Assembly: GCA_963422205.2 (NCBI GenBank) | Contig: CAXMWX010000007.1 | Location: forward strand, 64,001-128,000 | Direction of reading: 5' to 3' | DNA length: 64,000 nucleotides | Source: Gammaproteobacteria bacterium | Lineage (GTDB): Bacteria > Pseudomonadota > Gammaproteobacteria > Eutrophobiales > Eutrophobiaceae | Part shown: positions 1 to 64,000 of the stretch, piece after piece | How the letters are laid out: each line of letters begins with the position of its first letter | Numbering within the stretch: the stretch's first letter is position 1 | Notes under the pieces: model-generated | What the model was told of the DNA's origin: nothing | What the model saw: only the letters and a program-made list of their open reading frames with translations | Database searches by the model: none | Program-made: the position numbers and the translations under genes

Positions 1-141
1 GCCAGGGACTAAGGCGGGGTCATGCCGGGCGTGATCAAGGCTGATGCCAGACCGTCCACCCGCATGACAAACCTGGCCTGATTGGCTATCATCATGCCCG
101 CAGCCACGCTTGCCTGCTTTACCTCACAGAACAGTTGCTAC

Positions 142-672
142 ATGCCAGAGAGTCAGATACCCATCATCGGTTTTGCCGCCTGGAGTGGTACCGGCAAAAC
201 TACTTTGCTGATCCATCTGATCAGGATTTTTACATGCCGGCAATTACAGGTAGCGGTCATCAAACATGCCCACCACACCTTTGAGATAGATTACCCCGGC
301 AAAGACAGTTACGAATTACGCAAGGCCGGTGCCAGCCAGGTCTTGATTGGCTCACGCCAGCGCTGGGCATTGATGGTGGAGAACCCGCAAGATGAGTCAC
401 CGACCCTGGCTGACCTGGTTGGCCGGCTGACACCGGGGAAGCTGGACGTGATCTTGGTGGAGGGGTTTAAGCCTGAAGCCATCCCCAAGATTGAACTGCA
501 CCGGCCGGGTCTGGGCAGACCGCTGCTGTTTCCCGAAGATGACAGTATAATAGCCATCGCCAGCGACAAGCCGCTGGATACGCACACCACGCTGCCCATG
601 CTGGACTTGAACCAGGCAGGCGATATTGCAGAATTTATTATCAGCCGGTTTTTAACCGAAGACGCCCAATGA
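142..672 (+). CDS. mobB: Molybdopterin-guanine dinucleotide biosynthesis protein B
   Basis: IIGFAAWSGTGKTTL P-loop, IKHAHH, PGKDS and LVEGFK motifs; directly upstream of moeA; ATG at 142 preferred over the ORF-track start at 82. Confidence 0.93.
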   Translation: MPESQIPIIGFAAWSGTGKTTLLIHLIRIFTCRQLQVAVIKHAHHTFEIDYPGKDSYELRKAGASQVLIGSRQRWALMVENPQDESPTLADLVGRLTPGKLDVILVEGFKPEAIPKIELHRPGLGRPLLFPEDDSIIAIASDKPLDTHTTLPMLDLNQAGDIAEFIISRFLTEDAQ

Positions 673-673
673 G

Positions 674-1958
674 ATGATGACGGATTTACCTATCAAGAAA
701 GACCCTGCTTGTCGGGATGAGCATGATCCAGCTTCCCTGCTGCCGGCGCTTGCGCTGGGCCCGGATCAAGCAGGCGATCACGGCCATCACCGGCATAGAA
801 AAATTACCCCTGCGTGATGCCTTGAACCGGATCGTTGCAGCGGATGTCCATTCGACCATGAACGTCCCGTCAGGCACGAACTCGGCGATGGATGGCTATG
901 CCGTCAACAGTGCCGACATTCCCCCAACTGGCGTGAACACCTTGCCGCTGGTTGGCACCTCATGGGCGGGTAGGCCGTTTGCAGGCAAGGTTCCCCGGGG
1001 CAGTTGCGTACGCATCATGACCGGTGGTCTCCTGCCCGAGGCGACAGACACCGTGATCATCCAGGAAGATGTGCAAAGGGAAGCGGAGCAGATAACGATT
1101 GATAACAGCACCCGGGCGGGCGATAACGTCAGACAGGCAGGGGAAGATATTGCCATTGGTGATTTGATACTGGCCCGGGGGCGGCGGTTAAACCCGGCCG
1201 ACATCGGCCTGATGGCCTCACTAGGCATGGCCGAAGTCACGGTGTACAGACAGGTACGGGTGGCTTTTTTCTCCACCGGGGATGAGCTGCGAAGCCTTGG
1301 TGAGCAACTGGGCGAGCGACTGGATGAGGGCGCTGTGTATGACAGCAATCGCTATACGCTGCATGCCATGTTGAAGCGATTGGGCGTTGAGATCATCGAC
1401 ATGGGTGTCGTCCGTGATGTACGCCAGGAAGTAGAAGATGCGTTTGTCATGGCCGCCAGGAATGCGGATGTGATCATCACCTCCGGCGGTGTCTCTGTGG
1501 GTGAGGCTGATTTTGTAAAAGCAGCATTGGATAAGGTCGGTACGGTGAATTTCTGGAAAGTCGCCATGAAGCCGGGGCGACCGCTGGCCTTCGGCACAGT
1601 AAAGCAGGCGTTATTTTTTGGCTTGCCCGGCAACCCGGTGTCGGTCATGGTGACCTTCTATCAATTCGTACAGCCGGCCTTGCGGGTGCTGATGGGCGAG
1701 GCCGAGGATGACAGCATGACGGTCAAGGTGCGCTGTGGTTCGGTCTTGAAAAAACGGCCGGGGCGGGTGGAATACCAGCGCGGCATCTTGAGCAGAGATG
1801 AACAGGGCGAGCCGGTGGTGGTCAAATCCGGCGCCCAGGGCTCGGGGGTTTTAAGCTCTATGTCGAGGGCCAACTGTTTTATTATCTTACCTGTCGACTC
1901 TGACGGGGCAGCGCCCGGCGATACGGTGGATGTGCAGCCGTTTCATGGCCTTGTCTGA
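674..1958 (+). CDS. moeA: Molybdopterin molybdotransferase MoeA (apparent +1 frameshift near 757-760)
   Basis: NSAMDGYAV, RIMTGG, FSTGDEL, SGGVSVG, MKPGRP, GLPGNPVS; natural-looking N-terminus MTDLPIKKDPACRDEHDPASLLP starts at 674/677 in another frame and joins ARIKQ if one G is removed. Confidence 0.92.
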
Positions 1959-2007
1959 GCCGCTGACGATGATGGCAGGTGGCGATAGTCCTTCAAGGAA
2001 GGCGGCA

Positions 2008-2838
2008 ATGAACGCCGTGATGAATGGGGTTGCCAGGCCGCCTTTGAAGTGGGCGGGTGGCAAACGCTGGCTGCTGCCATATCTGCGCCCTGTCTGGGAT
2101 CAGTATCAGGATCACCGGCTGGTTGAGCCGTTATGTGGCGGCTTGTCTGTGGCGCTTGGCCTGTCGCCCCAAAAGGCGTTGTTAAATGATATCAATCCCC
2201 ATGTCGTCAATTTTTATCAATGGCTGCAAGCCGGGTTTAAGATAAAAATAAAAATGCAAAACGATTCTGATCTTTATTATGCCCATCGACAACGGTTTAA
2301 CACGCTGATTGCAAAGGGAAGCGCAGAGACAAAGACGGCAGCGGCCTTGTTTTATTATCTAAATCGCACCGGCTACAATGGCCTGTGTCGCTTTAATCAA
2401 CATGGCGAATTTAATGTTCCCTTCGGCAGCTATGCGAAAATCACCTACAGGCGGGATTTTACCGACTATCAATCCGCCCTGGCCGGCTGGCGATTCACTT
2501 GCAGGGATTTTGCTGAAATCAGGCTGGGCAAGAAAGATTTTATCTATGCTGATCCGCCCTATGATGTCGAGTTTACCGCATATACAAAAACAGGTTTTCG
2601 TTGGGATGACCAGCAGCGCCTGACAGCCTGGCTTGTGCGCCATGAGGGGCCGGTCGTGTTATCAAATCAGGCGACAAAACGCGTGCTGCAACTCTATGAG
2701 GAGTCCGGTTTTACCTGCCAGATTGTCGATGCGCCACGGCGAATCAGCTGTACAGGCGACAGAACGCCAGCGAAAGAGGTGATTGCCACCAGGAATATAG
2801 CTGCCTGGAAATACCCAAACGGGCAACTCACCCACTGA
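2008..2838 (+). CDS. Dam-family (D12 class) DNA adenine methyltransferase, orphan
   Basis: PPLKWAGGK, LNDIN, YNGLCRFN..GEFNVPFG and catalytic DPPY motifs. Confidence 0.9.
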   Translation: MNAVMNGVARPPLKWAGGKRWLLPYLRPVWDQYQDHRLVEPLCGGLSVALGLSPQKALLNDINPHVVNFYQWLQAGFKIKIKMQNDSDLYYAHRQRFNTLIAKGSAETKTAAALFYYLNRTGYNGLCRFNQHGEFNVPFGSYAKITYRRDFTDYQSALAGWRFTCRDFAEIRLGKKDFIYADPPYDVEFTAYTKTGFRWDDQQRLTAWLVRHEGPVVLSNQATKRVLQLYEESGFTCQIVDAPRRISCTGDRTPAKEVIATRNIAAWKYPNGQLTH

Positions 2839-2878
2839 TCACAGCCTGTCCGCACCTGCCGTTTAAGCACGTGATTGC

Positions 2879-3808
2879 TTACAGCCTTATCTGCATCCCA
2901 TCGTAAGCGACCTCCCAGCCTGCCGCTTCTGCCGTTTTTCTCTCTTCACTGTCAGCGAGCAAGATCGGGTTGGTGGTGTTGATATGGATAAAGATTTTGC
3001 GCTTGATGTTGAGTTTGCTGAAGGCATTCAAGGTGCCATCTTCGCCCGACACACTCATGTGTCCCATGCGCTTGCCGGTCTTCACGCCCACGTTCTCACG
3101 AATCATCTCATCATCCACCCATAAGGTGCCATCAAACAAGATCAGATCAGCACCGTCAATCTGCCCTGCCAGAGCAGGCGGCATATCGGCGCAGGCGGGC
3201 ATATAATAAAACGATTTTCCCGTGTTTTTATCCAGCACATACAGGGCGATCGTGTCCTCATCCGCCGAGCCAAAGTTCGCCCCTTTGGATTCATCTTCCA
3301 GCCACAGCGCCACCTTGCCTGGTACAGCAAACGGCCTTATCTGCATACCACTGACATCGCCGGCGGGCGTTTGCAAGTCGACAGTCTCATCCAGGCGCAT
3401 GGCGTGACGCTGGACAAACTCAGGATTCAGCACATTAAAAATGCTGTTAGCCGCAAGCACGCCCAGCACACGTTCAGTTGCATACAGATTCAGTGGCTGT
3501 GATTCACGTAAATTCAGCAATCCGGCAACATGATCAACATCGGCGTTGGTCAGCACCACCCCCATGATGGGACTGTGCCTGAGATCCTTTTTCGGATGTA
3601 GAATTGCATTGTCGTTGATCTGCTGGCGCAAATCCGGGGAGGCATTACACAAAAACCACGCCTGCCCATCGGCACTGACTGCAATAGAGGATTGCGTGCG
3701 CTGGGGGGCGGCCGGATCACCTTGCCGTGCCCGGCGGCTGTTGGGATGATTGCAGTTCCATTGCGGATAACCACCGCCTGCCGCTGCGCCTAATATGCGT
3801 ATGTGCAT
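2879..3808 (-). CDS. pqqB: PQQ biosynthesis protein B
   Basis: ILGAAAGGGYPQWNCN, RTQSSIAVS, NASPDLRQQI, RMGHMS, IHINTTNPIL, GWEVAYDGM. Confidence 0.96.
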   Translation of the reverse strand: MHIRILGAAAGGGYPQWNCNHPNSRRARQGDPAAPQRTQSSIAVSADGQAWFLCNASPDLRQQINDNAILHPKKDLRHSPIMGVVLTNADVDHVAGLLNLRESQPLNLYATERVLGVLAANSIFNVLNPEFVQRHAMRLDETVDLQTPAGDVSGMQIRPFAVPGKVALWLEDESKGANFGSADEDTIALYVLDKNTGKSFYYMPACADMPPALAGQIDGADLILFDGTLWVDDEMIRENVGVKTGKRMGHMSVSGEDGTLNAFSKLNIKRKIFIHINTTNPILLADSEERKTAEAAGWEVAYDGMQIRL

Positions 3809-3811
3809 GGA

Positions 3812-4280
3812 TTATCTCCGCTGATTTTGATAACGATTATTTTCATAACCGGAGGTATTGCATTCAACCCAGCGCTCGCCATCTTCGCCCTGCTCTTTTT
3901 TCCAAAATGGCGCTTCTTGTTTCAGCGCTTCAATAATAAACCGACAGGCATCCAGCGCATCCCCCCCGATGTCCCGCCCAGATAGCCACCAGCACAATCG
4001 CATCGGCGATGTCGATCTGCCCTGTCCTGTGCAACACCAGGCCATCCAGCAAGGCCCATTTTTCACTGGCCTGCTTGCCAATCTGTGATAGGTATCTCTC
4101 CGTCATGCCCGGATAGTGTTCCAGAAACAGAGAGGCAATGTGCGTATCTGCATTAAAGTCGCGCATGGTGCCGATAAAAATCCCCGTTGCCCCATACCTT
4201 CCCGGCAGCAACTGACTGTCCTGATACGCCTTGAGCTCGGCCAAGGGATCAAAGCATTCAGCTCTTAACTCGGTGTGCAT
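3812..4280 (-). CDS. moaE: Molybdopterin synthase catalytic subunit (frameshift at the C7 run 3961-3967)
   Basis: FIGTMRD, LEHYPGMT and LVLHRTG in ORF 3930..4280; DALDACRFIIEALKQEAPFWKKE continues in ORF 3812..4081. Confidence 0.9.
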
Positions 4281-4286
4281 GGTGAA

Positions 4287-4520
4287 TCATCCACCCGTGA
4301 CGGGCGGGAAAAATGCCACCTCATCGCCGTCATTGATTTGCGGATTACCCTTGACATGTTCCATATTGACCGCCGCCAGCACGCCTTCCGGCATGGCATC
4401 ACCGGCTGACAGGGCGCACCAGATATCGGCCACGGTCAAGCCAGGCGCATAATCCACGCTGTCATCCGCACGACCAAACTCTTCACGCAGAGACGCAAAA
4501 AACTTCACTTTAACCGCCAT
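4287..4520 (-). CDS. moaD: Molybdopterin synthase sulfur carrier subunit
   Basis: VKFFASLRE, AAVN, DGDEVAFFPPVTGG with C-terminal diglycine. Confidence 0.95.
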   Translation of the reverse strand: MAVKVKFFASLREEFGRADDSVDYAPGLTVADIWCALSAGDAMPEGVLAAVNMEHVKGNPQINDGDEVAFFPPVTGG

Positions 4521-4751
4521 GGTAAAACCTGTATTTTATCTTGTTTCGGGATGACGTATTATAGCTTTATCTGTTGCGGCAGGACAGCCTGTGTATGAAT
4601 CCACCACATACTGCACATTTTATTGTACTTGATCCTGTACTGCACGGGGATGTGTCATCCTGGGGGATACAGGACGACGACAGGGAGGTAGGAGGCAGAA
4701 AACGTCGGGAACAGGTTTTCGAGCGACTGTAAGGGTCTGCCATGTCGTCCC

Positions 4752-4942
4752 CGTCATCCTGAAGGAGTGCAACGACTGAAGGATCTATCATGTAGAGGCA
4801 TAGATTCTTCGTCACTGCGCTCCTCAGAATGACGTGCTACTGTCATCTTGGCTCCCGCACCCTCTCCGTCATCCTGAGCGCAGCGAAGGATCTATCGTGA
4901 TAGTGGCATGGATTCTTCGCTACCGCTCAGAATGACGGAGAG
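4752..4942. repeat. Two REP-like long palindromes (GTCATCCTGA...GAAGGATCT / GATTCTTCG...TCAGAATGAC)
   Basis: Copies at about 4752-4834 and 4862-4942, each an inverted repeat with related arms, between divergent moaD and moaC. Confidence 0.8.
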
Positions 4943-5025
4943 AGGCAGCATGGCGGGGTGATAGGGCACTCGCTTTTAGCCTCCATTAAGTGCAATATGT
5001 TTCTGAACTTATACAGCCTGTTACG

Positions 5026-5523
5026 ATGACAAAACTGACCCATTTCAACCAGCAGGGCGAGGCGCAGATGGTCAATGTGGCCGGTAAGGCCAGCACTCAC
5101 CGGGTCGCCATCGCCACCGGCCACATCACCATGCAGCCAGCGACCTTGCGGTTAATCACCGAGGGTAAGCATAAAAAAGGCGATGTGCTGGGCGTTGCAC
5201 GCATTGCTGGCATGATGGCGGCCAAGAGAACCGCCGATCTCATCCCCCTGTGTCATCCGCTGGCATTAAGCCATGTCGATATTCAACTGGATTGCGATCC
5301 AGAAGCCCATGCCGTGCGCTGCACCGTTCGGGTGGAGACGCAAGGGCAGACCGGCGTGGAAATGGAGGCGCTGACTGCGGTGCAACTGAGCCTGCTGACC
5401 ATCTACGATATGTGCAAGGCCGTTGACCGCAGCATGACCATGGAGGCCATTCAGCTATGTCACAAGTCCGGTGGCAAGTCCGGCACCTGGAACCGGGCGG
5501 CTGAACAAGAAAGCACCGGGTAA
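5026..5523 (+). CDS. moaC: Cyclic pyranopterin monophosphate synthase
   Basis: [55 protein letters not shown]. Confidence 0.96.
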
Positions 5524-5525
5524 CG

Positions 5526-5711
<186 letters not shown>

Positions 5712-5864
5712 AACTGCACATTGCAAATCATCACACAGCGGCTAAGGCACCTGGCGCATCGCCTTCGGGTGGCCTTTGTTCTCAAGATGCCGCTGATCAG
5801 AGAGTCACGGTTACCCGGCAGTCGGTCGGAGCCTCAAGTGCGGCCTGTCGAACGAAGCGTGGTC

Positions 5865-6842
5865 ATGAAGAGAAAATCGCCAGACTCATCTGAGGGCGAA
5901 AGAGGATTCTGTGTTTTCCGAAATCGATGAGGGGTTGGATTCGGCTCACAGATAAACAACCTTCTGTATTTTTTGTATTATTGCAAAATCAACAAGTTAA
6001 AACTTTACCTTGCAAGGCGAGAACTTATTGGATCGTATGAGATGTTGGCAAGGTTGATATTTTGGCTTGCAAGACAAAGATTTATTGGATCCTATGACTG
6101 GTTGAGAATATTGAGAATAAAGTCGTTAGCGTGGGACTTTTATTTCCCTTACATGAACAGGTACAGCAATTTCTGTCACGATGGCTTGAGTGCAAATTCG
6201 CATCATGATCCAAGTTTTCTGACCGAGAAATATTTTAAGGAGGATCTTCAAAATGTACGCGAATTCTGCTTTGCCAGGCGGGCAGAAAATACAGGCGAAT
6301 TCCATCGCCAAATTGCCGACATATTGCAAGAATTCTGGCAATTTAGCCCTGCAATTTCCAGGGAAGTGGAGAGAAAAATAATCAATTTTAAGAATAAACT
6401 GGGTGGCGAGCCATACATCGCAATACATGTCCGGCGGGGAGATAAACTGAGAGAGGATGACCGGCTGTATGAGATAGAAGAATACATATCAATTTTAACG
6501 GATCACAACAAACACAAGAAAATTCGAAATGTATTTGTTTTAACCGATGATTTCAGGGCCTACAGCCAACTGAAGGAGGCATTAGCCGATGCCTTCGTCT
6601 TTTCTTTTGTGACCAAACAGCAACGGGGGTATGATGAATCAGTCCATGATTTTTATCCTCTCGCAGAGAAACACAAAAGACTGGTGGATTTTCTGGTTGA
6701 CATAGAAATTGCCAGACATTCTGATTTTTTTATAGGCAGTTTCACCTCAAACCTATTCAGGCTTGTATGCTACTTTAAGCGGGGCAATGACTGCTTTGAT
6801 CTATCTGGCGACTTTGCCAATCCTGGAAAAAATGCCCCCTAA
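5865..6842 (+). CDS. Alpha-1,6-fucosyltransferase-like (NodZ/FUT8, GT23-like) protein, in-frame TGA at 5928-5930
   Basis: YIAIHVRRGDK donor-binding motif, VFVLTDD, DIEIARHSDFFIGSFTSN; GFGSQINNLLY lies in frame between the TGA and the ORF-track start at 5973; AT-rich. Confidence 0.7.
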
Positions 6843-7157
6843 AAAAGTGGTTATAAACATGCCGCCCTTGAGCAAAGCAAGTCCCCTCTGATTAGAGGCA
6901 GCCAAAGGCTTATGGGATAGAAAAGAGGCACAAAGGCCGCCGGATGCAGGACAAGCCCTTCAGGATAGCGATCGTACCGGTAGACACCTGGCCGATGAGA
7001 TGAATACCGGCGTTTCCTAACATCAAGCAATGTGCCCGGGATTTGGAACATAGCGGGATGGCAGACATTGACATCCCTATCCTCATTTTATGGCCTTATC
7101 CCGGGCATTGACGCCTGAGTTAAGCAGCAGCCGAAGCGTTCACGAACTAGCGTCAGT

Positions 7158-7538
7158 TCAATCATATTTGATATAGGTAAACCTCGGATCGGTCGGCGTT
7201 CCTTCTAAAGCATTGTTATCATCTACCCCCGGCTGCCACATCACCACCTCTTCAATCTGCTTTGCCAGGGCAAAATCTTTGGCGGTCACGCCCTTGGCGG
7301 CATGGGTCATCAACTTGACGATGACAAAGGCATAAGAGGCGGTTAAATCCGGGTGGTGCCAGGCCGCCTCTGCCAGATGCCCGACGGTATTGATCACCAT
7401 CAAGGTTCCCTTCCAGCCACTGGTCTTGTATCGTCGCCGTATCCAGCCGTCTTCGTAGTACCACGCTGGCAACTCCCGTTGCAGCTTATCGGTGATCTCC
7501 TCTTCCGTATACGTACTCTCATCTTGCGACTGTGTCAT
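7158..7538 (-). CDS. Pterin-4-alpha-carbinolamine dehydratase family protein (C1-cluster type)
   Basis: HLAEAAWHHPDL, LMTHAAKGVTAKDFALA. Confidence 0.88.
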   Translation of the reverse strand: MTQSQDESTYTEEEITDKLQRELPAWYYEDGWIRRRYKTSGWKGTLMVINTVGHLAEAAWHHPDLTASYAFVIVKLMTHAAKGVTAKDFALAKQIEEVVMWQPGVDDNNALEGTPTDPRFTYIKYD

Positions 7539-8244
7539 AGCATCTCTCCTCATCTTCGGTGTTGGTTTGTTTTGCAAATAACCGCTTCAATGTGAGCATC
7601 GCCGCCGCATCCAGCGATGCCACCCTGTCATGCTGCCTGCACAAGGCGCCCCGAAAGCCGAGATAGTCGGCTTGCAGCGGCAATAAGGCCGGCACATCTG
7701 CATGGCGCAGCGAACCGGCCAGGCCACAGAGCAACCCCGCCTCTTTGGCAGCACCGATGAACGCCACCAGGGCGCCTTGATCAAGACGTTGCCGGAGTGA
7801 ACCGGCGGCTTTGTCGGCGGTATCCAGCATCACGCCTTTGATGCCGGCGGCGGCGAGCAATGTACTATCGGGCATCATTCCCGCATGTTCGGCAAAAAAG
7901 ACCAGCACGAGGGACGCCCCCCGTGCGGTACAGCGGCCAAGTACGTTCAGGAACGGCGGCGTTACGGATACGCCGAATACCCCTGCCTTGACATAATCAA
8001 CGCCTGTGCTGTGCGTGGCCATGATGCGTTGTTCCATGTCCGGGCTGTGCATGGGAATATCGCCCGTGGTGGCGCTCACGACTACCCTGCCCGCCATGCA
8101 GTCGACTATTCTGGCGATCTCCTCGATAGCCAATGCGCCTAACACGCCCGTGGCCGGTTCTTTCACATCAACAATATCAGCACCAGCCCGCAGCGCCAGC
8201 CTGGCCTCAGCCAGGTTACGCACGCTAACCAGCATACCCGTCAT
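7519..8244 (-). CDS. (5-formylfuran-3-yl)methyl phosphate synthase (MfnB/Orf22, DUF556)
   Basis: MLVSVRNLAEA, GADIVDVKEP..G.LGA, VSATTGD, GVMLDTADK, GLAGSL, YLGFRGALC. Confidence 0.85.
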   Translation of the reverse strand: MTGMLVSVRNLAEARLALRAGADIVDVKEPATGVLGALAIEEIARIVDCMAGRVVVSATTGDIPMHSPDMEQRIMATHSTGVDYVKAGVFGVSVTPPFLNVLGRCTARGASLVLVFFAEHAGMMPDSTLLAAAGIKGVMLDTADKAAGSLRQRLDQGALVAFIGAAKEAGLLCGLAGSLRHADVPALLPLQADYLGFRGALCRQHDRVASLDAAAMLTLKRLFAKQTNTEDEERCYDTVAR

Positions 8245-8813
8245 GGGGTGTGCTGCCCATCGCTGGCATAGTAATCGGCCACGACTTCCTGCAACCACTG
8301 CCAGGCTTGCCGTTCTTTTTCACCGGCGGTTTTCTCTATGGCGATGGTCAGGTAGCGCAACTCCGCATCCACCTTATCCGGTGGCAGCCGGTCCAGCCGG
8401 CTCACCAGAATAGCCGCCTCCACCACCGCCGCCTGCGCCCGATTAAACCCCCGGAAACCGCCATGCCGCTGCTCGTATACCACAGCACAATGAAAACGCG
8501 GCCGCTGTACATCCTCTTCTATCTGCTCAACCCTGACCTCCACATGCGACAAGGCATCGGCCAGCATCTGTCCGGCGATGTGTGCCGCGGGCCGTAACGG
8601 CCAGTCGTATCGGCCGCTGAGACAACCGGCGATAATCCGCACATCATCGGTCATGTTGATCACGGCCTCGCCACAACGTTGCAGGTTCGCCAGGGTAACT
8701 GACGGCTTGAATGGGGCAATAACATAATATTGATCCTGCAAGCGGATCCCCATCGGGGCGATATGGCAACTCGCATCGTCGTTTAAGGTGGTGATCACGG
8801 TCTCGAAAATCAT
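8241..8813 (-). CDS. DUF447 family protein (Orf19 of H4MPT-linked C1 clusters)
   Basis: MIFETVITT, HIAPMG, APFKPSVTLANL, GFNRAQAAVVEAAILVSRL, IAIEKTAG. Confidence 0.85.
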   Translation of the reverse strand: MIFETVITTLNDDASCHIAPMGIRLQDQYYVIAPFKPSVTLANLQRCGEAVINMTDDVRIIAGCLSGRYDWPLRPAAHIAGQMLADALSHVEVRVEQIEEDVQRPRFHCAVVYEQRHGGFRGFNRAQAAVVEAAILVSRLDRLPPDKVDAELRYLTIAIEKTAGEKERQAWQWLQEVVADYYASDGQHTP

Positions 8814-10249
8814 GGCTTCTGCTGCCGGGTGCTGCCCGGTTTTTGGTACTCCTCTGCCAGCATAAACTGCTTTCTCAAGGTGTGTGCCGCCTTGCCAGAT
8901 TCAGTCGCCTGTTTTGGCACATCGGCGATCACCCCCCACGCCAGCTCCTCATCCTGCACATAACGTTTACCCAGCCGCAGCGCCACCTCGGCACGCGCCA
9001 GTTCAACCCCCATATAAAACGCATGGGCGGCATCATCCTGCAACAAGGCCAGCCGGGGGAAGAAGCTGAAGGCATCCTGGGCGGTCACCATGCCATCCCG
9101 GTTAAATACGTGGATTCCCGAATCTGAGACTTCAATCCGGTAGCTCGGATCACGAATCTGTGCGGCCAACTCCCTGATCTCATCCTCATCATAGGGAAAC
9201 GGCTTGCGCTCATGCCCTGCCAATAATGAACGATCTATGCCCTTGGGTAAACCGTCATTTTCCCTGGCGGCGAACATGATGCGGCGGGCCAGATCCGCCT
9301 CCCGTACCGCCGTGCGTGCATGGGGGCTGACGGCTGTTGTCAACACGTTCCTTATCCCCAACTCGGAAATGATGCCAAACAGCACGGCATTGATGCCGGT
9401 GGTATCGGCCTCGGTCAGCTCGGTCAGATTACCCACCCCCATCATCACCTCGATGTCCGGGTAGCGGGCGCAAAGCTCGGCATAACGTTGCAGGGATGCG
9501 GTAAAACCAAAATGCACGGGATCGAGGATGCTGTCAGCAATAAATGCCTGGCCCTGTGCCAGGAAACGCTCAATCAAGGCATACAATGATGCCATGTCTG
9601 TGTGGTCTTGTGGGATCACGATTGGGATGGCGTCCACCTCAGCGGCGATCCAGGCATTGCCCGGTTTCAGGCTCAACAGGTAATCTGCGCCCGCCCTGCC
9701 GGCGCGCAGCAAATCATCATCCTCCAGCGAATCAACGCTCACGCTAAAGCCCGCTTCTTTCAAGGCCATCACGCTCTCCTCCAGGTGTGGGAAAGCGGTA
9801 TCCGGCAGGCAACCCAGATCAATCACATCGGCCCCATCGGCCTGATAGGTACGGGCACGCTCGATGATCGCCGTCACATCCAGCATGGGCGCATCGACAA
9901 TCTCGGCGAACAGACGCACATCGTGCTTGTCCAGTGATAATGGCGCCGGCTGCTCGCCAAACAACACCGGCAAGTCCTTCACATCCACCGTGCCACGGAT
10001 AACAGGCCGCCCCAGCACCTCGGCCAGTTCCTGCAAGTTGCCCCGGCACAAGCCCGGCACGATCACTTTATCCACCCCATCGAGTGCCGACAGGCGGCGC
10101 TTTAACATCTGTGCGGTCATCAGTGCCGCTACGCTGACACCAATATTGCGGACTTCATAACTGAAATCACAGGGCTGCATCCCGGCAAGCACGTTATGCA
10201 GGCGCTTCTCGGCGAGCTTGCCAGTCACAAACAGGATGTGTTCGGTCAT
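8810..10249 (-). CDS. Dihydropteroate-synthase-related protein (Orf20/DUF6513), methanopterin biosynthesis
   Basis: ILFVTGKLAE, VAALMT, GADVIDLGCLP, MGVGNLTELTEADTTG, HAFYMGVELARAE, LGKRYVQDE. Confidence 0.85.
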   Translation of the reverse strand: MTEHILFVTGKLAEKRLHNVLAGMQPCDFSYEVRNIGVSVAALMTAQMLKRRLSALDGVDKVIVPGLCRGNLQELAEVLGRPVIRGTVDVKDLPVLFGEQPAPLSLDKHDVRLFAEIVDAPMLDVTAIIERARTYQADGADVIDLGCLPDTAFPHLEESVMALKEAGFSVSVDSLEDDDLLRAGRAGADYLLSLKPGNAWIAAEVDAIPIVIPQDHTDMASLYALIERFLAQGQAFIADSILDPVHFGFTASLQRYAELCARYPDIEVMMGVGNLTELTEADTTGINAVLFGIISELGIRNVLTTAVSPHARTAVREADLARRIMFAARENDGLPKGIDRSLLAGHERKPFPYDEDEIRELAAQIRDPSYRIEVSDSGIHVFNRDGMVTAQDAFSFFPRLALLQDDAAHAFYMGVELARAEVALRLGKRYVQDEELAWGVIADVPKQATESGKAAHTLRKQFMLAEEYQKPGSTRQQKP

Positions 10250-10420
10250 GATGGTCTCATCTGCTGCCTGATTTCTCTTCAAACTTGGTTCATAATAACC
10301 AGCTATCGGCGCACACATCCCCTGATTTTATCCGCATACCGGCATGAACGATATGGATATCCACGTTTAATTTATTGATTTATAAACGGTATAATGATTG
10401 ATGATGATCCTTTGATGCCC

Positions 10421-10436
10421 TGGCACAGTTTTCGCT
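10421..10436 (+). promoter_or_regulatory. Putative sigma-54 -24/-12 promoter of pqqCDE
   Basis: TGGCACAGTTTTCGCT has GG-N10-GC spacing, 55 nt upstream of the pqqC start. Confidence 0.6.
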
Positions 10437-10491
10437 GTCAATTAGCTGATGATCTCCAAACAGGCGCTGTCACTCACATACGAAAAACCCC

Positions 10492-11238
10492 ATGACACAG
10501 GAAAAACAAACACAAGACCAACCGGCCTGGTCAAAAGATGAGTTTGAGCAGCAGTTGCGTGCCAAGGAAAAATACTATCACATCAATCATCCTTTTCATG
10601 TGTTGATGAACACGGGCAAACTGGACAAGGCCGCAATTCAGGGGTGGGTGGCCAATCGCTATTATTATCAGACCACCATTCCGGTAAAAGATGCCGCCAT
10701 CATGGCCAACTGCCGTGACCGGGATGTGCGCCGTGCCTGGGTGCAGCGCATCATTGACCATGACGGCACGGCGGGCGAGGATGGCGGTATCGAAGCCTGG
10801 TTGCAGTTAGGCGAGGCCGTGGGATTGAGCCGAGAGGAGTTGATTTCTGAAGAGCATGTCCTGCCCGGCGTGCGCTTTGCGATTGATGCGTACTACCACT
10901 TTGCCCGAACGGCCACCTGGCAGGAGGCGGCCTGTTCTTCACTCACCGAGTTGTTTGCCCCCAAAATTCACCAGCGGCGGCTGGAGAACTGGCCTGAACA
11001 CTACACCTGGATTGATGAGAAGGGCTACAGCTACTTCCGCAAGCGCCTGGGCGAGGCACGCCGTGATGTGGCGCATGGCCTTGAGATCACGCTGGATTAT
11101 TTCAAGAGCCGTGCCGAACAAGAGCGCGGCCTGACCATCCTGCAACTGAAACTGGACATTCTGTGGGCGATGCTGGATGCCATGTGGCTGGCCTATATCG
11201 AGAAAAAACCGCCGTATGATTGTGTTGATCATGGCTGA
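10492..11238 (+). CDS. pqqC: Pyrroloquinoline-quinone synthase
   Basis: [53 protein letters not shown]. Confidence 0.96.
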
Positions 11239-11494
11239 TCAGATCCCGGAATTTGCGCCCACCTTTCGCTTTCAATGGGAAGCGGCACAGAACTGCCATG
11301 TCGTGTTGTATCCTGAAGGCATGGTGAAATTGAGCCAAAGCGCCGAGGAGATATTGAAGCGTTGTGACGGCCAGCACACCACAGCCGAGATCATCGCCGA
11401 GTTGCAGCAGGCGTTTAACGAGCAGGACTTGAAAAACGAGATAGAACACTTCATTGAACAGGCGATAAAAAATGGCTGGATTAGATATAAATAA
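11231..11494 (+). CDS. pqqD: PqqA-binding chaperone
   Basis: [29 protein letters not shown]; lies between pqqC and pqqE. Confidence 0.94.
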
Positions 11495-12614
11495 TGGCAA
11501 ACCCCTGTGGCTGCTGGCGGAGTTGACCTACCGCTGCCCGCTACAGTGTCCGTATTGTTCCAACCCGGTTGAGATCGCCAACTATGATAACGAACTGACT
11601 ACCGAGGACTGGCTCAGGGTAATGCGCGAGGCGCGAGAGATGGGCGCAACACAACTGGGTTTCTCCGGTGGCGAGCCGCTGGTGCGTCGGGATTTGGAAG
11701 AGTTGATTGCAGAAGCCCGGCGTTTGGGTTTTTATACCAACCTCATCACTTCCGGTGTCGGCATGGATGAAGCCAGAGTGAAAGCCTTTAAAGATGCAGG
11801 ACTGGATCACATTCAAATCAGTTTTCAGGCCAGCGATGAAGAGTTGAACAACTATCTGGGCGGCACCCGAAGTTTTCAACACAAGCAGGATATGGCCAGG
11901 GTAGTAAAAAAGTACGCATACCCTATGGTTCTCAATATCGTTTTGCATCGTAAGAACGTTGATCAAATCCGTGACATCCTGGACATGACGGTGGAGTTAA
12001 ATGCCGATTATGTGGAACTGGCCAGTACGCAATACTACGGCTGGTCACGGGTGAATGTGGAACACCTGTTGCCGAGCCGTGAACAACTTGAACAGGCAGA
12101 GCGCATCGCCAGGGAATATCAGCAGAAGATGCAAGACAGCATGAAGATCATCTATGTCATCCCCGATTATTTTGAAAACCGCCCCAAGGCCTGCATGAAT
12201 GGCTGGGGAGCGATATTTTTAACCATCGCCCCGGATGGCAGCGCCCTACCCTGTCATGCCGCCGCCCAGTTGCCCGGTCTTACATTTCCCAATGTAAAAA
12301 ATCACAGTATTGAAGAGATATGGAATGAATCGGACACGTTCAACAAATTCCGTGGCTTTGACTGGATGCAGGAGCCGTGCAAAAGCTGTCCGGAAAAGGA
12401 AAAAGACTTCGGCGGCTGCCGGTGCCAGGCTTATATGCTGACTGGCGATGCTGCCAATGCGGATCCGGTGTGCGATAAATCCCCTTACCATCAGCAGCTG
12501 CACGATGAGGTTGAGCGTATCGGCAGGCTGGCCACAGAGCAACGGGCAGAGGCGAAACCGCTGATATTTCGCAACATGAAAAATTCGAAAAAAATCATCC
12601 AGGAGGCCGTCTAG
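11472..12614 (+). CDS. pqqE: Radical SAM/SPASM PqqA peptide cyclase
   Basis: [42 protein letters not shown]. Confidence 0.96.
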
Positions 12615-13449
12615 CCAGGAGAGTTTCCCCAGAGCAGTCTTTGAGCGCAAGGGCAACATCGCGCGCCTGCCGGTTGTGCTTGATGTCATGCACGCGGAGG
12701 ATTGCCACGCCAGCAGAGGTTGCCAGTGCGGTTGTGGCACAGGTCGCACCGAGCAGTTCGCGGGAGTCCCCTACATCACAAATCGAACCCATGAAGCGTT
12801 TGCGGCTGGCGCCCAGCAGCACGGCATAGGGCGTATCGACAAATTCCTGCAAGTTAGCGATCAAGTGCAGGTTATGCTGCTTCGTTTTACCAAAACCAAT
12901 GCCCGGATCGATGATAATATTTTCTGCCTTGACGCCGGCCGCCATGGCCGCCTCCGCACGTGCCAGAAGATACGCCTTTACCTCGGCCACCACATCGGTG
13001 TACTGCGGATGATCCTGCATGGTGCCCGGCTCGCCCTGCATGTGCATCATGACCAAAGGCAAGCCGGCATCGGCGGCCAGCGATAACATCGCCGCATCCT
13101 CGGTAGCCGCCGAGACATCATTGATCATGGTCGCCCCCTGCCGGATTGCACCCGCAGCCACTTCAGCCGATGTTGTGTCGATGCTGATGGGATACTGTGC
13201 TGGCAGCCTTGCTTTTAGCATCTCTAACACCGGTAACACGCGCTGTAATTGCTCCGCCGCACTCACTCTGGCCGCCCCCGGTCGGGTGGACTCACCGCCA
13301 ATATCGATAATATCAGCCCCTTGATCGATCATGTCCATGGCATGTGTAACCGCCCTGTCAACATCTGCGAAGGCCCCGCCATCGGAGAAGCTATCCGGCG
13401 TGACATTCAAAATGCCCATCAGCAGGGGCGATCTGGCAAGATCACGCAT
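12595..13449 (-). CDS. folP: Dihydropteroate synthase
   Basis: [47 protein letters not shown]. Confidence 0.96.
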
Positions 13450-13457
13450 GGAACAGA

Positions 13458-14423
13458 TCAGGCATGGTGCAATACGGCCGCCATTTCATCGGTGGCAGTG
13501 ATCAAGGCATCCACCATGGCCGGTTCACCTGCCAGATGTCCGCCGTCTTTGATGATTCTGAGTGATGAGCCGGGCAGCTTTTTATGTAATGACCAGGCGG
13601 CCTCGGGCAGGCAAGTCATATCCTTGCGGCCATGAATGATGATCGCCGGCACATCCGGCAGGTAATCGCTGTGGCGCAATAGCTGGTCGGGGGCAAGAAA
13701 ATACCGGTGTTTTGCATAATGGGTTTCTATCTTGACCTCATGCACCTGGGTCGTGATGTCTTCGGGTGCAGCGCTGTTTATTTCCCTGTCGGCTAACATC
13801 CAGGTGACGGTACGCATTGCCCATGCAGCCCAACTGGCCGCGGCCTGCTGCTGTGTGTGTTTATCATCGCCGTGCATGCGCCGATGATAGGCGGCGATAA
13901 GATCATCACGTTCAGCTGCCGGTATGATGCTGATGAAGTCTTCCCAGAAATCGGGAAAGATATGACTGGCACCGCGCTTGATAAACCAGTCGAGATCCTG
14001 CTGGCGGGCGAGAAATGTGCCGCGCAGGATCAGGCCGCTGACATGTTGCGGATGGGTTTGTGCGTACAACAGCGCCAACGCTGCCCCCCAGGAGCCGCCG
14101 AAGAGTAACCACTTGTCGATGCGAAGTTCCCGCCGGATTCGCTCCATGTCGGCGATTAGATCTTGGCTGGTGTTCTCTTGACATTCGCCTTGCGGCGTTG
14201 AGCGATGGCAGCCACGCTGATCAAAGATAATGATGCGGTATTTGTCGGGATTAAAATAACGCCGATGGTTTTCATTGCAGCCAGACCCCGGGCCGCCATG
14301 CAGAAAGATGACCGGGATCCCGGCCGGGTTGCCGCTCTCCTCCACATAGATGCGATGTAACTCGCCCGCATCTAACCGCCAGGTCTGCGCTGCACACAGC
14401 GCTGGATAGAGTTCACGCCCCAT
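13458..14423 (-). CDS. pip: Proline iminopeptidase
   Basis: FLHGGPGSG, FDQRGC, FGGSWG nucleophile motif, LILRGTF. Confidence 0.93.
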   Translation of the reverse strand: MGRELYPALCAAQTWRLDAGELHRIYVEESGNPAGIPVIFLHGGPGSGCNENHRRYFNPDKYRIIIFDQRGCHRSTPQGECQENTSQDLIADMERIRRELRIDKWLLFGGSWGAALALLYAQTHPQHVSGLILRGTFLARQQDLDWFIKRGASHIFPDFWEDFISIIPAAERDDLIAAYHRRMHGDDKHTQQQAAASWAAWAMRTVTWMLADREINSAAPEDITTQVHEVKIETHYAKHRYFLAPDQLLRHSDYLPDVPAIIIHGRKDMTCLPEAAWSLHKKLPGSSLRIIKDGGHLAGEPAMVDALITATDEMAAVLHHA

Positions 14424-14437
14424 AGCTCAAACGATCG

Positions 14438-15367
14438 CTATATATCGCTGAGAATTTCCCTGCGCCTTCGCTGATATTCTTCGGTAGAGATCAACTGCTT
14501 GTCCAGCAAAGCCTTTAACGTCAGCAATCTTTGTTCCACCGAGGCAGGTTGCTGGCCGCCGCCCGCCTGCTGCATTTCCTTACGCATGCGCGCCATCTCC
14601 AGCCGCAGCGCACGCCGCTCCCGGGCTAATCTCGCCGCCTCCGCCTGCACCAATGCCTGGGCCGGATCCTCAGCTATCTCGCTCGCCTGTTCTGCCAGAT
14701 AGGCCGCAGCCGCCACTGGCACATCGATCGTTATCCAGTCGTTACGCTCCTTGCTGCCGCCTTCCTGGTGGACGCTGACGCCATCGCTGGCGATAATCTC
14801 GCCCTTGAAATCGGATTTTCTGGCGCGCCGCCCCACCTTGAAATACTGTTTAACGTCCGTTACCCCGGCGCTCTGCTGTGCGCGCTCCTTGAACCTGTCA
14901 CCCTGGCTGTCGTAATCACCGATAATCAACTGCAATCTGCCATCCAGATAAAAAGCCCGCCCACCGGTGAACTTGGTATTCCTCACCAGCAGGTATTTCC
15001 GCTCCAAACGCGCCAGCACGAAGACAATATCCTGATTAGCCCTGGCGGTACGCAGGCCAGCGCTGAGGTACTGACCCAGCAGGCGGCATTGCTGAATGGA
15101 AAGCAACGCCCCCGGCTTATCATCGGCAAAGAAACCGCTGCCGTAATAGACCTGTAGGGATTGCAGGGCTTGGGTGATCTGCTCGGCATTCAGGGCGACC
15201 GGGTGCTGGTTCGGCGGCGTATCCGCTCGCCTGGATTTATCCTGCTTGACCAGCTTGATGTACAGATTAACGCCAGATTTCCATAAAACATGGTCGGCCT
15301 GTACAGTACTGGTAACAAACGTACTGATAATCAGGATCAGAAGGGGTGTGGTTAGCCGGTTCCTCAT
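14438..15367 (-). CDS. Secreted hypothetical protein with C-terminal SHOCT-like domain
   Basis: Signal peptide (VQA); C-terminal VEQRLLTLKALLDKQLISTEEYQRRRREILSDI. Confidence 0.7.
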   Translation of the reverse strand: MRNRLTTPLLILIISTFVTSTVQADHVLWKSGVNLYIKLVKQDKSRRADTPPNQHPVALNAEQITQALQSLQVYYGSGFFADDKPGALLSIQQCRLLGQYLSAGLRTARANQDIVFVLARLERKYLLVRNTKFTGGRAFYLDGRLQLIIGDYDSQGDRFKERAQQSAGVTDVKQYFKVGRRARKSDFKGEIIASDGVSVHQEGGSKERNDWITIDVPVAAAAYLAEQASEIAEDPAQALVQAEAARLARERRALRLEMARMRKEMQQAGGGQQPASVEQRLLTLKALLDKQLISTEEYQRRRREILSDI

Positions 15368-15431
15368 TATTATTGAAGCATATCGTCAACTGGAAATTAC
15401 GGTTCTTGTGGCAAAATGGTTACTTAACCCT

Positions 15432-16247
15432 TCAATATCTAGGGTCTACTATCAATCGTTTGAATAATGACACCAACCTGTTTCTTTCAGATACAGTTAG
15501 AGAATTATCTACGTCAATTCTCTTGAGCAAATATTTCTCAAGCACCCAGTATGCCGAATAGGCATCCTTTTCATTCGCTTCACCTCCATCAAGATCGAGT
15601 AGCAACATTCTGTCTCTCATAACATTGTCGCCAGTACCACCAAGTCGTCTGAAATGATAGGCAATACCATTATCGCTCAAAAGATCATTGGAAAACACAT
15701 AGATATTATTCTTTAACCGACTACTATTACTCCCCTCTTCTTCCCGCAAATTTATCATGGAGGCAAACGAATCAACACTTCTGCCTTCTTTGCATACTAT
15801 CTCTTTAGTCACTTCAATGTTGTTACTGTTATTGTTACTGCCGAACAAACCATAAAAACTCTGATAAGCATACCGGCGATCTTTAGGAAAAACCCAAACC
15901 GACCCATTAATCTGAACAGGCAGGAATTTCTTAAAAAATCCTGGGCTTTCCACATTGACAAGGATTGGTTGTGATCGGCATTCTTTGGTTAGCTTTTCCT
16001 GTAATTTCTCAGGATCCGAAACCATAGCCCAGAGTTTATTTAGGAATGAATAAACCTGTTCATCAACACTTTCACTTTTTTCCCCAGGCAATTTTACAGG
16101 CATATAATCGGATTGGACTATAATTCGAACATACACACTTTCCTCAATTTTTCTTACGTCCTCTCCTGATTTTGCTATAATTCCCCCTCGCCACTTCCAT
16201 TGATTATCAACATCGTATGGATATTGCACTTTATAAAAATCAAACAC
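15432..16247 (-). CDS. Hypothetical protein (AT-rich; possibly the C-terminal part of the upstream ORF)
   Basis: 271-aa ORF with no motif recognised; 8-nt overlap with the upstream ORF. Confidence 0.5.
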   Translation of the reverse strand: MFDFYKVQYPYDVDNQWKWRGGIIAKSGEDVRKIEESVYVRIIVQSDYMPVKLPGEKSESVDEQVYSFLNKLWAMVSDPEKLQEKLTKECRSQPILVNVESPGFFKKFLPVQINGSVWVFPKDRRYAYQSFYGLFGSNNNSNNIEVTKEIVCKEGRSVDSFASMINLREEEGSNSSRLKNNIYVFSNDLLSDNGIAYHFRRLGGTGDNVMRDRMLLLDLDGGEANEKDAYSAYWVLEKYLLKRIDVDNSLTVSERNRLVSLFKRLIVDPRY

Positions 16248-16848
16248 CCCAAACCCCGGAGGTTTCTATTTGCAACGGCTGAGCGTCTTTTGATATTGTA
16301 ACCGGCAGCGAACTGGTTCGAGAAATATAGGTAATTGGATTTTCGCTTCTCGCCTGTTTGCCATTTGGCGTTACATCTAGCCTAAAAATAGGAACGCCTT
16401 TTCCGATAGCAGAGCGGGGAACGACGATAGACATGCTACCATCACACTGAATTTGACCATTATAATCCTGAAACCATTGTTTAATTCGCTTGGCCTCAGA
16501 TTGTCTTACCCAACCATGGTAACCATTAGATGCGGTAAATTTTAAGTATGGTACTTTGCTGCCGTGGTCAGTAGTACATCTGGCGTATTTGAAACCCCCA
16601 CATTGCTCACCGCGGCGATATTTCCTATCAATCGACAACAAAGTGCCTTTTGGCAAATATCCTTCACGTTTATAGGTACTCTCAGACAGATAGAAAGTCC
16701 CACCGTCTTGTCCGGGCGGTAAAACAACAAATACATTCTCACATGAGCCAGCCCATGTTGAATTTTGCCATCCAATCACGACAAGCATTCCACCAAATAT
16801 AAGCGTCTTAAAGCGATTCAAAATAGTGTTCATATTATCTTTTCCCAC
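16240..16848 (-). CDS. Hypothetical secreted protein (AT-rich)
   Basis: Signal-peptide-like N-terminus, several Cys, YLKFTASNGYHGWV reminiscent of an SH3b strand. Confidence 0.5.
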   Translation of the reverse strand: MGKDNMNTILNRFKTLIFGGMLVVIGWQNSTWAGSCENVFVVLPPGQDGGTFYLSESTYKREGYLPKGTLLSIDRKYRRGEQCGGFKYARCTTDHGSKVPYLKFTASNGYHGWVRQSEAKRIKQWFQDYNGQIQCDGSMSIVVPRSAIGKGVPIFRLDVTPNGKQARSENPITYISRTSSLPVTISKDAQPLQIETSGVWGV

Positions 16849-16951
16849 TAATTAGTAAACAGTATTAAAGCGCATTCCCTCGGGTTTTATAAGCCCAAAA
16901 ACAAAAATAACTCATATAGTTTTATGCTTCCATCCTTACAAAGAGATAAAC

Positions 16952-16978
16952 AAAAAAGGCGCACACTGTGCGCCTTTT
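16952..16978 (-). terminator. Rho-independent terminator downstream of the porin
   Basis: AAAAGGCGCAC-ACT-GTGCGCCTTTT stem with a T-tract on each strand. Confidence 0.85.
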
Positions 16979-17012
16979 GAGTAACACTCAACTGCTTGCT
17001 ACTTACCCCCGC

Positions 17013-18314
17013 CTACCACAGCAGAAAACCGCCGATAGAGAAGGTATCAGCGTCAGCGATACCAAGCTGAGTGCTTTCATAATTGCTGTATTCAGCGATC
17101 ACTTTCAACCATGAGTTGACGTCATGATAGACACCGACTGTCCACAGCCTGTTTTCGACTTCCGGGTTGATGGCATCGGCATCCTGTTCTGACTTGCCAT
17201 AGGTCACGCCCAGGAGGGTGGTGCCATTGAACTTGTAGCCGGTCTGGATGTAATAGCCATCGTTGTCGGCTTCCTGGCAACTGGTCGTATCGCAGCCAAA
17301 GCCATTTCCGCCACCCGCATTGAAAAACAAGGTGCCCAGCGCTTCGCCAGTGTAGTAATGGCCTGAGACGTTAAATCCACCCGCATTGATTTCCGCACCA
17401 ATGTTCACGCCGACCGATTCAATATCGCCGGTAGCACCGGGGACAGCAGCCGCTGTGGGCCGTACGCCAGTAACAGCAAGACTTGGCGCTGGCCCTACGC
17501 TGACCTCACCCGGATCAGCCGCCGTACCGGGGCTTGAGGTAATCTCTTGTTCCTGCCACAACACGCTGCCCCAGATAGAGAAGCTGCCGCCCTCAAAATC
17601 GCTCTTGTAGGTGGCCTCGGCCTGGAACTGCGGCGTATCGGTTTCTGCCGTAAAACCTGTGCCGCCGAGAGGCTCTTGCGGGTCAAAGATACCGACGGAC
17701 AGTTGGAAACCGTTCACCTCGGGGGTCTGATAGACAAAGCGGGTGCGAAAATCGGGATACACATAGCCAAAGCCGATGCGTCCCAGCGCCGTGCCGCCCC
17801 CGTCCGGGCCAGCCAGGGCGCCCACACCGAACAAGGTGTAGTCCTTCAGGATGTCCTGGCGCATGAACAGCGACAGCGTACGACCGACGCTGATGGTGCC
17901 AAAATCGCCTTCTACATTAAAAAACACCTCACGCATGTCGATGTTGGAACCTGTACCGAACAGGCCGGACTTGTTCAGGCGGCTGCCTTTCTCGCTGGAG
18001 GAGTCCACCGCAAAGGTGATCTGGCTGGTGCCTTTAAGCCCATTGACCTCCGGCGTCTTCACCGTCATGGTGTGAAATCCTGGCAGCAGACCCTCGTTCA
18101 AGTGGGCGCTGTCTTCGGTGCGACCGTCGGTATACTGAAAATCGCTTTGCGTATAGAACAGGTTGACAAAGCCGCCGTAGCTGACCTCCCAGCCGTCTTC
18201 ACCCCCCAGCACAACAGCGGCGTTGGCCGGTGTACCGAGGTGAACAAGCAGTGCCAACACCGCACATGTTCCGGTGCTTAAACGTGTGGCAAGTTTGGTG
18301 ATGTGGTGTTTCAT
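17013..18314 (-). CDS. Gram-negative porin
   Basis: Signal peptide, REVFFNVEGDFGTISVGRTLSLF, GRIGFGYVYPDF, amphipathic beta-strands, terminal aromatic (GGFLLW); AGGAG RBS before ATG 18314. Confidence 0.85.
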   Translation of the reverse strand: MKHHITKLATRLSTGTCAVLALLVHLGTPANAAVVLGGEDGWEVSYGGFVNLFYTQSDFQYTDGRTEDSAHLNEGLLPGFHTMTVKTPEVNGLKGTSQITFAVDSSSEKGSRLNKSGLFGTGSNIDMREVFFNVEGDFGTISVGRTLSLFMRQDILKDYTLFGVGALAGPDGGGTALGRIGFGYVYPDFRTRFVYQTPEVNGFQLSVGIFDPQEPLGGTGFTAETDTPQFQAEATYKSDFEGGSFSIWGSVLWQEQEITSSPGTAADPGEVSVGPAPSLAVTGVRPTAAAVPGATGDIESVGVNIGAEINAGGFNVSGHYYTGEALGTLFFNAGGGNGFGCDTTSCQEADNDGYYIQTGYKFNGTTLLGVTYGKSEQDADAINPEVENRLWTVGVYHDVNSWLKVIAEYSNYESTQLGIADADTFSIGGFLLW

Positions 18315-18463
18315 GTATTTTCTCCTCAAGATAAAAATGCCTGATTTTGCGTTGATTTTTATACCGCCGGGATTTCTTAAACCTAACAACCCATAACCTC
18401 TGAAAAACAGCCTCCCCAGCCTTGGCCCCGTGTCTTTACCATGACACAAATCCCGCCCATGGT

Positions 18464-18479
18464 TGCACTATGGGCGCCA
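18464..18479 (-). promoter_or_regulatory. Putative sigma-54 promoter of the porin
   Basis: Minus strand TGGCGCCCATAGTGCA, GG-N10-GC, about 150 nt upstream of the ATG. Confidence 0.45.
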
Positions 18480-18654
18480 TGCCTCGTCTCTTCTGCAAGA
18501 ACTGATGCGGATAGTACGATAAAAATCAACATCATTACAACTGAATAAAGACAATTCTGCAACAATTTTTTTGTCAGCCGACAATCTGTATTTTTTATGC
18601 AACATATTGATATTGGCCTGGTCATGACAGAGCCAAAAAGCACCGGTGCCAAAT

Positions 18655-18690
18655 GATTATCTGAATATCTTGGATTATCTGAATATCTTG
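18655..18690. repeat. Perfect 18-bp tandem duplication GATTATCTGAATATCTTG x2
   Basis: Read directly from the sequence. Confidence 0.9.
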
Positions 18691-18836
18691 CTCAACTCGC
18701 TGGCTTGCCTTCGATCATTGAACCAGCATGTCGCTTGTATGAAACCGCCACCACATTTCTCCCTGAGGTCACGCATTATCGCTTCAAGCGTGTGCTGCCC
18801 TGGCATCCGGCAAGCTGCAAGCATCAGATAAAATCT

Positions 18837-19241
18837 CTACTCGTAGAATCGCAGCACGAGCATCAAAAACCCCAGAATCCCTGTTATGCTGACAATAGTA
18901 TGCATCTGCGCCTGCTCAATGCGTCTGTTCAATCGCTCTTCCAAAGTCTCCATGTTGCCATTCAGGCGCTCTTCCAAAGTCTCAATCTTGCTATTCAGCT
19001 GCTTTTCCAAAGTCTCAATCTTGCTATTCAGGCGCTCTTCCAGAGTCTCCATCTTGCCATTCAGGCGCTTTTCCAGGGAGATCATATCGCCCCGCAAGGC
19101 CTTGATATCCTCCTTGGTGGCGAGGCGATCAGTGAGCAGAGTAGCGTATGTCTCAGCCAGCACCTCGGCCTGCTCAGTCATCATGCCTGCGCCGGTCAAA
19201 TCCTTGACGAATTTATGGGTATCAAAGGCCAGGCTGCTCAT
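18837..19241 (-). CDS. DUF1640/CCDC90-like coiled-coil protein with 11-aa repeats and C-terminal TM
   Basis: AFDTHKFVKDL..AG...QAE head, LATKEDI, five LEx(R/Q)LN-based 11-aa (33-bp) repeats, hydrophobic tail. Confidence 0.8.
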   Translation of the reverse strand: MSSLAFDTHKFVKDLTGAGMMTEQAEVLAETYATLLTDRLATKEDIKALRGDMISLEKRLNGKMETLEERLNSKIETLEKQLNSKIETLEERLNGNMETLEERLNRRIEQAQMHTIVSITGILGFLMLVLRFYE

Positions 19242-19288
19242 GGGCGAGAGTATATAAGAAGCAGTATAATTCGCGCAATTTTCACCGG

Positions 19289-19570
19289 CTACCCACCCCC
19301 CTTATGCAGGCAGAGTCTGAAACGGTCGATGAATTGCTGGTAATCCGCCTGGCTGTAGCCGTGAAACTCCAATGAAACGTCCGTCATGGGTAACTCCAGC
19401 AAGGCGATCTTCAGGCATGATTCGGGGCCCAGCCTGACACTTATCCGGCCTTTTTCGGTCTTGATAACCGCCCGGTTTGCTTGCCGTTGTATGCGATTCT
19501 CGCCCACCACCCGGGGCAGCAAACGAAAAAAATCCGCATGCGTGACCGACATTTGGCGTTCATAGCGCAT
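19289..19570 (-). CDS. Conserved small protein of AOR clusters
   Basis: MSVTHADFFRLLP ... FRLCLHKGGG; last gene of the aor run. Confidence 0.6.
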   Translation of the reverse strand: MRYERQMSVTHADFFRLLPRVVGENRIQRQANRAVIKTEKGRISVRLGPESCLKIALLELPMTDVSLEFHGYSQADYQQFIDRFRLCLHKGGG

Positions 19571-19595
19571 AGGCGCTGTCGTACTGGTCAACTCG

Positions 19596-19847
19596 CTAAC
19601 CACCAGCGACAGGCGGCCAGATGGCCAGCGTGTCCCCCTCGTTAAAGGTGCGCTGCGCCCGGTCCTCCGGTGCGATAAAGACGCCATTCACCAGCACCAG
19701 ATGCGCCAGCTCATCGGGCACCCGGTAGCGCTCAATCAATTCCCTGACGGTGGTCGTCTGTGTGATGCGTAACTGTATCTGATTGGCAACCGCATCCTCT
19801 GGCAGAAAATCGCCCAAAGAGGCATACAGCTTAAACGTGATGGTCAT
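19596..19847 (-). CDS. MoaD/ThiS-family sulfur carrier (AOR-associated)
   Basis: FKLYASL, HLVLVNG, EGDTLAIWPPVAGG. Confidence 0.9.
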   Translation of the reverse strand: MTITFKLYASLGDFLPEDAVANQIQLRITQTTTVRELIERYRVPDELAHLVLVNGVFIAPEDRAQRTFNEGDTLAIWPPVAGG

Positions 19848-19926
19848 GGCTGTGATGCTTATGGCAAGGACTACTGTCAACCCGCACAGGGGGTTTTGCA
19901 GTAATGATGGTTCACAACATCCTGGG

Positions 19927-21192
19927 TTAATTTAACACGGCAGCGTTATGGCCGACTGCCTGAGTCGCGCCCAGATAGGCCTCCATGATGCGGGTCGGGT
20001 CTTTGAGCAGGTGATCCTTCCACTTGCCCAGTTTCAGTTTGCCTTGGATAAGCCCGCGCAATACCCCAACATGATTGGTCAGCCCTAACGCCTGCGCGCC
20101 GACCAGCACATCATCCTGGAACTGCAAACTGAGATAACGATAACGTTGCTCATCGCTGAGTTCAGCCGACTCACCGCCATCCACACCCATCCACAAGCCG
20201 TAAGAGGTAGAGATCAAGCCTATGGTATCCAACACATTCATGTTCACACTGCCCTGATGCCGGATGTCACTGCCCGCCATATTCATGGCAGCGATGCGCC
20301 CATGATCAGCCGCTGTTGGCTGGATCGCCTGGACAGTAAACTCGCCGGTGGAAAAATCCTTGCCCTGACACACATCACCCGCGGCATAGACATCCTCATC
20401 GCTGCTTTGCAGGCGATCATTCACCAGTACGCCGAAATCCATTGCAAGACCGCTGCCTTCCAGAAATTGCGTATTCGCCTTCACTCCGGTGGCGGAAATC
20501 AACACATCAGCGGCCAGCACATCGCCGTTGTCCAGTGTCACATTCAAGCCATCGCCGCGCTCGGTAATGGCCTCGACTTTTGTCGAGGTAAGCACCTTGA
20601 TCCCCTTCGCCTCACACCATTTTTTGATCAAGCCGCCGGCCGCCTGGTTCATCATACGCGGCACCATACGATCTTCCATTTCAATCACGGTCAGACTAAC
20701 ACCACGCAAGGCCAGCGATTCCAGGATGATGCACCCAATAAAGCCCGCGCCCATCAGCACAACGCTGGCGCCTTCGGTGGCCTTGGCTGCGATGTTACGA
20801 CCATCTTCCAGCGTCCAGCAGGCATGAATATTCGGCAAGTCCATGCCGGGGATGGGGGGGCTGACCGGCTGCGAGCCGGTGGCGATCAGCAGCTTGTCAT
20901 AAGCCAGGGTAGCACCGGAAGCCAGATGCACCGTATGCTGCTTCGGGGCGAGCCCACTGACCATCTCCTGCAATACCTTGATTTGCCTGTCCCGGTAATG
21001 GCTGGCTGATTTACGCAGGTAAGTACCGCGCTCATCGATCTTATCGGTCAGATAATAGGGCAAGGCCATGCGTGAGTAAGGCGGCTCTTTCTCATCGCCC
21101 ACCAACGTGATCTCGCTGCCCGGATCAACCTTCGCCAGGGTCTCGGCAGCGATCACCCCGGCCGGCCCGGCGCCAATGATCATATAATTCAT
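19927..21192 (-). CDS. FAD-dependent NAD oxidoreductase subunit (AorC-like)
   Basis: IIGAGPAG, YDKLLIATGS, MGAGFIG, DVYAAGDV. Confidence 0.88.
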   Translation of the reverse strand: MNYMIIGAGPAGVIAAETLAKVDPGSEITLVGDEKEPPYSRMALPYYLTDKIDERGTYLRKSASHYRDRQIKVLQEMVSGLAPKQHTVHLASGATLAYDKLLIATGSQPVSPPIPGMDLPNIHACWTLEDGRNIAAKATEGASVVLMGAGFIGCIILESLALRGVSLTVIEMEDRMVPRMMNQAAGGLIKKWCEAKGIKVLTSTKVEAITERGDGLNVTLDNGDVLAADVLISATGVKANTQFLEGSGLAMDFGVLVNDRLQSSDEDVYAAGDVCQGKDFSTGEFTVQAIQPTAADHGRIAAMNMAGSDIRHQGSVNMNVLDTIGLISTSYGLWMGVDGGESAELSDEQRYRYLSLQFQDDVLVGAQALGLTNHVGVLRGLIQGKLKLGKWKDHLLKDPTRIMEAYLGATQAVGHNAAVLN

Positions 21193-21195
21193 TTA

Positions 21196-21519
21196 TTAGC
21201 GCTCCTGATCAACAAATCGTCCGCACGACCGACACACCATGCGCCCTGTCTGCTGGCGTCTGGCAAGCCTGCGGGCAGCAATACCCACGCCTGCCATGAA
21301 AATACCAACGGCTGTCACCAGGACAATAAAGTCGTCAATCGTGCCGGTGGCGATATTGATGTAGGGAATATCTGTCAGGGGCAGCGCCGTTGTCGCTTCA
21401 GCCTGCACCACCGCCGAGGGGAACATACCGACCACGGCCCCAATCAGGGCGATGTACAGGCGATGAGAGAGCAGCGACAGGCGGTTTGCGCCCGATAAGC
21501 TCGCGGCGATATGCCTCAC
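21196..21519 (-). CDS. Small membrane protein inside the aor operon
   Basis: GTG start overlaps the aorB stop; two hydrophobic segments; C-terminal CRSC. Confidence 0.45.
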   Translation of the reverse strand: MRHIAASLSGANRLSLLSHRLYIALIGAVVGMFPSAVVQAEATTALPLTDIPYINIATGTIDDFIVLVTAVGIFMAGVGIAARRLARRQQTGRMVCRSCGRFVDQER

Positions 21520-23366
21520 AGCCCTAACCGATGCCGCGTCTCGGTGGTGGGTACGCCCTGCTCATCCCAGCCCCTGGCGGCGTAATAGGCTGGCAGCATC
21601 TTGTCCAGCTCGTTGACCTTGCCCTTGGCCGGGCCGGTTTCCGCCGCCTCTTTCAACAAACGCTGCGGCAGCGTGTCATCGGCAGCGGTCAAACCCGCCG
21701 CCAGATTGAACTCGCGCTCCATATTCCAGATCCGCTCCCCCACCTCAACCAGAGTCTCCGGCGTCCACTCTCCCTCACAGGCAGCATTGATTTGCGGGGC
21801 AATGTCCTCCAGCGTCCAGGCAAAGGTGGTAAACACGCACAGGCCCGCCGAATCCACCGCGGCGGTCGCATCCTGAAATGCCTTGGTTAGCTCGGCCTTG
21901 CCATCTGTGACCAGCGGGTCGGTTTTCTCCGGGATCCCCATCACTTCCGAGGAGACAGTATAGCCACGCAAATGGCAGGCGCCCCGGTTGGAAGTCGCAT
22001 AAGCCAGGCCCATGCCCTGGATACCACGGGGGTCGTAGGCCGGGAACTCCTGCCCCTTCACCGTCATGGAGAACTCTGGATGACCGTATTTCTCGCACAG
22101 ACGCTTGGAACCCAGGCCCAGTTCACGGCCGAAACCCTCGCCTTTGCAGGTCGCCTCCGCCGCCCAGGCCAGCGCCTTGGCAGAGCCAAAGGTGAACTCT
22201 ACCCCGTCGGTTTGCTCTTTGGTAATGGCGCCGGTTTCATACAATTCCATGGCCGCCGCCACCGTGGCACCGAACGAGATCGGATCAATGCCGTCCTCAT
22301 TGCAGAGAAAGTTGGCGTAGGTCAACACATCCAGATCATCAATCCCGGTGTCTGAGCCCAGCGCCCAGGCGGCTTCATACTCCAGCCCACCGGATGCGCC
22401 CCAGTATTCCGGCTTGTTTTCAATCGTGAAATGCCCCTTGTCGATGGTTGAGATGCGACCACAGGCGATGGTGCAGGCAAAACAACCGGCATTGGTGACC
22501 AGATTCGGCTTGCCATCGCCCGGACGTGGCTCATACATGGCCTCGGCGGAAATCTTGCTCGCCCCTTCGAACTGCACCTCGCGCATGTTGCGTGTGGGCA
22601 TGGCGCCGACTTCGTTGATCACATTCATCAAGACCTGGGTGCCAAACTTCGGCAGGCCCTCGCCAGAGACCGGATGCTCGGCCAGCGTCTTTTTGCCCTC
22701 GTTCACGGCCTGCATGAAGGCGGCGGGATCATGGATATTGCCCACGCCCCGGGTGCCGCGCACCGCCACAGCTTTGAGATTCTTTGAGGCCATCACCGTA
22801 CCCACACCAGAACGGCCAGCCGCACGATGCAGATCATTGACGATGGCGGCATACATGCAGCCTTTCTCTGCGCTTCTGCCCACCGCGGCGATACGCAATA
22901 AAGGATCCTGGTATTTCGCATGCAACCATTCATCCGCCTGCCAGACGGACTTGCCCCAGATGGCATCGGCCGACAACAATTCGGCCTGCTCATTTTCGAT
23001 GTAGAGGTACACCGGCCTGGGAGACTTGCCCTCAAAGATGACCATGTCATAACCGGCCGATTTTAATTCAGCACCGATATAGCCACCCGAATTGGAGCAG
23101 GCGATAGCGCCCGTGAGCGGGCTTTTGGTAACGACCGAATAGCGCCCGGCGGTGGAGGCCATGGTGCCGGTCAGCGGCCCGGTGGTCATGATCAGTTTGT
23201 TATCCGGCCCCAGCGCATCGCATTGGGGATCGATCTCCTCGGTCAGGTATTTTGTCGCCAGACCGCGCTGCCCCAGGTATTGCTGCGCCCACTTCATATT
23301 CAGCGGTTCGTTGCTGATGTCGCCGGTCGTCAAATTCACTCTGAGTACATTGTTTGCCCAAGCCAT
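21516..23366 (-). CDS. Aldehyde:ferredoxin oxidoreductase, W-bis-pyranopterin subunit (AorB-like)
   Basis: TKSPLTG, RAAGRSGVGTVMASKNLKA, CFACTIAC, EYE, DPISFG, ATSNRGACH, YYAARGWD. Confidence 0.94.
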   Translation of the reverse strand: MAWANNVLRVNLTTGDISNEPLNMKWAQQYLGQRGLATKYLTEEIDPQCDALGPDNKLIMTTGPLTGTMASTAGRYSVVTKSPLTGAIACSNSGGYIGAELKSAGYDMVIFEGKSPRPVYLYIENEQAELLSADAIWGKSVWQADEWLHAKYQDPLLRIAAVGRSAEKGCMYAAIVNDLHRAAGRSGVGTVMASKNLKAVAVRGTRGVGNIHDPAAFMQAVNEGKKTLAEHPVSGEGLPKFGTQVLMNVINEVGAMPTRNMREVQFEGASKISAEAMYEPRPGDGKPNLVTNAGCFACTIACGRISTIDKGHFTIENKPEYWGASGGLEYEAAWALGSDTGIDDLDVLTYANFLCNEDGIDPISFGATVAAAMELYETGAITKEQTDGVEFTFGSAKALAWAAEATCKGEGFGRELGLGSKRLCEKYGHPEFSMTVKGQEFPAYDPRGIQGMGLAYATSNRGACHLRGYTVSSEVMGIPEKTDPLVTDGKAELTKAFQDATAAVDSAGLCVFTTFAWTLEDIAPQINAACEGEWTPETLVEVGERIWNMEREFNLAAGLTAADDTLPQRLLKEAAETGPAKGKVNELDKMLPAYYAARGWDEQGVPTTETRHRLGL

Positions 23367-23378
23367 AATAATAACCTC

Positions 23379-23855
23379 CTATGCTGATGCGCCGAGTTCG
23401 GCGCTTTGTGCTGCATGTGCACGCATACGATTGAGTCCTGTGTGATCGGCATCGACATAGGTAATCGCCGCAGTCGGACACGCCTTGGCGCATTCAGGAT
23501 CACCGCCACACAAATCACATTTATACACCACCTGTGAATCCTGGCTGTAATTCACAGTGCCAAACGGGCAGGCAATGGTGCATACCTTGCAGCCCACACA
23601 AACATCGTCCAGCACATCTTTGGCCCCGGTGGCCTCGTTGATGACGATCGCCTCCACCGGGCAGGCATGCAGACACCAGGCCTCAGCACATTGCGTACAG
23701 GTATACGGGACGAAGCGCCCCTCTTCGTGAAAGGTAAATATCTTGATTCGAGATTTTGACGGGTTAAATACGCCTTCAGCCTGGTAGGAACACGCCATTT
23801 CACACTGTAGACAACCCGTGCATTTCTCCGGCTCAATCTGAAGTGCCTTTAACAT
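23379..23855 (-). CDS. 4x[4Fe-4S] polyferredoxin subunit (AorA-like)
   Basis: CTGCLQCEMAC, CTQC..WC..ACP, CVGCKVCTIACP, KCDLC..EC..ACP. Confidence 0.92.
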   Translation of the reverse strand: MLKALQIEPEKCTGCLQCEMACSYQAEGVFNPSKSRIKIFTFHEEGRFVPYTCTQCAEAWCLHACPVEAIVINEATGAKDVLDDVCVGCKVCTIACPFGTVNYSQDSQVVYKCDLCGGDPECAKACPTAAITYVDADHTGLNRMRAHAAQSAELGASA

Positions 23856-24144
23856 GATAGAACCCTCATCGTTGCGTTGTGTTTATCTCATCACTCTAGC
23901 GTCTGCTTGGCATACAGGTCAACGTAACGGTCGCCGACAAAACTAATGACATTCCAAACTACCTATACCCATCCCCCGCAGTATAGTCAAGCCCATGCGC
24001 CCATGCCACAGACTGTGGCCAGCGCGGGTCGGTTGCACCTGTATTTTAATTATACCGCCAGCCAGCACCGTTCACACCTCTGATGCAGGCCGAATGCACG
24101 ACACGGGCGGATGTCGCAAAACGCAACAAACCCGTAACAGGTGA

Positions 24145-24630
24145 TCAGGCATCGGTCTCGGCAGGCATGTTCTCTTTCTGTTCTTTGATGACCACCGTAC
24201 CGGCGAGTTTATCGTGCCAGCCCTGTTTCCTTTTATCAAAGGCCACCCAGAACATGCCCATACCAAAGATCAGAAAGCTGGGATAATAGGCAAAATACCT
24301 GCCGATGAATTGGCCTGTGGATGGTTTCTGGCCCGTCCTGGCATCAACTACCCTGGCACCTATGACCATCTTCCCCGGCGTTGCCTGGCGGTAGTGCCAG
24401 AAGAGAATTATCGCAACGGCGGGCAAGACATAAGAGAACAGAAAATCCACAGCACCGAGCAGAAACCGTTCGCTGTATAACATGGCATCGGTGCCGTAGA
24501 CAGCGAACAGAACGGGCATAACAATAAGGGCGATCAACAGCGAATCGATGATCGTTGCCCACACCCTGAGCCAGAAGCCAGCGTAGACAAAAGCCTGGTT
24601 ATCATCGGTATTCATGCCCTCTTCTCCCAT
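24145..24630 (-). CDS. RDD family membrane protein
   Basis: YAGFWLRVWATIID, ATPGKM, KQGWHDKLAGTVV. Confidence 0.92.
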   Translation of the reverse strand: MGEEGMNTDDNQAFVYAGFWLRVWATIIDSLLIALIVMPVLFAVYGTDAMLYSERFLLGAVDFLFSYVLPAVAIILFWHYRQATPGKMVIGARVVDARTGQKPSTGQFIGRYFAYYPSFLIFGMGMFWVAFDKRKQGWHDKLAGTVVIKEQKENMPAETDA

Positions 24631-24738
24631 GATGCCCGCAACAGGTTCTATGACGTGTGCCAGTCAAGTACGATTGATATGCACTGACTTTCACTGTACC
24701 ATAGGCCAGTATCAAGCGACAGATAGGCGGCATCACCG

Positions 24739-25581
24739 ATGCGGGCATTGATGGCAAACACACCGATGGCGGTATGCACTGTGCTGGCTCTTGGCCTGTG
24801 CTTATTGGCACAACAGGCGGGCGCTTCAAAGGGGCGAACCTTTCACTTTGCGTTCATCGCCGATGCCAACAGCCCGGCCCTGTCCGGGGCTGAACAGGGG
24901 ATCATCGAGGCCAACCTGCAAGGCCAGTTCCTGGGTATACAGTACGTGCTGGAGAAATTCTCCAGTGCCGCATGGGATTCCGCCAGGCCGGACAAATACA
25001 TGGCGATACTGGCCGACCTGCCAGCCGAGAAATTAGTCGCATTAAGCCGTTCAAACCCAATCCGCGCCATTTTCAATTTAACGGCAAAAGATGATCAACT
25101 GCGGACAATCTGTACGCCCAACCTGCTGCATACGATCGCCAGCATGAATATGTACCGGGATGCAAAACAACAATGGCTGACAAAGCAGCCTGTCGTTGAA
25201 ATTACCGTCAGCGGCTGGCATCAGGATTTCGTCAAATTCGCCGCCCGTGATCTCAACAAACGCTATAGAAAAACCTTCTCCCAGCCCATGGATGAGCTTG
25301 CCTGGTCTGGCTGGGCGGCGGTTAAGATGACGACCGATTTGATTGCTCGCCATGTTGATGCGCCCCCCTCTGCCCTGCTCCGGTTATTGAAAACAGAACT
25401 GGCCTTTGACGGCCAAAAAGGGATCACGCTGGACTTCAGGCCAAACGGCCAGTTAAGACAACCCCTGCTGATTGCCGATAGCAATGGGCGGCTGCTGGGT
25501 GAGGCGCCCGTGCGCGGTGTGGTTGATGCGAACGATCTTGACAGCCTGGGTTATGCGGCGGAGCAGGCCGATTGCCCATGA
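24739..25581 (+). CDS. ABC substrate-binding-like protein of PQQ alcohol dehydrogenase systems
   Basis: GIIEANLQGQFLG, DDQLR..C..NLLH, WAAVKM, FDGQKG..L.FRP.GQLRQPLL. Confidence 0.75.
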   Translation: MRALMANTPMAVCTVLALGLCLLAQQAGASKGRTFHFAFIADANSPALSGAEQGIIEANLQGQFLGIQYVLEKFSSAAWDSARPDKYMAILADLPAEKLVALSRSNPIRAIFNLTAKDDQLRTICTPNLLHTIASMNMYRDAKQQWLTKQPVVEITVSGWHQDFVKFAARDLNKRYRKTFSQPMDELAWSGWAAVKMTTDLIARHVDAPPSALLRLLKTELAFDGQKGITLDFRPNGQLRQPLLIADSNGRLLGEAPVRGVVDANDLDSLGYAAEQADCP

Positions 25582-25632
25582 GCATAGACAATGATTAGTA
25601 CCTGCAACTCAAGTCATAAGGAGTCCTGACCA

Positions 25633-26583
25633 ATGAAACTCATACACCTCAGCACATTAATCGCCCTGCTCCTCGCCGCTGGCGCACAGGCGGCAACTGA
25701 CAGAATATTCGTTACCAATGAAAGGAGTAACGATGTCTCTGTGATCAACGGCGAGACCCTGGAAGTCGAAGCCACGATCAACGTGGGCAATCGCCCGCGC
25801 GGCATCGGCTTGTCGCCCGATGGCAAGGAGTTGTACATCGCCGCCAGTGAGGATAATGCGATCAAGGTGGTTGATCCTGTCTCCTTGCAGGTGTTGCGGG
25901 AATTCCAGGCCGGCTCTGATCCGGAAGCCTTTGCAGTGCATCCCAACGGCATGATTTATATCTCCAATGAAGATGATGCCAAGGCCAGTGTATTTGACCC
26001 GGCAACAGGCCAGAAAATCATTCAGATTGAAGTCGGACTGGAGCCCGAGGGCGTGGCCATATCAGCGGATGGCAGGCAGGTGATTATCACCAGCGAATCC
26101 ACCAATATGCTGCATGTCATTGCGGTGCCGGAACATACCATCACGGCCAATATCCTGGTGGGTGCGCGCCCGCGGGCGGCCGTCTTCAATCGTGCGGGCA
26201 CCCTGGCTTATGCCACTTCGGAGATCAGCGGTGAAGTCAAGAAAATTGATATGCAGACACACACCATCCTGGCGCAGACCAAAATTGCTGATGAGAAGGC
26301 AAAGCCGAAAGATGTGCTTTTAAGCAAGGATGAGAAACGGCTGTATGTTGCTGGCGGTCGTGCGAATGCGGTGCTGGTGCTTGATGCTGATTCCCTGGAG
26401 CCGATCAAGCGTATTCCGGTCGGCAAGCGGGTGTGGGGGCTGGCGATGTCCAAAGACGGCAAACGGGTGTTCAGCACCAATGGCGTCAGTGGCACCGTGT
26501 CCGTCATCGATACCGAGAAAAATGATGTGCTGAAGACGATCACCGTTGGACAATTTCCCTGGGGAGTGGTGATTGACGACTAG
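25633..26583 (+). CDS. PQQ-catabolism-associated YVTN beta-propeller protein
   Basis: Signal peptide; FVTNERSNDVSVI, VGNRPRGI, VGLEPEGVAIS, VGKRVWGLA, VGQFPWGV repeats. Confidence 0.85.
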   Translation: MKLIHLSTLIALLLAAGAQAATDRIFVTNERSNDVSVINGETLEVEATINVGNRPRGIGLSPDGKELYIAASEDNAIKVVDPVSLQVLREFQAGSDPEAFAVHPNGMIYISNEDDAKASVFDPATGQKIIQIEVGLEPEGVAISADGRQVIITSESTNMLHVIAVPEHTITANILVGARPRAAVFNRAGTLAYATSEISGEVKKIDMQTHTILAQTKIADEKAKPKDVLLSKDEKRLYVAGGRANAVLVLDADSLEPIKRIPVGKRVWGLAMSKDGKRVFSTNGVSGTVSVIDTEKNDVLKTITVGQFPWGVVIDD

Positions 26584-26609
26584 ACGCCGATGACTGCCGG
26601 TAAGCTGCC

Positions 26610-27257
26610 TTACGCTTCCAGGATATTACAGCGGATGGCCAGACGGGTGAGCTCTGCCAAGGTGTTGACCTTCAGCTTGGCCTTGACCTGTGTGCTGTAA
26701 TTGGCAACGGTCTTGTAGCTGATCGATAAACGCCGGGCGATCTCGATGGTGTTTAATCCCTCGGCCAGAAGACAAAAAATTTCGAACTCCCGTGTTGACA
26801 GCGAAGAGAACGGCCCGTCCTCCCCACGGGTCTTCTGAAAGGCCATGTTCTGTGCCAGTTCCGAATCCAAGTATTTCCTGCCGTCAGCGATGGACTCAAT
26901 GGCCTGTATCAGGGTTTCAGGGGCGATATTCTTGGTGATATAGCCCATCGCCCCGGCCCGGATTGCCTGATCCACGAACACGATATCATCGTGCATACTG
27001 ATCACCAGAATGCGCGCATTGCCATCTCTTAACACAATCCGCCGGATGGCTTCCAGCCCGCCCATACCCGGCAGAGATAAATCCATCACCACCACGTCCG
27101 GCTGATGCTCAACATAGAGTTTACAGGCCAGCTCGCCAGTATCTGCCTCGGCAACTATCTCAATGGCAGGGTGCTTGTTTAACAACATACGATAGCCCGC
27201 CCTGACCACCGCATGATCATCAACCAGTACCACCCGAATTTTTTTATGTGTGATCAT
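26610..27257 (-). CDS. NarL/LuxR-family response regulator
   Basis: LVDDHAVVR, VVMDLSLPG, LSTREFEIF HTH. Confidence 0.92.
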   Translation of the reverse strand: MITHKKIRVVLVDDHAVVRAGYRMLLNKHPAIEIVAEADTGELACKLYVEHQPDVVVMDLSLPGMGGLEAIRRIVLRDGNARILVISMHDDIVFVDQAIRAGAMGYITKNIAPETLIQAIESIADGRKYLDSELAQNMAFQKTRGEDGPFSSLSTREFEIFCLLAEGLNTIEIARRLSISYKTVANYSTQVKAKLKVNTLAELTRLAIRCNILEA

Positions 27258-28579
27258 GATACAGCCCGGCCCTGCATGGGGATCTGCAAGGTGATCTTGA
27301 CGCCCTCTCCCGGTGCGGTTTCAATCTGCATCTCCCCCCCCATATAATCCATGCGCTCACGCATGCCCGTCAGCCCCAGCCCTTTTTCAACATTGCCCGC
27401 ATCAAACCCCCTGCCATCATCATCAATCGTTATCCGCAGCGCCTGGTTCTGTTGCACAATCAGCGAAACATGCACATCTTTGGCCTCAGCGTGCCGGGAG
27501 ACATTCGTCAGGCTTTCCTGGATAATGCGATAAATATTTATCTTCACCAACTCATCCAGCCGACTGTAGTCGCCGTGTATTTCCAGATAACAAAACGTAT
27601 CGGCATGGGCAGCATTCCAGTTATCCACCATCTCCTGCAAGGCCAGTTGCAGGCCAAGCTCATCCAGCACCGTGGGGCGTAATTGCCGGATCAGGCGGCT
27701 GGCAACGGCATACATCGCATCCGAGTGCTGTTTGATAATCGCCGCTCTGCCCTGCACCGAACTGACATCATCGGAGGCCTCGATAGAGGCCGCCACGGCC
27801 TTGATGGCGCTGATCGTCTGCCCCAGCTCATCGTGCAGCTCATGTGCCAGCGCACGCCTTTCCTGCTCCTGTATTTCCAGGGTTCGACGCGTCAGATACT
27901 GATTCTCCTTCCTGCTGGCAGACAGTACCGCCGTCATGACATTAAATTTCTCCGAGATAGCGGAAAACTCAGGTGTGCTGAACGGCGGCAAACGCAGGGT
28001 ATAATCGCCTTTTTCTATTCTTTCAAGACCCGCCAGGATCGACGTGACCGGCGCCAGATCACGCCCCAGCACAAAAAAAATGATGCCGTTGGCCAGCACG
28101 GTAAACAATAACAGCAGCAGCAAAAAATTCCGCATGTCATGCCAGACTTCGGTTATCTCATCGGCCGGGTCGGCAAACACGATGATCTCGGTAAGCGATG
28201 CCTCTTTGTTGGCGATAAGGCGTCGAAACTCTATGCGTGGCGGCTTGATCAGGGCGATGAACCAGGCCGGTGCATCTGCCCTGATGTCGGGAAACAGGTG
28301 GGGGGGTGAACGCCGTTCCAGACTGGAATGGCTTACGGCGACTTGCAGGTGTCGGGTTGCCTGTAGCTTTTGCAGCTCGCTGATGAGGCGATCATGCTGC
28401 CCGGCCGGGTGGCTTGAACTGACGATCACGGCAAGCAACCGGGACGTTAAGTTCGATACCGATCGCACCTCCTCGGCCACGGCATGTTGGGCTGATTTGA
28501 TGATGTAGACACACGCCCCCACCATGAACAACAAAAACAGCAGGTTAATCAGCAGATTCAGCCTGAGTTTAAGGCTCAT
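27254..28579 (-). CDS. HisKA_3 sensor histidine kinase with HAMP (resembles methanol/alcohol-regulatory kinases)
   Basis: Two TMs, APAWFIALI, EITEVW, LAHELHDELGQ, QESLTNVSRHA, DDGRGF, GLGLTGMRER. Confidence 0.9.
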   Translation of the reverse strand: MSLKLRLNLLINLLFLLFMVGACVYIIKSAQHAVAEEVRSVSNLTSRLLAVIVSSSHPAGQHDRLISELQKLQATRHLQVAVSHSSLERRSPPHLFPDIRADAPAWFIALIKPPRIEFRRLIANKEASLTEIIVFADPADEITEVWHDMRNFLLLLLLFTVLANGIIFFVLGRDLAPVTSILAGLERIEKGDYTLRLPPFSTPEFSAISEKFNVMTAVLSASRKENQYLTRRTLEIQEQERRALAHELHDELGQTISAIKAVAASIEASDDVSSVQGRAAIIKQHSDAMYAVASRLIRQLRPTVLDELGLQLALQEMVDNWNAAHADTFCYLEIHGDYSRLDELVKINIYRIIQESLTNVSRHAEAKDVHVSLIVQQNQALRITIDDDGRGFDAGNVEKGLGLTGMRERMDYMGGEMQIETAPGEGVKITLQIPMQGRAVS

Positions 28580-28608
28580 CGTATGGCAGGCGGGAGGTAA
28601 GGTAAGCG

Positions 28609-29868
28609 TTAATAAAAATCCTGCTCCGCCGCTTCCAGGACACGGATAAATTCCCGCGCCCGCTGATATCTGTCATCGGGATTCTTTGCCAGGATGCGAT
28701 CGATGATCTCCTGATACTGGCTTAGTGCGGCGGGCAGCTTGGGGATTTCAGCATGCACATGCTGGTAGATCATGGCGGCCGGGGTGGCGGCATTGAAGGG
28801 TTTTCCGCCGGTCAACAGCTCATACAGCAACACCCCGGCGCTGTACAGATCCGAGCGGGTATCGACTTTCTTCCCCTCGCCCTGCTCCGGGCTCATGTAA
28901 TGCGGTGTCCCCAGCACCTGCCCGAAACTGGTCAAGTCCGCCCCGCCCTCCAGCTTTTTTGAGATCCCGAAATCTGCCAGCGCCAGGCTGTCATCCCCCC
29001 GGAACATGATATTCGCCGGCTTCAGATCCCGATGCACCACGCCGATGGAGTGAATCGCCTCCAGGCCGTAAGTGATGTGGGTCATATAATTAAAGGCAAC
29101 CTCCGGTAAGATGCCCAGCTCCATGCGCTGCTTCAAATCGCCACGAGAGAAAAATTCCATCGCAATAAAGCCGTAACTTTCGGTCATGCCATGATCGTGG
29201 ATTTTGACCACAAACGGCGATTTCAAGGCCGAAATCAACTCTGCCTCCTGGACAAAGCGGGTGAGCAGGCTGCGATCCTGGACCAACGTTAAATCCAGCA
29301 CCTTCAGCACCAGAGACAGGCGGACTGATTTCTTCTCTGCCAGATAAACACGCGACATGGCCCCCTGGCCTATCTGCCGCACAAACTTATAGCCGATATC
29401 CAGCTCGCTTTCAGGCAAGCCGTCGACCTCCTTGTCCTGCTGTATCTTGTCGACGATCCTGGCGGCTTCCGAATCACTGTCGTCCTCCTCGTTGACGAAC
29501 TCCAGCGCCTGCTCGACAATCTGCTTTAATCGTCTGGGAGAGATGTCTTTTTTATTGATGTAATCCGCCGCCCCCAGCTTGACGGCCTTCATGGCAATGT
29601 ACTCATCCCCTTCTGCGGTCAGCACAATAGCGGGCGGGAAGCCGGGCGCCTGCTTGTAGGTCTTCAGCCATTCCAGACCATCCTCATTCTCACCCAGCAT
29701 ATAATCAAGCAGCAACACATCGAAATCCGACCAGTTGACATTATCCGGCCGTCCTGATTTGACGGGATCATATTCTTCGACCACCGCCTCCGGTAGCTCT
29801 TTGCTGAGGTACAGTCGGATGAGAGAGCGTAAATCCTGTGAGTCATCAATGATGAGAATATTCATCAA
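28609..29868 (-). CDS. Receiver domain fused to a Hanks-type Ser/Thr protein kinase
   Basis: ILIIDDS..LLLDY..LTAEG..K receiver; IGQGAMSRVY, HRDLKPAN, DFG, GTPHYMSPE. Confidence 0.92.
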   Translation of the reverse strand: MMNILIIDDSQDLRSLIRLYLSKELPEAVVEEYDPVKSGRPDNVNWSDFDVLLLDYMLGENEDGLEWLKTYKQAPGFPPAIVLTAEGDEYIAMKAVKLGAADYINKKDISPRRLKQIVEQALEFVNEEDDSDSEAARIVDKIQQDKEVDGLPESELDIGYKFVRQIGQGAMSRVYLAEKKSVRLSLVLKVLDLTLVQDRSLLTRFVQEAELISALKSPFVVKIHDHGMTESYGFIAMEFFSRGDLKQRMELGILPEVAFNYMTHITYGLEAIHSIGVVHRDLKPANIMFRGDDSLALADFGISKKLEGGADLTSFGQVLGTPHYMSPEQGEGKKVDTRSDLYSAGVLLYELLTGGKPFNAATPAAMIYQHVHAEIPKLPAALSQYQEIIDRILAKNPDDRYQRAREFIRVLEAAEQDFY

Positions 29869-29991
29869 TAATCAGAGGGTTATCTGGAAAAATGGATGTT
29901 GATTATATCTTTTGCACATCAAGTTGCCTATCATAAAGCAATTTTACCGATGATTCTATCTGGCAAAACAGGCACTCAGGCGATATGCCTG

Positions 29992-32900
29992 TCAGCCGCC
30001 ATCGCCCGGCCTATCCGCACCCGGCCGGTCGGTATAATCGCCATAATGGAACAGGATAATCGGCATGATTAACAGGTTGAGCAGGGTGGAAGAGGCCAGG
30101 CCGCCGATGATGATGGTTGCCATCGGCCCCATGATCTCCCGGCCTGCATTATCGCTGTCGATAGCGATGGGCAACATGGCCAGGGCAGTCACCAGGGCGG
30201 TCATGAGGATGCTGGGCAGGCGTTCCTGTGCGCCCTGGATGACGGTGTCCAGGTTCCACTGGCGGGCCTCCCTGGCGAGCAGGTGTTCGTAGTGAGAGAC
30301 CAGCATGATGGCGTTCCTCACCGTGATGCCAAACAGGGTGACAAAGCCAACGAGCGAGCCCACCGACAGGACGGCGCCTGTCAACAGCACAGCCAGCACA
30401 CCACCGACCAGAGAAAACGGCAGATTAACCAGCATCAGCAACAGGTTTCTGACATTGCCGATGGCCACATAGATCAATAGCAAAACCAGAATCCCGGCCA
30501 GTGAAGAATATAAAATCAACGCCTGTCTGGCCTGCCGCTGCTCTATCGCTGCGCCCGTGAACTCAGGATAGGTATCGCGCCGAAATGTCACCTGATTGAG
30601 AATACGCCGCTTGAGCTGCTGCATGAAGCTGTCTATATCCACCCCCTGCACGTTGCAGGTCACTGTTTGCAGCCGCCTGCCGTCCTGATGCAGGATATTG
30701 TAACGACCGCTTGTCTGTTTCAAATCCGCCAGTTGTGCCAGGTTGACCACTGTGCCGGCGGCGGTCTTAACCGGTAGGCCGGCGATGTGTGCAGGCTCAC
30801 CCCGCTGCTCTTCCGGCAGGATGACAACGACATCAATCGCCTGATTATCATAACTCACTCGCCCCACGGCGACCCCCTGATAGGCGGTCTTGATCGTCTG
30901 CATGACGCTGCCCGGCGGTACGCCATGAAAAGCCAGCGCCGCCGGGTTTAAGCCTATATCGAACACAGGTGTGGCCGGCGGTGAGCGCACCTGGATGTCG
31001 GTGGCGCCGGGGATCCCCGCCATCACGGCGGCGATTTCATGCGCCTTGCTGTCGAGATAATCCAGATCATCGCCATAAATATTGACCACCACGGGCGAGG
31101 TATAGCCGGAGATGGTCTCATCCACCCGTTCAATTAAAAACGTGTTAGCCTCAAATACGATCCCCGGAAACTCGGAGAGAATGCGGCGTAATTGCTGCAA
31201 GATGGCCTCCTGCTCTGCACCGGACATGGGTTTGAGATCAATTTCATATTCACTGTAGTGACTGCCATAGGTATCTGCACCTCGTTCTGCCCGGCCTGCC
31301 CATTGTGAGACTGAACGCACCCCCGGGATCTGCAGAAAAGAATCCGTCAGGCGGTTGCCCATGCGGATGGATTCCTGCAATGACGTGCCGGGCGCACTGG
31401 TCGTATGCACGATGTAATGTCCCTCTCTTAGTTCGGGCAGGAACTGTGCGCCCACGCTCGGCAAAACAGCAATGATGCCCAAACAGAGCAGGCCGGTGAC
31501 AAACACGGTGACATTCGGATAGCGATTCAACCGGATCAAGAGGGTTTTATACACCGATTGCAGGCCGCAGATTACGGGCGGTGTTGTTCGCTGCCATGTC
31601 TCTTGGGTCAACAACAAATAACACAACGCCGGAGTCACGGTTAAGGCGACAAGCAGCGACATCAAAATGGCAAGAATATAAGCGAACGCCAGCGGCGAGA
31701 ACAGCTTGCCGGCAACACCGCCAAGTAACATCAGCGGCACAAACACCAGCGCCACGATAAAACTGGCATAGACAACCGAGCTTCTGACCTCCATCGAGGC
31801 ATCAAACACAAGGCGTGCCACGGGCTGGGGGCGGACTGCGGCGGCGTTCTCGTGCAGACGGCGAAAAATATTCTCGGTATCAATGATGGCATCATCCACC
31901 ACTTCACCCAAGGCGATAGCCAGCCCACCGAGGATCATGATATTTAAATTAAAGCCCAGCTCGATTAGAATAACCGCGGCCGATAACAAGGATAAGGGGA
32001 TGGCAAGCGCGGGTATTAAGGCGGTTTTCAGATCGTATAAAAACAAAAATAAAACCAGGATAACAAACAAGCCACCGATCAGCAGATGACCGGCGATATT
32101 CTGTAATGAGGTTTCGATGTAATTGGCCGGGCGAAACAGCCCGGCGTGGAATGTGATCCCGTGCGGCTGTAATACGTTTTCAAGATCCGCCAGCACATGC
32201 TCAACAGCACGTGATACAGTCAACGTATTGGCGCCATACTGGCCGATCACCATCATGATGACGCCGGGCTGCCCCATGATGCTGGCCGCCCCATACGGCG
32301 GCTCGGCGGCATAACGTATATCGGCGACATCCTGCAAACGGATGCGGCTGCCACCCTGCTGCTGGATAATCATGGACTTCAGCTCTTCGGCTGTATCGGG
32401 CTGGCCTGATAGCGTCAGTATGATGCGCTGATTGGCATTCTCGACAAAACCGACACCGTACATGGCTATCGCATCGTTAGCCGTATCCACCACCTGCTGT
32501 ACGCTGAGCTGATATTTTTTTAATGCCTCGGTGTCAAGCTGGATCTGCAGCTGCCTGATCTGGCCGCCAAACACATTCACATCCGCCACCCCGGCAACAC
32601 TCATGATCCTGGGTACGATGGAGCGATCAACGACATCACGCAGTTGCATCAAGTCCGCCGCTTCAGCACTGACGCCAATCGTCATAATCGTTGCCGATGA
32701 TGATGCCATTGGCAGTGCCTGCGCCGGGCCAACGCCGGCAGGCAGCTGCTCACTTATCCCGGCCAGCCTCTCGCTCACTAATTGCCGGTTGCGATACACA
32801 TCCGTCTGCTCCTGAAAGAACACATTAATGATAGACAAGCCCTGTATGGATTCAGAGCGCACGGTATCCAGGCCGATCAACCCACTGATGGCACGCTCGA

Positions 32901-33105
32901 CAGGATGCGTCACAAGCTGCTCGACCTGCTCGGCTGAATAGCCGGGGACCTCGGTCTGAATAATGATAAGCGGCGGGGAGAACTCAGGAAAAATATCCAG
33001 CCCGGCGTTGACCAGCCGATAGCAGCCATAAATCATCAAAAGACAGGCCAGGCTGATGACCACGGCCTTTCGGTCTATGGAAAACCGGATGAGTGCTGCC
33101 AGCAT
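29992..33105 (-). CDS. CzcA/CusA-family heavy-metal RND permease
   Basis: DIFPEF, LGGLAIALGEVVDDAII, LPELREG, GFVTLFGITVRNAIM, ERLPSILMTA. Confidence 0.92.
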   Translation of the reverse strand: MLAALIRFSIDRKAVVISLACLLMIYGCYRLVNAGLDIFPEFSPPLIIIQTEVPGYSAEQVEQLVTHPVERAISGLIGLDTVRSESIQGLSIINVFFQEQTDVYRNRQLVSERLAGISEQLPAGVGPAQALPMASSSATIMTIGVSAEAADLMQLRDVVDRSIVPRIMSVAGVADVNVFGGQIRQLQIQLDTEALKKYQLSVQQVVDTANDAIAMYGVGFVENANQRIILTLSGQPDTAEELKSMIIQQQGGSRIRLQDVADIRYAAEPPYGAASIMGQPGVIMMVIGQYGANTLTVSRAVEHVLADLENVLQPHGITFHAGLFRPANYIETSLQNIAGHLLIGGLFVILVLFLFLYDLKTALIPALAIPLSLLSAAVILIELGFNLNIMILGGLAIALGEVVDDAIIDTENIFRRLHENAAAVRPQPVARLVFDASMEVRSSVVYASFIVALVFVPLMLLGGVAGKLFSPLAFAYILAILMSLLVALTVTPALCYLLLTQETWQRTTPPVICGLQSVYKTLLIRLNRYPNVTVFVTGLLCLGIIAVLPSVGAQFLPELREGHYIVHTTSAPGTSLQESIRMGNRLTDSFLQIPGVRSVSQWAGRAERGADTYGSHYSEYEIDLKPMSGAEQEAILQQLRRILSEFPGIVFEANTFLIERVDETISGYTSPVVVNIYGDDLDYLDSKAHEIAAVMAGIPGATDIQVRSPPATPVFDIGLNPAALAFHGVPPGSVMQTIKTAYQGVAVGRVSYDNQAIDVVVILPEEQRGEPAHIAGLPVKTAAGTVVNLAQLADLKQTSGRYNILHQDGRRLQTVTCNVQGVDIDSFMQQLKRRILNQVTFRRDTYPEFTGAAIEQRQARQALILYSSLAGILVLLLIYVAIGNVRNLLLMLVNLPFSLVGGVLAVLLTGAVLSVGSLVGFVTLFGITVRNAIMLVSHYEHLLAREARQWNLDTVIQGAQERLPSILMTALVTALAMLPIAIDSDNAGREIMGPMATIIIGGLASSTLLNLLIMPIILFHYGDYTDRPGADRPGDGG

Positions 33106-33125
33106 GTCATGCCGCCTGATAAAAT

Positions 33126-34163
33126 TTACGGAACATCATCCTCATCAGGTATACGCCAGCGAAATTCTTCGGATAACAGAATTTGTGCGCCCTTAAAAAC
33201 ATAGTCCAGATTGACCAGCGCCTGATTGGCGACAAACCAGCCGCTGCCGGTTTTATAATAGTCCTGAAGTTCCATCCGGTTGAACACATCGGCCCCGGTC
33301 TTGATATACAGCCAGGGTTTATCCTCATGCCAGATAACGGCATTCGCCTCCACGATGACCCCCGGTACGGGTTGCCCGGCAGCCACCCAGGCATAGACCC
33401 TCATGCCCGCTTTTAACCTGCCCGCCTGCACGCTGAAGAGATGGCTCTCCCTTTGGCTTGCTGTCTTGGCATGAATAGAGCGGCTGACGTAGCTGGCCGG
33501 TATTGCCGTTGCCCTGTCGGCACTGTCATGAATAAAAGCGGACGATAGCCCCATCGCCCCACTCACCTCATCATCCAGCGTGATGTCCACCAGCAGCCTC
33601 TCGCCATTTAACACCGCTGTCAGGGGCTGCGGATCTTCCGCAAAAAACCAGCCGGCAATCCTCTCCCCCCACTGCCGTTGCAGGGTGTTCCTTGTTGCCT
33701 TTATCTGTTGTTCCAGGTTTTTCGACTGCATGAAATCTTCCTGGTACTGACGTTTTGCCTCATCATAACGCCGGGCGGTGGTATGGGAATGCTCCTTGTT
33801 CAACAGCACAACGCGCTGTAGCTCATTCGTGCTGGCCTTCAGCGCATTGTTGCTTAAATTTAACGCATGTCTGGTCGCACTTAACTGCTCATAAATCGCC
33901 ATCAAATCATCAACAGGCAACACATAACCCACCCCGCCATGTTCCGGCTGATAATCGGCCTGTACTGCCCGGCGGGTTTGAATCCCGGCAGCACGCTGTG
34001 CTGCAATGCCGATATAAACCGTGCCGGCTTGATACTCGCCCTCGGCCTGTTCTAACTCATCCTCCTCGTGCTTACTTTCATGTGCATGGAAAAAAGTATA
34101 AAAGCCGATAATTGCCAACAGCACGATGAACAGCATCAGGTAAATGCGTTGTATCTTATTCAT
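33126..34163 (-). CDS. RND periplasmic adaptor (membrane fusion protein)
   Basis: N-terminal TM, His/Glu-rich stretch, coiled-coil hairpin, LKAGMRV, GAQILLSEEF; directly upstream of the permease. Confidence 0.8.
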   Translation of the reverse strand: MNKIQRIYLMLFIVLLAIIGFYTFFHAHESKHEEDELEQAEGEYQAGTVYIGIAAQRAAGIQTRRAVQADYQPEHGGVGYVLPVDDLMAIYEQLSATRHALNLSNNALKASTNELQRVVLLNKEHSHTTARRYDEAKRQYQEDFMQSKNLEQQIKATRNTLQRQWGERIAGWFFAEDPQPLTAVLNGERLLVDITLDDEVSGAMGLSSAFIHDSADRATAIPASYVSRSIHAKTASQRESHLFSVQAGRLKAGMRVYAWVAAGQPVPGVIVEANAVIWHEDKPWLYIKTGADVFNRMELQDYYKTGSGWFVANQALVNLDYVFKGAQILLSEEFRWRIPDEDDVP

Positions 34164-34289
34164 GTCACTGGAAGATCACCTCTTCATTGCCCGGCTTTTG
34201 CCTGGCATTGTGCAGATAATAACGTTGTTTATACCCGAATGACAGACACGCCACGGTGGTATTACTATCAGAGCGGCATGAGCGATAAC

Positions 34290-34533
34290 TGTATAAGTTC
34301 AGAAACCTATTGCACTATTCTCATGAATGCGGTCTGCGAGCGTTTTCATCGAACCATGGTTGGTGAGCCTGCCGAACCATTCAAGAGCAGTCCTGCCTGT
34401 GCGTCCCTTCACGCAGACAGGCTGGCTGGTCAAATACAATGGCCTGCGCCCGCACAAAGGACTGGGATGATAAGCCCCGGCGCAGTACATTATCCAGCAT
34501 AACAAAAAGGGCAATAGGTGGTGGACTCATACA
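34290..34533 (+). mobile_element. Internally deleted IS481-family element (MITE-like)
   Basis: Ends TGTATAAGTTCAGAAACCTATTGC and GCAATAGGTGGTGGACTCATACA form TGT...ACA inverted repeats; residual MNAVCERFHRT and WLVKYNGLRPHKGL. Confidence 0.75.
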
Positions 34534-34621
34534 TGGTGTTGAGCCGCTTAATCAAGTATTCTCAAATATCCACCCATCTGATGTACTTGCAAATTGAATT
34601 AACATAGTAATAGTAGAGCCC

Positions 34622-35511
34622 ATGGATAAATTGCCAAAATTTCAAGAAACCTTTATTCCATTTTATATATTTTGAATCAGAAATCGACCGCAATCTCCTT
34701 AGAAGAGATACGCCGCAAGGTGCGGGATAGGTTTTACGCTCGTTTACCCCGTGAATTGCTGCAACAACAAACTTCTACGGGTACAAATACACTATTAGAT
34801 AGAATAGGTTGGGCCGCTTCTTACTTGTTTTTAGCTGGCTATCTTGAGAAACCCAAAAGAGGTTTTTATCAAATTGGCAGTAAAGGCGCACAATCTTTAC
34901 ACAAGGGCAGTCTGCCTCTGAAAGAGTTAAAAAATCAACCAGAATATCAGACTCACCAGGCATTCCATCATCAAAAATCAGGTAAGGAAGATGAAGCAAC
35001 GGAGGAGAATACGCCTATCGATAATATTGACAAGGGCATTCAGGCTATTGAGCAAGAAATCAAAAACAAACTGCTTGAGAAAATCAGCAGCATCAATCCT
35101 TATGATTTTGAAAAAGTCATTTTAGACTTGCTGCAAGCTATGGGCTATGGCGATACAATTTCAACAGCAAAATCCAATGATGGCGGGATTGATGGCATAG
35201 TCAATGAAGACAAGCTGGGGCTGGATAAAATTTATATTCAGGCCAAACGTTTTAATGAAGGCAAGGTGCGTGAAAAAGAGATCCGGGATTTTATTGGCGC
35301 GATGAGCGGCGATACAAGCAAAGGCATTTTTGTGACGACTTCAGATTTTGATCATAAAGCAATCGAAAAAGTAAAAACAGCACACCATAAAATCAGATTA
35401 ATTAACGGTGCTGAATTAGTAAAACTTATGTATGACTACGGCATTGGCGTACAGGTAGAAAGTATTATCAAAATCAAAAAGGTTAATTCCGGCTTTTTTG
35501 AAGAACAGTGA
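34622..35511 (+). CDS. mrr: Mrr-family type IV restriction endonuclease (frameshift near 34660)
   Basis: Mrr_N LDRIGWAASYL; SNDGGIDG, DKLGLDKIYIQAKR, FVTTSDF, LINGAEL; N-terminus MDKLPKFQETFIP starts at 34622 in another frame. Confidence 0.88.
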
Positions 35512-35528
35512 GCAGACAGATTCACCAT

Positions 35529-36353
35529 TCAATGCCGGATACGCAAAAACACCGGATGTTTGAATTTCCCCTTTTTCGTCACGCCATAATACTTGAACCT
35601 AATGGTCGTACCTGTGTCAGGCGGGTTTTCCCGCTGGGCGTCGGTAAACCCGGAGCCCACTTTAACCGCTACGCCCTCTTTTGTGATGCACAGCAGTGCC
35701 CCCATTTTGCCTGCATATTTGCCCTTGCCCGGCAGAACCGCTTCCACTATGCATTCCGCATCCAAATGCTGTTTCATCTTCAAGGCCGAATTCAAGCGCC
35801 CGGTCTGATAGCCCAGATCCGGGTTTCTTACCACGACGCCCTCGCCACCTTTGCTCACCACCTCATGCAGAAACTGCTTGAGCTGTTCCTGACGGGTAAT
35901 TGGATACTGTTTAATGATTTTAATGGGCGTATGCGGATGCTCCGCCAGATAATCCCGCAGCACCTGTAACCGCTCCATCAACCCGCCCGGTTGCTCGGGC
36001 ACTTCAAAAATCCAGTGGGTGATGCCATGCCAGCGTTCATCCGGCTTTTTGCGCCTGACGATACTGCTGGTTTGTTCAAAATCCTGTACGCCTGTCCACA
36101 ACTCCCCATCGATGGCAAACGGCGGATACTGTTTGACAAACCAATCCGGCGCCATGATCTTCTCACCGCTGCGCGTCAGCAACTGCCGGCCATCCCAAAA
36201 CCCGCGAATACCATCCAGTTTCTCACTCATCACCCAGCCCACCACCGGCATCCCGTCATCGTAGGTTTTCAGTAAAAACAAATCCGGTTTGTCCGCCGCC
36301 AGCAAAAAACCCGGCAGGCATAACAGACACAACAGACCGATGATTTTTTTCAT
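35529..36353 (-). CDS. Periplasmic minimal ATP-dependent DNA ligase (Lig E type)
   Basis: Signal peptide MKKIIGLLCLLCLPGFLLA; motif I SEKLDGIR, IDGELW, GGEGVVVR, LKMK, OB-fold VGSGF. Confidence 0.9.
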   Translation of the reverse strand: MKKIIGLLCLLCLPGFLLAADKPDLFLLKTYDDGMPVVGWVMSEKLDGIRGFWDGRQLLTRSGEKIMAPDWFVKQYPPFAIDGELWTGVQDFEQTSSIVRRKKPDERWHGITHWIFEVPEQPGGLMERLQVLRDYLAEHPHTPIKIIKQYPITRQEQLKQFLHEVVSKGGEGVVVRNPDLGYQTGRLNSALKMKQHLDAECIVEAVLPGKGKYAGKMGALLCITKEGVAVKVGSGFTDAQRENPPDTGTTIRFKYYGVTKKGKFKHPVFLRIRH

Positions 36354-36576
36354 GGGATGCGACCTTGAGTTTATTGATCGGCACGCAACAGCAACAGCAT
36401 TCAGATGCTGTCCGCTACGCTCTAAGGCCGGTGATTGAGCATCAAACCCCTGGCCATACTGCTCAAATAGGCGCGGGGTTCTCTGATTGAATGAAGTCAA
36501 GTTCACTTCAGAGTACATCAAACGAGAATGCTTATCAATTTTGATGGGGCGACAGTCAGATGGCGATTAACTCTTT

Positions 36577-37627
36577 TGTACAAGTTCAAAAACCTATTGC
36601 CCTATTCGTAAGAGAGAGAACGAGAGCACTATCAGCATATAGGGTATCGAATAAAAGGCTTTTATCGCACGGGCAGCCATGCAATAAGGGCGGACATGAA
36701 TAATCAAATCGCCGCACAGCGTCCCTGCTTGCGTGCTGCGTGCAGGCAAGTCAGTGTGCTTAGATTCTGGGACAAGCATGGCCTGACCCGCCCTTGACCA
36801 CAGTGGCAGTGGTTCGACAAGCTCACCCACCAGAGCCGCCGTACCCTGTATGCCTGGCGCAAAGCCTACCGCGAGTGGGGACTGTCTGGCTTGTGTCCGA
36901 CCCCCAAAGCACCGAAGCGCACTCGCCGCTGACCACAAGCGGTTATCCAGCAGATACGCCAACGGCGCCAAGACCTGCCCAATCTGGATAAAGAGCAGTG
37001 TCAGGTACTGCTCAGATCCTGGTGTCAGGCCAGGGGATTGCCCTGTCCCAGTACTTCGACCATTGGCCGCCCTGTCTGTGCGGGTACGCAGACGGGCTGA
37101 TTGCCGATACCCCCGACAAGAGGCGAATCTCACCCCCGGCCTTGAGCCCGAAGGGGAAAGCCAAAGCCTATCGAAGAACCCCCGTCACACGCCGCCCTAA
37201 AGGCTATCGCCCCAGCCAGATTGGCGAGTGTGTGGGACTGGACGCCATCGAGCGGCGTAGGCAGGTGGCCGGGGGGTATCTCCTCACCTCTATTGACGAA
37301 GCCAGTGGCTATGCCTTAGTCCTGGCGGTGCCGAAACGGAGCAGCCAAGCTGCCAGAGACTTCTTTGAGACGTGTTTCCGCTTGACCCCCTTCCCCATCC
37401 AGCAGGTGATTACCGACAGTGGCGTTACGTTCAAGGGCGCGTTTGACCAACGGCTCAATGATAGTCAGATCCTGCATCTATACACCTATCCCAAAACCCC
37501 AAAAATGAATGCCGTGGCTGGTGAGCTTGTCGAACCATCTGTGAGCGCTTTAACCGCACCATGGTTGGTGAGCCTGCCGAACCCTATCCAGTACAACAAA
37601 AAGGGCAATAGGGGGTGGGCGCATACA
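36577..37627 (+). mobile_element. IS481-family element, transposase pseudogene with five short insertions
   Basis: TGTACAAGTTCAAAAACCTATTGC ... GCAATAGGGGGTGGGCGCATACA ends; fragments SRRTLYAWRK, GLDAIE, ITDSG, TYPKTPKMNA(VC)ERFNRT. Confidence 0.82.
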
Positions 37628-37689
37628 CCAGCTTGTCATTTCATGTTGAATGGATTAGTGTCTGCACCGCAATGACAAGGACTGATGAT

Positions 37690-37765
37690 GCCGGATTAGC
37701 TCAGTTGGTAGAGCACCCGCCTTGTAAGCGGACGGTCGGGAGTTCGAGTCCCCCATCCGGCACCA
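37690..37765 (+). tRNA. tRNA-Thr(TGT)
   Basis: GCCGGAT/ATCCGGC acceptor stem, AGCTCAGTTGGTAGAGC D arm, CTTGTAA anticodon loop, TTCGAGT, encoded CCA. Confidence 0.9.
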
Positions 37766-37878
37766 ACCACTGTCTCATCTATCCGCACTTAAACCGGGTT
37801 TTGTTTCTCTTATCTCAGTTGAAGCTGCGAGCAGGCCAACGCCGAATGGATCAACATGCCCTGCTATCCATCGCCCGG

Positions 37879-38961
37879 CTACTGCCTGGCGGCACTGCCA
37901 TACAGTAACTCATGATAGTGTTGCAGCCTGGTATGTAATTCCGCATGGCTGGCAGCCGACAGATTGACATGCCCCAGTTTTCTATCCGGGCGATACGATT
38001 TGCCGTACCAGTGAACATCAATATCAGCATTCGCAAGCCATGCCGGTTTGAACTCAAGACCAACAAGATTGATCATGCCAGCACAACCCTCCACAACAGG
38101 CGGAGTGAGCGGGGAGTTCATCAACGCTAACAGATGCAGTTGAAATTGATTGAGGCTCGCCCCGGTTTGTGTCCAGTGACCGCTGTTATGCACCCGCGGT
38201 GCGATCTCATTGACAAGCAGCTTGCCTCCCTCGATAAATAATTCAGCCGCCATGACGCCCTCATAGCCAAGCGCCTGCATGATGTGTCCAAGCATATCCT
38301 CAGCCACCTGCTGGACAGGCTCACTATCAGGTGCAGGGGCAATACTGTAACGCAATATGCCCTCAATATGGACGTTCTCAGTGAGGGGATAAAACACACA
38401 CTGACCCGCACGGTTGCGGGCGCCAAGCACCGACAGCTCTCGGTCGAAATCGATCCTCGGCTCAGCGATAGCGGCCTTGCCGGCGGGCAGCGGCGATTCG
38501 GCAACCGGGCGATTGGCCGACATAAACCACTGACCACGGCCATCGTAACCCCCTTCGGCCAGCTTCAACACCACGTCTTTACCCAGCCTGGCATGGACAG
38601 GCGACAGATCATCGGCGGCTGTCACCGGCAACCAGGCCGCCGTTGGTATGGACAGACGATCCAGCAGCGCTTTTTGCCTTCGTCTGTGCGCCAGCGTGTA
38701 CAACGCCTGCTCGCCATGCCAGCCTGGGTTAGCACGCAGATCATTCACCAGCGCTGTATCGGGGATATGCTCGCGCTCTATCGTGATGATGTCATAGTCA
38801 GTCGGGCTGAACTGATCCAGGCTGTGTACCTTGCCGCTGCTGCCGTAGAGAATACCACCGTTATCAATATCCAGCCGGTCGATCGTCATGCCCCAGCGGG
38901 CGCCAGCCTCCGCCAGCATCAGCCCAAGCTGGCCGCTGCCCAGCACCAGTATTCGCTGCAT
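37879..38961 (-). CDS. purK: N5-carboxyaminoimidazole ribonucleotide synthase
   Basis: VLGSGQLGLML, GGYDGRGQ, VNEIAPRVHNSGHWT, RKLGHVN. Confidence 0.95.
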   Translation of the reverse strand: MQRILVLGSGQLGLMLAEAGARWGMTIDRLDIDNGGILYGSSGKVHSLDQFSPTDYDIITIEREHIPDTALVNDLRANPGWHGEQALYTLAHRRRQKALLDRLSIPTAAWLPVTAADDLSPVHARLGKDVVLKLAEGGYDGRGQWFMSANRPVAESPLPAGKAAIAEPRIDFDRELSVLGARNRAGQCVFYPLTENVHIEGILRYSIAPAPDSEPVQQVAEDMLGHIMQALGYEGVMAAELFIEGGKLLVNEIAPRVHNSGHWTQTGASLNQFQLHLLALMNSPLTPPVVEGCAGMINLVGLEFKPAWLANADIDVHWYGKSYRPDRKLGHVNLSAASHAELHTRLQHYHELLYGSAARQ

Positions 38962-38964
38962 TGC

Positions 38965-39465
38965 TTATTTGCCCGGAGCTTTGCCTGGGTCAGGGTTAGT
39001 CAGCACCTCATCGGTACGTTGCTCCCGCCAGGCCCTCACCCGGTCTGCCAACCCCCTGTCGCCCAGTGCCAGTATCTGGCCGGCCAGCAGGCCGGCATTG
39101 AACGCCCCTGCCGTGCCGATGGCCAGCGTACCCACCGCCACGCCCCTGGGCATCTGCACGATGGACAGCAAGCTGTCCAGGCCGTTTAAGTGTGCGCTGT
39201 TAATCGGCACACCCAAAACCGGCCGAGAGGTATGGGCGGCCACCATACCGGGCAGGTGCGCGGCACCACCCGCACCGGCGATGATCACCTGAAAGCCTTG
39301 CCGTTCGGCCTGCTGGGAGAATTGCTGTAACTTCACCGGCGTGCGATGCGCCGAGACAATTTCGGTATGATAACCCACGCCCAACTCATCCAGCACACCG
39401 CAGGCAGCCTGCATGGTTTGCCAATCACTGTGAGAGCCCATGATGACGGCGACCGGCTTGCTCAT
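38965..39465 (-). CDS. purE: N5-CAIR mutase
   Basis: [42 protein letters not shown]. Confidence 0.97.
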
Positions 39466-39619
39466 TGATTTCTATCTATCCCATGATTGGCGTGAGGTAA
39501 ACGCCGTGATCGTATCATGTCCCTAAGCCTCTATACAGGGCTGCTGTACAGGATACTCCCCTCGCTTTTTATTCAAAGCACCGGGGGTTTAACGCCCCAC
39601 TGTCAGAATTTTTTTACCC

Positions 39620-40675
39620 TTACTCCTGCTCATCCAATTCATACGCTTTGCTTTTTTGAGAGTAGGTAATCCCCGGCGTTTTTTCAGCCCGCTCCCCGGT
39701 GATAGCGCGCCTGAAAACTTCGGTTATCACCGGGTTTTTATCCCGTCTTTTATCAAAATTGAGTCTGGGATAATTAAATTCGTAGAACACGCCATGCGTA
39801 TTGCCGACATTTTTCCCGCCGGTGAAGTCGAAGTAGATCACATTCGGGCTATTGAGATTTCTCGCCGTATTACCCAGGCGATCAGGATTGATGACATCGG
39901 CACAATCAAGCACTTTATCTCGCTCATTGATTGTGACATAAATCCGATTGCCAAATGACAGCTTCGGCATCCATTCGCCGTGCGATTTTGAATCAACGTC
40001 CGGCTGGCAGAGAATGATATTTTCAAACATACGCATCTCGCCATTGTAGTGAACGGGATTACGCACAAACTCCTCCAGCAGGCGATTGCCCAGACTGTAT
40101 GACATAAAACTTAAACGAATGTCACAGTTGCGATTGAAGGGGCGTGAGCACAGATACCTCGACAGCGCCTCCAGGATGCGGTCAAGCGCGGCGACAGAAT
40201 CTCTGGCATTGCCTCTTGCCCTTCGATACTCGACCGGTCCAGCACCAACCAGCAAGCCGCCAGGATTACTGGGCCAGGAAAAGGCGATAACGTTAACGTC
40301 ATAGAGTTTCTCAAGGGCGTAGCATTTTTTCAGGTTTTTCTTGAAAGATTTATTAAAACCATGAACGAAGAAGAGCCAGCGCTTTGATACGTTTCCCTCA
40401 TTCATTTCAAAAAGCATTCTGTCAAATAACTGTCGTGAGGGTGATTTGCCGGCGTCCAGGCGGGTTTTCTTTTCCGGCTGTAAATCAACGCACCAGGTGC
40501 CATCAGTTTTCCTTTTCGCTGTGGCGACACGAAGTTCATCCGGCGCCTCGTTCAAGCTGTCACCGAAGATTCTTTCATTTCCGGCAGTCTCATTGATAAC
40601 CTTTCTATTAGTGACGATGATTATCATAATAATTTTCTCCGTTTTGATGTTGGTCGTATCATTTTCAAGAGTCAT
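39620..40675 (-). CDS. DUF900-family alpha/beta hydrolase (true start may be 40627)
   Basis: FFVHGFN, IAFSWPS, SYSLGN nucleophile elbow, D.VL, RLG; lower GC. Confidence 0.8.
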   Translation of the reverse strand: MTLENDTTNIKTEKIIMIIIVTNRKVINETAGNERIFGDSLNEAPDELRVATAKRKTDGTWCVDLQPEKKTRLDAGKSPSRQLFDRMLFEMNEGNVSKRWLFFVHGFNKSFKKNLKKCYALEKLYDVNVIAFSWPSNPGGLLVGAGPVEYRRARGNARDSVAALDRILEALSRYLCSRPFNRNCDIRLSFMSYSLGNRLLEEFVRNPVHYNGEMRMFENIILCQPDVDSKSHGEWMPKLSFGNRIYVTINERDKVLDCADVINPDRLGNTARNLNSPNVIYFDFTGGKNVGNTHGVFYEFNYPRLNFDKRRDKNPVITEVFRRAITGERAEKTPGITYSQKSKAYELDEQE

Positions 40676-41261
40676 AGGAAGTTAAGCGGTCTACATTGGC
40701 TTCTCACCTGTCTGCGTGCGGACACGCACAGGCAGGCGGAGCGGTTTCAGGATCACCTGATAGAGGGTATCACGGCGATGATGAAACCGAAATTCGGTCT
40801 CTTTGAGATGATCATAACACCTCTCTGCGAATGCCTTTGCTGGCATCGGGCACGATCTCCGTGAACAGCTGTCCGTGACGCTGGAGCAGGCCAAAGACGA
40901 GGGTTTTCTGCTTGGCACCGCGACCACGTTTGCCACGGATGCACTTCCGGCCAAAGCAGGATTCATCGACTTCGACCGCGCCGACAAAGGGCGATTGTTG
41001 TTCACAAAAATCCGCAATGCGCTGGCGCAGTTTGAGGGAAATCGGGTGTACCGAGCTCAGGCGAATGCCGGTCAATCGGGCACTGTCGGAGGCGGCCAAC
41101 TCCAGGGCAAAACAGCGGATCAGTTGCCGAAATGTCCGCTCGGTGATTTAAGGAACGGATGTAATACCTGTTTTTCCTATTCATTTCACCTGCCTGTGCG
41201 TGTTCGTACGCAGACAGGGAAGATTAGCACCTGTCTGGTAGGGCTTAACTTCCCATGACCC
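40669..41261 (-). mobile_element. IS1595-family element, degraded transposase
   Basis: TIRs GAGTCATAGGAAGTTAAGC / GCTTAACTTCCCATGACCC; fragments MNRKNRYY, GAVEVDESCFG..GKRGRGA..KTLVFGLLQR and HLKETEFRF in different frames. Confidence 0.82.
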
Positions 41262-41582
41262 TAAATCAATTCTCATCCATTGATGTAGAGAATTTCATTG
41301 ATAAAAAGGGCGAGGATACAAATAATCAAGCCCTCGTTCCTACGCTCAACGTAGCCTGAATTGAAGGTCTCCAGAAATCTATCGATGAAATCAACATAGA
41401 AATCAACGCTACAATTTCTAATTGGCTTCTTAATAAAGGGCATGCCTTTTCGGCTCTGTGTGTCAACGGTATTATCCGGCATGGTTACTTGCTGGCGCTA
41501 CATAAACAGGAAATACAGCTTCGTGGAGCATCGAATATAGAGCGCAAATTGAAGGAGAAGAAAACATACCTGAAGGGCGAGC

Positions 41583-42050
41583 TTGATAAAATTCCCGGCA
41601 AGGTCAGCGCTTCTGGCAACCCGAAAGACATTTGCTCAAGACACACTTAACCTGACGCTTGCCAGCCCGGAAGTCAATCGCTATCAAAAGCGTGGCAAGG
41701 ATGCGGCAGAATGGCTGCCGGATAAGAACCAGTGCTGGTTTGCTGATCGCATTGTTCAGGTGCGGCAGAAGTATCATCTCACGATTGACAGGGAAGAGGC
41801 TGAGATGTTGGAGAGTGTGTTATCTGAGTGTAGTTCGGTGGAGATGGTGTTTTATGCTGATGATGCTCCGGTCGTTGCGCCTGAACCGGCTGAGGATACT
41901 GTTGATGCGCTGTTGTTATGGGATGACAATGGCAATGGTCGGATTACTTGTGCTGAGGCCAAGCGTCACGGGATTGCGCCAGTGCCGAGCGACCATCCGG
42001 CTTATCGTTATATGCGGGATGGGGACGGCGATGGCATGGTGTGTGAGTGA
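41583..42050 (+). pseudogene. 5'-truncated DUF1524-like HNH nuclease with excalibur-like Ca-binding C-terminus
   Basis: FAQDTLNLTLASPEVNR.QK..KDAAEWLP..NQCWFA; WDDNGNGRITCAEA..HPAYRYMRDGDGDGMVCE. Confidence 0.7.
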
Positions 42051-42079
42051 AAGTTTGAGTCTTTTTACAAATAGGGGGA

Positions 42080-42745
42080 ATGAATATGTCTAAGCAAATT
42101 GATCCGTATGAAACCAGGCTGCATCCGGGGAATGCCTACTGGATGGCTAAAATTTCAAAGCTCATTTATGCGTGTAAAGCAGGCAGTAAACACCCTGATG
42201 AGGCATTGATATTAAGTCAATTAAAGGACGAGGATTCGGGTTTTCTTTCTGTTGTGGGCGAGGATAAAAATACTGCCCAGGCAGCCTTGATAGAGCATAA
42301 GGATTTTTTATGCATGGTTTTCCGGGGTACTGATGAGTTGGGGGACTGGTTGGACAACATTAATGCGTTTCCTGTAAAAGTGTTGTTTGGTGATTTTCAT
42401 CGTGGTTTCTGGGGTTCTGTTAATGATGTTTGGGACAAGATAAATGGTCGGTATGAAGAATGCCGGGGAGAGAGAAAGCGGCCTTTATTTATCACTGGGC
42501 ATAGTCTGGGTGGTGCGATGGCCACGATAGCGGCTTCAAGGCTTATTCATGACGATAAGCCATTTACTTCAGTCTATACATTTGGTCAGCCAAGGGCGAT
42601 GAGCCGTGAGACGGCTCAGTTTTTTAGTGTAGAGGATAAAGGACGTTGTCACCGGTTTTTAAATAATGAAGACATTGTCACCCGTGTCCCCTCAAGATTG
42701 ATGGGGTATGGTCATGTTGGTAATTGTTTGTATATTGATAGGGCT
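42080..42745 (+). pseudogene. Lipase class 3, C-terminally truncated
   Basis: VFRGT, FHRGF, ITGHSLGGA, YTFGQPR, DIVTRVP; runs abruptly into the lysozyme fragment. Confidence 0.75.
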
Positions 42746-42950
42746 TGGGTGTGACTGCCGATGGCATCATTGGGCCAATCACACGGGCAAGAGCAGATCG
42801 GGCAGATGTCAGTGTCTTTCTGCCTGATTATCTCTCTCACCGGGGCAGGTTCTATGCTCGACTGGCAGAGAAGGATTCCTCACAGGTTAAGTTTCTGCGT
42901 GGCTGGCTTAAGCGCTGTTTCTACTTCAACACACCATCTATCAGGAGGTA
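42745..42950 (+). pseudogene. C-terminal fragment of a GH108-family phage lysozyme
   Basis: GVTADGIIGPIT peptidoglycan-binding motif and R..FY..L.....SQVKFLRGWLKR. Confidence 0.7.
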
Positions 42951-42955
42951 TTGTC

Positions 42956-43219
42956 ATGAAACTGTTATCCCTATTTGTCTGTTTAAGTCTCTTAGCTGGC
43001 TGCGGCTCCCTGCCCTGGAACCCGCAGGGCAATGCCGGGTTGACCCGTATGGAGTTATCCGGCTGTAAGACTGATGAGGGGGCTTCCGGCCAGCTATTCT
43101 GTGACACCGACATCATCGATGGCAAAGAGAAGACCAACGTGGATGTGAAAGTCATTCGTGATCTGGACAACAACACAGTGATAGCGACCTATACGGCCAG
43201 GAACATAGCAGCCTTTTGA
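42956..43219 (+). CDS. Small lipoprotein, phage lysis-module-like (possibly truncated)
   Basis: AGGAGG RBS; lipobox LLAGC; follows the endolysin fragment. Confidence 0.55.
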   Translation: MKLLSLFVCLSLLAGCGSLPWNPQGNAGLTRMELSGCKTDEGASGQLFCDTDIIDGKEKTNVDVKVIRDLDNNTVIATYTARNIAAF

Positions 43220-43501
43220 TCCCGCTCACCCGCGCGCCGTTTATAGTCCGGTGTGTTTTCACTGTGAACATGCGCTGTGCTTCGCATTACGTACCTGCAA
43301 AGCCTTCCCCAAGGGCATTCCGCATGAGATCTGGATAGGCGAGAACAAACATACCGAACCTTATCCGGGTGATCACGGCATTATTCAATTCAAGCAATAT
43401 CAACCGAAGCGTCAAGCCAGTTCCTAACTCTCCTGCCGAAGCCTGTCATTACCAGGCGACTTCCTTTTATTAAAACGTTTTAATAGAACTGGTTATTCTG
43501 G

Positions 43502-43774
43502 TTGTTCTATGCTTTGCTCCAGATAACTATCTGTAGTGATTTAGTAGCTAAACTCACGTTCGGCAAAGATAAACCTGCCACGACAGCCCGCCAGCTAACG
43601 AAAGCGCAAGCGGCGAAGCTGGTGAGGCGTCCGGTTGAAGAGATTAAGAACGGTAAGCCCCTCACCAAAGAGGTCGCCATCAAGCCTGAGGAAGTGTTTA
43701 GCTTCACTGAGTATGCCAATCATATCGTGGTGGTCACTACCGATGGGCAGAAGTATCAGGGGGATAAAAAATGA
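43502..43774 (+). CDS. Small basic hypothetical protein, phage-like
   Basis: C-terminal HIVVVTTDGQKY, followed by an overlapping truncated ORF start (MKRIPETG). Confidence 0.35.
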   Translation: MFYALLQITICSDLVAKLTFGKDKPATTARQLTKAQAAKLVRRPVEEIKNGKPLTKEVAIKPEEVFSFTEYANHIVVVTTDGQKYQGDKK

Positions 43775-43809
43775 AACGCATCCCTGAGACTGGCATTGAG
43801 GGCGAGGCA

Positions 43810-44420
43810 CTGCGGGAAGCGGGCTGCCGGTGGTGATGGCACCAGCCGCCAGGGTGATGTTGACATTGCCGGTGCCGAGGTGACGGGCATAGAGCCCGTG
43901 AGCGGCGATATTGGTGGTGGTGATGCTGTCAAAACGGATGGCGTTGAGTGTGATGGGCGCGCTGGAATTGACGTTGCCCATCAGCACTACCGCATCGCCA
44001 TTGGAGTTAAACCAGAGGCGATACCGCTCGTTCGCACTGGAGCCAGCGCGAGCGGCAGCCGAACCAATCAACATGTTATTGATGCCCTCGCCGGTGGTGG
44101 TGATGCTTAAATTCGCATCGTCCAGGTTTAAGGTCAGCCCGTTTACGCCCAGGTTGTTCCTGAGGAGGGTATCCGCCAGCCCGTAGCTGATGCTGTTTGT
44201 GGGGGTGGTGTAGTTCGTGGTGTTGCAGGTGGCTGTAGCGTTAGTTGCCGCCCCGCATTCTGCCTCCGCAAGGGACTGCTGGGGTGGATCATGGGGACGA
44301 CAAGCAGGGCAAAGGTGGCAAGCCTTGCTTTGTGTTTGAGATTGGTGGAATTGGGTCTTAGGTGGTTGTTTAGGTGGCTCTTTACGTAGTGCCCAAAGTA
44401 GCCAATATACGAATATTTCC
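43810..44420 (-). pseudogene. N-terminal fragment of an autotransporter/adhesin-like secreted protein
   Basis: Signal-like RLATFALLVVPMIH, frameshift at the G-run near 44281, then AECGAATNATATCNTT..LTLNLDD..HGLYARHLGTGNVNITL (Thr/Asn/Gly-rich); no beta-barrel follows. Confidence 0.5.
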
Positions 44421-44641
44421 CGTAGAAATATTCTCTTAATGTATTCCTAAGTTATTGATTTAATTGATGTTTTATTGGGGTATGAGGGGTAGATTGATAA
44501 ACCGCAGGCAGTAGAGAAGCGGCCGCTCAACAGCTGATTGTCTGGCATGGCGGTGGCGTAAAGGTGTTCGCTGCTGGCGTGATTTATCATGGCTATGGCT
44601 CCTGTTGTTTGTTGGGCTTGGGGTATTTGTTATGGGTGTGG

Positions 44642-44947
44642 TCAAGCTGCCGGAATGAATAGTTTCCAGAGTATACCCGTTGTCATAATGAGGTTAAAGC
44701 CAACCATCCAGTGAACCAGATTGATTTTGGCCGTTAGTTTGGTATCTACGTTGTCAATCTTGGCATCCAGTTTGATTATGTCTTGCTTCAGATTATGGAT
44801 ATCCCCCTTCGTTGCCACCTGCGTATTCAGGGCTTCACCGAGCGCACCCTGAATGGCAACCGCTTCGGCCTTGGCATGCTGTTCGGAGACACCGGCTTGT
44901 TTCAAGGTCTCGGTAAACTTTAGGGTGTCAAAGGCGACGATACTCAT
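44642..44947 (-). CDS. DUF1640/CCDC90-like coiled-coil protein (short paralogue)
   Basis: AFDTLKFTETLKQAGV..HAKA, VATKGDI, C-terminal WMVGFNLIMTTGILWKLFIPAA. Confidence 0.82.
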   Translation of the reverse strand: MSIVAFDTLKFTETLKQAGVSEQHAKAEAVAIQGALGEALNTQVATKGDIHNLKQDIIKLDAKIDNVDTKLTAKINLVHWMVGFNLIMTTGILWKLFIPAA

Positions 44948-45093
44948 GGGATCATTATCTCAGTGCTGTGATGGCGTTGATGTGGAGGTGGGGCTTGTCA
45001 TGGCGTTCTCCTTCTGCTTTTTACCTGTGTTTGTGTATTTTATGCGTTGTTTACTTTGATTGTGTTGCCTTGATTGTCTTGTTCGTGTGTGGG

Positions 45094-45507
45094 TCAAGCT
45101 GCCGGGATAAACAGTTTCCAGAGTATACCCGTTGTCATAATGAGGTTAAAGCCGATCATCCACTTAAACAGACGTTGCTCTGCCTTTATGTCCTGCATCT
45201 CATCTTTCACCTCCTCCTTGAATGCCTGCATGTCATCTTTCAAGCCTTGCGTATCTGCTTTCACCTCGTCCTTGAATGCCTGCATGTCATCCTTCAAGCC
45301 TTGTGCATCTTTTTTCACCTCATCCTTGAATGCCTGCATGTCGTCCTTCAGCTTCTGAATATCCCCTTTCGTAGCCAACTGGGTATTCAGCGCCTCACTA
45401 AAGGCACCCTGAATGGCCACCGCTTCAGCCTTGGCGTGCTTGTCAGAGACACCGGCTTGTTTCAAGGTCTCGGTAAACTTCAGGGTGTCAAAGGCGACTT
45501 GGTTCAT
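45094..45507 (-). CDS. DUF1640/CCDC90-like protein with about three 18-aa repeats
   Basis: Same head and tail as the neighbour; KDDMQAFK(D/E)EVK repeats at 54-bp spacing. Confidence 0.82.
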   Translation of the reverse strand: MNQVAFDTLKFTETLKQAGVSDKHAKAEAVAIQGAFSEALNTQLATKGDIQKLKDDMQAFKDEVKKDAQGLKDDMQAFKDEVKADTQGLKDDMQAFKEEVKDEMQDIKAEQRLFKWMIGFNLIMTTGILWKLFIPAA

Positions 45508-45617
45508 GGGTTTATTATCTCAGTATTGTGATGACGTTGATGTGGGGGCTTGTCATGGTTGTGTGCTTCCGGTGTTGGCTGGATTATGTGTGGGTATCGC
45601 ATGGGCAAGCAGATTAC

Positions 45618-46004
45618 TCAGGCAGCGGCACGGGCAACGATGGCCTCGCGCAACCCGTCCAGCAACCCTTCCAGGTGTGCCGTGCGCTCGCGCAACGCGT
45701 TGATGTCCTTGCGGACTGCCGTGATTTCTTCCTGCAAGCGCTCTTCCATTTGCTTCATATCCTCACGCAGGGCATTCATGTCCGTCTGCCACCGATCCTC
45801 CATTTTTTGCATATCCTCACGCAAGCGCTCTTCCATTTGCCGTGTATCTTCACGCAAGCGCTCTTCCATTTTCTGCATATCTTCACGCAAGCGATCTTCC
45901 ATGCGGCGGGTATCGGCTCGAAGCCAGGCCACCAGGCCAATCATCAGGCCAGCCAGGGATACTCCTGTGCCAATAGTCGCCATCATCAGGGTTGCCATGT
46001 TCAT
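45618..46004 (-). CDS. Membrane-anchored coiled-coil protein with 11-aa repeats
   Basis: N-terminal TM; REDMQKMEERL-type 33-bp repeats; C-terminal LRERTAHLEGLLDGLREAI. Confidence 0.75.
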   Translation of the reverse strand: MNMATLMMATIGTGVSLAGLMIGLVAWLRADTRRMEDRLREDMQKMEERLREDTRQMEERLREDMQKMEDRWQTDMNALREDMKQMEERLQEEITAVRKDINALRERTAHLEGLLDGLREAIVARAAA

Positions 46005-46181
46005 GTCTGTGGTCTCTTGTTACTCAACATGATAGCCCATGCCGATTGGTTATGCTGACAGTTAGTGCGGTTTTATTTGGCATAGGTACGGGGGATGTGT
46101 TTTGTGTCGCGCTTATTGTAAGACCAAAGTCATCGCCGGGTAAAGCGTGGATGAAGGCAGCCGGGCGGGTGAGTGCTGGGC

Positions 46182-49100
46182 TTACATACTGCGGCGGTAC
46201 TGGCCGCCTACCTGAAAAAACGCCTCGGTGATCTGCCCCAGCGAGCAATGCCGCACCGCCTGCATCAATTCGGCAAAGACGTTGTGATTATTGGTCGCCG
46301 CATGACGCAGACGTTGCAATGCCGGCCCGGCCTCATCCTTGTGTCTGGCGTGGAAATCCTGCAGCCGCTGTAGCTGGCTTTGCTTTTCGGCTGTCGTTGA
46401 GCGCGCCAGCGGCAACTCCTGACCTGCCGCCGTATCCTCGCCGGTAAAGGTGTTCACCCCCACGACCGGCAGGCTGCCATCGTGTTTTTTGTGTTCATAA
46501 TACATCGACTCATCCTGTATCCGCCCGCGCTGATAGCCGGTCTCCATCGCACCAAGCACCCCGCCACGCTCCGAGAGACGTTCAAATTCCTTCAGCACGG
46601 CGGCCTCTACCAGATCGGTCAGCTCCTCTATGATAAATGCGCCCTGGTTCGGGTTTTCGTTCTTCGACAGGCCCCATTCCTGGTTGATGATCAACTGAAT
46701 AGCCAGCGCACGGCGCACGGATGCCTCGCTCGGCGTGGTGATGGCCTCATCATAGGCATTGGTGTGCAGGCTGTTACAGTTATCATACAGCGCAATCAGC
46801 GCCTGCAATGTGGTGCGGATGTCATTGAAGGCCATCTCCTGGGCATGTAATGAACGGCCTGACGTCTGGATGTGGTATTTCAATTTTTGACTGCGCTCAT
46901 TGGCACCGTAGTTATCACGCATGGCAATCGCCCAGATACGTCGTGCTACCCGGCCTAACACGGTGTACTCCGGGTCCATGCCGTTGGAGAAGAAAAACGA
47001 CAGGTTCGGGGCGAAATCGTCTATGTGCATCCCTCTGGCAAGATACGCCTCCACCAGAGTAAAGCCATTGCTCAAGGTAAAAGCCAGTTGGGTGATCGGG
47101 TTGGCGCCAGCCTCGGCAATGTGATAGCCGGAGATGGAGACGGAATAAAAGTTTCTTATGTTGTGCTGAATGAAATACTCCTGGATGTCGCCCATCATGT
47201 GCAGGCTGAACTCGGTGGAGAAGATGCAGGTGTTCTGCCCCTGATCCTCTTTTAAGATGTCGGCCTGCACCGTGCCTCTGACATTTTCCAGGGCATACGC
47301 CTGTATGTCGGCCTGCTCATCGGCAGTCGGCGCCCGCTTGTGCTCCTGGCTGAATTTCTCCACCTGCTGATCGATGGCAGCGTTCAGAAAAAACGCCAGT
47401 ATGGTCGGCGCCGGCCCGTTGATGGTCATGGAAACCGAGGTGTTCGGATCACACAGATCAAAACCATCATACAGGGCCTTCATGTCATCCAGCGTGGCCA
47501 CAGAGACGCCCGCATTGCCTACCTTGCCATAGATATCCGGTCGCCGGTCCGGATTGGCGCCATACAGGGTGACCGAATCGAAGGCCGTGGACAGCCGTTT
47601 TGCTTTTGAATGTGCGGACAGTTTCTTAAATCGGCGGTTGGTACGCCGCGGGTCGCCCTCGCCAGCGAACATGCGTGCCGGTGCCTCGCCTTCCCGCTTG
47701 AAGGCAAAGACCCCGGCGGTATAGGGGAATGCCCCCGGCACGTTTTCCCGGTACAGCCAGCGCAGTATCTCCCCCTCATCCTCAAAGCCGGGCAGGATGA
47801 TCTTGGGGATGACTGTGCCTGACAGGGTCGTGCTGGTCAGGGCGGTGCGAACCTCCCGACCGCGGACGGTCGTGACCAGCGCCGGGGCGGCATAGCGCTG
47901 CTGCATCACCGGCCACTGTTGCAGCAGATGTTTTGCCTTGGCCGACAGCGCCTCGTCCCGTTGTTTGCACAGTGCCACAATATCGGCGGTCGGCTTGCCC
48001 TCGGCGGCCAGCATCCGGGCCGTGGCGTCAAGCTGCTGCCGCTCTCTGGCAAGGGCCGATTGTCTGGCGGCATCGGCATGGTAGCGGTGGATGGTATCGA
48101 CGATCTCCGTCAGGTAACGCCGCCGCCGGGCCGGTACGATCGCATGACATTCGCTGGAATGGCGAACCGCCACCGTCGGCAGTTGGCGGGCAAAGGATTT
48201 CAGCCCCTTGGCCCGAAGCGCCATCAGCAGACACTGGTACAGGGCGGTAAGGCCGTCATCATTGAACCGGGAGGCGATGGTGCCGTAGACCGGCATCTGC
48301 TCCGGGCGGCGATCAAAGGCGTGGTTGTTACGCTGCATCTGCTTGGCCACATCGTGCAGGGCATCGGCGCCGCCTTTGCGATCAAACTTGTTGATGGCGA
48401 TGACATCGGCAAAATCCAGCATATCTATCTTTTCCAGCTGGCTGGCCGCCCCAAACTCCGGCGTCATCACATACAAGGCGGTATCGACAAACGGTACGAT
48501 GCCGGCATCGCCCTGCCCTATGCCCGGTGTTTCGACAATGATCACATCAGCCCCTGCCACTTTTACCGCCTCCAGTATCGCCGTCAGGCAGGCCGGGATT
48601 TCCGTTTGGGCATCACGGGTGGCGAGCGAGCGCATGTAGATGTTCGGATGGTCAATGGCATTCATGCGGATACGATCGCCCAGCAGGGCGCCCTGGGTGC
48701 GGCGGCGGGTGGGATCGATGGCCAGAATGGCGATCTTGAGCGTATCCTCGCTGTCTTGGCGAAAGCGCCGGATGATCTCATCGGTCAGGGAGGACTTGCC
48801 CGCCCCGCCGGTGCCCGTGATGCCCAGCACGGGCGTCTTGCTGTTCTCGGCACGGGCGGCCAGGCGGTCCCGTTGTGCCTGGTCAAGTTGTTGATTTTCA
48901 AGGGCGGTGATGACTCTAGCGAGGACATCCCAGGCCCCCTGATGCAATGTATCCAGCGCATCGTCAGCCTTGCCCGTCGGGGCCGGTGTACAGGCGGCGA
49001 GCATCGTATCGATCATGCCCTGCAAGCCCAGCTTCTGGCCGTCTTCCGGTGAGAAGATACGGCTGACGCCATACGCATGCAGCCGCTCGATTTCCTCCGG

Positions 49101-49445
49101 GATGATCACGCCGCCGCCGCCGCCGAACACCTTGATATGCCCGGCATGGCGCTGTTTTAGCATATCGATCATATACTTGAAATATTCCATGTGACCGCCC
49201 TGATAGGCGCTTATCGCAATGCCCTGGGCATCTTCCTGTATGGCGGCATCAACAACTTCCTGCACAGAGCGGTTGTGGGCAAGGTGAATGACCTCCGCCC
49301 CGGTGGCCTGCAAAATGCGGCGCATGATGTTGATGGCGGCATCGTGGCCGTCAAACAGGCTGGCCGCCGTCACGAAGCGAAGCCAGGTTTTTTGCTGCCC
49401 AGCAGGGCGCGCCTGACGGTGGTGTAGCGGGGTCACTGAAGCCAT
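46182..49445 (-). CDS. icmF: Fused isobutyryl-CoA mutase / MeaB-type GTPase
   Basis: [21 protein letters not shown]12 motif, [48 protein letters not shown]; 1087 aa. Confidence 0.96.
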
Positions 49446-49487
49446 GCGGTGTGCTCCGGTTGCTTTTGTTGATGGGCTTGTATTATA

Positions 49488-49509
49488 TTTACGTTGACGT
49501 AAACGTCAA
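49488..49509. promoter_or_regulatory. LiuR-type operator (two overlapping palindromes)
   Basis: TTTACGTTGACGTAAA (49488-49503) and TTGACGTAAACGTCAA (49494-49509) between divergent icmF and the MerR regulator. Confidence 0.8.
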
Positions 49510-49525
49510 TAAAAAAGGCTGGCCG

Positions 49526-49975
49526 ATGACGACAACCACATTAAAAGAAAAAAATTCTTATAAAGCAAAAGGTTATAAGAAAAAACTATACACCATCTCA
49601 GACCTGGCAAAGGAGTTTGACATCACGACTCGTGCGATTCGCTTTTATGAAACCGAAGGCATGCTCTCGCCAACCCGAGAAGGTCGCCACCGTATTTATA
49701 CGCAGCGGGAGCGCACTCGCCTGAAATTGATCCTGCGAGGCAAGCGGCTTGGATTTTCCCTGGGCGAGATAGGGGGCATGTTTGCCTTGTATGATTCAGC
49801 GCCCGGTGAAGCGGGGCAACTGCGGCATGTCCTCGACAAAGTGGCGGAAAAACAACGGCAGCTTGAACGGCAACAAGAGGATATTCACCTGATGATGCAG
49901 GAATTAGCGGATTTTGCCCGCCAGTGCGAGGCCAGACTTCAGGGCATGGACACCTTGACATGGCCCCCGACATGA
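49526..49975 (+). CDS. liuR: MerR-family regulator, LiuR-like
   Basis: YTISDLAKEFDITTRAIRFYE, RTRLKLILRGKRLGFSLGEI. Confidence 0.85.
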   Translation: MTTTTLKEKNSYKAKGYKKKLYTISDLAKEFDITTRAIRFYETEGMLSPTREGRHRIYTQRERTRLKLILRGKRLGFSLGEIGGMFALYDSAPGEAGQLRHVLDKVAEKQRQLERQQEDIHLMMQELADFARQCEARLQGMDTLTWPPT

Positions 49976-50151
49976 CCAACCACGCAGCGCCGCCCCCCTC
50001 GCCCTGCATCAATATTTGTCACATTGACCCGGCAAGCGGCTACTGCCGAGGCTGTTGGCGTACCCTGGCCGAGATCAGCGCCTGGACCGGCCTGACGACC
50101 AGGGCAAAACAGCACCTGCTGACCGAACTTGCCCGGCGGCGGGCCAACTGA
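49972..50151 (+). CDS. DUF1289 domain protein
   Basis: PSPCINIC, CRGCWRTLAEISAW. Confidence 0.85.
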   Translation: MTNHAAPPPSPCINICHIDPASGYCRGCWRTLAEISAWTGLTTRAKQHLLTELARRRAN

Positions 50152-50572
50152 CTGGCCAGGCGATAGACACGCACCACGATTTCACACATCCCCCAGTGGG
50201 CTGATCGGCAACAGCATCCTCACATGGCGATGAGCGCACCACCCCACCCCGATGGCCATCATGGTATCAAGCAGCAGCAAATGCTGCCTGCCTACGATGC
50301 CGCATCATATACCCACCGCTGCCGATTGCAGGGCTGGTGGCTGCCTGGCTGATAGCCCCCTTCACCCCATTGCCAGCCAGGGAGGCACAGAGACCAGTGG
50401 CAACTCATCAGGTAGCACCAGACTGCCAGGGGCCTGCCTCATGCCTGTATGGGGCATCCATCGCAAGATACGGCGGGTATCGCCCCGGCAATTATCGCCT
50501 TGAGCCGGGCACTTTCTGTTACAATTCATGCCAAGCGATGCCCCGGCAGACTGCCCAGGTAAACTTCATCAC

Positions 50573-52060
50573 ATGCAAATGCCCGCCCCTGACAAGGCCA
50601 TACTCGCCCGCCTGCCGGAACTTGAGGCCGGTCTGGCGGCCTTTCTGCGACCGGATCAACGGGTGGTGGATCGGGCTGCCCTGCGTGCCTACGAAACGGA
50701 CGCCCTGACCGCCTATCGCCAGCGCCCCATGCTGGTCGTCCTGCCCGAATCCACGGCGGAAGTCGCCCGCATCCTGAAGCTGTGCTCGGCGCTGGATGTC
50801 AAGGTCGTGCCGCGGGGGGCGGGTACGTCACTGTCCGGCGGTGCCTTGCCGCTGGCCGATGGCATCGTCCTCAGTATGGGCAAGTTTAACCGGATTCTGG
50901 CGATTGATTATGCCAACCAGTGTGTGGTGGCACAGTCCGGGGTGAGCAATCTGGCCATCTCGGAGGCCGTCGCCGAGCAGAATTTTTACTATGCACCGGA
51001 CCCATCCAGCCAGATCGTCTGCACTATCGGCGGCAATGTGAGCGAAAATTCCGGCGGTGTGCATTGCCTTAAATACGGCTTGACCACCAATAACCTGCTG
51101 GGCCTTGAGTTGGTGACGATGGATGGGGCGGTGCTGCGGGTGGGCGGCAAGCATCTGGATCAGGAAGGCTATGATCTGCTGGGGATCATCACCGGCTCTG
51201 AAGGGCTGCTGGGCGTGATCACCGAGGTCACGGTGAGAATTTTGCAAAAACCGCAGTCGGTCAAGGCCATGCTGCTGGGTTTTGCTGATCATGCCAGCGC
51301 TGGCCGCTGTGTCGCCGGGATCATCCAGGCGGGGATCATTCCGGCCGGGATTGAGATGATGGATGAGCTGGCTATCAAGGCATCGGAGAACTACTGCCAG
51401 GCCGGTTATCCGTTGCACTGCCCGGCCCTGGTGATCACCGAGCTGGACGGGCCGCATCAGGAAGTGCTGGAATTGATCGCGCAGGTAGAGGCGATTGCAA
51501 AGGCGCATGGCGCACAGTATATCCGCAGCAGCGACACCGAAGCGGAGCGCCTGACCATCTGGGCCGGGCGCAAGGCGGCCTTCCCCGCACTGGGCGATAT
51601 CTCGCCTGATTACTATTGCATGGATGGCACCATCCCGCGCCGCCAGTTATCCCATGTGCTGACGCAAATTCAGACGCTCTCGACACAGTACGGGCTGCGT
51701 GTTGCCAATGTGTTTCATGCCGGCGATGGCAACTTGCACCCGTTGATCCTGTTTGATGCGAACGATCCCGAACAGTTGCAGAAGGCGGAAGCCTTTGGGA
51801 CGGAGATACTGAAGCTGTGTGTTGCCGTTGGTGGCGTGTTGAGCGGTGAACATGGGATTGGGGTGGAAAAACGTGATTTGATGCCACAGATGTTCACGGC
51901 GACTGATCTTGACCAGCAACAACGGGTGAAGTGTGCCTTTGATCCGGCCGGCCGCCTGAACCCGGGCAAGGTCTTCCCGACCCTGCACCGCTGTGCGGAG
52001 CTGGGCAGGCTGCATGTACACAGGGGCAAGCTGCCATTTCCTGATCTGCCCAGGTTTTGA
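50573..52060 (+). CDS. glcD: Glycolate oxidase subunit D
   Basis: VPRGAGTSLSGGA, YYAPDPSSQ, GGVHCLKYG, NVFHAGDGNLHP, GEHGIG. Confidence 0.93.
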   Translation: MQMPAPDKAILARLPELEAGLAAFLRPDQRVVDRAALRAYETDALTAYRQRPMLVVLPESTAEVARILKLCSALDVKVVPRGAGTSLSGGALPLADGIVLSMGKFNRILAIDYANQCVVAQSGVSNLAISEAVAEQNFYYAPDPSSQIVCTIGGNVSENSGGVHCLKYGLTTNNLLGLELVTMDGAVLRVGGKHLDQEGYDLLGIITGSEGLLGVITEVTVRILQKPQSVKAMLLGFADHASAGRCVAGIIQAGIIPAGIEMMDELAIKASENYCQAGYPLHCPALVITELDGPHQEVLELIAQVEAIAKAHGAQYIRSSDTEAERLTIWAGRKAAFPALGDISPDYYCMDGTIPRRQLSHVLTQIQTLSTQYGLRVANVFHAGDGNLHPLILFDANDPEQLQKAEAFGTEILKLCVAVGGVLSGEHGIGVEKRDLMPQMFTATDLDQQQRVKCAFDPAGRLNPGKVFPTLHRCAELGRLHVHRGKLPFPDLPRF

Positions 52061-53265
52061 GCATGTCGCTTCTCAGCATAGAAAGCGAAGCACAGGCACA
52101 GGAGGTGGTGCGCTGGGCGGCAAGCGAGGATGCCTCGATCAGCATTCAGGGATACAACAGCAAGGCGGGTTTTGGTCATGCGATGAGGGCCCGGCATCAG
52201 ATCACCACCCGGGCCCTGGCCGGTGTTCTCAGCTATCAACCTGAAGAACTGGTAATGACTGTGCTGCCAGGCACCCGCTTGTCGACAGTCGAAGCGGCGC
52301 TGGCTGACAATCAGCAATACCTGCCGTTTGAACCGCCACGGCTGGGCCGGCTGTATGCCGCCGGTAGCGATGCCAGCATGGCCGGGGTATTCATGGCCAA
52401 TCTGGCCGGCCCGGCGCGATTCAAGGCGGGGGCAGCACGTGATTATCTGCTTGGCATACGTGCGGTCAATGGTCGGGGCGAGCCATACCAGTCGGGCGGC
52501 AAGGTGATCAAAAACGTCAGCGGCTATGACATGAGCAAGCTGCTGACAGGCTCCTGGGGCACCTTGTCCATCGTCACAGAATTGACCTTCAAGGTGCTGC
52601 CCGCCCCGCCCTGCTGCAAGACCCTGGTGATAAAAGATCAGAGCAGCCGCACCGCCCAGCAGCTATTTCAACTGATCCTTGGCTCGCCTTATGAGGCCTC
52701 TGGCCTAGCGTATGTACCATCCAGCCGTGCCGGGCTTGATGGGCGCTGTGTCTATGTGCGCTTGCAGGGGAGCGCCCTGTCCACGCAAAGCCGGGCTGCG
52801 GCCATCGCCAAAGCCATCCCGCCCCATCATGCGTATGCCATCGTATCCGATGAGGCGGGGATAGCCATCTGGCAGGCGGTAAGAGACATCACCCCGTTCA
52901 CTGAGGCCAGGCACTATCCGGTGGTGCTGAAGCTGTCCATCCCGCCAGCCAGTATGGTGGAGGTGGCAGATGTCATTGAGCAACTGGGCGGCTGTTCCTG
53001 GTTTGCCGATGCCGCTGGTGCCTGGCTTTGGGTGGGGGTGTGTGCGGCGCTGGCGGAAGAGAAGATCGCTGCCATCCGCCGGGCAGTCAGCCAGCATCAC
53101 GGCAGCGCCATCCTGTATCGGGCAGCGGAGGAAGTAAAACGCAAGGCCGGCCTGTACGCCATGACAGACCCGGCGCTACACGCCATCAACAGGCGATTAA
53201 AACAGGCGTTTGATCCTCAAGGGCTGTTCAATCCTGGCCGGCTGGGGACTGATGATGCAAACTGA
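52057..53265 (+). CDS. glcE: Glycolate oxidase FAD-binding subunit E
   Basis: YQPEELV, LPFEPP, GAARDY, GGKVIKNVSGYDMSKL, FDPQGLFNPGR. Confidence 0.92.
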   Translation: MSMSLLSIESEAQAQEVVRWAASEDASISIQGYNSKAGFGHAMRARHQITTRALAGVLSYQPEELVMTVLPGTRLSTVEAALADNQQYLPFEPPRLGRLYAAGSDASMAGVFMANLAGPARFKAGAARDYLLGIRAVNGRGEPYQSGGKVIKNVSGYDMSKLLTGSWGTLSIVTELTFKVLPAPPCCKTLVIKDQSSRTAQQLFQLILGSPYEASGLAYVPSSRAGLDGRCVYVRLQGSALSTQSRAAAIAKAIPPHHAYAIVSDEAGIAIWQAVRDITPFTEARHYPVVLKLSIPPASMVEVADVIEQLGGCSWFADAAGAWLWVGVCAALAEEKIAAIRRAVSQHHGSAILYRAAEEVKRKAGLYAMTDPALHAINRRLKQAFDPQGLFNPGRLGTDDAN

Positions 53266-54529
53266 TTTTACCGAAACACAGTTGCTTGACCCGACCATGG
53301 CACAGGCCAACAGCATCTTGCGAAAGTGTGTGCATTGTGGTTTTTGTAACAGCACCTGCCCCACGTTTACCCTGCTGGGCGATGAGCTGGACAGCCCCAG
53401 AGGCCGCATATATTTGATCAAAGACCTGCTGGAGAACGAACACCAACCCACCGATCGTATCGTGCAGCATCTGGATCGCTGCTTATCCTGCCTCTCCTGC
53501 ATGAGCACCTGCCCATCGGGGGTGGACTATGGGCATCTTATGGATACCGGCCGGGCCTATGTGGAGGCGCACTACCGGCGTCGGCCGGCTGATCGGCTGA
53601 TGCGTGCGCTGCTGGCGTATGTCTTGCCCCGGCCATTAATGCTGAGGGCAGCCGTGTTGTTCGCTCCTCTGCTCTATCTGTGCAGGCCACTGTTGCCACC
53701 ACGATTACGGCAGGCCGAGCGCCTGCTGAGAGACAGGCGCCACGGCCAGGGGCATGTCTTTCGGCGGCCTGTCTTCAAGGTGCAGGCGGCGAGAAGCAAA
53801 GAGACGGTCGGCCTGCTGACTGGCTGTGTGCAATCCGTCCTGGGGCAGGATATCAATCAGGCGAGCATGGACATATTACAACGGCATGGCATCACAGTGC
53901 ATGAGTTCACCGGTTGTTGTGCGGCCATTGAACAGCATCTGGGAAAGACGGCCGCTGCACGCAGGAGGATTGTGCGAAACCTGGCTCGCTGGCAGCAGGC
54001 AGGGATCTCGACACTGCTTGCCAATGCCTCGGGTTGCGGTACTCAACTGAAGGACTACGACCATATCATGCAGCATGATCAACAACACCGTATCAGCGCC
54101 GGGCAGCTTGCCGCCAGGACAAAAGATATTTCAGAATACCTGGCATCACGGCAGCTTAACTTCGGCCATGCCACCGAGAAGCTCCGGGTCGGCTATCACA
54201 ACCCCTGCTCCTTACAGCATGGACAGCGTGTCCGGGAAGAGCCGATTGCCCTGTTAAAACAAGCCGGCTTTACGGTCAGTGTGATTGCCGAACCCCACCT
54301 GTGCTGTGGCTCGGCTGGCACGTACAATATACTGCAACCGGCGTTGTCCCGGCAGCTTGCCGAGCGTAAAGCCAGGCTGATTGATGCGCTGGCGATTGAT
54401 GTGGTGGCAACCGCCAACCTTGGCTGTATGTTGCAATTACAATCCTGTGTTGATGTGCCAGTCGTGCATGTCATCAGCCTGCTGAACTGGGCAACAGGCG
54501 GCAGCCGACCGGCACAGTTAGGGGCATGA
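53255..54529 (+). CDS. glcF: Glycolate oxidase iron-sulfur subunit F
   Basis: CVHCGFCNSTCPT, DSPRGRIYL, CLSCLSCMSTCP, CCGSAGTYN. Confidence 0.94.
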   Translation: MQTDFTETQLLDPTMAQANSILRKCVHCGFCNSTCPTFTLLGDELDSPRGRIYLIKDLLENEHQPTDRIVQHLDRCLSCLSCMSTCPSGVDYGHLMDTGRAYVEAHYRRRPADRLMRALLAYVLPRPLMLRAAVLFAPLLYLCRPLLPPRLRQAERLLRDRRHGQGHVFRRPVFKVQAARSKETVGLLTGCVQSVLGQDINQASMDILQRHGITVHEFTGCCAAIEQHLGKTAAARRRIVRNLARWQQAGISTLLANASGCGTQLKDYDHIMQHDQQHRISAGQLAARTKDISEYLASRQLNFGHATEKLRVGYHNPCSLQHGQRVREEPIALLKQAGFTVSVIAEPHLCCGSAGTYNILQPALSRQLAERKARLIDALAIDVVATANLGCMLQLQSCVDVPVVHVISLLNWATGGSRPAQLGA

Positions 54530-54671
54530 GCGTGAATTGAGTCGGTGTGGGTACAGAACAGGGGACACCTGAGCGCCGGGAAGAGCAGTTAAAAACGATG
54601 CTTGGCTGTCACCTGAGAGCGGCAGGATTTCGCTTTGATTATCGTCAGTGATGGCCTTGCTGTTTTGGTAT

Positions 54672-55091
54672 TGGTGCCCGGGGCCGGACTCGAACCGGCA
54701 CGGCCGCAAGGCCGAGGGATTTTCGTACTCACTGCTGTTTTCACAGCTGCGCCCACCATCCTGTCACCTGGCGCATTTGTAGTCTGGACTTTCTCTTTGC
54801 CATATCACAGCCTTGCGGGCAATGCTGTAACGCAGGCAGGAGCCGTCAAGTCTCTACACTTTCATTGGCGCTCACCTGACATGGCTAAAAGTAAAACAGA
54901 TGGCTGCTGTGCAGCAATGTCATCATCCGCCATGTATACAATCAGGATCGTGCCAAGGCTTAGCTCGGGATTGCCACCCGCCTGATGCGCTGAGGTTTCC
55001 CCGAATTTGACTCCATTCACATCAGTTGTTTCCAACCTGTGTGCTCAATGTTGTTTAAGTCCCTTGTGTCTACCAATTCCACCACCCGGGC
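54672..55091 (-). tRNA. tRNA-Leu(TAA), split by an intron (exons 55091-55057 and 54723-54672)
   Basis: Exon 1 GCCCGGGTGGTGGAATTGGTAGACACAAGGGACTT plus exon 2 AAAATCCCTCGG...GGGCACCA give an 87-nt tRNA with loop CTTAAAA. Confidence 0.92.
54724..55056 (-). ncRNA. Group I self-splicing intron (IC3-like), 333 nt
   Basis: Follows a U, ends in G; P AAATTCGGGGAAAC, Q AATCCCGAGC, R GTAGAGACTTGACGG, S AAGAGAAAGTCCA. Confidence 0.9.
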
Positions 55092-55116
55092 TACTAGGGA
55101 AGTGAAGCTAAAAATC

Positions 55117-55190
55117 TGGAGGCTGAGCCCGGAATCGAACCGAGGTACACGGCTTTGCAGGCCGCTGCATAACCACTCTGCCACCCAGCC
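55117..55190 (-). tRNA. tRNA-Cys(GCA)
   Basis: GGCTGGGTGGCAGAGTGGTTATGCAGCGGCCTGCAAAGCCG...CAGCCTCCA, 74 nt. Confidence 0.95.
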
Positions 55191-55216
55191 ACTGTGCAAT
55201 GAGGAGATAGAGATGT

Positions 55217-55292
55217 TGGAGCGGGAAACGAGACTTGAACTCGCGACCCCAACCTTGGCAAGGTTGTGCTCTACCAACTGAGCTATTCCCGC
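55217..55292 (-). tRNA. tRNA-Gly(GCC)
   Basis: GCGGGAATAGCTCAGTTGGTAGAGCACAACCTTGCCAAGGTTG...CCCGCTCCA, 76 nt. Confidence 0.96.
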
Positions 55293-55417
55293 AAAACGTC
55301 TCTCTATCCTCATCAATGCAGATCATCCTGCTCTGTGGCTGCACATCTTTGGGAACATCCCCATTGTAACCCGCCACCCGTCTGTGTCAATCACCAGCAC
55401 AAGCAATACGCAAGGCA

Positions 55418-55981
55418 TCACTGTTTTGCCGCAGTCTCTTTTAATTCCGGCCAGGCGAGCAGCAGGTACTGGTACATTGACATGAGTGTCAGCACCGCAG
55501 CGATATACAATAACACCAGGCCGATGTGATAGATGGGTATAACGCCAACCGGGTCACGGTAGATCAACAGCACCAGGGCCAGCATCTGGGCCATGGTCTT
55601 CACCTTGCCATAGACCGACACGGCCACCTTGCTGCGCGCACCCAATGCTGCCATCCACTCACGCAGGGCCGAGACCGTGATTTCCCGACCGATGATCACC
55701 GCCGCCGGCAGCGATAAAAACATGCTCGGATTATCTTCCACCAATAACACCAGCACCACCGCCACCATCAGCTTGTCAGCAACGGGGTCAAGAAAAGCCC
55801 CCAGCCTGGAGGCTTGATTTAGCCGCCGGGCGAGGTAGCCATCCAGCGCATCGGTCAGTGCCGCCAGGGTGAAAATCGCACAGGCGAGCTGATAATTCCA
55901 GCCAAATGGCAGAGAGAACACCAGTACGAAGACCGGTATCATCGCCATACGCAATAACGTCAAGGCATTGGGTATATTCAT
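55418..55981 (-). CDS. pgsA: CDP-diacylglycerol--glycerol-3-phosphate 3-phosphatidyltransferase
   Basis: MNIPNALTLLR, TDALDGYLARR, GAFLDPVADK, REITVSALREWMA. Confidence 0.96.
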   Translation of the reverse strand: MNIPNALTLLRMAMIPVFVLVFSLPFGWNYQLACAIFTLAALTDALDGYLARRLNQASRLGAFLDPVADKLMVAVVLVLLVEDNPSMFLSLPAAVIIGREITVSALREWMAALGARSKVAVSVYGKVKTMAQMLALVLLIYRDPVGVIPIYHIGLVLLYIAAVLTLMSMYQYLLLAWPELKETAAKQ

Positions 55982-55985
55982 AAGA

Positions 55986-57809
55986 TCAATGGTGAAAAGT
56001 ATCGTAGATTTTTCTCGCCAGGTTTTTATTAATTCCAGGCACTTTGGCAAGCTCCTCCACACCGGCGCGCTGTATGCCCTGTAGCCCGCCAAAAAAACGC
56101 AACAAACTCTGCCGCCGCTTGCTCCCTACCCCGGCGATATCCTCCAGCATCGAGCGTTGGCGTTTTTTGCTGCGCTGCTGGCGGTGGCCGGCGATGGCAA
56201 ACCGATGCGCCTCATCCCGAATCGCCTGTATCAAATGCAGAACAGGCGAATCAGCCGGCAGGGGCAGTTCGGTTTTGCCATCCGAGCAAATCAGGATCTC
56301 CAGCCCGGGCCGTCGGGACTCGCCCTTGGCAACGCCGAGAATGGTCATGTCGGCCAACTGCATCTCCGCCATCACCTGCCTGACGGCGCTGATCTGGCCT
56401 TTACCGCCATCAATCAACACCAACTCCGGCAGGGTCTTATCTTCCCGTTGCAGGCGGGCATAGCGGCGCATAAAGGCCTGGGCAATGGCCGCATAATCAT
56501 CACCGCCCGTTATGCCCTGGATATTAAAACGCCGGTAGGCCGCCTTGACCGCCCCGCTTTGATCAAACACGACACAGGAAGCCACGGTGGACTCGCCCCG
56601 GGTGTGGCTGATGTCAAAGCACTCGATCCGTTCAATGGCATCATCGAGATGCAGCACCTGCCGTAACGACTCCATCTGGGCGGCATATTTCTCTTTTGAG
56701 GATAAGCGTGCCTGCAAGGCCAGACGGGCGTTCTCCAGTGCCATCGCCAGCCATTTGCGCCTGGCCCCCCGTTGCACATGGCGAATCTCTACCTTGCGCT
56801 GCTGTTTTTCACTCAATAAATTCGCCAGCAAGACGGCATCCTCGCTGTGATGGCTGAGCAGGATCTCCGGCGGGATCACGAGGTGCGGGTTATCGGTCAG
56901 ATAATACTGCGTGATGAAGGCATTGATGACGTCCTCTTCGGATGCTTCTTTGGTGTGCCTGGGAAAAAACACCTTGTTGCCGAGATTCTGTCCGCCGCGG
57001 ACATAAAACACCTGCACACAGGCCAGGTTCGCCTGCCGCTGACAGGCAATAATATCCAGCTCACCGTGGCTGGCGGTGATGTATTGTTTTTCCTGTATCT
57101 TTCGCAGGCTGAGAATCTGGTCACGATAGATGGCCGCTCTTTCGTACTCCCTGCGATCAGCGGCTGTCTGCATGGGATGGGTTAAGGCATCAATCACTGC
57201 CTCATTACGACCTTGCAAAAATAACACGGTATGTTCCACATCCCGGGCATACTCGGTACTGGAGATGGCATCCACGCACGGTGCTGTACAGCGTTTAATC
57301 TGGTATTGCAGGCAGGGCCGGGTGCGATTCTTAAAGAAGCTATCATCACATTGACGCAGCCGAAACAGCTTCTGTGCCAGATTCAGTGTGCGCCGGGCGG
57401 ACCTGGCGCTGGGAAACGGGCCGAAATAACGCCCCTTCCCCGACTTGGCACCACGATAAAAACTCAAGCGGGGAAACATCTCCGGCAAGGACAAATACAG
57501 ATAGGGATAACTCTTGTCATCACGCAGAACGACATTATAGCGTGGCCGCAATTCCTTGATCAGATTGCTCTCCAGCAACAGCGCCTCGGCCTCGGTGTGG
57601 GTGACCGTGACGGTGATATCACGAATTTGTTTGACCAGCGCAGAGGTCTTCGGGCTGAGGCGGCGGCTGGAGAAATAACTGCGGATACGTTTACGCAGGT
57701 TCTTCGCCTTGCCAACGTAGATCACGGTGGCCTCATCATCCAGCATCCGGTAAACCCCAGGACGTGGCGATACGCCCGCTAACCAGCTTGTGTGATCGAA
57801 ACGCATCAT
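55986..57809 (-). CDS. uvrC: Excinuclease ABC subunit C
   Basis: PGVY..IYVGKAKNL, RDDKSYPY, IECFDISH, IDGGKGQ, RDEAHRFA, C-terminal HhH. Confidence 0.97.
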   Translation of the reverse strand: MMRFDHTSWLAGVSPRPGVYRMLDDEATVIYVGKAKNLRKRIRSYFSSRRLSPKTSALVKQIRDITVTVTHTEAEALLLESNLIKELRPRYNVVLRDDKSYPYLYLSLPEMFPRLSFYRGAKSGKGRYFGPFPSARSARRTLNLAQKLFRLRQCDDSFFKNRTRPCLQYQIKRCTAPCVDAISSTEYARDVEHTVLFLQGRNEAVIDALTHPMQTAADRREYERAAIYRDQILSLRKIQEKQYITASHGELDIIACQRQANLACVQVFYVRGGQNLGNKVFFPRHTKEASEEDVINAFITQYYLTDNPHLVIPPEILLSHHSEDAVLLANLLSEKQQRKVEIRHVQRGARRKWLAMALENARLALQARLSSKEKYAAQMESLRQVLHLDDAIERIECFDISHTRGESTVASCVVFDQSGAVKAAYRRFNIQGITGGDDYAAIAQAFMRRYARLQREDKTLPELVLIDGGKGQISAVRQVMAEMQLADMTILGVAKGESRRPGLEILICSDGKTELPLPADSPVLHLIQAIRDEAHRFAIAGHRQQRSKKRQRSMLEDIAGVGSKRRQSLLRFFGGLQGIQRAGVEELAKVPGINKNLARKIYDTFHH

Positions 57810-58453
57810 GCAGTGCAGTCTACCAATTTTCGTATGCGTTTGAACACATCACGAAACATCGCCGCCGTCAGCCGACCAGTGTTGATATTGTAGCGGCTGC
57901 AATGATAAGAATCGATCAAGGTATACCGTGCATCCAGTGCATGTATGGCCGCATGGGCAAAGCCGTGGGCGGTTTTCCTGATACCTAAGCTGGTCAGCAC
58001 GGCATCATGGGCAATCCGGCCCAGGGCCAGCATGATCAGAGGCCGGGGGAGCTGGCCGATCTCATTAGCAAGATAGCGGTTGCAGTTACGTATTTCAGCC
58101 CCCGTTGGCTTGTTTTTTGGCGGCAGACACTTCACCGCATTGGTGATCCGGCAGCCCGTCAGCTCCAATCCGTCATGGCGATGCCCTGACCGGGGTTGGC
58201 TGCTAAAGCCGAAATCATACAGGGTTTGATACAGCAGCACACCGGCGGCATCCCCGGTGAACGGCCTGCCGCTGGCATTCGCTCCATGCAGACCTGGCGC
58301 CAGCCCGACAATCAGCAGCCGTGCCTGCTGATCGCCGAAGGCAGCCACCGGGGCGGCATGATAATCCGGGTAGTCTGTTTTCACCTGCACCCGTAATGCC
58401 ACCAGGCGCTCACACCGCCGGCAATCTGCCTCATGGACAGCGGTTGCTTTCAC
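57806..58453 (-). CDS. Uracil-DNA glycosylase family 5 (UdgB-like, Fe-S)
   Basis: CRRCERL, GLAPGLHGANASGRPFTGD, NAVKCLPP.NKP, SYHCSRYN. Confidence 0.9.
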   Translation of the reverse strand: MKATAVHEADCRRCERLVALRVQVKTDYPDYHAAPVAAFGDQQARLLIVGLAPGLHGANASGRPFTGDAAGVLLYQTLYDFGFSSQPRSGHRHDGLELTGCRITNAVKCLPPKNKPTGAEIRNCNRYLANEIGQLPRPLIMLALGRIAHDAVLTSLGIRKTAHGFAHAAIHALDARYTLIDSYHCSRYNINTGRLTAAMFRDVFKRIRKLVDCTA

Positions 58454-58519
58454 CGGCTAAAAACATCAACAAGCGGCATGAGCATGATCCAAAGGTGACC
58501 GGTTCATTCGGCAAGCCAG

Positions 58520-59647
58520 TTACTGGCAGTGAAACCCGCTGTGCTGGCACCAGAAGGCGAGCGCAGCGGGGATGCTGACATGGTTATTTACATGCCGTTG
58601 TTGTGAGGAGGCAGCATAAGCATAACGGCGCAGGCGATTTAACGCACCGATCGGCCGATGTGCTGGCAAGGTATGCCAGGGGGCGAAGGTGATACGTTCA
58701 CAAAAATCAATTTGCTCGGCCGCCATGAAGGATTGTGACGGAATGCTGATCCTTGCCACCGGAATGAAGGCCGAATCCGTCTCTGCCCAGGGCTCGGTTG
58801 GATCATTGATGCTCATGCCGAGCGCTGGCTTTTGCCGTTGTATGGCGAACTGAAAACAGGCCGCTTGTTCTGCCAGCTCGGCGGCCAATTGTTTTTGCAA
58901 AAAGTCAGGATCGGTATGCTCATCAACGGCAGGTGCTTCGGCGTGACGCTCAGCACAGGGCTTGGCTGCATATTTCACGTTATGCGGGCCGAGTTTATAC
59001 GGCGTGATACTGAAGTAGTCAGGGTCCAGCAGGCTGGCGGGCGGGGCACTCAGCGTGATCCGGGCGGTAAACAACTCTTTCAGTTTCCAACTGACGGGGT
59101 TTAGCGTGGGAAAGAAAAAGCCGACAAAATCCTCCGGCCGGGCGACCAGTTGATTGTAATCATGCACATTACGCACAAAGAATACCGGGCTGTTGGTCAG
59201 CAGAAAATCCTGGCTGGTCGTGTCCACATCATCTGCCTCCAGTGGCTCGCCCGCCACCTGCATCAGTTTAATGGCCATCCCTCGGGCATCATGGCGGTAA
59301 TCCTGGCTGGTCTTGAGATTAAAATGGCCATTGGAAAACCGAATCCAGCTACGATAGCGCCTCCCCGGCTGGGCGAACACGCCGTATTGCAAGTCGGCCG
59401 CAAGATCCTCGTGTACCACAAAATATGCCCGCAAGCAGGCATGGCTTTTGGCATGGGCGCCACGGGCGGTGTAGGTGGTCCGGTAGGTATCCACCAGCTT
59501 TCGAAAATTCACCTGTGTCGCCCTGTCCTGCTCGGCCTCATCGGCGCGTAAGGCCTCCTGGCTGAGATCCTGCTGCTCATCGGTACAGGCCACAAGCAAC
59601 CAAGACAACAGGGCGAGGATTGCCGGGGTGCCGGTCAAGGCCCGCAT
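58520..59647 (-). CDS. Catalase-related heme lipoprotein (small, AOS-domain-like)
   Basis: Lipobox LLVAC; distal RGAHAKSH, RFSNG, DARGMAIKL, DFLLTNSPVFF; proximal NRLRRYAY. Confidence 0.85.
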   Translation of the reverse strand: MRALTGTPAILALLSWLLVACTDEQQDLSQEALRADEAEQDRATQVNFRKLVDTYRTTYTARGAHAKSHACLRAYFVVHEDLAADLQYGVFAQPGRRYRSWIRFSNGHFNLKTSQDYRHDARGMAIKLMQVAGEPLEADDVDTTSQDFLLTNSPVFFVRNVHDYNQLVARPEDFVGFFFPTLNPVSWKLKELFTARITLSAPPASLLDPDYFSITPYKLGPHNVKYAAKPCAERHAEAPAVDEHTDPDFLQKQLAAELAEQAACFQFAIQRQKPALGMSINDPTEPWAETDSAFIPVARISIPSQSFMAAEQIDFCERITFAPWHTLPAHRPIGALNRLRRYAYAASSQQRHVNNHVSIPAALAFWCQHSGFHCQ

Positions 59648-59648
59648 G

Positions 59649-61367
59649 TCACAGGGTCTTCAGATAAGCAAGCAGGGCATGGATGTCAGCATCGCTCAAG
59701 GCGGGCAGCCCATCGTAACCGCTGCCGTATTCATGCCCGGCATGGCTGTTACCGGGCAGGCGGGTATCAAACAGAAACGCCCCCGGCTGTGCCTGCTGCA
59801 CATAACCGACCTTCACCGGGTCGTACTCCCAACTGCCCAGATAGAACTGCTTGCTGCGTTTCGCTGCCGGCAACAGCAACTCATACAAGTTCGGCACAGA
59901 GCCGTTATGCAGAAAGGGGGCGCTGCTCCAGATACCGTTTAACGGCCTGGCCTTATAGGCGAGCAAGGCCCGGTCGGATACCTCCTCGCCCGCAGCGATG
60001 ATCGCACCGTTGACATACTTGGGCGGATGAATCACCGCAGCATGTCCCAGGCGGCGTGAATCCCGCTTCGCCAGATAGGACTGCAAGGGATTATTCTTTA
60101 ATACGCCCACCATCAGATTGTTGAGCATGAAGATGGCCGGTGCCTCGGCGGCCAGCGGCTCGCCACTGACATAATAACGTGGCCTGCCCTCCAGCAGGCC
60201 GCTCTTGCCACGGTGTTCAAGGGCATTCCTTGCCATCAGCGGGTCGGTGTTGATCTCATCTAAGGTACTCATACGCACCTTGATCAAACGCCCCGGGTCC
60301 GCCCGGTCAATATCCTGATGACAACGCAGACAGTATGTCTCATACAGCGGCCGGCCACGTGCCGCCGCGACGGGATCGATGGGCGGGAAAAAATCAGGCC
60401 ACAGGGGCGATTGCAACGTGCTGATGTGCGTCTCGATCTTACGCAGGTTGGCGGCGGCAATCGATGAGCGATAGCCCAGATCAAGACCTAAAAATGAGAC
60501 CGGCGTTGTCTCCATCTGTCCGAATACGCCGATGACCTCGCCGATATTGCGCGCCAGGGCACCGACATGGGCGTTCGATTGTGAACCGTTCCACTCGACA
60601 TAATCGTGTTGCGGGGTATCCCAGAGATAAGGGTAGCTGGCGGGTGCGTTCGGCTCGTTATAATTGCCCTTTGCCTGTGTCAGCAGCAGCGCCTTGTTGA
60701 GGATCGCACCGAAGGCATCCAGGCGGGTGTAGCCGTAAGGCGTGTTGCTGTGGTCGCGCTGGTTGGTGCGTCTTCTGTCTTCATAGACCATCTCAAGCTG
60801 CTGCCTGAGTGCAGCCAGTTCATCTGGTGTGACCTTCGGGCCGTGAATGCCTGCTCCCAGACGCTGAAGTTTAGGCTGATCGGCCAGGGTCGCCGCCAGC
60901 GAGGCTTCCAGTTCCTGCAGAAATAATTGCAAGTCCAGCATGGCCTGACCGCCATCGATGTGCAGCAAGATGTTGTTATAGCGTATCGCCTGGGTATGGC
61001 AGGCGGCACAGGTCAGCCCCATCGACTCACCCGCCCTGCTGATACCGATAGCCAGGCCGTCCGGGTTGCGGGCCGATTTTTTGCCGGGCAGAAAACCATA
61101 CCGCAGCATGTTTTCCGGGGCGCGCAACAAGGCCGTCTTGTCGGCCTGTTCCAGGTGCAGAAACACATCATACGGCAGCAGTTTCGAGCCTTGATTGATG
61201 TAATAAAACCACTGCCGATCCTGCTCGGTCCAATTTTGCTGTAGATATGTGACACTCGCCGGGGCGGTCAGATACGTCCGTTGCAGGCTTGTTCCCGGCT
61301 TATCCTCGGCACTGACGGGCTGGGCGAGCAATATCAATGCGGATAAAATCGTTAATCCGGGCGGCAT
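59649..61367 (-). CDS. Secreted di-heme cytochrome c, RoxA/MauG-like
   Basis: Signal peptide; CAACH and CLRCH; YKARPLNGIWSSAPFLHNGSVPNL; GNSHAGHEY. Confidence 0.85.
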   Translation of the reverse strand: MPPGLTILSALILLAQPVSAEDKPGTSLQRTYLTAPASVTYLQQNWTEQDRQWFYYINQGSKLLPYDVFLHLEQADKTALLRAPENMLRYGFLPGKKSARNPDGLAIGISRAGESMGLTCAACHTQAIRYNNILLHIDGGQAMLDLQLFLQELEASLAATLADQPKLQRLGAGIHGPKVTPDELAALRQQLEMVYEDRRRTNQRDHSNTPYGYTRLDAFGAILNKALLLTQAKGNYNEPNAPASYPYLWDTPQHDYVEWNGSQSNAHVGALARNIGEVIGVFGQMETTPVSFLGLDLGYRSSIAAANLRKIETHISTLQSPLWPDFFPPIDPVAAARGRPLYETYCLRCHQDIDRADPGRLIKVRMSTLDEINTDPLMARNALEHRGKSGLLEGRPRYYVSGEPLAAEAPAIFMLNNLMVGVLKNNPLQSYLAKRDSRRLGHAAVIHPPKYVNGAIIAAGEEVSDRALLAYKARPLNGIWSSAPFLHNGSVPNLYELLLPAAKRSKQFYLGSWEYDPVKVGYVQQAQPGAFLFDTRLPGNSHAGHEYGSGYDGLPALSDADIHALLAYLKTL

Positions 61368-61368
61368 G

Positions 61369-62748
61369 TTAATCCTGTGACAATAGGGTGTTGAGCAGGT
61401 TATTCTGAAAACTCACATTACCCGTCAGGCTGTTGTGATCCTCACATAACAGTATCGCATAGGCCAATGGAAAAAAGCTGTATTTATTTCGCTGGATGCT
61501 GGGGTCGAGGGTATCACGCCCTAACAGAGATGCCTTGGTCACCGAACCATCGCCCGGCTCCAGCAGCAGCTGGCCATAATCAACTCCGGCCACTGGCTGG
61601 GTGACATCTTCCGGGTACATCCTGATCTCGGAAATCCCGTTCACCTCCTCCACCAGAATACGCGCCGGTGTCAGCCTGCAATCGCCACCGAATACCACCA
61701 GCATGGGATGATCCTCCGGCAATGGCACGGTCAACGACCAGACAAACCGCCGGGCACGTTCAATGTATTTTTCAAAATACTGTTGCAGGTTGGCATAATG
61801 CTGCTCGCCCTGCTTCGGGTCGGCAAACTCAGCAATGATGGCGGCCTTCACGTGGGGGTTGAATATTGACCATTGAAAACGGCGCCAGGTCTCAACTGAA
61901 AACAAATCCCGCTGCAAGGGCTTGCCGGTATTGGTCACCAGCCAGTTATTTAAAGGATGGGGGAGTAATTGATACAGGCTGGGCATCGTTGCCATCGTCT
62001 CGGGCGGGATCTTCCGCAACCCAATCTTGATGCCATCAATAAAGGCCCGCAGTATCTTGACGGAGCCAAGGTTCGGTGCGCCGAGCAAAACCACCCGGCG
62101 CACCCGCTGACCGCCGTACATATTCACCGGAAAATCGTTATCATCCACCACATCTTCCCGCCCGTAGCGGATATAGTACCGGGCAACCAGCCCACCCATG
62201 CTGTGGGCGACCAGATCCACTTTCAACTGATCATCACCATGATCACGGCGAATTTGATCGATGAAGTCGGCCAGCTTCCCGGCACTGACGACATTATCCT
62301 GACGCCAGTCGTAGTGAAACTCATAGAGGTACTTTTTGCCCGGCTCGATTTTTTGCCCCGGGATACGGAGTTCATACCCGCCTGCCTCGGATAATGTGTG
62401 CAGAATTTTGCCATAGAAATCCTTGCCGGCCGTATGTTCAGCGACCGCAAACGCCGATACATCGCCCGTCTGGCTGACATAGGTGGGGGGGGAGAATTTA
62501 AGTGCCAGGTCTCGTCTGTCGCTGGTGAGCAATTTATACAAGGGGCCAGGCCATAGCTCTGCCCCCGTATCATAATTACGCAGTTTTGCCCCCAGGATGC
62601 CGTGGATGAAGACCACCGGTGGCTGTACAACCCCCTTGTCAGTCTGCCCGTACAGCCGGGGCAAATCCGGGCGCTGTGAGCGCTCCAACAGCGTATCAAC
62701 GTATAACGTTACACCGACAATGGCGATAATAAAAAGCAGCATTTTCAT
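61369..62748 (-). CDS. Exported LCAT/PGAP1-like lipase/acyltransferase
   Basis: N-terminal hydrophobic anchor; VFIHGILG, YDWRQD, DLVAHSMGG, PGDGSVT, late His (EDHNSL). Confidence 0.85.
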   Translation of the reverse strand: MKMLLFIIAIVGVTLYVDTLLERSQRPDLPRLYGQTDKGVVQPPVVFIHGILGAKLRNYDTGAELWPGPLYKLLTSDRRDLALKFSPPTYVSQTGDVSAFAVAEHTAGKDFYGKILHTLSEAGGYELRIPGQKIEPGKKYLYEFHYDWRQDNVVSAGKLADFIDQIRRDHGDDQLKVDLVAHSMGGLVARYYIRYGREDVVDDNDFPVNMYGGQRVRRVVLLGAPNLGSVKILRAFIDGIKIGLRKIPPETMATMPSLYQLLPHPLNNWLVTNTGKPLQRDLFSVETWRRFQWSIFNPHVKAAIIAEFADPKQGEQHYANLQQYFEKYIERARRFVWSLTVPLPEDHPMLVVFGGDCRLTPARILVEEVNGISEIRMYPEDVTQPVAGVDYGQLLLEPGDGSVTKASLLGRDTLDPSIQRNKYSFFPLAYAILLCEDHNSLTGNVSFQNNLLNTLLSQD

Positions 62749-63294
62749 TTAACTTATTATATCCATTTTTATCCTGATATATTCAACCATTACGATAATA
62801 CACACTGACCTGATCAGGCTCTGCTGCAGTGCTTGACCCTTCGGCAGGCGGGCCGTTGCCATGCTCTCATTATCTCTTTGGTGGCGGCAAACAGGCAATC
62901 TCCTAAGGTGCTGCCATGCCCCCGGCAGGCGTAAATTCAATGGCAAAATTCAATGACCAGGGAAATAACAATAATTATTTGAATTATCAGGATATTTTAA
63001 CATATACACTGGCTGCATGCCGATCTGCTGTCAAGTCGCCTGCCTGCCGGACAGGGCGCTGCATTCACCACAGCCGGCCCCTCGAACAGGTCGCCAGCCA
63101 GCACCGCTATCTTCGCTGATGCAACGAATCACCGCCTTAAAAATACGAAGGAGATAAATCAATCATGTTTACATACACTGTGGCTTATTGCTATGGTGTG
63201 ACCTGATGATTTGTGTGGTTAGTTTCGTTCAGCAGCAGTGAGTTAGAAATTAATCATCGTAAATAAAACAAGCCAACACGAAGGTATCTCGACA

Positions 63295-64000
63295 ATGCAA
63301 CCCCCCCAGAAAAATTCCCCTGAAGCAACGGTGTTTGATGCGATTTCCAAGCCGCCTCTGGTTATCGGCAAGTATGAAATCCTCCAGGAGATTGGCAAAG
63401 GCAGCATGGGCACGGTGTATTCAGCACATGATCCTTTCTCTGCCAAAGATGTGGCTATCAAGGTCGCCCACCCGGAATATGTCGTTCAAACAGAGGACGG
63501 CGAGCGTTTTCGCAAACTGTTTTTTAATGAGGCCCATGCCGCCGGTGTGCTGGATCATCCCAGCATCCTGCACCTGTTTGATGCGGGCGTGGATGGGGAT
63601 CTGTGTTATCTGGTGATGGAATACGTGCCGGGGGGACAGACCTTGCAGCACTATTGCAGGCCGGATAATCTGCTGTCTACCCGGGAAGTGGTCGGGATTA
63701 TTTTCAAATGCGCCAAGGCACTGGATTATGCACACCGCCAAGGCATTATTCATCGTGACATCAAGCCGAGTAATATCCTGTTCACGGAAGATCGTGATAT
63801 CAGAATCTCTGATTTCAGTATTGCCCGTATCAATCGTGCCGATCAAACGGCGACACAATTTGACGGGTTTCTCGGCTCCCCGCTGTACATGTCGCCCGAA
63901 CAAATCAATGAATGGCCGATCTCAAGCAATACCGATATTTTCTCTCTCGGCGTGGTGATGTATGAAATGTTGACCGGTACCCACCCGTTCAAAGGCGATA
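63295..64000 (+). CDS. Ser/Thr protein kinase (runs off the window end)
   Basis: IGKYEILQEIGKGSMGTVY, VAIK, IHRDIKPSN, DFS, GSPLYMSPE. Confidence 0.9.
   Translation, partial: MQPPQKNSPEATVFDAISKPPLVIGKYEILQEIGKGSMGTVYSAHDPFSAKDVAIKVAHPEYVVQTEDGERFRKLFFNEAHAAGVLDHPSILHLFDAGVDGDLCYLVMEYVPGGQTLQHYCRPDNLLSTREVVGIIFKCAKALDYAHRQGIIHRDIKPSNILFTEDRDIRISDFSIARINRADQTATQFDGFLGSPLYMSPEQINEWPISSNTDIFSLGVVMYEMLTGTHPFKGD

Follow-up and report, generated by a model that had tools for sequence, protein, structure and literature searches.

A 23-nt non-coding repeat in dead IS481-family elements of a gammaproteobacterium and its relatives in many bacterial phyla

What are the 23-nt segments that interrupt the transposase genes of dead insertion sequences (IS) in a gammaproteobacterial genome, how did they get there, and do they belong to a system aimed at transposons? 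These questions were raised by a first-pass annotation of the window, that is, the whole stretch of 64,000 nucleotides analysed in this study (assembly GCA_963422205.2, contig CAXMWX010000007.1, positions 64,001 to 128,000). The locus offers unusually clean evidence on them, with the same sites occurring side by side in filled and in empty form.

Precise insertions in a dead IS481-family element

The host is a dead element of 1051 bp at 36577..37627 (+), running from TGTACAAG to GCATACA and containing HTH and rve (DDE) regions, which was delimited by profile search, comparison with homologues and alignment of its copies. Its assignment to the IS481 family is based on an rve match (E 9.5e-07; 29.5 bits against a cut-off of 32.6, the score being under the cut-off because no more than a fragment was scanned) and an HTH_28 match (28 bits against a cut-off of 25). 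The full-length homologues carry PF00665 together with HTH domains, and one of them bears the NCBI name 'IS481 family transposase'. The ends TGTA(C/T)AAG...(C/T)ATACA are common to the IS copies and represent terminal inverted repeats, with no recognisable target duplications flanking the copies. Genome-wide, 16 copies or fragments were found on 5 contigs, all broken over at least two frames, and an intact copy is absent from the assembly. Eight copies that are 98.1-100% identical form the main subfamily, and the units travel with them. Copy alignment also identified a short (244 bp), MITE-like, internally deleted copy at 34290..34533 (+), from TGTATAAG to CTCATACA.

A core search of the window recovered the four 23-mers of the first-pass annotation in the same places and orientations. 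They lie at 34358-34380 (+) in site C (NRT|IQEQ; GGT-TGG-TGAGCCTGCCGAA-CCA-T; placed by site alignment), at 36809-36831 (-) in site A (HSG|KSRR; opposite to the transposase gene) and at 37516-37538 (+) in site B (NAV|CERF), the latter two being placed by homologue comparison, and at 37563-37585 (+), where copy alignment revealed a hybrid unit. Each unit consists of 5'-GGT, a variable 3-bp stem (NNN), the 13-nt core TGAGCYTGYCGAA, the stem complement (N'N'N') and one further base. The core, with at most one mismatch, has four matches in the window against 0.35 expected, and none of 100 shuffled sequences reached four. In the whole genome it has 53 such matches, 33 of which are part of a full 23-mer while the other 20 lack the flanks. 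The annotation, which had noticed by eye that none occurs in an intact gene, had called for a genome-wide motif search; all 33 full 23-mers proved to be inside IS481-family copies, at four recurrent sites, and are spread over 11.5 kb of IS DNA, equal to 0.4% of the genome. No stand-alone unit, intact or eroded, was found outside IS DNA in this genome, and a genome search for eroded units (at most two mismatches) gave nine stemmed matches against four in the control, none of them with the GGT prefix.

The annotation had further read the 23-mers as precise micro-insertions without target duplication, and both parts of this reading held when the copies were aligned with intact relatives and with one another. 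In the intact homologues P0001 (348 aa) and P0002 (347 aa), HSGKSRRTLYAW, NAVCERFNRT and RT(L/I)QEQ are all uninterrupted, the frame of the window copy shifts exactly at the 23-mers, and their removal gives back IS481-type transposase text. Because the inserts sit in a conserved protein-coding frame, their length, their boundaries and the absence of a target duplication can be seen at single-base resolution. The insert is 23 nt long (24 nt at site D in some copies), and, as each unit follows a T, its boundaries can be placed only to within 1 nt. Comparison of filled and empty sites showed no target duplication; the 8-nt repeat CGAACCAT that flanks the first window unit is peculiar to that site. 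Insertion of the unit at the four sites of the IS481-family transposase gene was thus exact, could be in either orientation and left no target duplication.

For sites B, C and D, three of the four, empty alleles were seen among further copies of this IS within the genome. Site A is filled in ten copies, truncated in one and empty in none; site B is filled in nine, hybrid in two and empty in one; site C is filled in two, hybrid in four and empty in four; and site D (QYI|IQHN) is filled in six and empty in one, with six hybrids that are the same six as at B and C. The short copy at 34290-34533 is itself empty at B and D and filled at C. Units also occupy sites A and B in fragments whose identity to the main subfamily is only 83-88%. 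All four empty site-C copies read ACCAGTCAAG, where the flanks of the filled copies would give ACCATTCAAG, and this difference could be an excision scar or a mutation that destroyed the target. The pattern at sites B and C across the copies requires recombination, repeated insertion or precise loss. When the emptied sites were folded, the junction bases were mostly unpaired, with no consistent hairpin-loop context among these four sites. The units and the other IS variants were reproduced in the contigs of three sequencing runs from one study, in which no contig lacked unit A or B, rare forms being invisible in contigs.

The fourth window unit was said to share the site of the first and to abut a deletion. 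It is a hybrid that combines the left flank of site C with the right flank of site D, and the 229 bp between the two sites are gone from the 1051-bp copy, leaving the unit as the scar of a crossover between direct units. Crossover between paired direct units accounts for no fewer than four classes of hybrids with internal deletions.

The IS has died of several independent causes. In addition to the 23-mers, the copies contain a second family of hairpin inserts (family B), a stop codon and a 2-nt deletion. By copy alignment, family B inserts were placed at 34392..34421 (a near-perfect hairpin, CCTGCCTGTGCG..CGCAGACAGG), at 36723..36750 (~27 nt, in frame, and missing from the copy at C7:344.7k) and at 37071..37096 (26 nt, frame-shifting, between STIGR and LIAD). 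Homologue comparison placed a TGA at 36930..36932 (+), where Trp is invariant (W89 of P0001), which represents a TGG-to-TGA change. The 2-nt deletion is just upstream of site A, where together with the 23-nt insert it restores the original frame. Family B hairpins are nearly confined to repeats derived from IS elements, an IS1595-like pseudogene among them.

The unit in other genomes

Far from being confined to this genome, the 23-mer belongs to a family patchily spread through many bacterial phyla, consistent with the annotation's view of it as a minimal repeat unit of a dispersed family. The 17-mer GGTGAGCYTGYCGAACC was found at no fewer than 118 loci in many phyla. The prefix TC[AG]T is common to 82 of the 127 distinct matches among those listed, against about 1 in 128 expected. 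The flanking stem covaries, with triplet pairs CCC/GGG, CCT/AGG, CGT/ACG and TGG/CCA, and none of 500 shuffles reached the observed score. In the first 400 kb of one genome (G064), a perfect 3-bp stem flanks 56 of 68 cores. Four other genomes contain 647 (G064), 199 (Fibrobacter, G063), 49 (G065) and 48 (Cuspidothrix) cores, against 0-1 for a reversed-pattern control, and the density reaches one unit per 6 kb in some genomes. Among Nostocales, Dolichospermum carries five cores in addition to the 48 of Cuspidothrix, partly within heptamer repeat arrays. In 301 genomes of the phylum, ten or more cores are present in 17, with a maximum of 163 (control maximum, 7). Among relatives, 32 cores were counted in the source genome, 42 in G034, which is of the same family, and 0-6 in each of the other 59; those of G034 lie within IS5-type MITEs and often form inverted pairs. 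In five genomes rich in units, most copies are intergenic and have ordinary genes as neighbours, and none of 122 neighbouring frames is a transposase. Core matches were also obtained in plasmids of Moraxella, Phyllobacterium, Nitratireductor and Comamonas, mostly with no annotated feature under the match; their E-values are weak because the query is short.

Moreover, units are nested within units. A 23-nt unit is inserted inside the core of another after core position 6 in 42 cases in G064 and 6 in G063, and after core position 8 in 33 cases in G064, with none in the controls. These counts are based on explicit nested patterns and not on the histogram of gap lengths: the gaps of split cores in G064 include 23 nt (n=9) and 46 nt (n=6) after core position 6 plus many other lengths, because the nests are multi-level with different split points.

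The unit shows little structure beyond its ends, which are complementary over 3-5 bp only. The predicted folds of the window units (-1.4 to -2.7 kcal/mol; z -0.07 to -0.84) are no more stable than those of shuffled sequence. An Rfam scan of eight loci with typical units gave at best 31 bits (AaHKsRNA41) against a gathering score of 97, and Pfam and NCBIfam scans of unit translations matched no family. Literature searches with the core as DNA and RNA 12-/13-mers and with typical peptide words returned primers and unrelated text only, within the freely available text searched. Likenesses of the unit to a tRNA T-arm and to a LexA box, and of unit B to Chi (GCTGGTG), were considered and dropped, as was the idea that the unit is a footprint of the IS terminal repeats, the IS ends (TGTACAAG...) being unlike it.

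The shared core in many phyla, its abundance of up to 647 per genome and the regular self-nesting of the unit make of a local oddity a general question that can be put to the test, namely which gene is associated with unit richness.

Movement of the unit and its confinement to IS DNA

The reading that we favour, to which we give about an even chance, is that the unit is a very small non-autonomous, non-coding mobile repeat that hitch-hiked on a dead IS amplified in trans. The units would have entered by insertion at the DNA level with a preference for unpaired or loop DNA, a preference suggested by the finding elsewhere of units lodged in the predicted loop of another unit, and they may be mobilised in trans by an enzyme other than a Y1/RAYT transposase. 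No mobilising enzyme was found, which makes this mechanism an inference. Repeats of ~20-25 nt in general are not known to have a mobilising enzyme. In this genome the units would be passengers, kept through amplification of the broken IS in trans or its homogenisation by recombination, and would probably form no part of a transposon-directed system. An autonomous copy able to amplify the dead IS was found neither in the assembly nor in G031 and G048, the 2 of 60 relatives searched in which this IS is present. The example illustrates that very small mobile DNA can ride on larger mobile DNA and erode it.

The IS-only location of the units in this genome is real. At least four independent insertions in 0.4% of the genome, with none elsewhere, would be very unlikely if insertion were random; targeting, local hopping or import must therefore be added.

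Import is unlikely. The insertions would have arisen in another, unit-dense host, from which the riddled IS, in more than one variant, came horizontally, and the units would never have moved here. Such a history fits the rarity of this IS among the relatives, the lack of stand-alone units in this genome, the patchiness of the family (the source genome and G034 against the other 59 relatives) and the high unit density of some genomes. However, among 5.8 billion clustered proteins, a unit translation within this transposase occurs only in the ORFs of this genome, and since the several subfamilies are diverged and differ in their fill patterns, several transfers would be needed.

A broader and more doubtful possibility is that the 23-nt unit represents the smallest kind of mobile DNA, a hairpin module whose 13-nt core is conserved across bacterial phyla and which homes into exposed single-stranded loops, including its own, by means of a widespread enzyme that is not of the Y1/RAYT type. 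IS481 transposition intermediates would be its targets here, and since they would be accessible to it, the unit would in effect disable transposons.

Insertion directed at IS DNA as such is decidedly unlikely. The unit or its enzyme would prefer DNA undergoing transposition, such as single-stranded or circular IS481 intermediates, and would therefore land in and disable IS genes, as an anti-transposon activity or a parasite of parasites. The confinement of all 33 units to 0.4% of the genome without eroded copies elsewhere speaks for this, as do the use of four or more separate sites in one 1-kb gene, two of which flank the catalytic-Glu motif VCERFNRT, the similar near-confinement of the second hairpin family to IS-derived repeats, the IS1595-like pseudogene included, and the base change at the insertion point in the sole empty site-C copies. 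Nevertheless, the unit is absent from all 80 related metagenomic IS481 loci, which as the best-matching ones are biased towards intact copies, and from both relatives' genomes with this IS (G031 and G048; 10 loci checked). In addition, the units of the five unit-rich genomes lie between ordinary genes without transposase neighbours, no candidate enzyme was found, and the IS copies have other, unrelated lesions in common. Of the annotation's suggestion that the units accumulate in, or actively disable, IS elements, the accumulation stands for this genome, while a dedicated system is unsupported, the 80 loci being free of units.

Alternatively, transposition may not have been involved at all. 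A single ancestral 23-mer would have been copied nearby by replication template switching or gene conversion, after which the IS copies swapped segments. Site C does share 7-8 nt with the 3' end of the unit (CG[A/C]ACCAT), and recombination among copies is evident in shared flanks and hybrid units. No such microhomology exists at sites A, B and D, though, and unrelated genomes contain the same 23-nt unit, bounded in the same way, both dispersed and nested, which leaves this explanation improbable.

The annotation's own proposal, a REP-like unit mobilised by a RAYT/HUH (Y1) transposase, found no support and is considered highly improbable. In its favour are the small, imperfectly palindromic form of the repeat and insertion in both orientations without target duplication, as single-strand transposition would allow. 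The tests, which covered PF01797 (Y1_Tnp) among the HUH families, gave no match in this genome (97.97% complete), where 6 of 14 control genomes were positive in the same search, and none in Fibrobacter G063 or in G065. The 1.5-kb flanks of the sole RAYT-like ORF of G064 are free of cores, a Y1 match is present in 7 of 17 unit-rich genomes against 158 of the 284 others (301 of the phylum), indicating no enrichment, and the 23-mers lack a GTAG or CGTC tag.

Finally, the idea that the inserts are tolerated by RNA removal or ribosome bypass, so that transposase is still made, has next to no chance of being right: the frame restored at site A would suit it, as would the TGA in place of an invariant Trp codon, since such stops are prone to leak, but unit A is opposite in orientation to the gene, the restored frame still has the TGA, further frameshifts come from the 26-nt hairpin insert and from units B and C/D, contigs of the three runs (contigs only) give no unit-free form, and stops and frameshifts persist after skipping, unlike in a recoding or bypass element or an intron.

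Comparison with known repeats

On the best reading, the unit is closest to the "small dispersed repeats" of cyanobacteria, of which SDR4-6 were reportedly described in heterocyst-forming species by Elhai and colleagues in 2008. These repeats and the present unit are both 21-27 nt long, non-coding, dispersed and variably present in otherwise homologous sequence, both occur inside other repeats, and neither has a known transposase. Variable presence is seen here at sites B, C and D, which are filled or empty among the IS copies, and nesting in repeats is seen in other units, in the G034 MITE and in IS481. The present unit differs in being found in many phyla beyond cyanobacteria, within a transposase frame and nested at two core positions.

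Palindromic elements of Rickettsia, reportedly described by Ogata and colleagues in 2000, are said to be inserted in protein-coding genes as in-frame segments of 100-150 bp that the proteins tolerate. They share with our unit the character of palindromic selfish DNA inside open reading frames, whereas the unit is 23 nt long, breaks the frame and lies in a dead gene.

REP/REPIN elements have RAYT transposases (Bertels & Rainey 2011, PMC3116915), the genes of which typically stand between their REPs, and REPs form a stable stem-loop with a conserved GTAG or CGTC tag on one of its ends (Di Nocera et al. 2013, PMC3733652). REP/REPIN elements and our unit are both short, imperfectly palindromic, highly repeated, frequently arranged in inverted pairs (for the unit, in G034) and patchy in their distribution among genomes. 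The unit differs in having no GTAG/CGTC tag, no RAYT gene here and no RAYT association, and in its 23 nt as compared with 20-40 bp and a strong stem in REPs. While REPs are extragenic, the unit is inside IS genes here (33/33) and mostly intergenic in other genomes.

MITEs are 70-300 bp in size (PMC3733652). Like the unit, they are non-autonomous, multi-copy and dependent on something in trans. MITEs have terminal inverted repeats of 15-30 bp and a target-site duplication, in contrast to the unit, which has no duplication and end complementarity of 3-5 bp and is several times smaller. In G034, where units are carried as cargo, the MITE shows CTAA/TTAG duplications and has GGAAACTCTGAATAAG as its terminal inverted repeats.

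Because the units disrupt reading frames and give rise to deletions, annotators encounter them as frameshifted pseudogenes and spurious small ORFs, with translations such as PFVVSLSNHE.

Micro-insertions of 23 nt in a dead IS481-family element

The window (C9:64001-128000) belongs to a 2.99-Mb assembly of 14 contigs from an organism of the Pseudomonadota. At one mismatch or fewer, the window has four matches to the 13-nt core TGAGCYTGYCGAA, where 0.35 would be expected; none of 100 shuffles reaches this number. The four 23-mers reported from sequence reading at 34358-34380, 36809-36831 (reverse), 37516-37538 and 37563-37585 are at exactly these positions. Three lie in a 1051-bp copy of an IS481-family insertion sequence (36577-37627, plus strand) with HTH and rve/DDE regions, for which one transposase homologue carries the name 'IS481 family transposase', and the first lies in a separate, internally deleted 244-bp copy of the same IS (34290-34533, plus strand). 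Aligned to the window copy, the intact homologues P0001 (348 aa) and P0002 (347 aa) run uninterrupted through ...HSGKSRRTLYAW..., ...KMNAVCERFNRT(L/I)QEQ... and ...QYIIENK..., and relative to them the window reading frame switches precisely at the 23-mers, as the first-pass annotation had proposed. The insert measures 23 nt (in some copies 24 at site D) when filled and empty sites are compared, and this comparison bore out the lack of target duplication; unit boundaries are ambiguous by 1 nt, a T preceding every unit. The fourth 23-mer had been placed at the site of the first, next to a deletion: its left flank is indeed that of site C and 229 bp are gone, but its right flank is that of site D, making it a C/D hybrid.

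A core search of the whole genome with up to one mismatch returned 53 matches, of which 33 are full 23-mers and the remaining 20 lack the flanks. The genome-wide enrichment in IS DNA that had been suspected is total: all 33 full 23-mers fall within copies of one IS, which makes up 11.5 kb or only 0.4% of the DNA. Eroded stand-alone units with the GGT prefix were not found in this genome at any mismatch level tried. Alignment of 16 IS copies and fragments revealed four recurrent sites. Site A (HSG/KSRR), where the unit is oriented opposite to the gene, is filled in 10 copies, empty in none and truncated inside the unit in one. At the other sites the unit has the orientation of the gene: site B (NAV/CERF) has nine filled, two hybrid (B/D) and one empty, site C (NRT/IQEQ) two filled, four hybrid (C/D) and four empty, and site D (QYI/IQHN) six filled, the same six hybrids and one empty. 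The hybrids vary in crossover position and in the sites joined, and at least four classes were counted, which makes no fewer than four deletions between direct units. The four copies in which site C is empty (C3:59267, C3:325922, C7:403385 and C12:7986) read ACCAGTCAAG (Ser) where homologues and the flanks of filled copies give ACCATTCAAG (Ile/Leu); this base change, precisely at the insertion point, may be the scar left by an excision or else a site-protecting mutation.

The element is dead for more than one reason: it carries three or four hairpin inserts of a second family (family B), an invariant Trp codon changed from TGG to TGA, and a 2-nt deletion, and no copy came out unbroken when the assembly was searched by tblastn with an intact homologue. 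Identity among eight copies is nevertheless 98.1-100%. Older fragments, 83-88% identical to this main subfamily, already carry the units at sites A and B, showing that the units predate the last copying burst and were copied with the IS. The IS is present in two of 60 relatives searched, one of which retains a near-intact 323-aa ORF, and no units were found in either. In the main subfamily (window 36780-36835), the 2-nt deletion lies just upstream of unit A; together they add 21 nt (-2 + 23) and return the downstream text to its original frame, with a TGA in between, while older copies carrying unit A lack the deletion. The restored frame could reflect chance (1 in 3) or post-insertion selection for an open frame.

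A repeat family beyond the source genome

A scan for GGTGAGCYTGYCGAACC in one genome per species gave at least 118 loci, a raw count that is uninformative given about 280 chance matches calculated for 596 Gb. The matches listed come from Chloroflexota, Nitrospirota, Bacteroidota, Cyanobacteria, Planctomycetota, several classes of Pseudomonadota and others. The flanks do carry information: TC[AG]T stands directly upstream in 82 of 127 distinct matches versus about 1 in 128 by chance, and the outer stem, missing in about 40-50% of sequences, covaries such that none of 500 shuffles equals the observed score or paired fraction. Six of these listed matches start with GGTT, as the window units do, and core counts in genomes with such matches are 647 in a Binatia chromosome, 199 in Fibrobacter, 49 in another genome, 48 in Cuspidothrix and five in Dolichospermum, against 0-1 for the reversed pattern. 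The unit consensus there is (Y)GGT-NNN-TGAGCYTGYCGAA-N'N'N', with covarying stem triplets (CCC/GGG, CCT/AGG, CGT/ACG, CAC/GTG and TGG/CCA) and a perfect 3-bp stem in 56 of 68 cores in the first 400 kb of the Binatia genome. The window unit, GGT-TGG-core-CCA-T, fits this consensus exactly. The observation on the 23-mers is confirmed and extended, and a local oddity is tied to a widespread repeat family, of which no description was found in the literature searched; the locus fixes the length and boundaries of the unit to the base.

At least 10 cores (maximum 163) occur in 17 of 301 genomes sampled from the phylum, with at most seven for the reversed control, the patchiness expected of mobile repeats. 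In the window's own family, only the source genome (32 exact cores) and G034 (42) are core-rich. The G034 cores are cargo of IS5-type MITEs of about 130 nt (L139-L158), which have IS5-like inverted ends, CTAA/TTAG duplications and two inverted core units each. Cores also lie within long real reading frames, namely a PKS/NRPS linker between carrier and condensation domains in Cuspidothrix (L242:1501) and a class A penicillin-binding protein gene (L266:1501), and may be in-frame insertions tolerated by the proteins. Unit translations at L018, L069, L071 and L012 contain the recurring words PFVVSLSNHER, FDKLRANG, VRPELVEG and MVRQAHHER, which likely seed spurious small ORFs in genome annotation.

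No Rfam, Pfam or NCBIfam entry for the unit was found, nor any instance of the core in the literature searched. The kind nearest to the unit is that of the small dispersed repeats in Nostoc and relatives. These are 21-27 nt long, variably present and nested, and are not known to have a transposase. Unlike REP/REPIN sequences, the 23-nt unit has no tag, RAYT or stable stem, and unlike MITEs it has neither long terminal repeats nor a duplication.

Insertion of the units and their confinement to the IS

Complete 23-nt units are nested in the cores of other units, after core position 6 (42 cases) or 8 (33) in Binatia and after position 6 at six places in Fibrobacter (control, 0), and nests of several levels exist. 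This nesting and the filled and empty alleles of the source genome jointly point to discrete 23-nt insertion, the simplest account of the units. If the core pairs as T1-A13, G2.A12, A3.G11 and G4-C10, a putative fold, positions 6 and 8 would split within a five-base loop. Our best guess, a tentative one, is that an enzyme would drive the unit into unpaired DNA by way of a single-stranded intermediate. Folding of the emptied sequence leaves the four IS sites mostly unpaired, but they are not clear hairpin loops.

The favoured reading of the IS-only pattern is that the units hitch-hiked, with either import or a local preference of some kind in addition. Directed insertion of units into IS DNA is a live rival, to which the total bias in the source genome lends itself. 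Outside this genome the bias is not general. Units are absent from the best 80 of 108 tblastn matches to related IS481 loci from metagenomes, a set biased towards intact copies, and among 5.8 billion clustered proteins only ORFs of the source genome contain a unit translation inside such a transposase. In five unit-rich genomes, none of 122 scanned frames beside units is a transposase, and neighbours include dnaK/dnaJ, TonB-dependent receptors and tRNA synthetases. Given this lack of generality, the pattern is not read as a defence system, and no sign was found of a dedicated machinery actively disabling IS elements, of the kind that the first-pass annotation had suggested. Spread by a RAYT/HUH enzyme failed every test run, all covering the Y1 family: PF01797 had no match in the source genome (the same search was positive in 6 of 14 control genomes) or in the genomes with 199 and 49 cores, and Y1 matches occur in 7 of 17 unit-rich versus 158 of 284 other genomes. 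Around the one RAYT-like ORF in the genome with 647 cores, 1.5 kb to each side is free of cores. The earlier interpretation is partly right and partly wrong: the units are real, minimal, of mobile type and IS-restricted in this genome, but they are not RAYT-driven and show no sign of a dedicated system.

Family B hairpins and neighbouring genes

Family B inserts are near-perfect hairpins of 26-30 nt whose arms, CCTGYCTGTGCG / CGCAGACAGG, are constant and whose loops vary. They are found in the window at 34392-34421, 36723-36750 and 37071-37096 and also at 40707 and 41190. Like the 23-mers, these inserts are present in some IS copies and absent from others. Of 58 loose matches, 18 belong to this IS, and outside it there are about a dozen true ones, almost confined to other repeated, IS-derived DNA. 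One such carrier is a broken transposase pseudogene at about 40700-41260 (minus strand), which its translation (...EVDESCFGRKCIRGKRGRGAKQKTLVFG...) marks as IS1595-like and which is repeated at C3:306.5-307.2k, C5:282.9-283.7k and C11:258.0k. The two same-orientation IS481-family copies (window 34290-37627 with what they enclose) bracket a 2-kb segment in a composite transposon layout. Within it lie an Mrr-type restriction endonuclease gene (34630-35511) and, on the minus strand, a secreted-looking ATP-dependent DNA ligase gene (35529-36353). A tRNA-Thr gene (37690-37765) lies 63 bp downstream of the IS.

Follow-up and report, generated by a model that had tools for sequence, protein, structure and literature searches.

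To our knowledge, bacterial di-haem oxylipin synthesis has so far been described from a single operon, in Pseudomonas aeruginosa. That operon encodes two proteins of the 'FadCcp' subfamily, the 10S-dioxygenase PA2077 and the 7,10-diol synthase PA2078 (Estupinan et al. 2015, PMC4496055). From oleic acid, PA2077 forms the 10-hydroperoxide, a reaction for which it needs both of its haems; PA2078 acts independently of its haems, and it lifts the toxicity or lethality seen when PA2077 is expressed without it (PMC4496055). The oxylipin products are reported to drive a quorum-sensing system and virulence (PMC5155153, PMC6377657). Also relevant here are RoxA (PDB 4b2n), an extracytoplasmic di-haem dioxygenase, and the small catalase-fold allene oxide synthases and hydroperoxide lyases that occur fused with or beside a lipoxygenase, as in coral cAOS-LOX (PDB 1u5u / 3dy5). 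Another small bacterial protein with a catalase core, the 33-kDa catalase-related protein of Mycobacterium avium ssp. paratuberculosis (3e4w / 3e4y), reportedly has peroxidase activity with organic hydroperoxides.

The locus studied here lies in a window of 64,000 nt, the whole stretch of DNA analyzed, whose positions serve as coordinates below. Three minus-strand genes encode an LCAT-family alpha/beta hydrolase that may be a lipase or an acyltransferase (61369-62748, 459 aa; "lipase" below), a di-haem cytochrome c enzyme of the NF040606 / FadCcp family (59649-61367, 572 aa), and a catalase-related small haem protein that is a lipoprotein, the mini-catalase (58520-59647, 375 aa). An earlier sequence-only reading had described three co-oriented genes separated by single nucleotides, and the open reading frame coordinates bear this out, both junctions having the form stop-C-ATG. 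Upstream, a 546-nt region in which the listing places no open reading frame (62749-63294) separates the operon from a divergent Ser/Thr kinase gene and is presumed to be the operon's promoter region. Sigma-70-like matches occur on its minus strand at 63023-62994 and 62898-62869, although the six such matches across the whole intergenic region are no excess over the 4.2 ± 2.1 found in shuffles. Export signals, which the same reading had given to all three proteins, were judged by eye. A classical signal peptide ending VSA/ED is present on the di-haem protein and a lipobox, LLVAC21 (59585-59599, minus strand, as are all residue positions below), on the mini-catalase, but the lipase begins with a hydrophobic stretch that has no obvious cleavage site and therefore probably stays uncleaved as a membrane anchor.

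The di-haem protein matches NCBIfam NF040606 with 562.2 bits against a cut-off of 150, residues 46-571 covering profile positions 1-524. The two CxxCH motifs and the PFLHNGSVP motif claimed for it are at residues 120-124 (CAACH, 60996-61010), 346-350 (CLRCH, 60318-60332), and 484-492 (PFLH487NGSVP, 59892-59918), and they are invariant in an alignment of 30 sequences, as are Trp259, located between the haems (within 60582-60599), and His545 (within 59724-59750). CxxCH sites more than 200 residues apart together with P-[YF]-[FL]-H-N-G-S-V-P are features listed for FadCcp proteins (PMC4496055), and the haem sites are 226 residues apart, compared with 199 in RoxA and 235-245 in PA2078/PA2077 (literature values, PMC4496055). 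By BLASTP, Trp259 aligns with PA2077 W251, a position occupied by Ser in PA2078, and His545 aligns with PA2077 H611; their RoxA equivalents are W302 and H641, the latter a haem ligand (PMC4496055). We infer from this alignment that His545 is the sixth ligand of the C-terminal haem. The position of RoxA F317, described as essential (PMC4496055), and of PA2077 F269 falls within an 11-residue deletion of the window protein in the pairwise alignment, and a conserved Phe is absent around it throughout the di-haem clade in the 30-sequence alignment. The distal pocket of the di-haem protein would thus differ from that of PA2077.

For comparison with P. aeruginosa we used a tandem pair in genome G401 whose lengths (634 and 624 aa), haem ligands (His130/His375 and His130/His365), and motif His553 match those published for PA2077 and PA2078. 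The two score 530 and 491 bits, respectively, against NF040606. The window protein is 33% identical over its full length to both the PA2077-like protein (E 2e-76) and the PA2078-like protein (E 6e-74); the pair itself spans two different activities. It shares with both the NF040606 domain, similarly spaced CxxCH sites, the PxxHNGSVP motif, a signal peptide, and the C-terminal His ligand, and with PA2077 the inter-haem Trp. The proposal that a di-haem protein could take the place of a lipoxygenase therefore has a direct experimental precedent in PA2077/PA2078, to whose counterparts in G401 the window protein is tied by common family membership and full-length identity. The sequence-only reading had suggested a new pathway, but fatty acid dioxygenation by di-haem enzymes is not new in kind. 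Phylogenetically, the closest branch to the PA2077/78-like pair is a mini-catalase-associated di-haem gene (sister, SH-aLRT 99); the window protein falls within a distinct, well-supported clade, and G401 encodes a separate di-haem/mini-catalase pair in addition to its tandem pair.

The label "RoxA-like" needs to be divided. As a statement about sequence it named the wrong nearest relative: similarity to RoxA extends over 34 residues only, and the RoxA, RoxB, and RoxC models NF050033, NF050034, and NF051462 score 38.9 (cut-off 1000), 48.0, and 47.8 bits (cut-offs 900-1000 for the set), with matches confined to the motif region. As a statement about structure it held, because RoxA is the solved structure closest to the di-haem model (380 residues aligned, Z 12.4, rmsd 4.1), ahead of bacterial cytochrome c peroxidases (CCPs; Z 7.1), MauG (3l4m, Z 6.3), and a MauG-like copper-homeostasis protein (6e1c, Z 6.2).

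The mini-catalase matches Pfam Catalase (PF00199; E 2.3e-12), and the residues by which it had been described as a short catalase-fold protein are all present: distal His65 in ARGAHAKSH (59441-59467), Asn152 in LLTNSPVFF (59177-59203), and proximal Arg340...Tyr344 in NRLRRYAYAAS (58607-58639). All 20 aligned sequences keep R62, H65, R103, R340, and Y344, while the distal Asn column contains N, D, or T. We assign roles to these residues by analogy with R64, H67, R102, and Y353, given as haem-pocket residues of cAOS (PMC5617202). Foldseek places 3e4y/3e4w first (probability 1.00), and this mycobacterial protein, which is about 22% identical and encoded in another genomic context, is also the only PDB sequence match (E 8.8e-6). 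VIA-align ranks coral cAOS highest, in agreement with the allene oxide synthase likeness that had been proposed (3dy5, Z 26.6; 1u5u, Z 26.3; 287 residues aligned), followed by 3e4w (Z 24.6) and then true catalases (Z 23.9 and 23.2). Residues 25-354 align to 1u5u and form a catalase core without the C-terminal helical domain. The distal His, the Arg residues, and the proximal Tyr are alike in the coral enzyme and the mini-catalase, but identity is 16%, and the mini-catalase is a lipoprotein or membrane-anchored periplasmic protein. A Thr before the distal His is said to be a "hallmark" of catalase-related enzymes acting on fatty acid hydroperoxides. It is absent from the window mini-catalase, which has Ala64-His65 where cAOS has T66-H67; the 20-sequence alignment has Ala or Ser at this position, and several orthologues have Val.

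The serine hydrolase recognized from its AHSMGG motif is likewise well founded. Its nucleophile elbow places Ser183 within residues 181-186 (62191-62208), and Asp400 in PGDGSV (61540-61557) and His438 in EDHNSL (61426-61443) complete a Ser-Asp-His triad that is unchanged across 19 orthologues. The Pfam LCAT match (PF02450; E 8.5e-12, 45.4 bits, cut-off 21) covers only residues 144-263, and in the nearest ESM Atlas clusters 86-99% of members are LCAT proteins. LCAT-family enzymes may function as acyltransferases rather than lipases.

The three families co-occur well beyond this window, as the sequence-only reading had predicted. Among 80 related loci, the DNA available upstream of the catalase gene reaches 3600 nt or more in 62; 61 of these contain the di-haem gene, and 54 contain both lipase and di-haem genes in the order seen here, whereas the genes flanking the trio are retained in just 12-15 of the 80. 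The order of lipase, di-haem protein, and mini-catalase is thus far from chance, and the trio is conserved across many bacteria. The wider family is more varied. NF040606 scores above its cut-off in 25 of 401 sampled Pseudomonadota genomes, and of 20 loci around such genes, drawn from 17 genomes, 8 have a neighboring mini-catalase, with none found within the tblastn limit in the other 12. Lipases or alpha/beta-hydrolases of other families (Lipase_3, Abhydrolase_3 with Abhydrolase_11, and Hydrolase_4) adjoin the di-haem gene in 4 of the 20, and LCAT-type lipases in none. Fusions are also found: among 22 long mini-catalase relatives, NF040606 di-haem domains are the fusion partner in 4, with either domain coming first, animal-haem-peroxidase domains in 8, and patatin phospholipases in 2.

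Taken with the P. aeruginosa precedent, these results suggest that the trio is probably an undescribed variant of bacterial fatty acid oxidation of the oleate-diol-synthase kind. From family memberships, catalytic residues, folds, synteny, and fusions we infer its substrate, reaction, and order of steps, and with moderate confidence we favor a pathway in which the lipase would free an unsaturated acyl chain, the di-haem protein would act as a dioxygenase forming a hydroperoxide, and the mini-catalase would consume it. The membrane-anchored hydrolase would release (or transfer) the chain at the periplasmic face, from membrane or exogenous lipid; the soluble periplasmic di-haem enzyme would use O2 to convert the monounsaturated fatty acid to an allylic hydroperoxide, as PA2077 does; and the membrane-tethered mini-catalase would then remove this toxic product by isomerizing, cleaving, or reducing it. 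The mini-catalase would thereby play the part of PA2078 in P. aeruginosa, or that of the catalase-type allene oxide synthase beside lipoxygenase in corals. The toxicity of PA2077 without PA2078 would supply a reason for translational coupling of a dioxygenase to a hydroperoxide consumer. The pathway could serve to detoxify free unsaturated fatty acids, to produce oxylipin signals, or both. Weighing against it are the low identity (33%) to characterized enzymes that themselves differ in activity, the altered distal-pocket region of the di-haem protein, the Ala-His and variable distal Asn of the mini-catalase, and the 12 of 20 family loci with no mini-catalase within the tblastn limit. The suggestion that host lipids are the substrate is pure conjecture, and the link once proposed to the AOR is unsupported, as that gene (21519-23366) lies 35 kb off with unrelated genes in between.

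In this operon as in P. aeruginosa, a dioxygenase-type gene appears to be co-transcribed with that of a second enzyme that may remove the hydroperoxide. The window has a single di-haem gene where P. aeruginosa has a duplicated pair, and its presumed hydroperoxide consumer is an unrelated catalase-fold protein; it also includes a lipase gene and lacks an adjacent LysR regulator, unlike the P. aeruginosa system. The parallel with corals is similar: a dioxygenase is coupled to a small catalase-fold enzyme, natural fusions included, but the upstream oxygenase is a lipoxygenase there and a di-haem c protein here.

Envelope peroxide defense is the strongest competing explanation, although we consider it rather unlikely. 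The di-haem protein would then be a cytochrome c peroxidase, partnered by the mini-catalase as a peroxidase or catalase, both acting against H2O2 or pre-formed lipid hydroperoxides, and the lipase would cut oxidized acyl chains out of damaged phospholipids. NCBI's automatic name for the NF040606 family, 'di-heme-cytochrome C peroxidase', agrees with this, as does the fold relationship to CCPs and MauG. The mini-catalase gene is the only PF00199 match in the 98%-complete genome and so could simply encode the cell's periplasmic peroxide scavenger; the Val-His of some orthologues is as in true catalases. LodA-type amine oxidases release H2O2, and mini-catalase relatives fused to these (2) or to a FAD_binding_4 domain of the FAD-linked oxidase type (1) suggest that in those cases H2O2, not a lipid hydroperoxide, is the substrate. 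However, PF03150 (CCP_MauG) was not among the Pfam domains matched by the di-haem protein at E <= 0.01, a canonical PF03150 enzyme is already encoded elsewhere in the genome, and RoxA, a dioxygenase, is a far better structural match than the CCPs. The characterized NF040606 members comprise only a dioxygenase and a hydroperoxide isomerase, and it would be oddly redundant to couple two peroxide removers to a lipase.

We regard as improbable a RoxA-type cleavage of C=C bonds in an isoprenoid or unsaturated lipid, giving carbonyls, with the mini-catalase handling side-product peroxides. The closest solved structure and the common PF21419 motif, inter-haem Trp, and His ligand would fit such a reaction, but the short stretch of sequence similarity, the low equivalog scores, and the lack of an aligned Phe317 equivalent argue against it, and the neighbors are lipases rather than terpenoid genes. 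Di-haem enzymes of the CCP superfamily are often encoded beside their protein substrates, MauG modifying methylamine dehydrogenase and MauG-like enzymes their partner proteins, and the MauG-type fold matches, tight pairing, and fusions could suggest that the di-haem enzyme oxidatively modifies the mini-catalase or its haem, yet this is very improbable given a MauG match half that of RoxA, the many NF040606 members without a mini-catalase and partnered by lipases or P450s, and the action of characterized members on fatty acids.

As a more tentative and less probable idea, the di-haem oxygenase and mini-catalase could form an equivalent, widespread among bacteria, of the lipoxygenase/allene-oxide-synthase tandem of eukaryotes, making signals together with the lipase. 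This would imply a so far unrecognized oxylipin class of envelope origin (epoxides, ketols, diols, or short aldehydes), made from lipids of the cell itself or of a partner organism and serving as signals rather than simply as products of detoxification, and the duplicated PA2077/PA2078 pair would be a derived special case of an older module. The NF040606 family is common and is paired with catalase-fold proteins and changing lipases; the operon offers a route to function for the large bacterial mini-catalase family and bears on whether PA2078 can be substituted by a hydroperoxide converter of catalase fold. It also provides candidate genes for the '10S-DOX' fatty acid oxidation signal measured by geochemists in marine particles and sediments; in Arctic marine sediments, 10S-DOX products formed from palmitoleic acid are ascribed to bacteria of three genera and interpreted as free fatty acid detoxification (PMC8704379). 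Finally, 24 of the 80 related loci have an additional gene-sized gap, which contained an acyltransferase-3-like gene in all seven cases translated.

The three genes lie on the minus strand in the order LCAT-type hydrolase (61369-62748, 459 aa), di-haem protein (59649-61367, 572 aa), and catalase-like protein (58520-59647, 375 aa), and at both junctions a stop codon is followed by a single C and then ATG. This arrangement is as the sequence-only reading described it, and every motif it named is present: the hydrolase has AHSMGG, the di-haem protein CAACH, CLRCH, and PFLHNGSVP, and the catalase-like protein His65, Asn152, and Arg340...Tyr344. Its claim that all three products carry export signals stands, as judged by eye, for two of them (a cleavable signal peptide in the di-haem protein and the lipobox LLVAC21 in the catalase-like protein), whereas the hydrophobic N-terminal stretch of the hydrolase looks like an anchor. 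When 20 relatives of the catalase-like protein are aligned, a lipobox-type Cys is seen in 12 and a plain hydrophobic helix in the other 8, so the protein is membrane tethered in either form. The hydrolase gives a partial match to Pfam LCAT (8.5e-12), with several lipase families also matching; it is grouped by the protein atlas with bacterial LCAT-family clusters, and its Ser183, Asp400, and His438 are unchanged across 19 orthologues. The window has further lipase-type genes away from the cassette, namely a DUF900 alpha/beta hydrolase (39623-40675, minus strand) and a class-3 lipase (42080-42751, plus strand).

Taking one genome per species, we found 305 relatives of the catalase-like protein (hereafter mini-catalase), kept the best 80 loci, and scored synteny by tblastn with the three window proteins. 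Among these best 80 of 305, the sequence upstream of the catalase gene extends to 3600 nt or more in 62 loci; a di-haem gene was found in 61 of the 62, and lipase plus di-haem in conserved order in 54, which bears out the co-occurrence of the three families. The eight lipase-less loci are L020, L070, and six with a common 27-28%-identical di-haem gene (four titled Arenicella). In 24 of the best 80 of 305 loci, the di-haem and catalase genes are separated by a gap of 1.09-1.48 kb, which encodes a membrane protein of 426-428 aa in all seven loci translated; the one scanned, from L037, is Pfam Acyl_transf_3. Record titles among the 80 include Gammaproteobacteria MAGs, Methylophaga, Thiotrichaceae, Methylophilaceae, and Methylotenera. 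The trio is more cohesive than its surroundings, as the downstream UDG, uvrC, and pgsA genes of the window were found at just 12-15 of the 80 loci and a homologue of the upstream kinase at 1 of 80. That Ser/Thr protein kinase gene (63295-63999, plus strand; Pfam Pkinase, 2.5e-50) is divergent from the operon and continues past the window end.

In P. aeruginosa, PA2077 is a 10S-dioxygenase converting oleic acid to its 10-hydroperoxide, on which the 7,10-diol synthase PA2078 acts; PA2077 expressed in the absence of its partner is toxic, an effect that PA2078 abolishes (PMC4496055). These two di-haem proteins reside in the periplasm (PA2077, 634 aa, haem His130/His375; PA2078, 624 aa, haem His130/His365) and share the motif PY(F/L)HNGSVP (PMC4496055). 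They are related to RoxA, the rubber oxygenase, and were named FadCcp (Estupinan et al. 2015, PMC4496055). One sampled genome, G401, encodes a tandem pair with exactly the lengths and haem positions of PA2077/PA2078. Because this pair scores above the cut-off of the NCBIfam di-haem model NF040606 (530 and 491 bits), the NCBIfam subfamily corresponds to the FadCcp family. The window di-haem protein scores 562 bits with this model, titled "di-heme-cytochrome C peroxidase," and is 33% identical along its entire length to both members of the G401 pair (E 2e-76 and 6e-74). It retains the C-terminal His ligand and the inter-haem Trp of PA2077, a position occupied by Ser in PA2078; the stretch with the equivalent of RoxA Phe317 falls in an 11-residue alignment gap and is probably deleted.

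The best-supported reading, to which we give somewhat better than even chances, is that the trio forms a cassette for fatty-acid oxygenation in the periplasm. In it, the lipase would supply an unsaturated acyl chain for the di-haem enzyme to turn into a hydroperoxide in the manner of PA2077, and the mini-catalase would consume that hydroperoxide, as PA2078 does in P. aeruginosa or as a catalase-type allene oxide synthase does beside a lipoxygenase. The core chain of the sequence-only reading, from lipase through di-haem to catalase-like protein, survives, with PA2077/PA2078 as its precedent. Host lipids as the source of the acyl chain, also proposed there, are a speculative element. Fatty-acid oxygenation is made less secure by the low identity to characterised enzymes (just 33%) and by the apparent loss of the Phe317-equivalent region. 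By analogy, the cassette could detoxify free fatty acids, a role proposed for 10S-dioxygenase activity in marine sediments and particles (PMC8704379), or could serve signalling, for which there is a P. aeruginosa precedent (PMC5155153).

The mini-catalase bears on the main alternative, that the trio serves peroxide defence. Pfam Catalase covers its residues 56-168 only, and its sole PDB sequence match is 3e4w, a 33-kDa mycobacterial catalase-related protein. Its AlphaFold model (pLDDT 79) aligns best with the coral allene oxide synthases 3dy5 and 1u5u (Z 26.6 and 26.3), followed by 3e4w (Z 24.6) and true catalases (Z 23.9 and 23.2), while Foldseek ranks 3e4y/3e4w first. The protein has Ala-His, and several orthologues Val-His, in place of Thr-His, which weakens the case for oxygenation. 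So does the absence of any other catalase-family gene from the 98%-complete source genome, where the mini-catalase is the sole PF00199 match. One canonical PF03150 peroxidase is encoded outside the window (C9:47961-48410). A PF00305 (lipoxygenase) profile search gave no match in the source genome, but the control genomes were equally silent, so the result has no bearing on whether a lipoxygenase is present.

Fusion proteins point both ways. We examined 22 long mini-catalase relatives (658-2000 aa), 20 by Pfam scan and two (P0258 and P0260) from precomputed domains. Four are fused to an NF040606 di-haem domain (171-573 bits), with both domain orders represented, and two to a patatin phospholipase; these fusions support a coupling of the mini-catalase with both the di-haem enzyme and lipids. 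Two others are fused to a LodA-type amine oxidase and one to an FAD_binding_4 domain, which suggests that some mini-catalase relatives handle H2O2 and further weakens the oxygenation case. Overall, we regard peroxide defence as unlikely. The largest group, eight proteins (P0242, P0244, and P0257-P0262), carries an animal-haem-peroxidase domain; the PF03098 family includes cyclooxygenase-type fatty-acid dioxygenases. Some of these eight occur in records named Streptomyces or Actinoplanes. The remainder comprise two fusions to a DyP-type protein, one to a helicase (possibly a gene-calling artefact), and two proteins with no recognised partner.

The di-haem protein had been called RoxA-like, which holds for its motifs and fold. 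Its predicted model (pLDDT 75) aligns with RoxA (PDB 4b2n) by VIA-align at Z 12.4 (rmsd 4.1, 380 residues), as against Z 7.1 for bacterial cytochrome c peroxidase, 6.3 for MauG, 6.2 for a MauG-like copper-homeostasis protein, and 4.7 for BthA, although Foldseek of the model against the PDB gave nothing at E <= 0.001. The label fails for the nearest relative: the RoxA sequence match spans just 34 residues, and the protein falls below the cut-offs of the RoxA, RoxB, and RoxC equivalog models in profile scores. RoxA-like C=C cleavage by the di-haem enzyme, which the fold would favor, therefore seems to us a slim prospect. Maturation of the mini-catalase by a MauG-like activity is slimmer still, with the model resembling MauG but at about half the Z score of RoxA. 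Since FadCcp rather than RoxA is the nearest relative of the di-haem protein, the kind of pathway is already known. Targeted literature searches found no paper tying a catalase-related protein or LCAT-type lipase to di-haem fatty-acid oxygenases, and as far as they reach, the catalase-related/di-haem pairing is absent from print.

Co-occurrence was also viewed from the di-haem family. Of 401 Pseudomonadota genomes sampled, 25, the source genome included, have an NF040606 match above cut-off, and we drew 20 loci from 17 positive genomes, applying Pfam to 103 of 143 neighbouring ORFs picked around NF040606 genes. A catalase-like gene adjoins the di-haem gene in 8 of the 20 loci and a window-type lipase in none; other lipase or alpha/beta-hydrolase families adjoin it in four (L092, L093, L094, and L101). 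A P450 does so in four of 20 (L082, 6675-7988; L090, 11005-12297; L096, 6432-7715; L097, 9935-11164). These P450s form a distinct, cytoplasmic-looking, class-I-type family, and the one searched, from L097, resembles ordinary class-I P450s such as MycG. CYP74-type hydroperoxide enzymes were ruled out for them by the I-helix ETTS, a normal FGxGxHxCxG loop, and the lack of a signal peptide.

A quick maximum-likelihood tree of 49 di-haem proteins comprised the window protein, 22 of 64 near-full-length orthologues (the other 42 being omitted for size), all 20 family loci, four proteins from G401, and two outgroups. The window protein falls in a clade of 20 (SH-aLRT 100), the PA2077/78-like pair is sister to a catalase-associated gene (SH-aLRT 99), and di-haem genes associated with a catalase-like gene are spread over five or more separate clades. 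Within the genus of genome G087, a PF21419 match occurs in 33 of 34 genomes and the tandem pair in just 2, while di-haem and catalase-like genes occur together in all three loci examined, G401 among them. At L084 (6081-7910, minus strand) and L095 (5734-7548, minus strand), a more distant RoxA-like di-haem paralogue (~605 aa; 133 bits, below the NF040606 cut-off) adjoins an NF040606 and mini-catalase pair; the neighbours there also include a LysR regulator and either a TonB-dependent receptor or a lipocalin.

Elsewhere in the window, a tungsten-type aldehyde:ferredoxin oxidoreductase (PF01314, 1.2e-143) is encoded with a polyferredoxin and a pyridine-nucleotide-disulphide oxidoreductase at 19930-23855 on the minus strand. 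The suggestion that the cassette feeds this enzyme found no backing, its gene (21519-23366) being 35 kb off and unlinked. The stretch at 7522-13449 encodes PqqC-like and radical-SAM/SPASM proteins along with genes characteristic of methanofuran/tetrahydromethanopterin-type C1 cofactor synthesis (4-HFC-P synthase, DUF447, DUF6513, and a pterin-binding enzyme), which suggests methylotroph-like metabolism.
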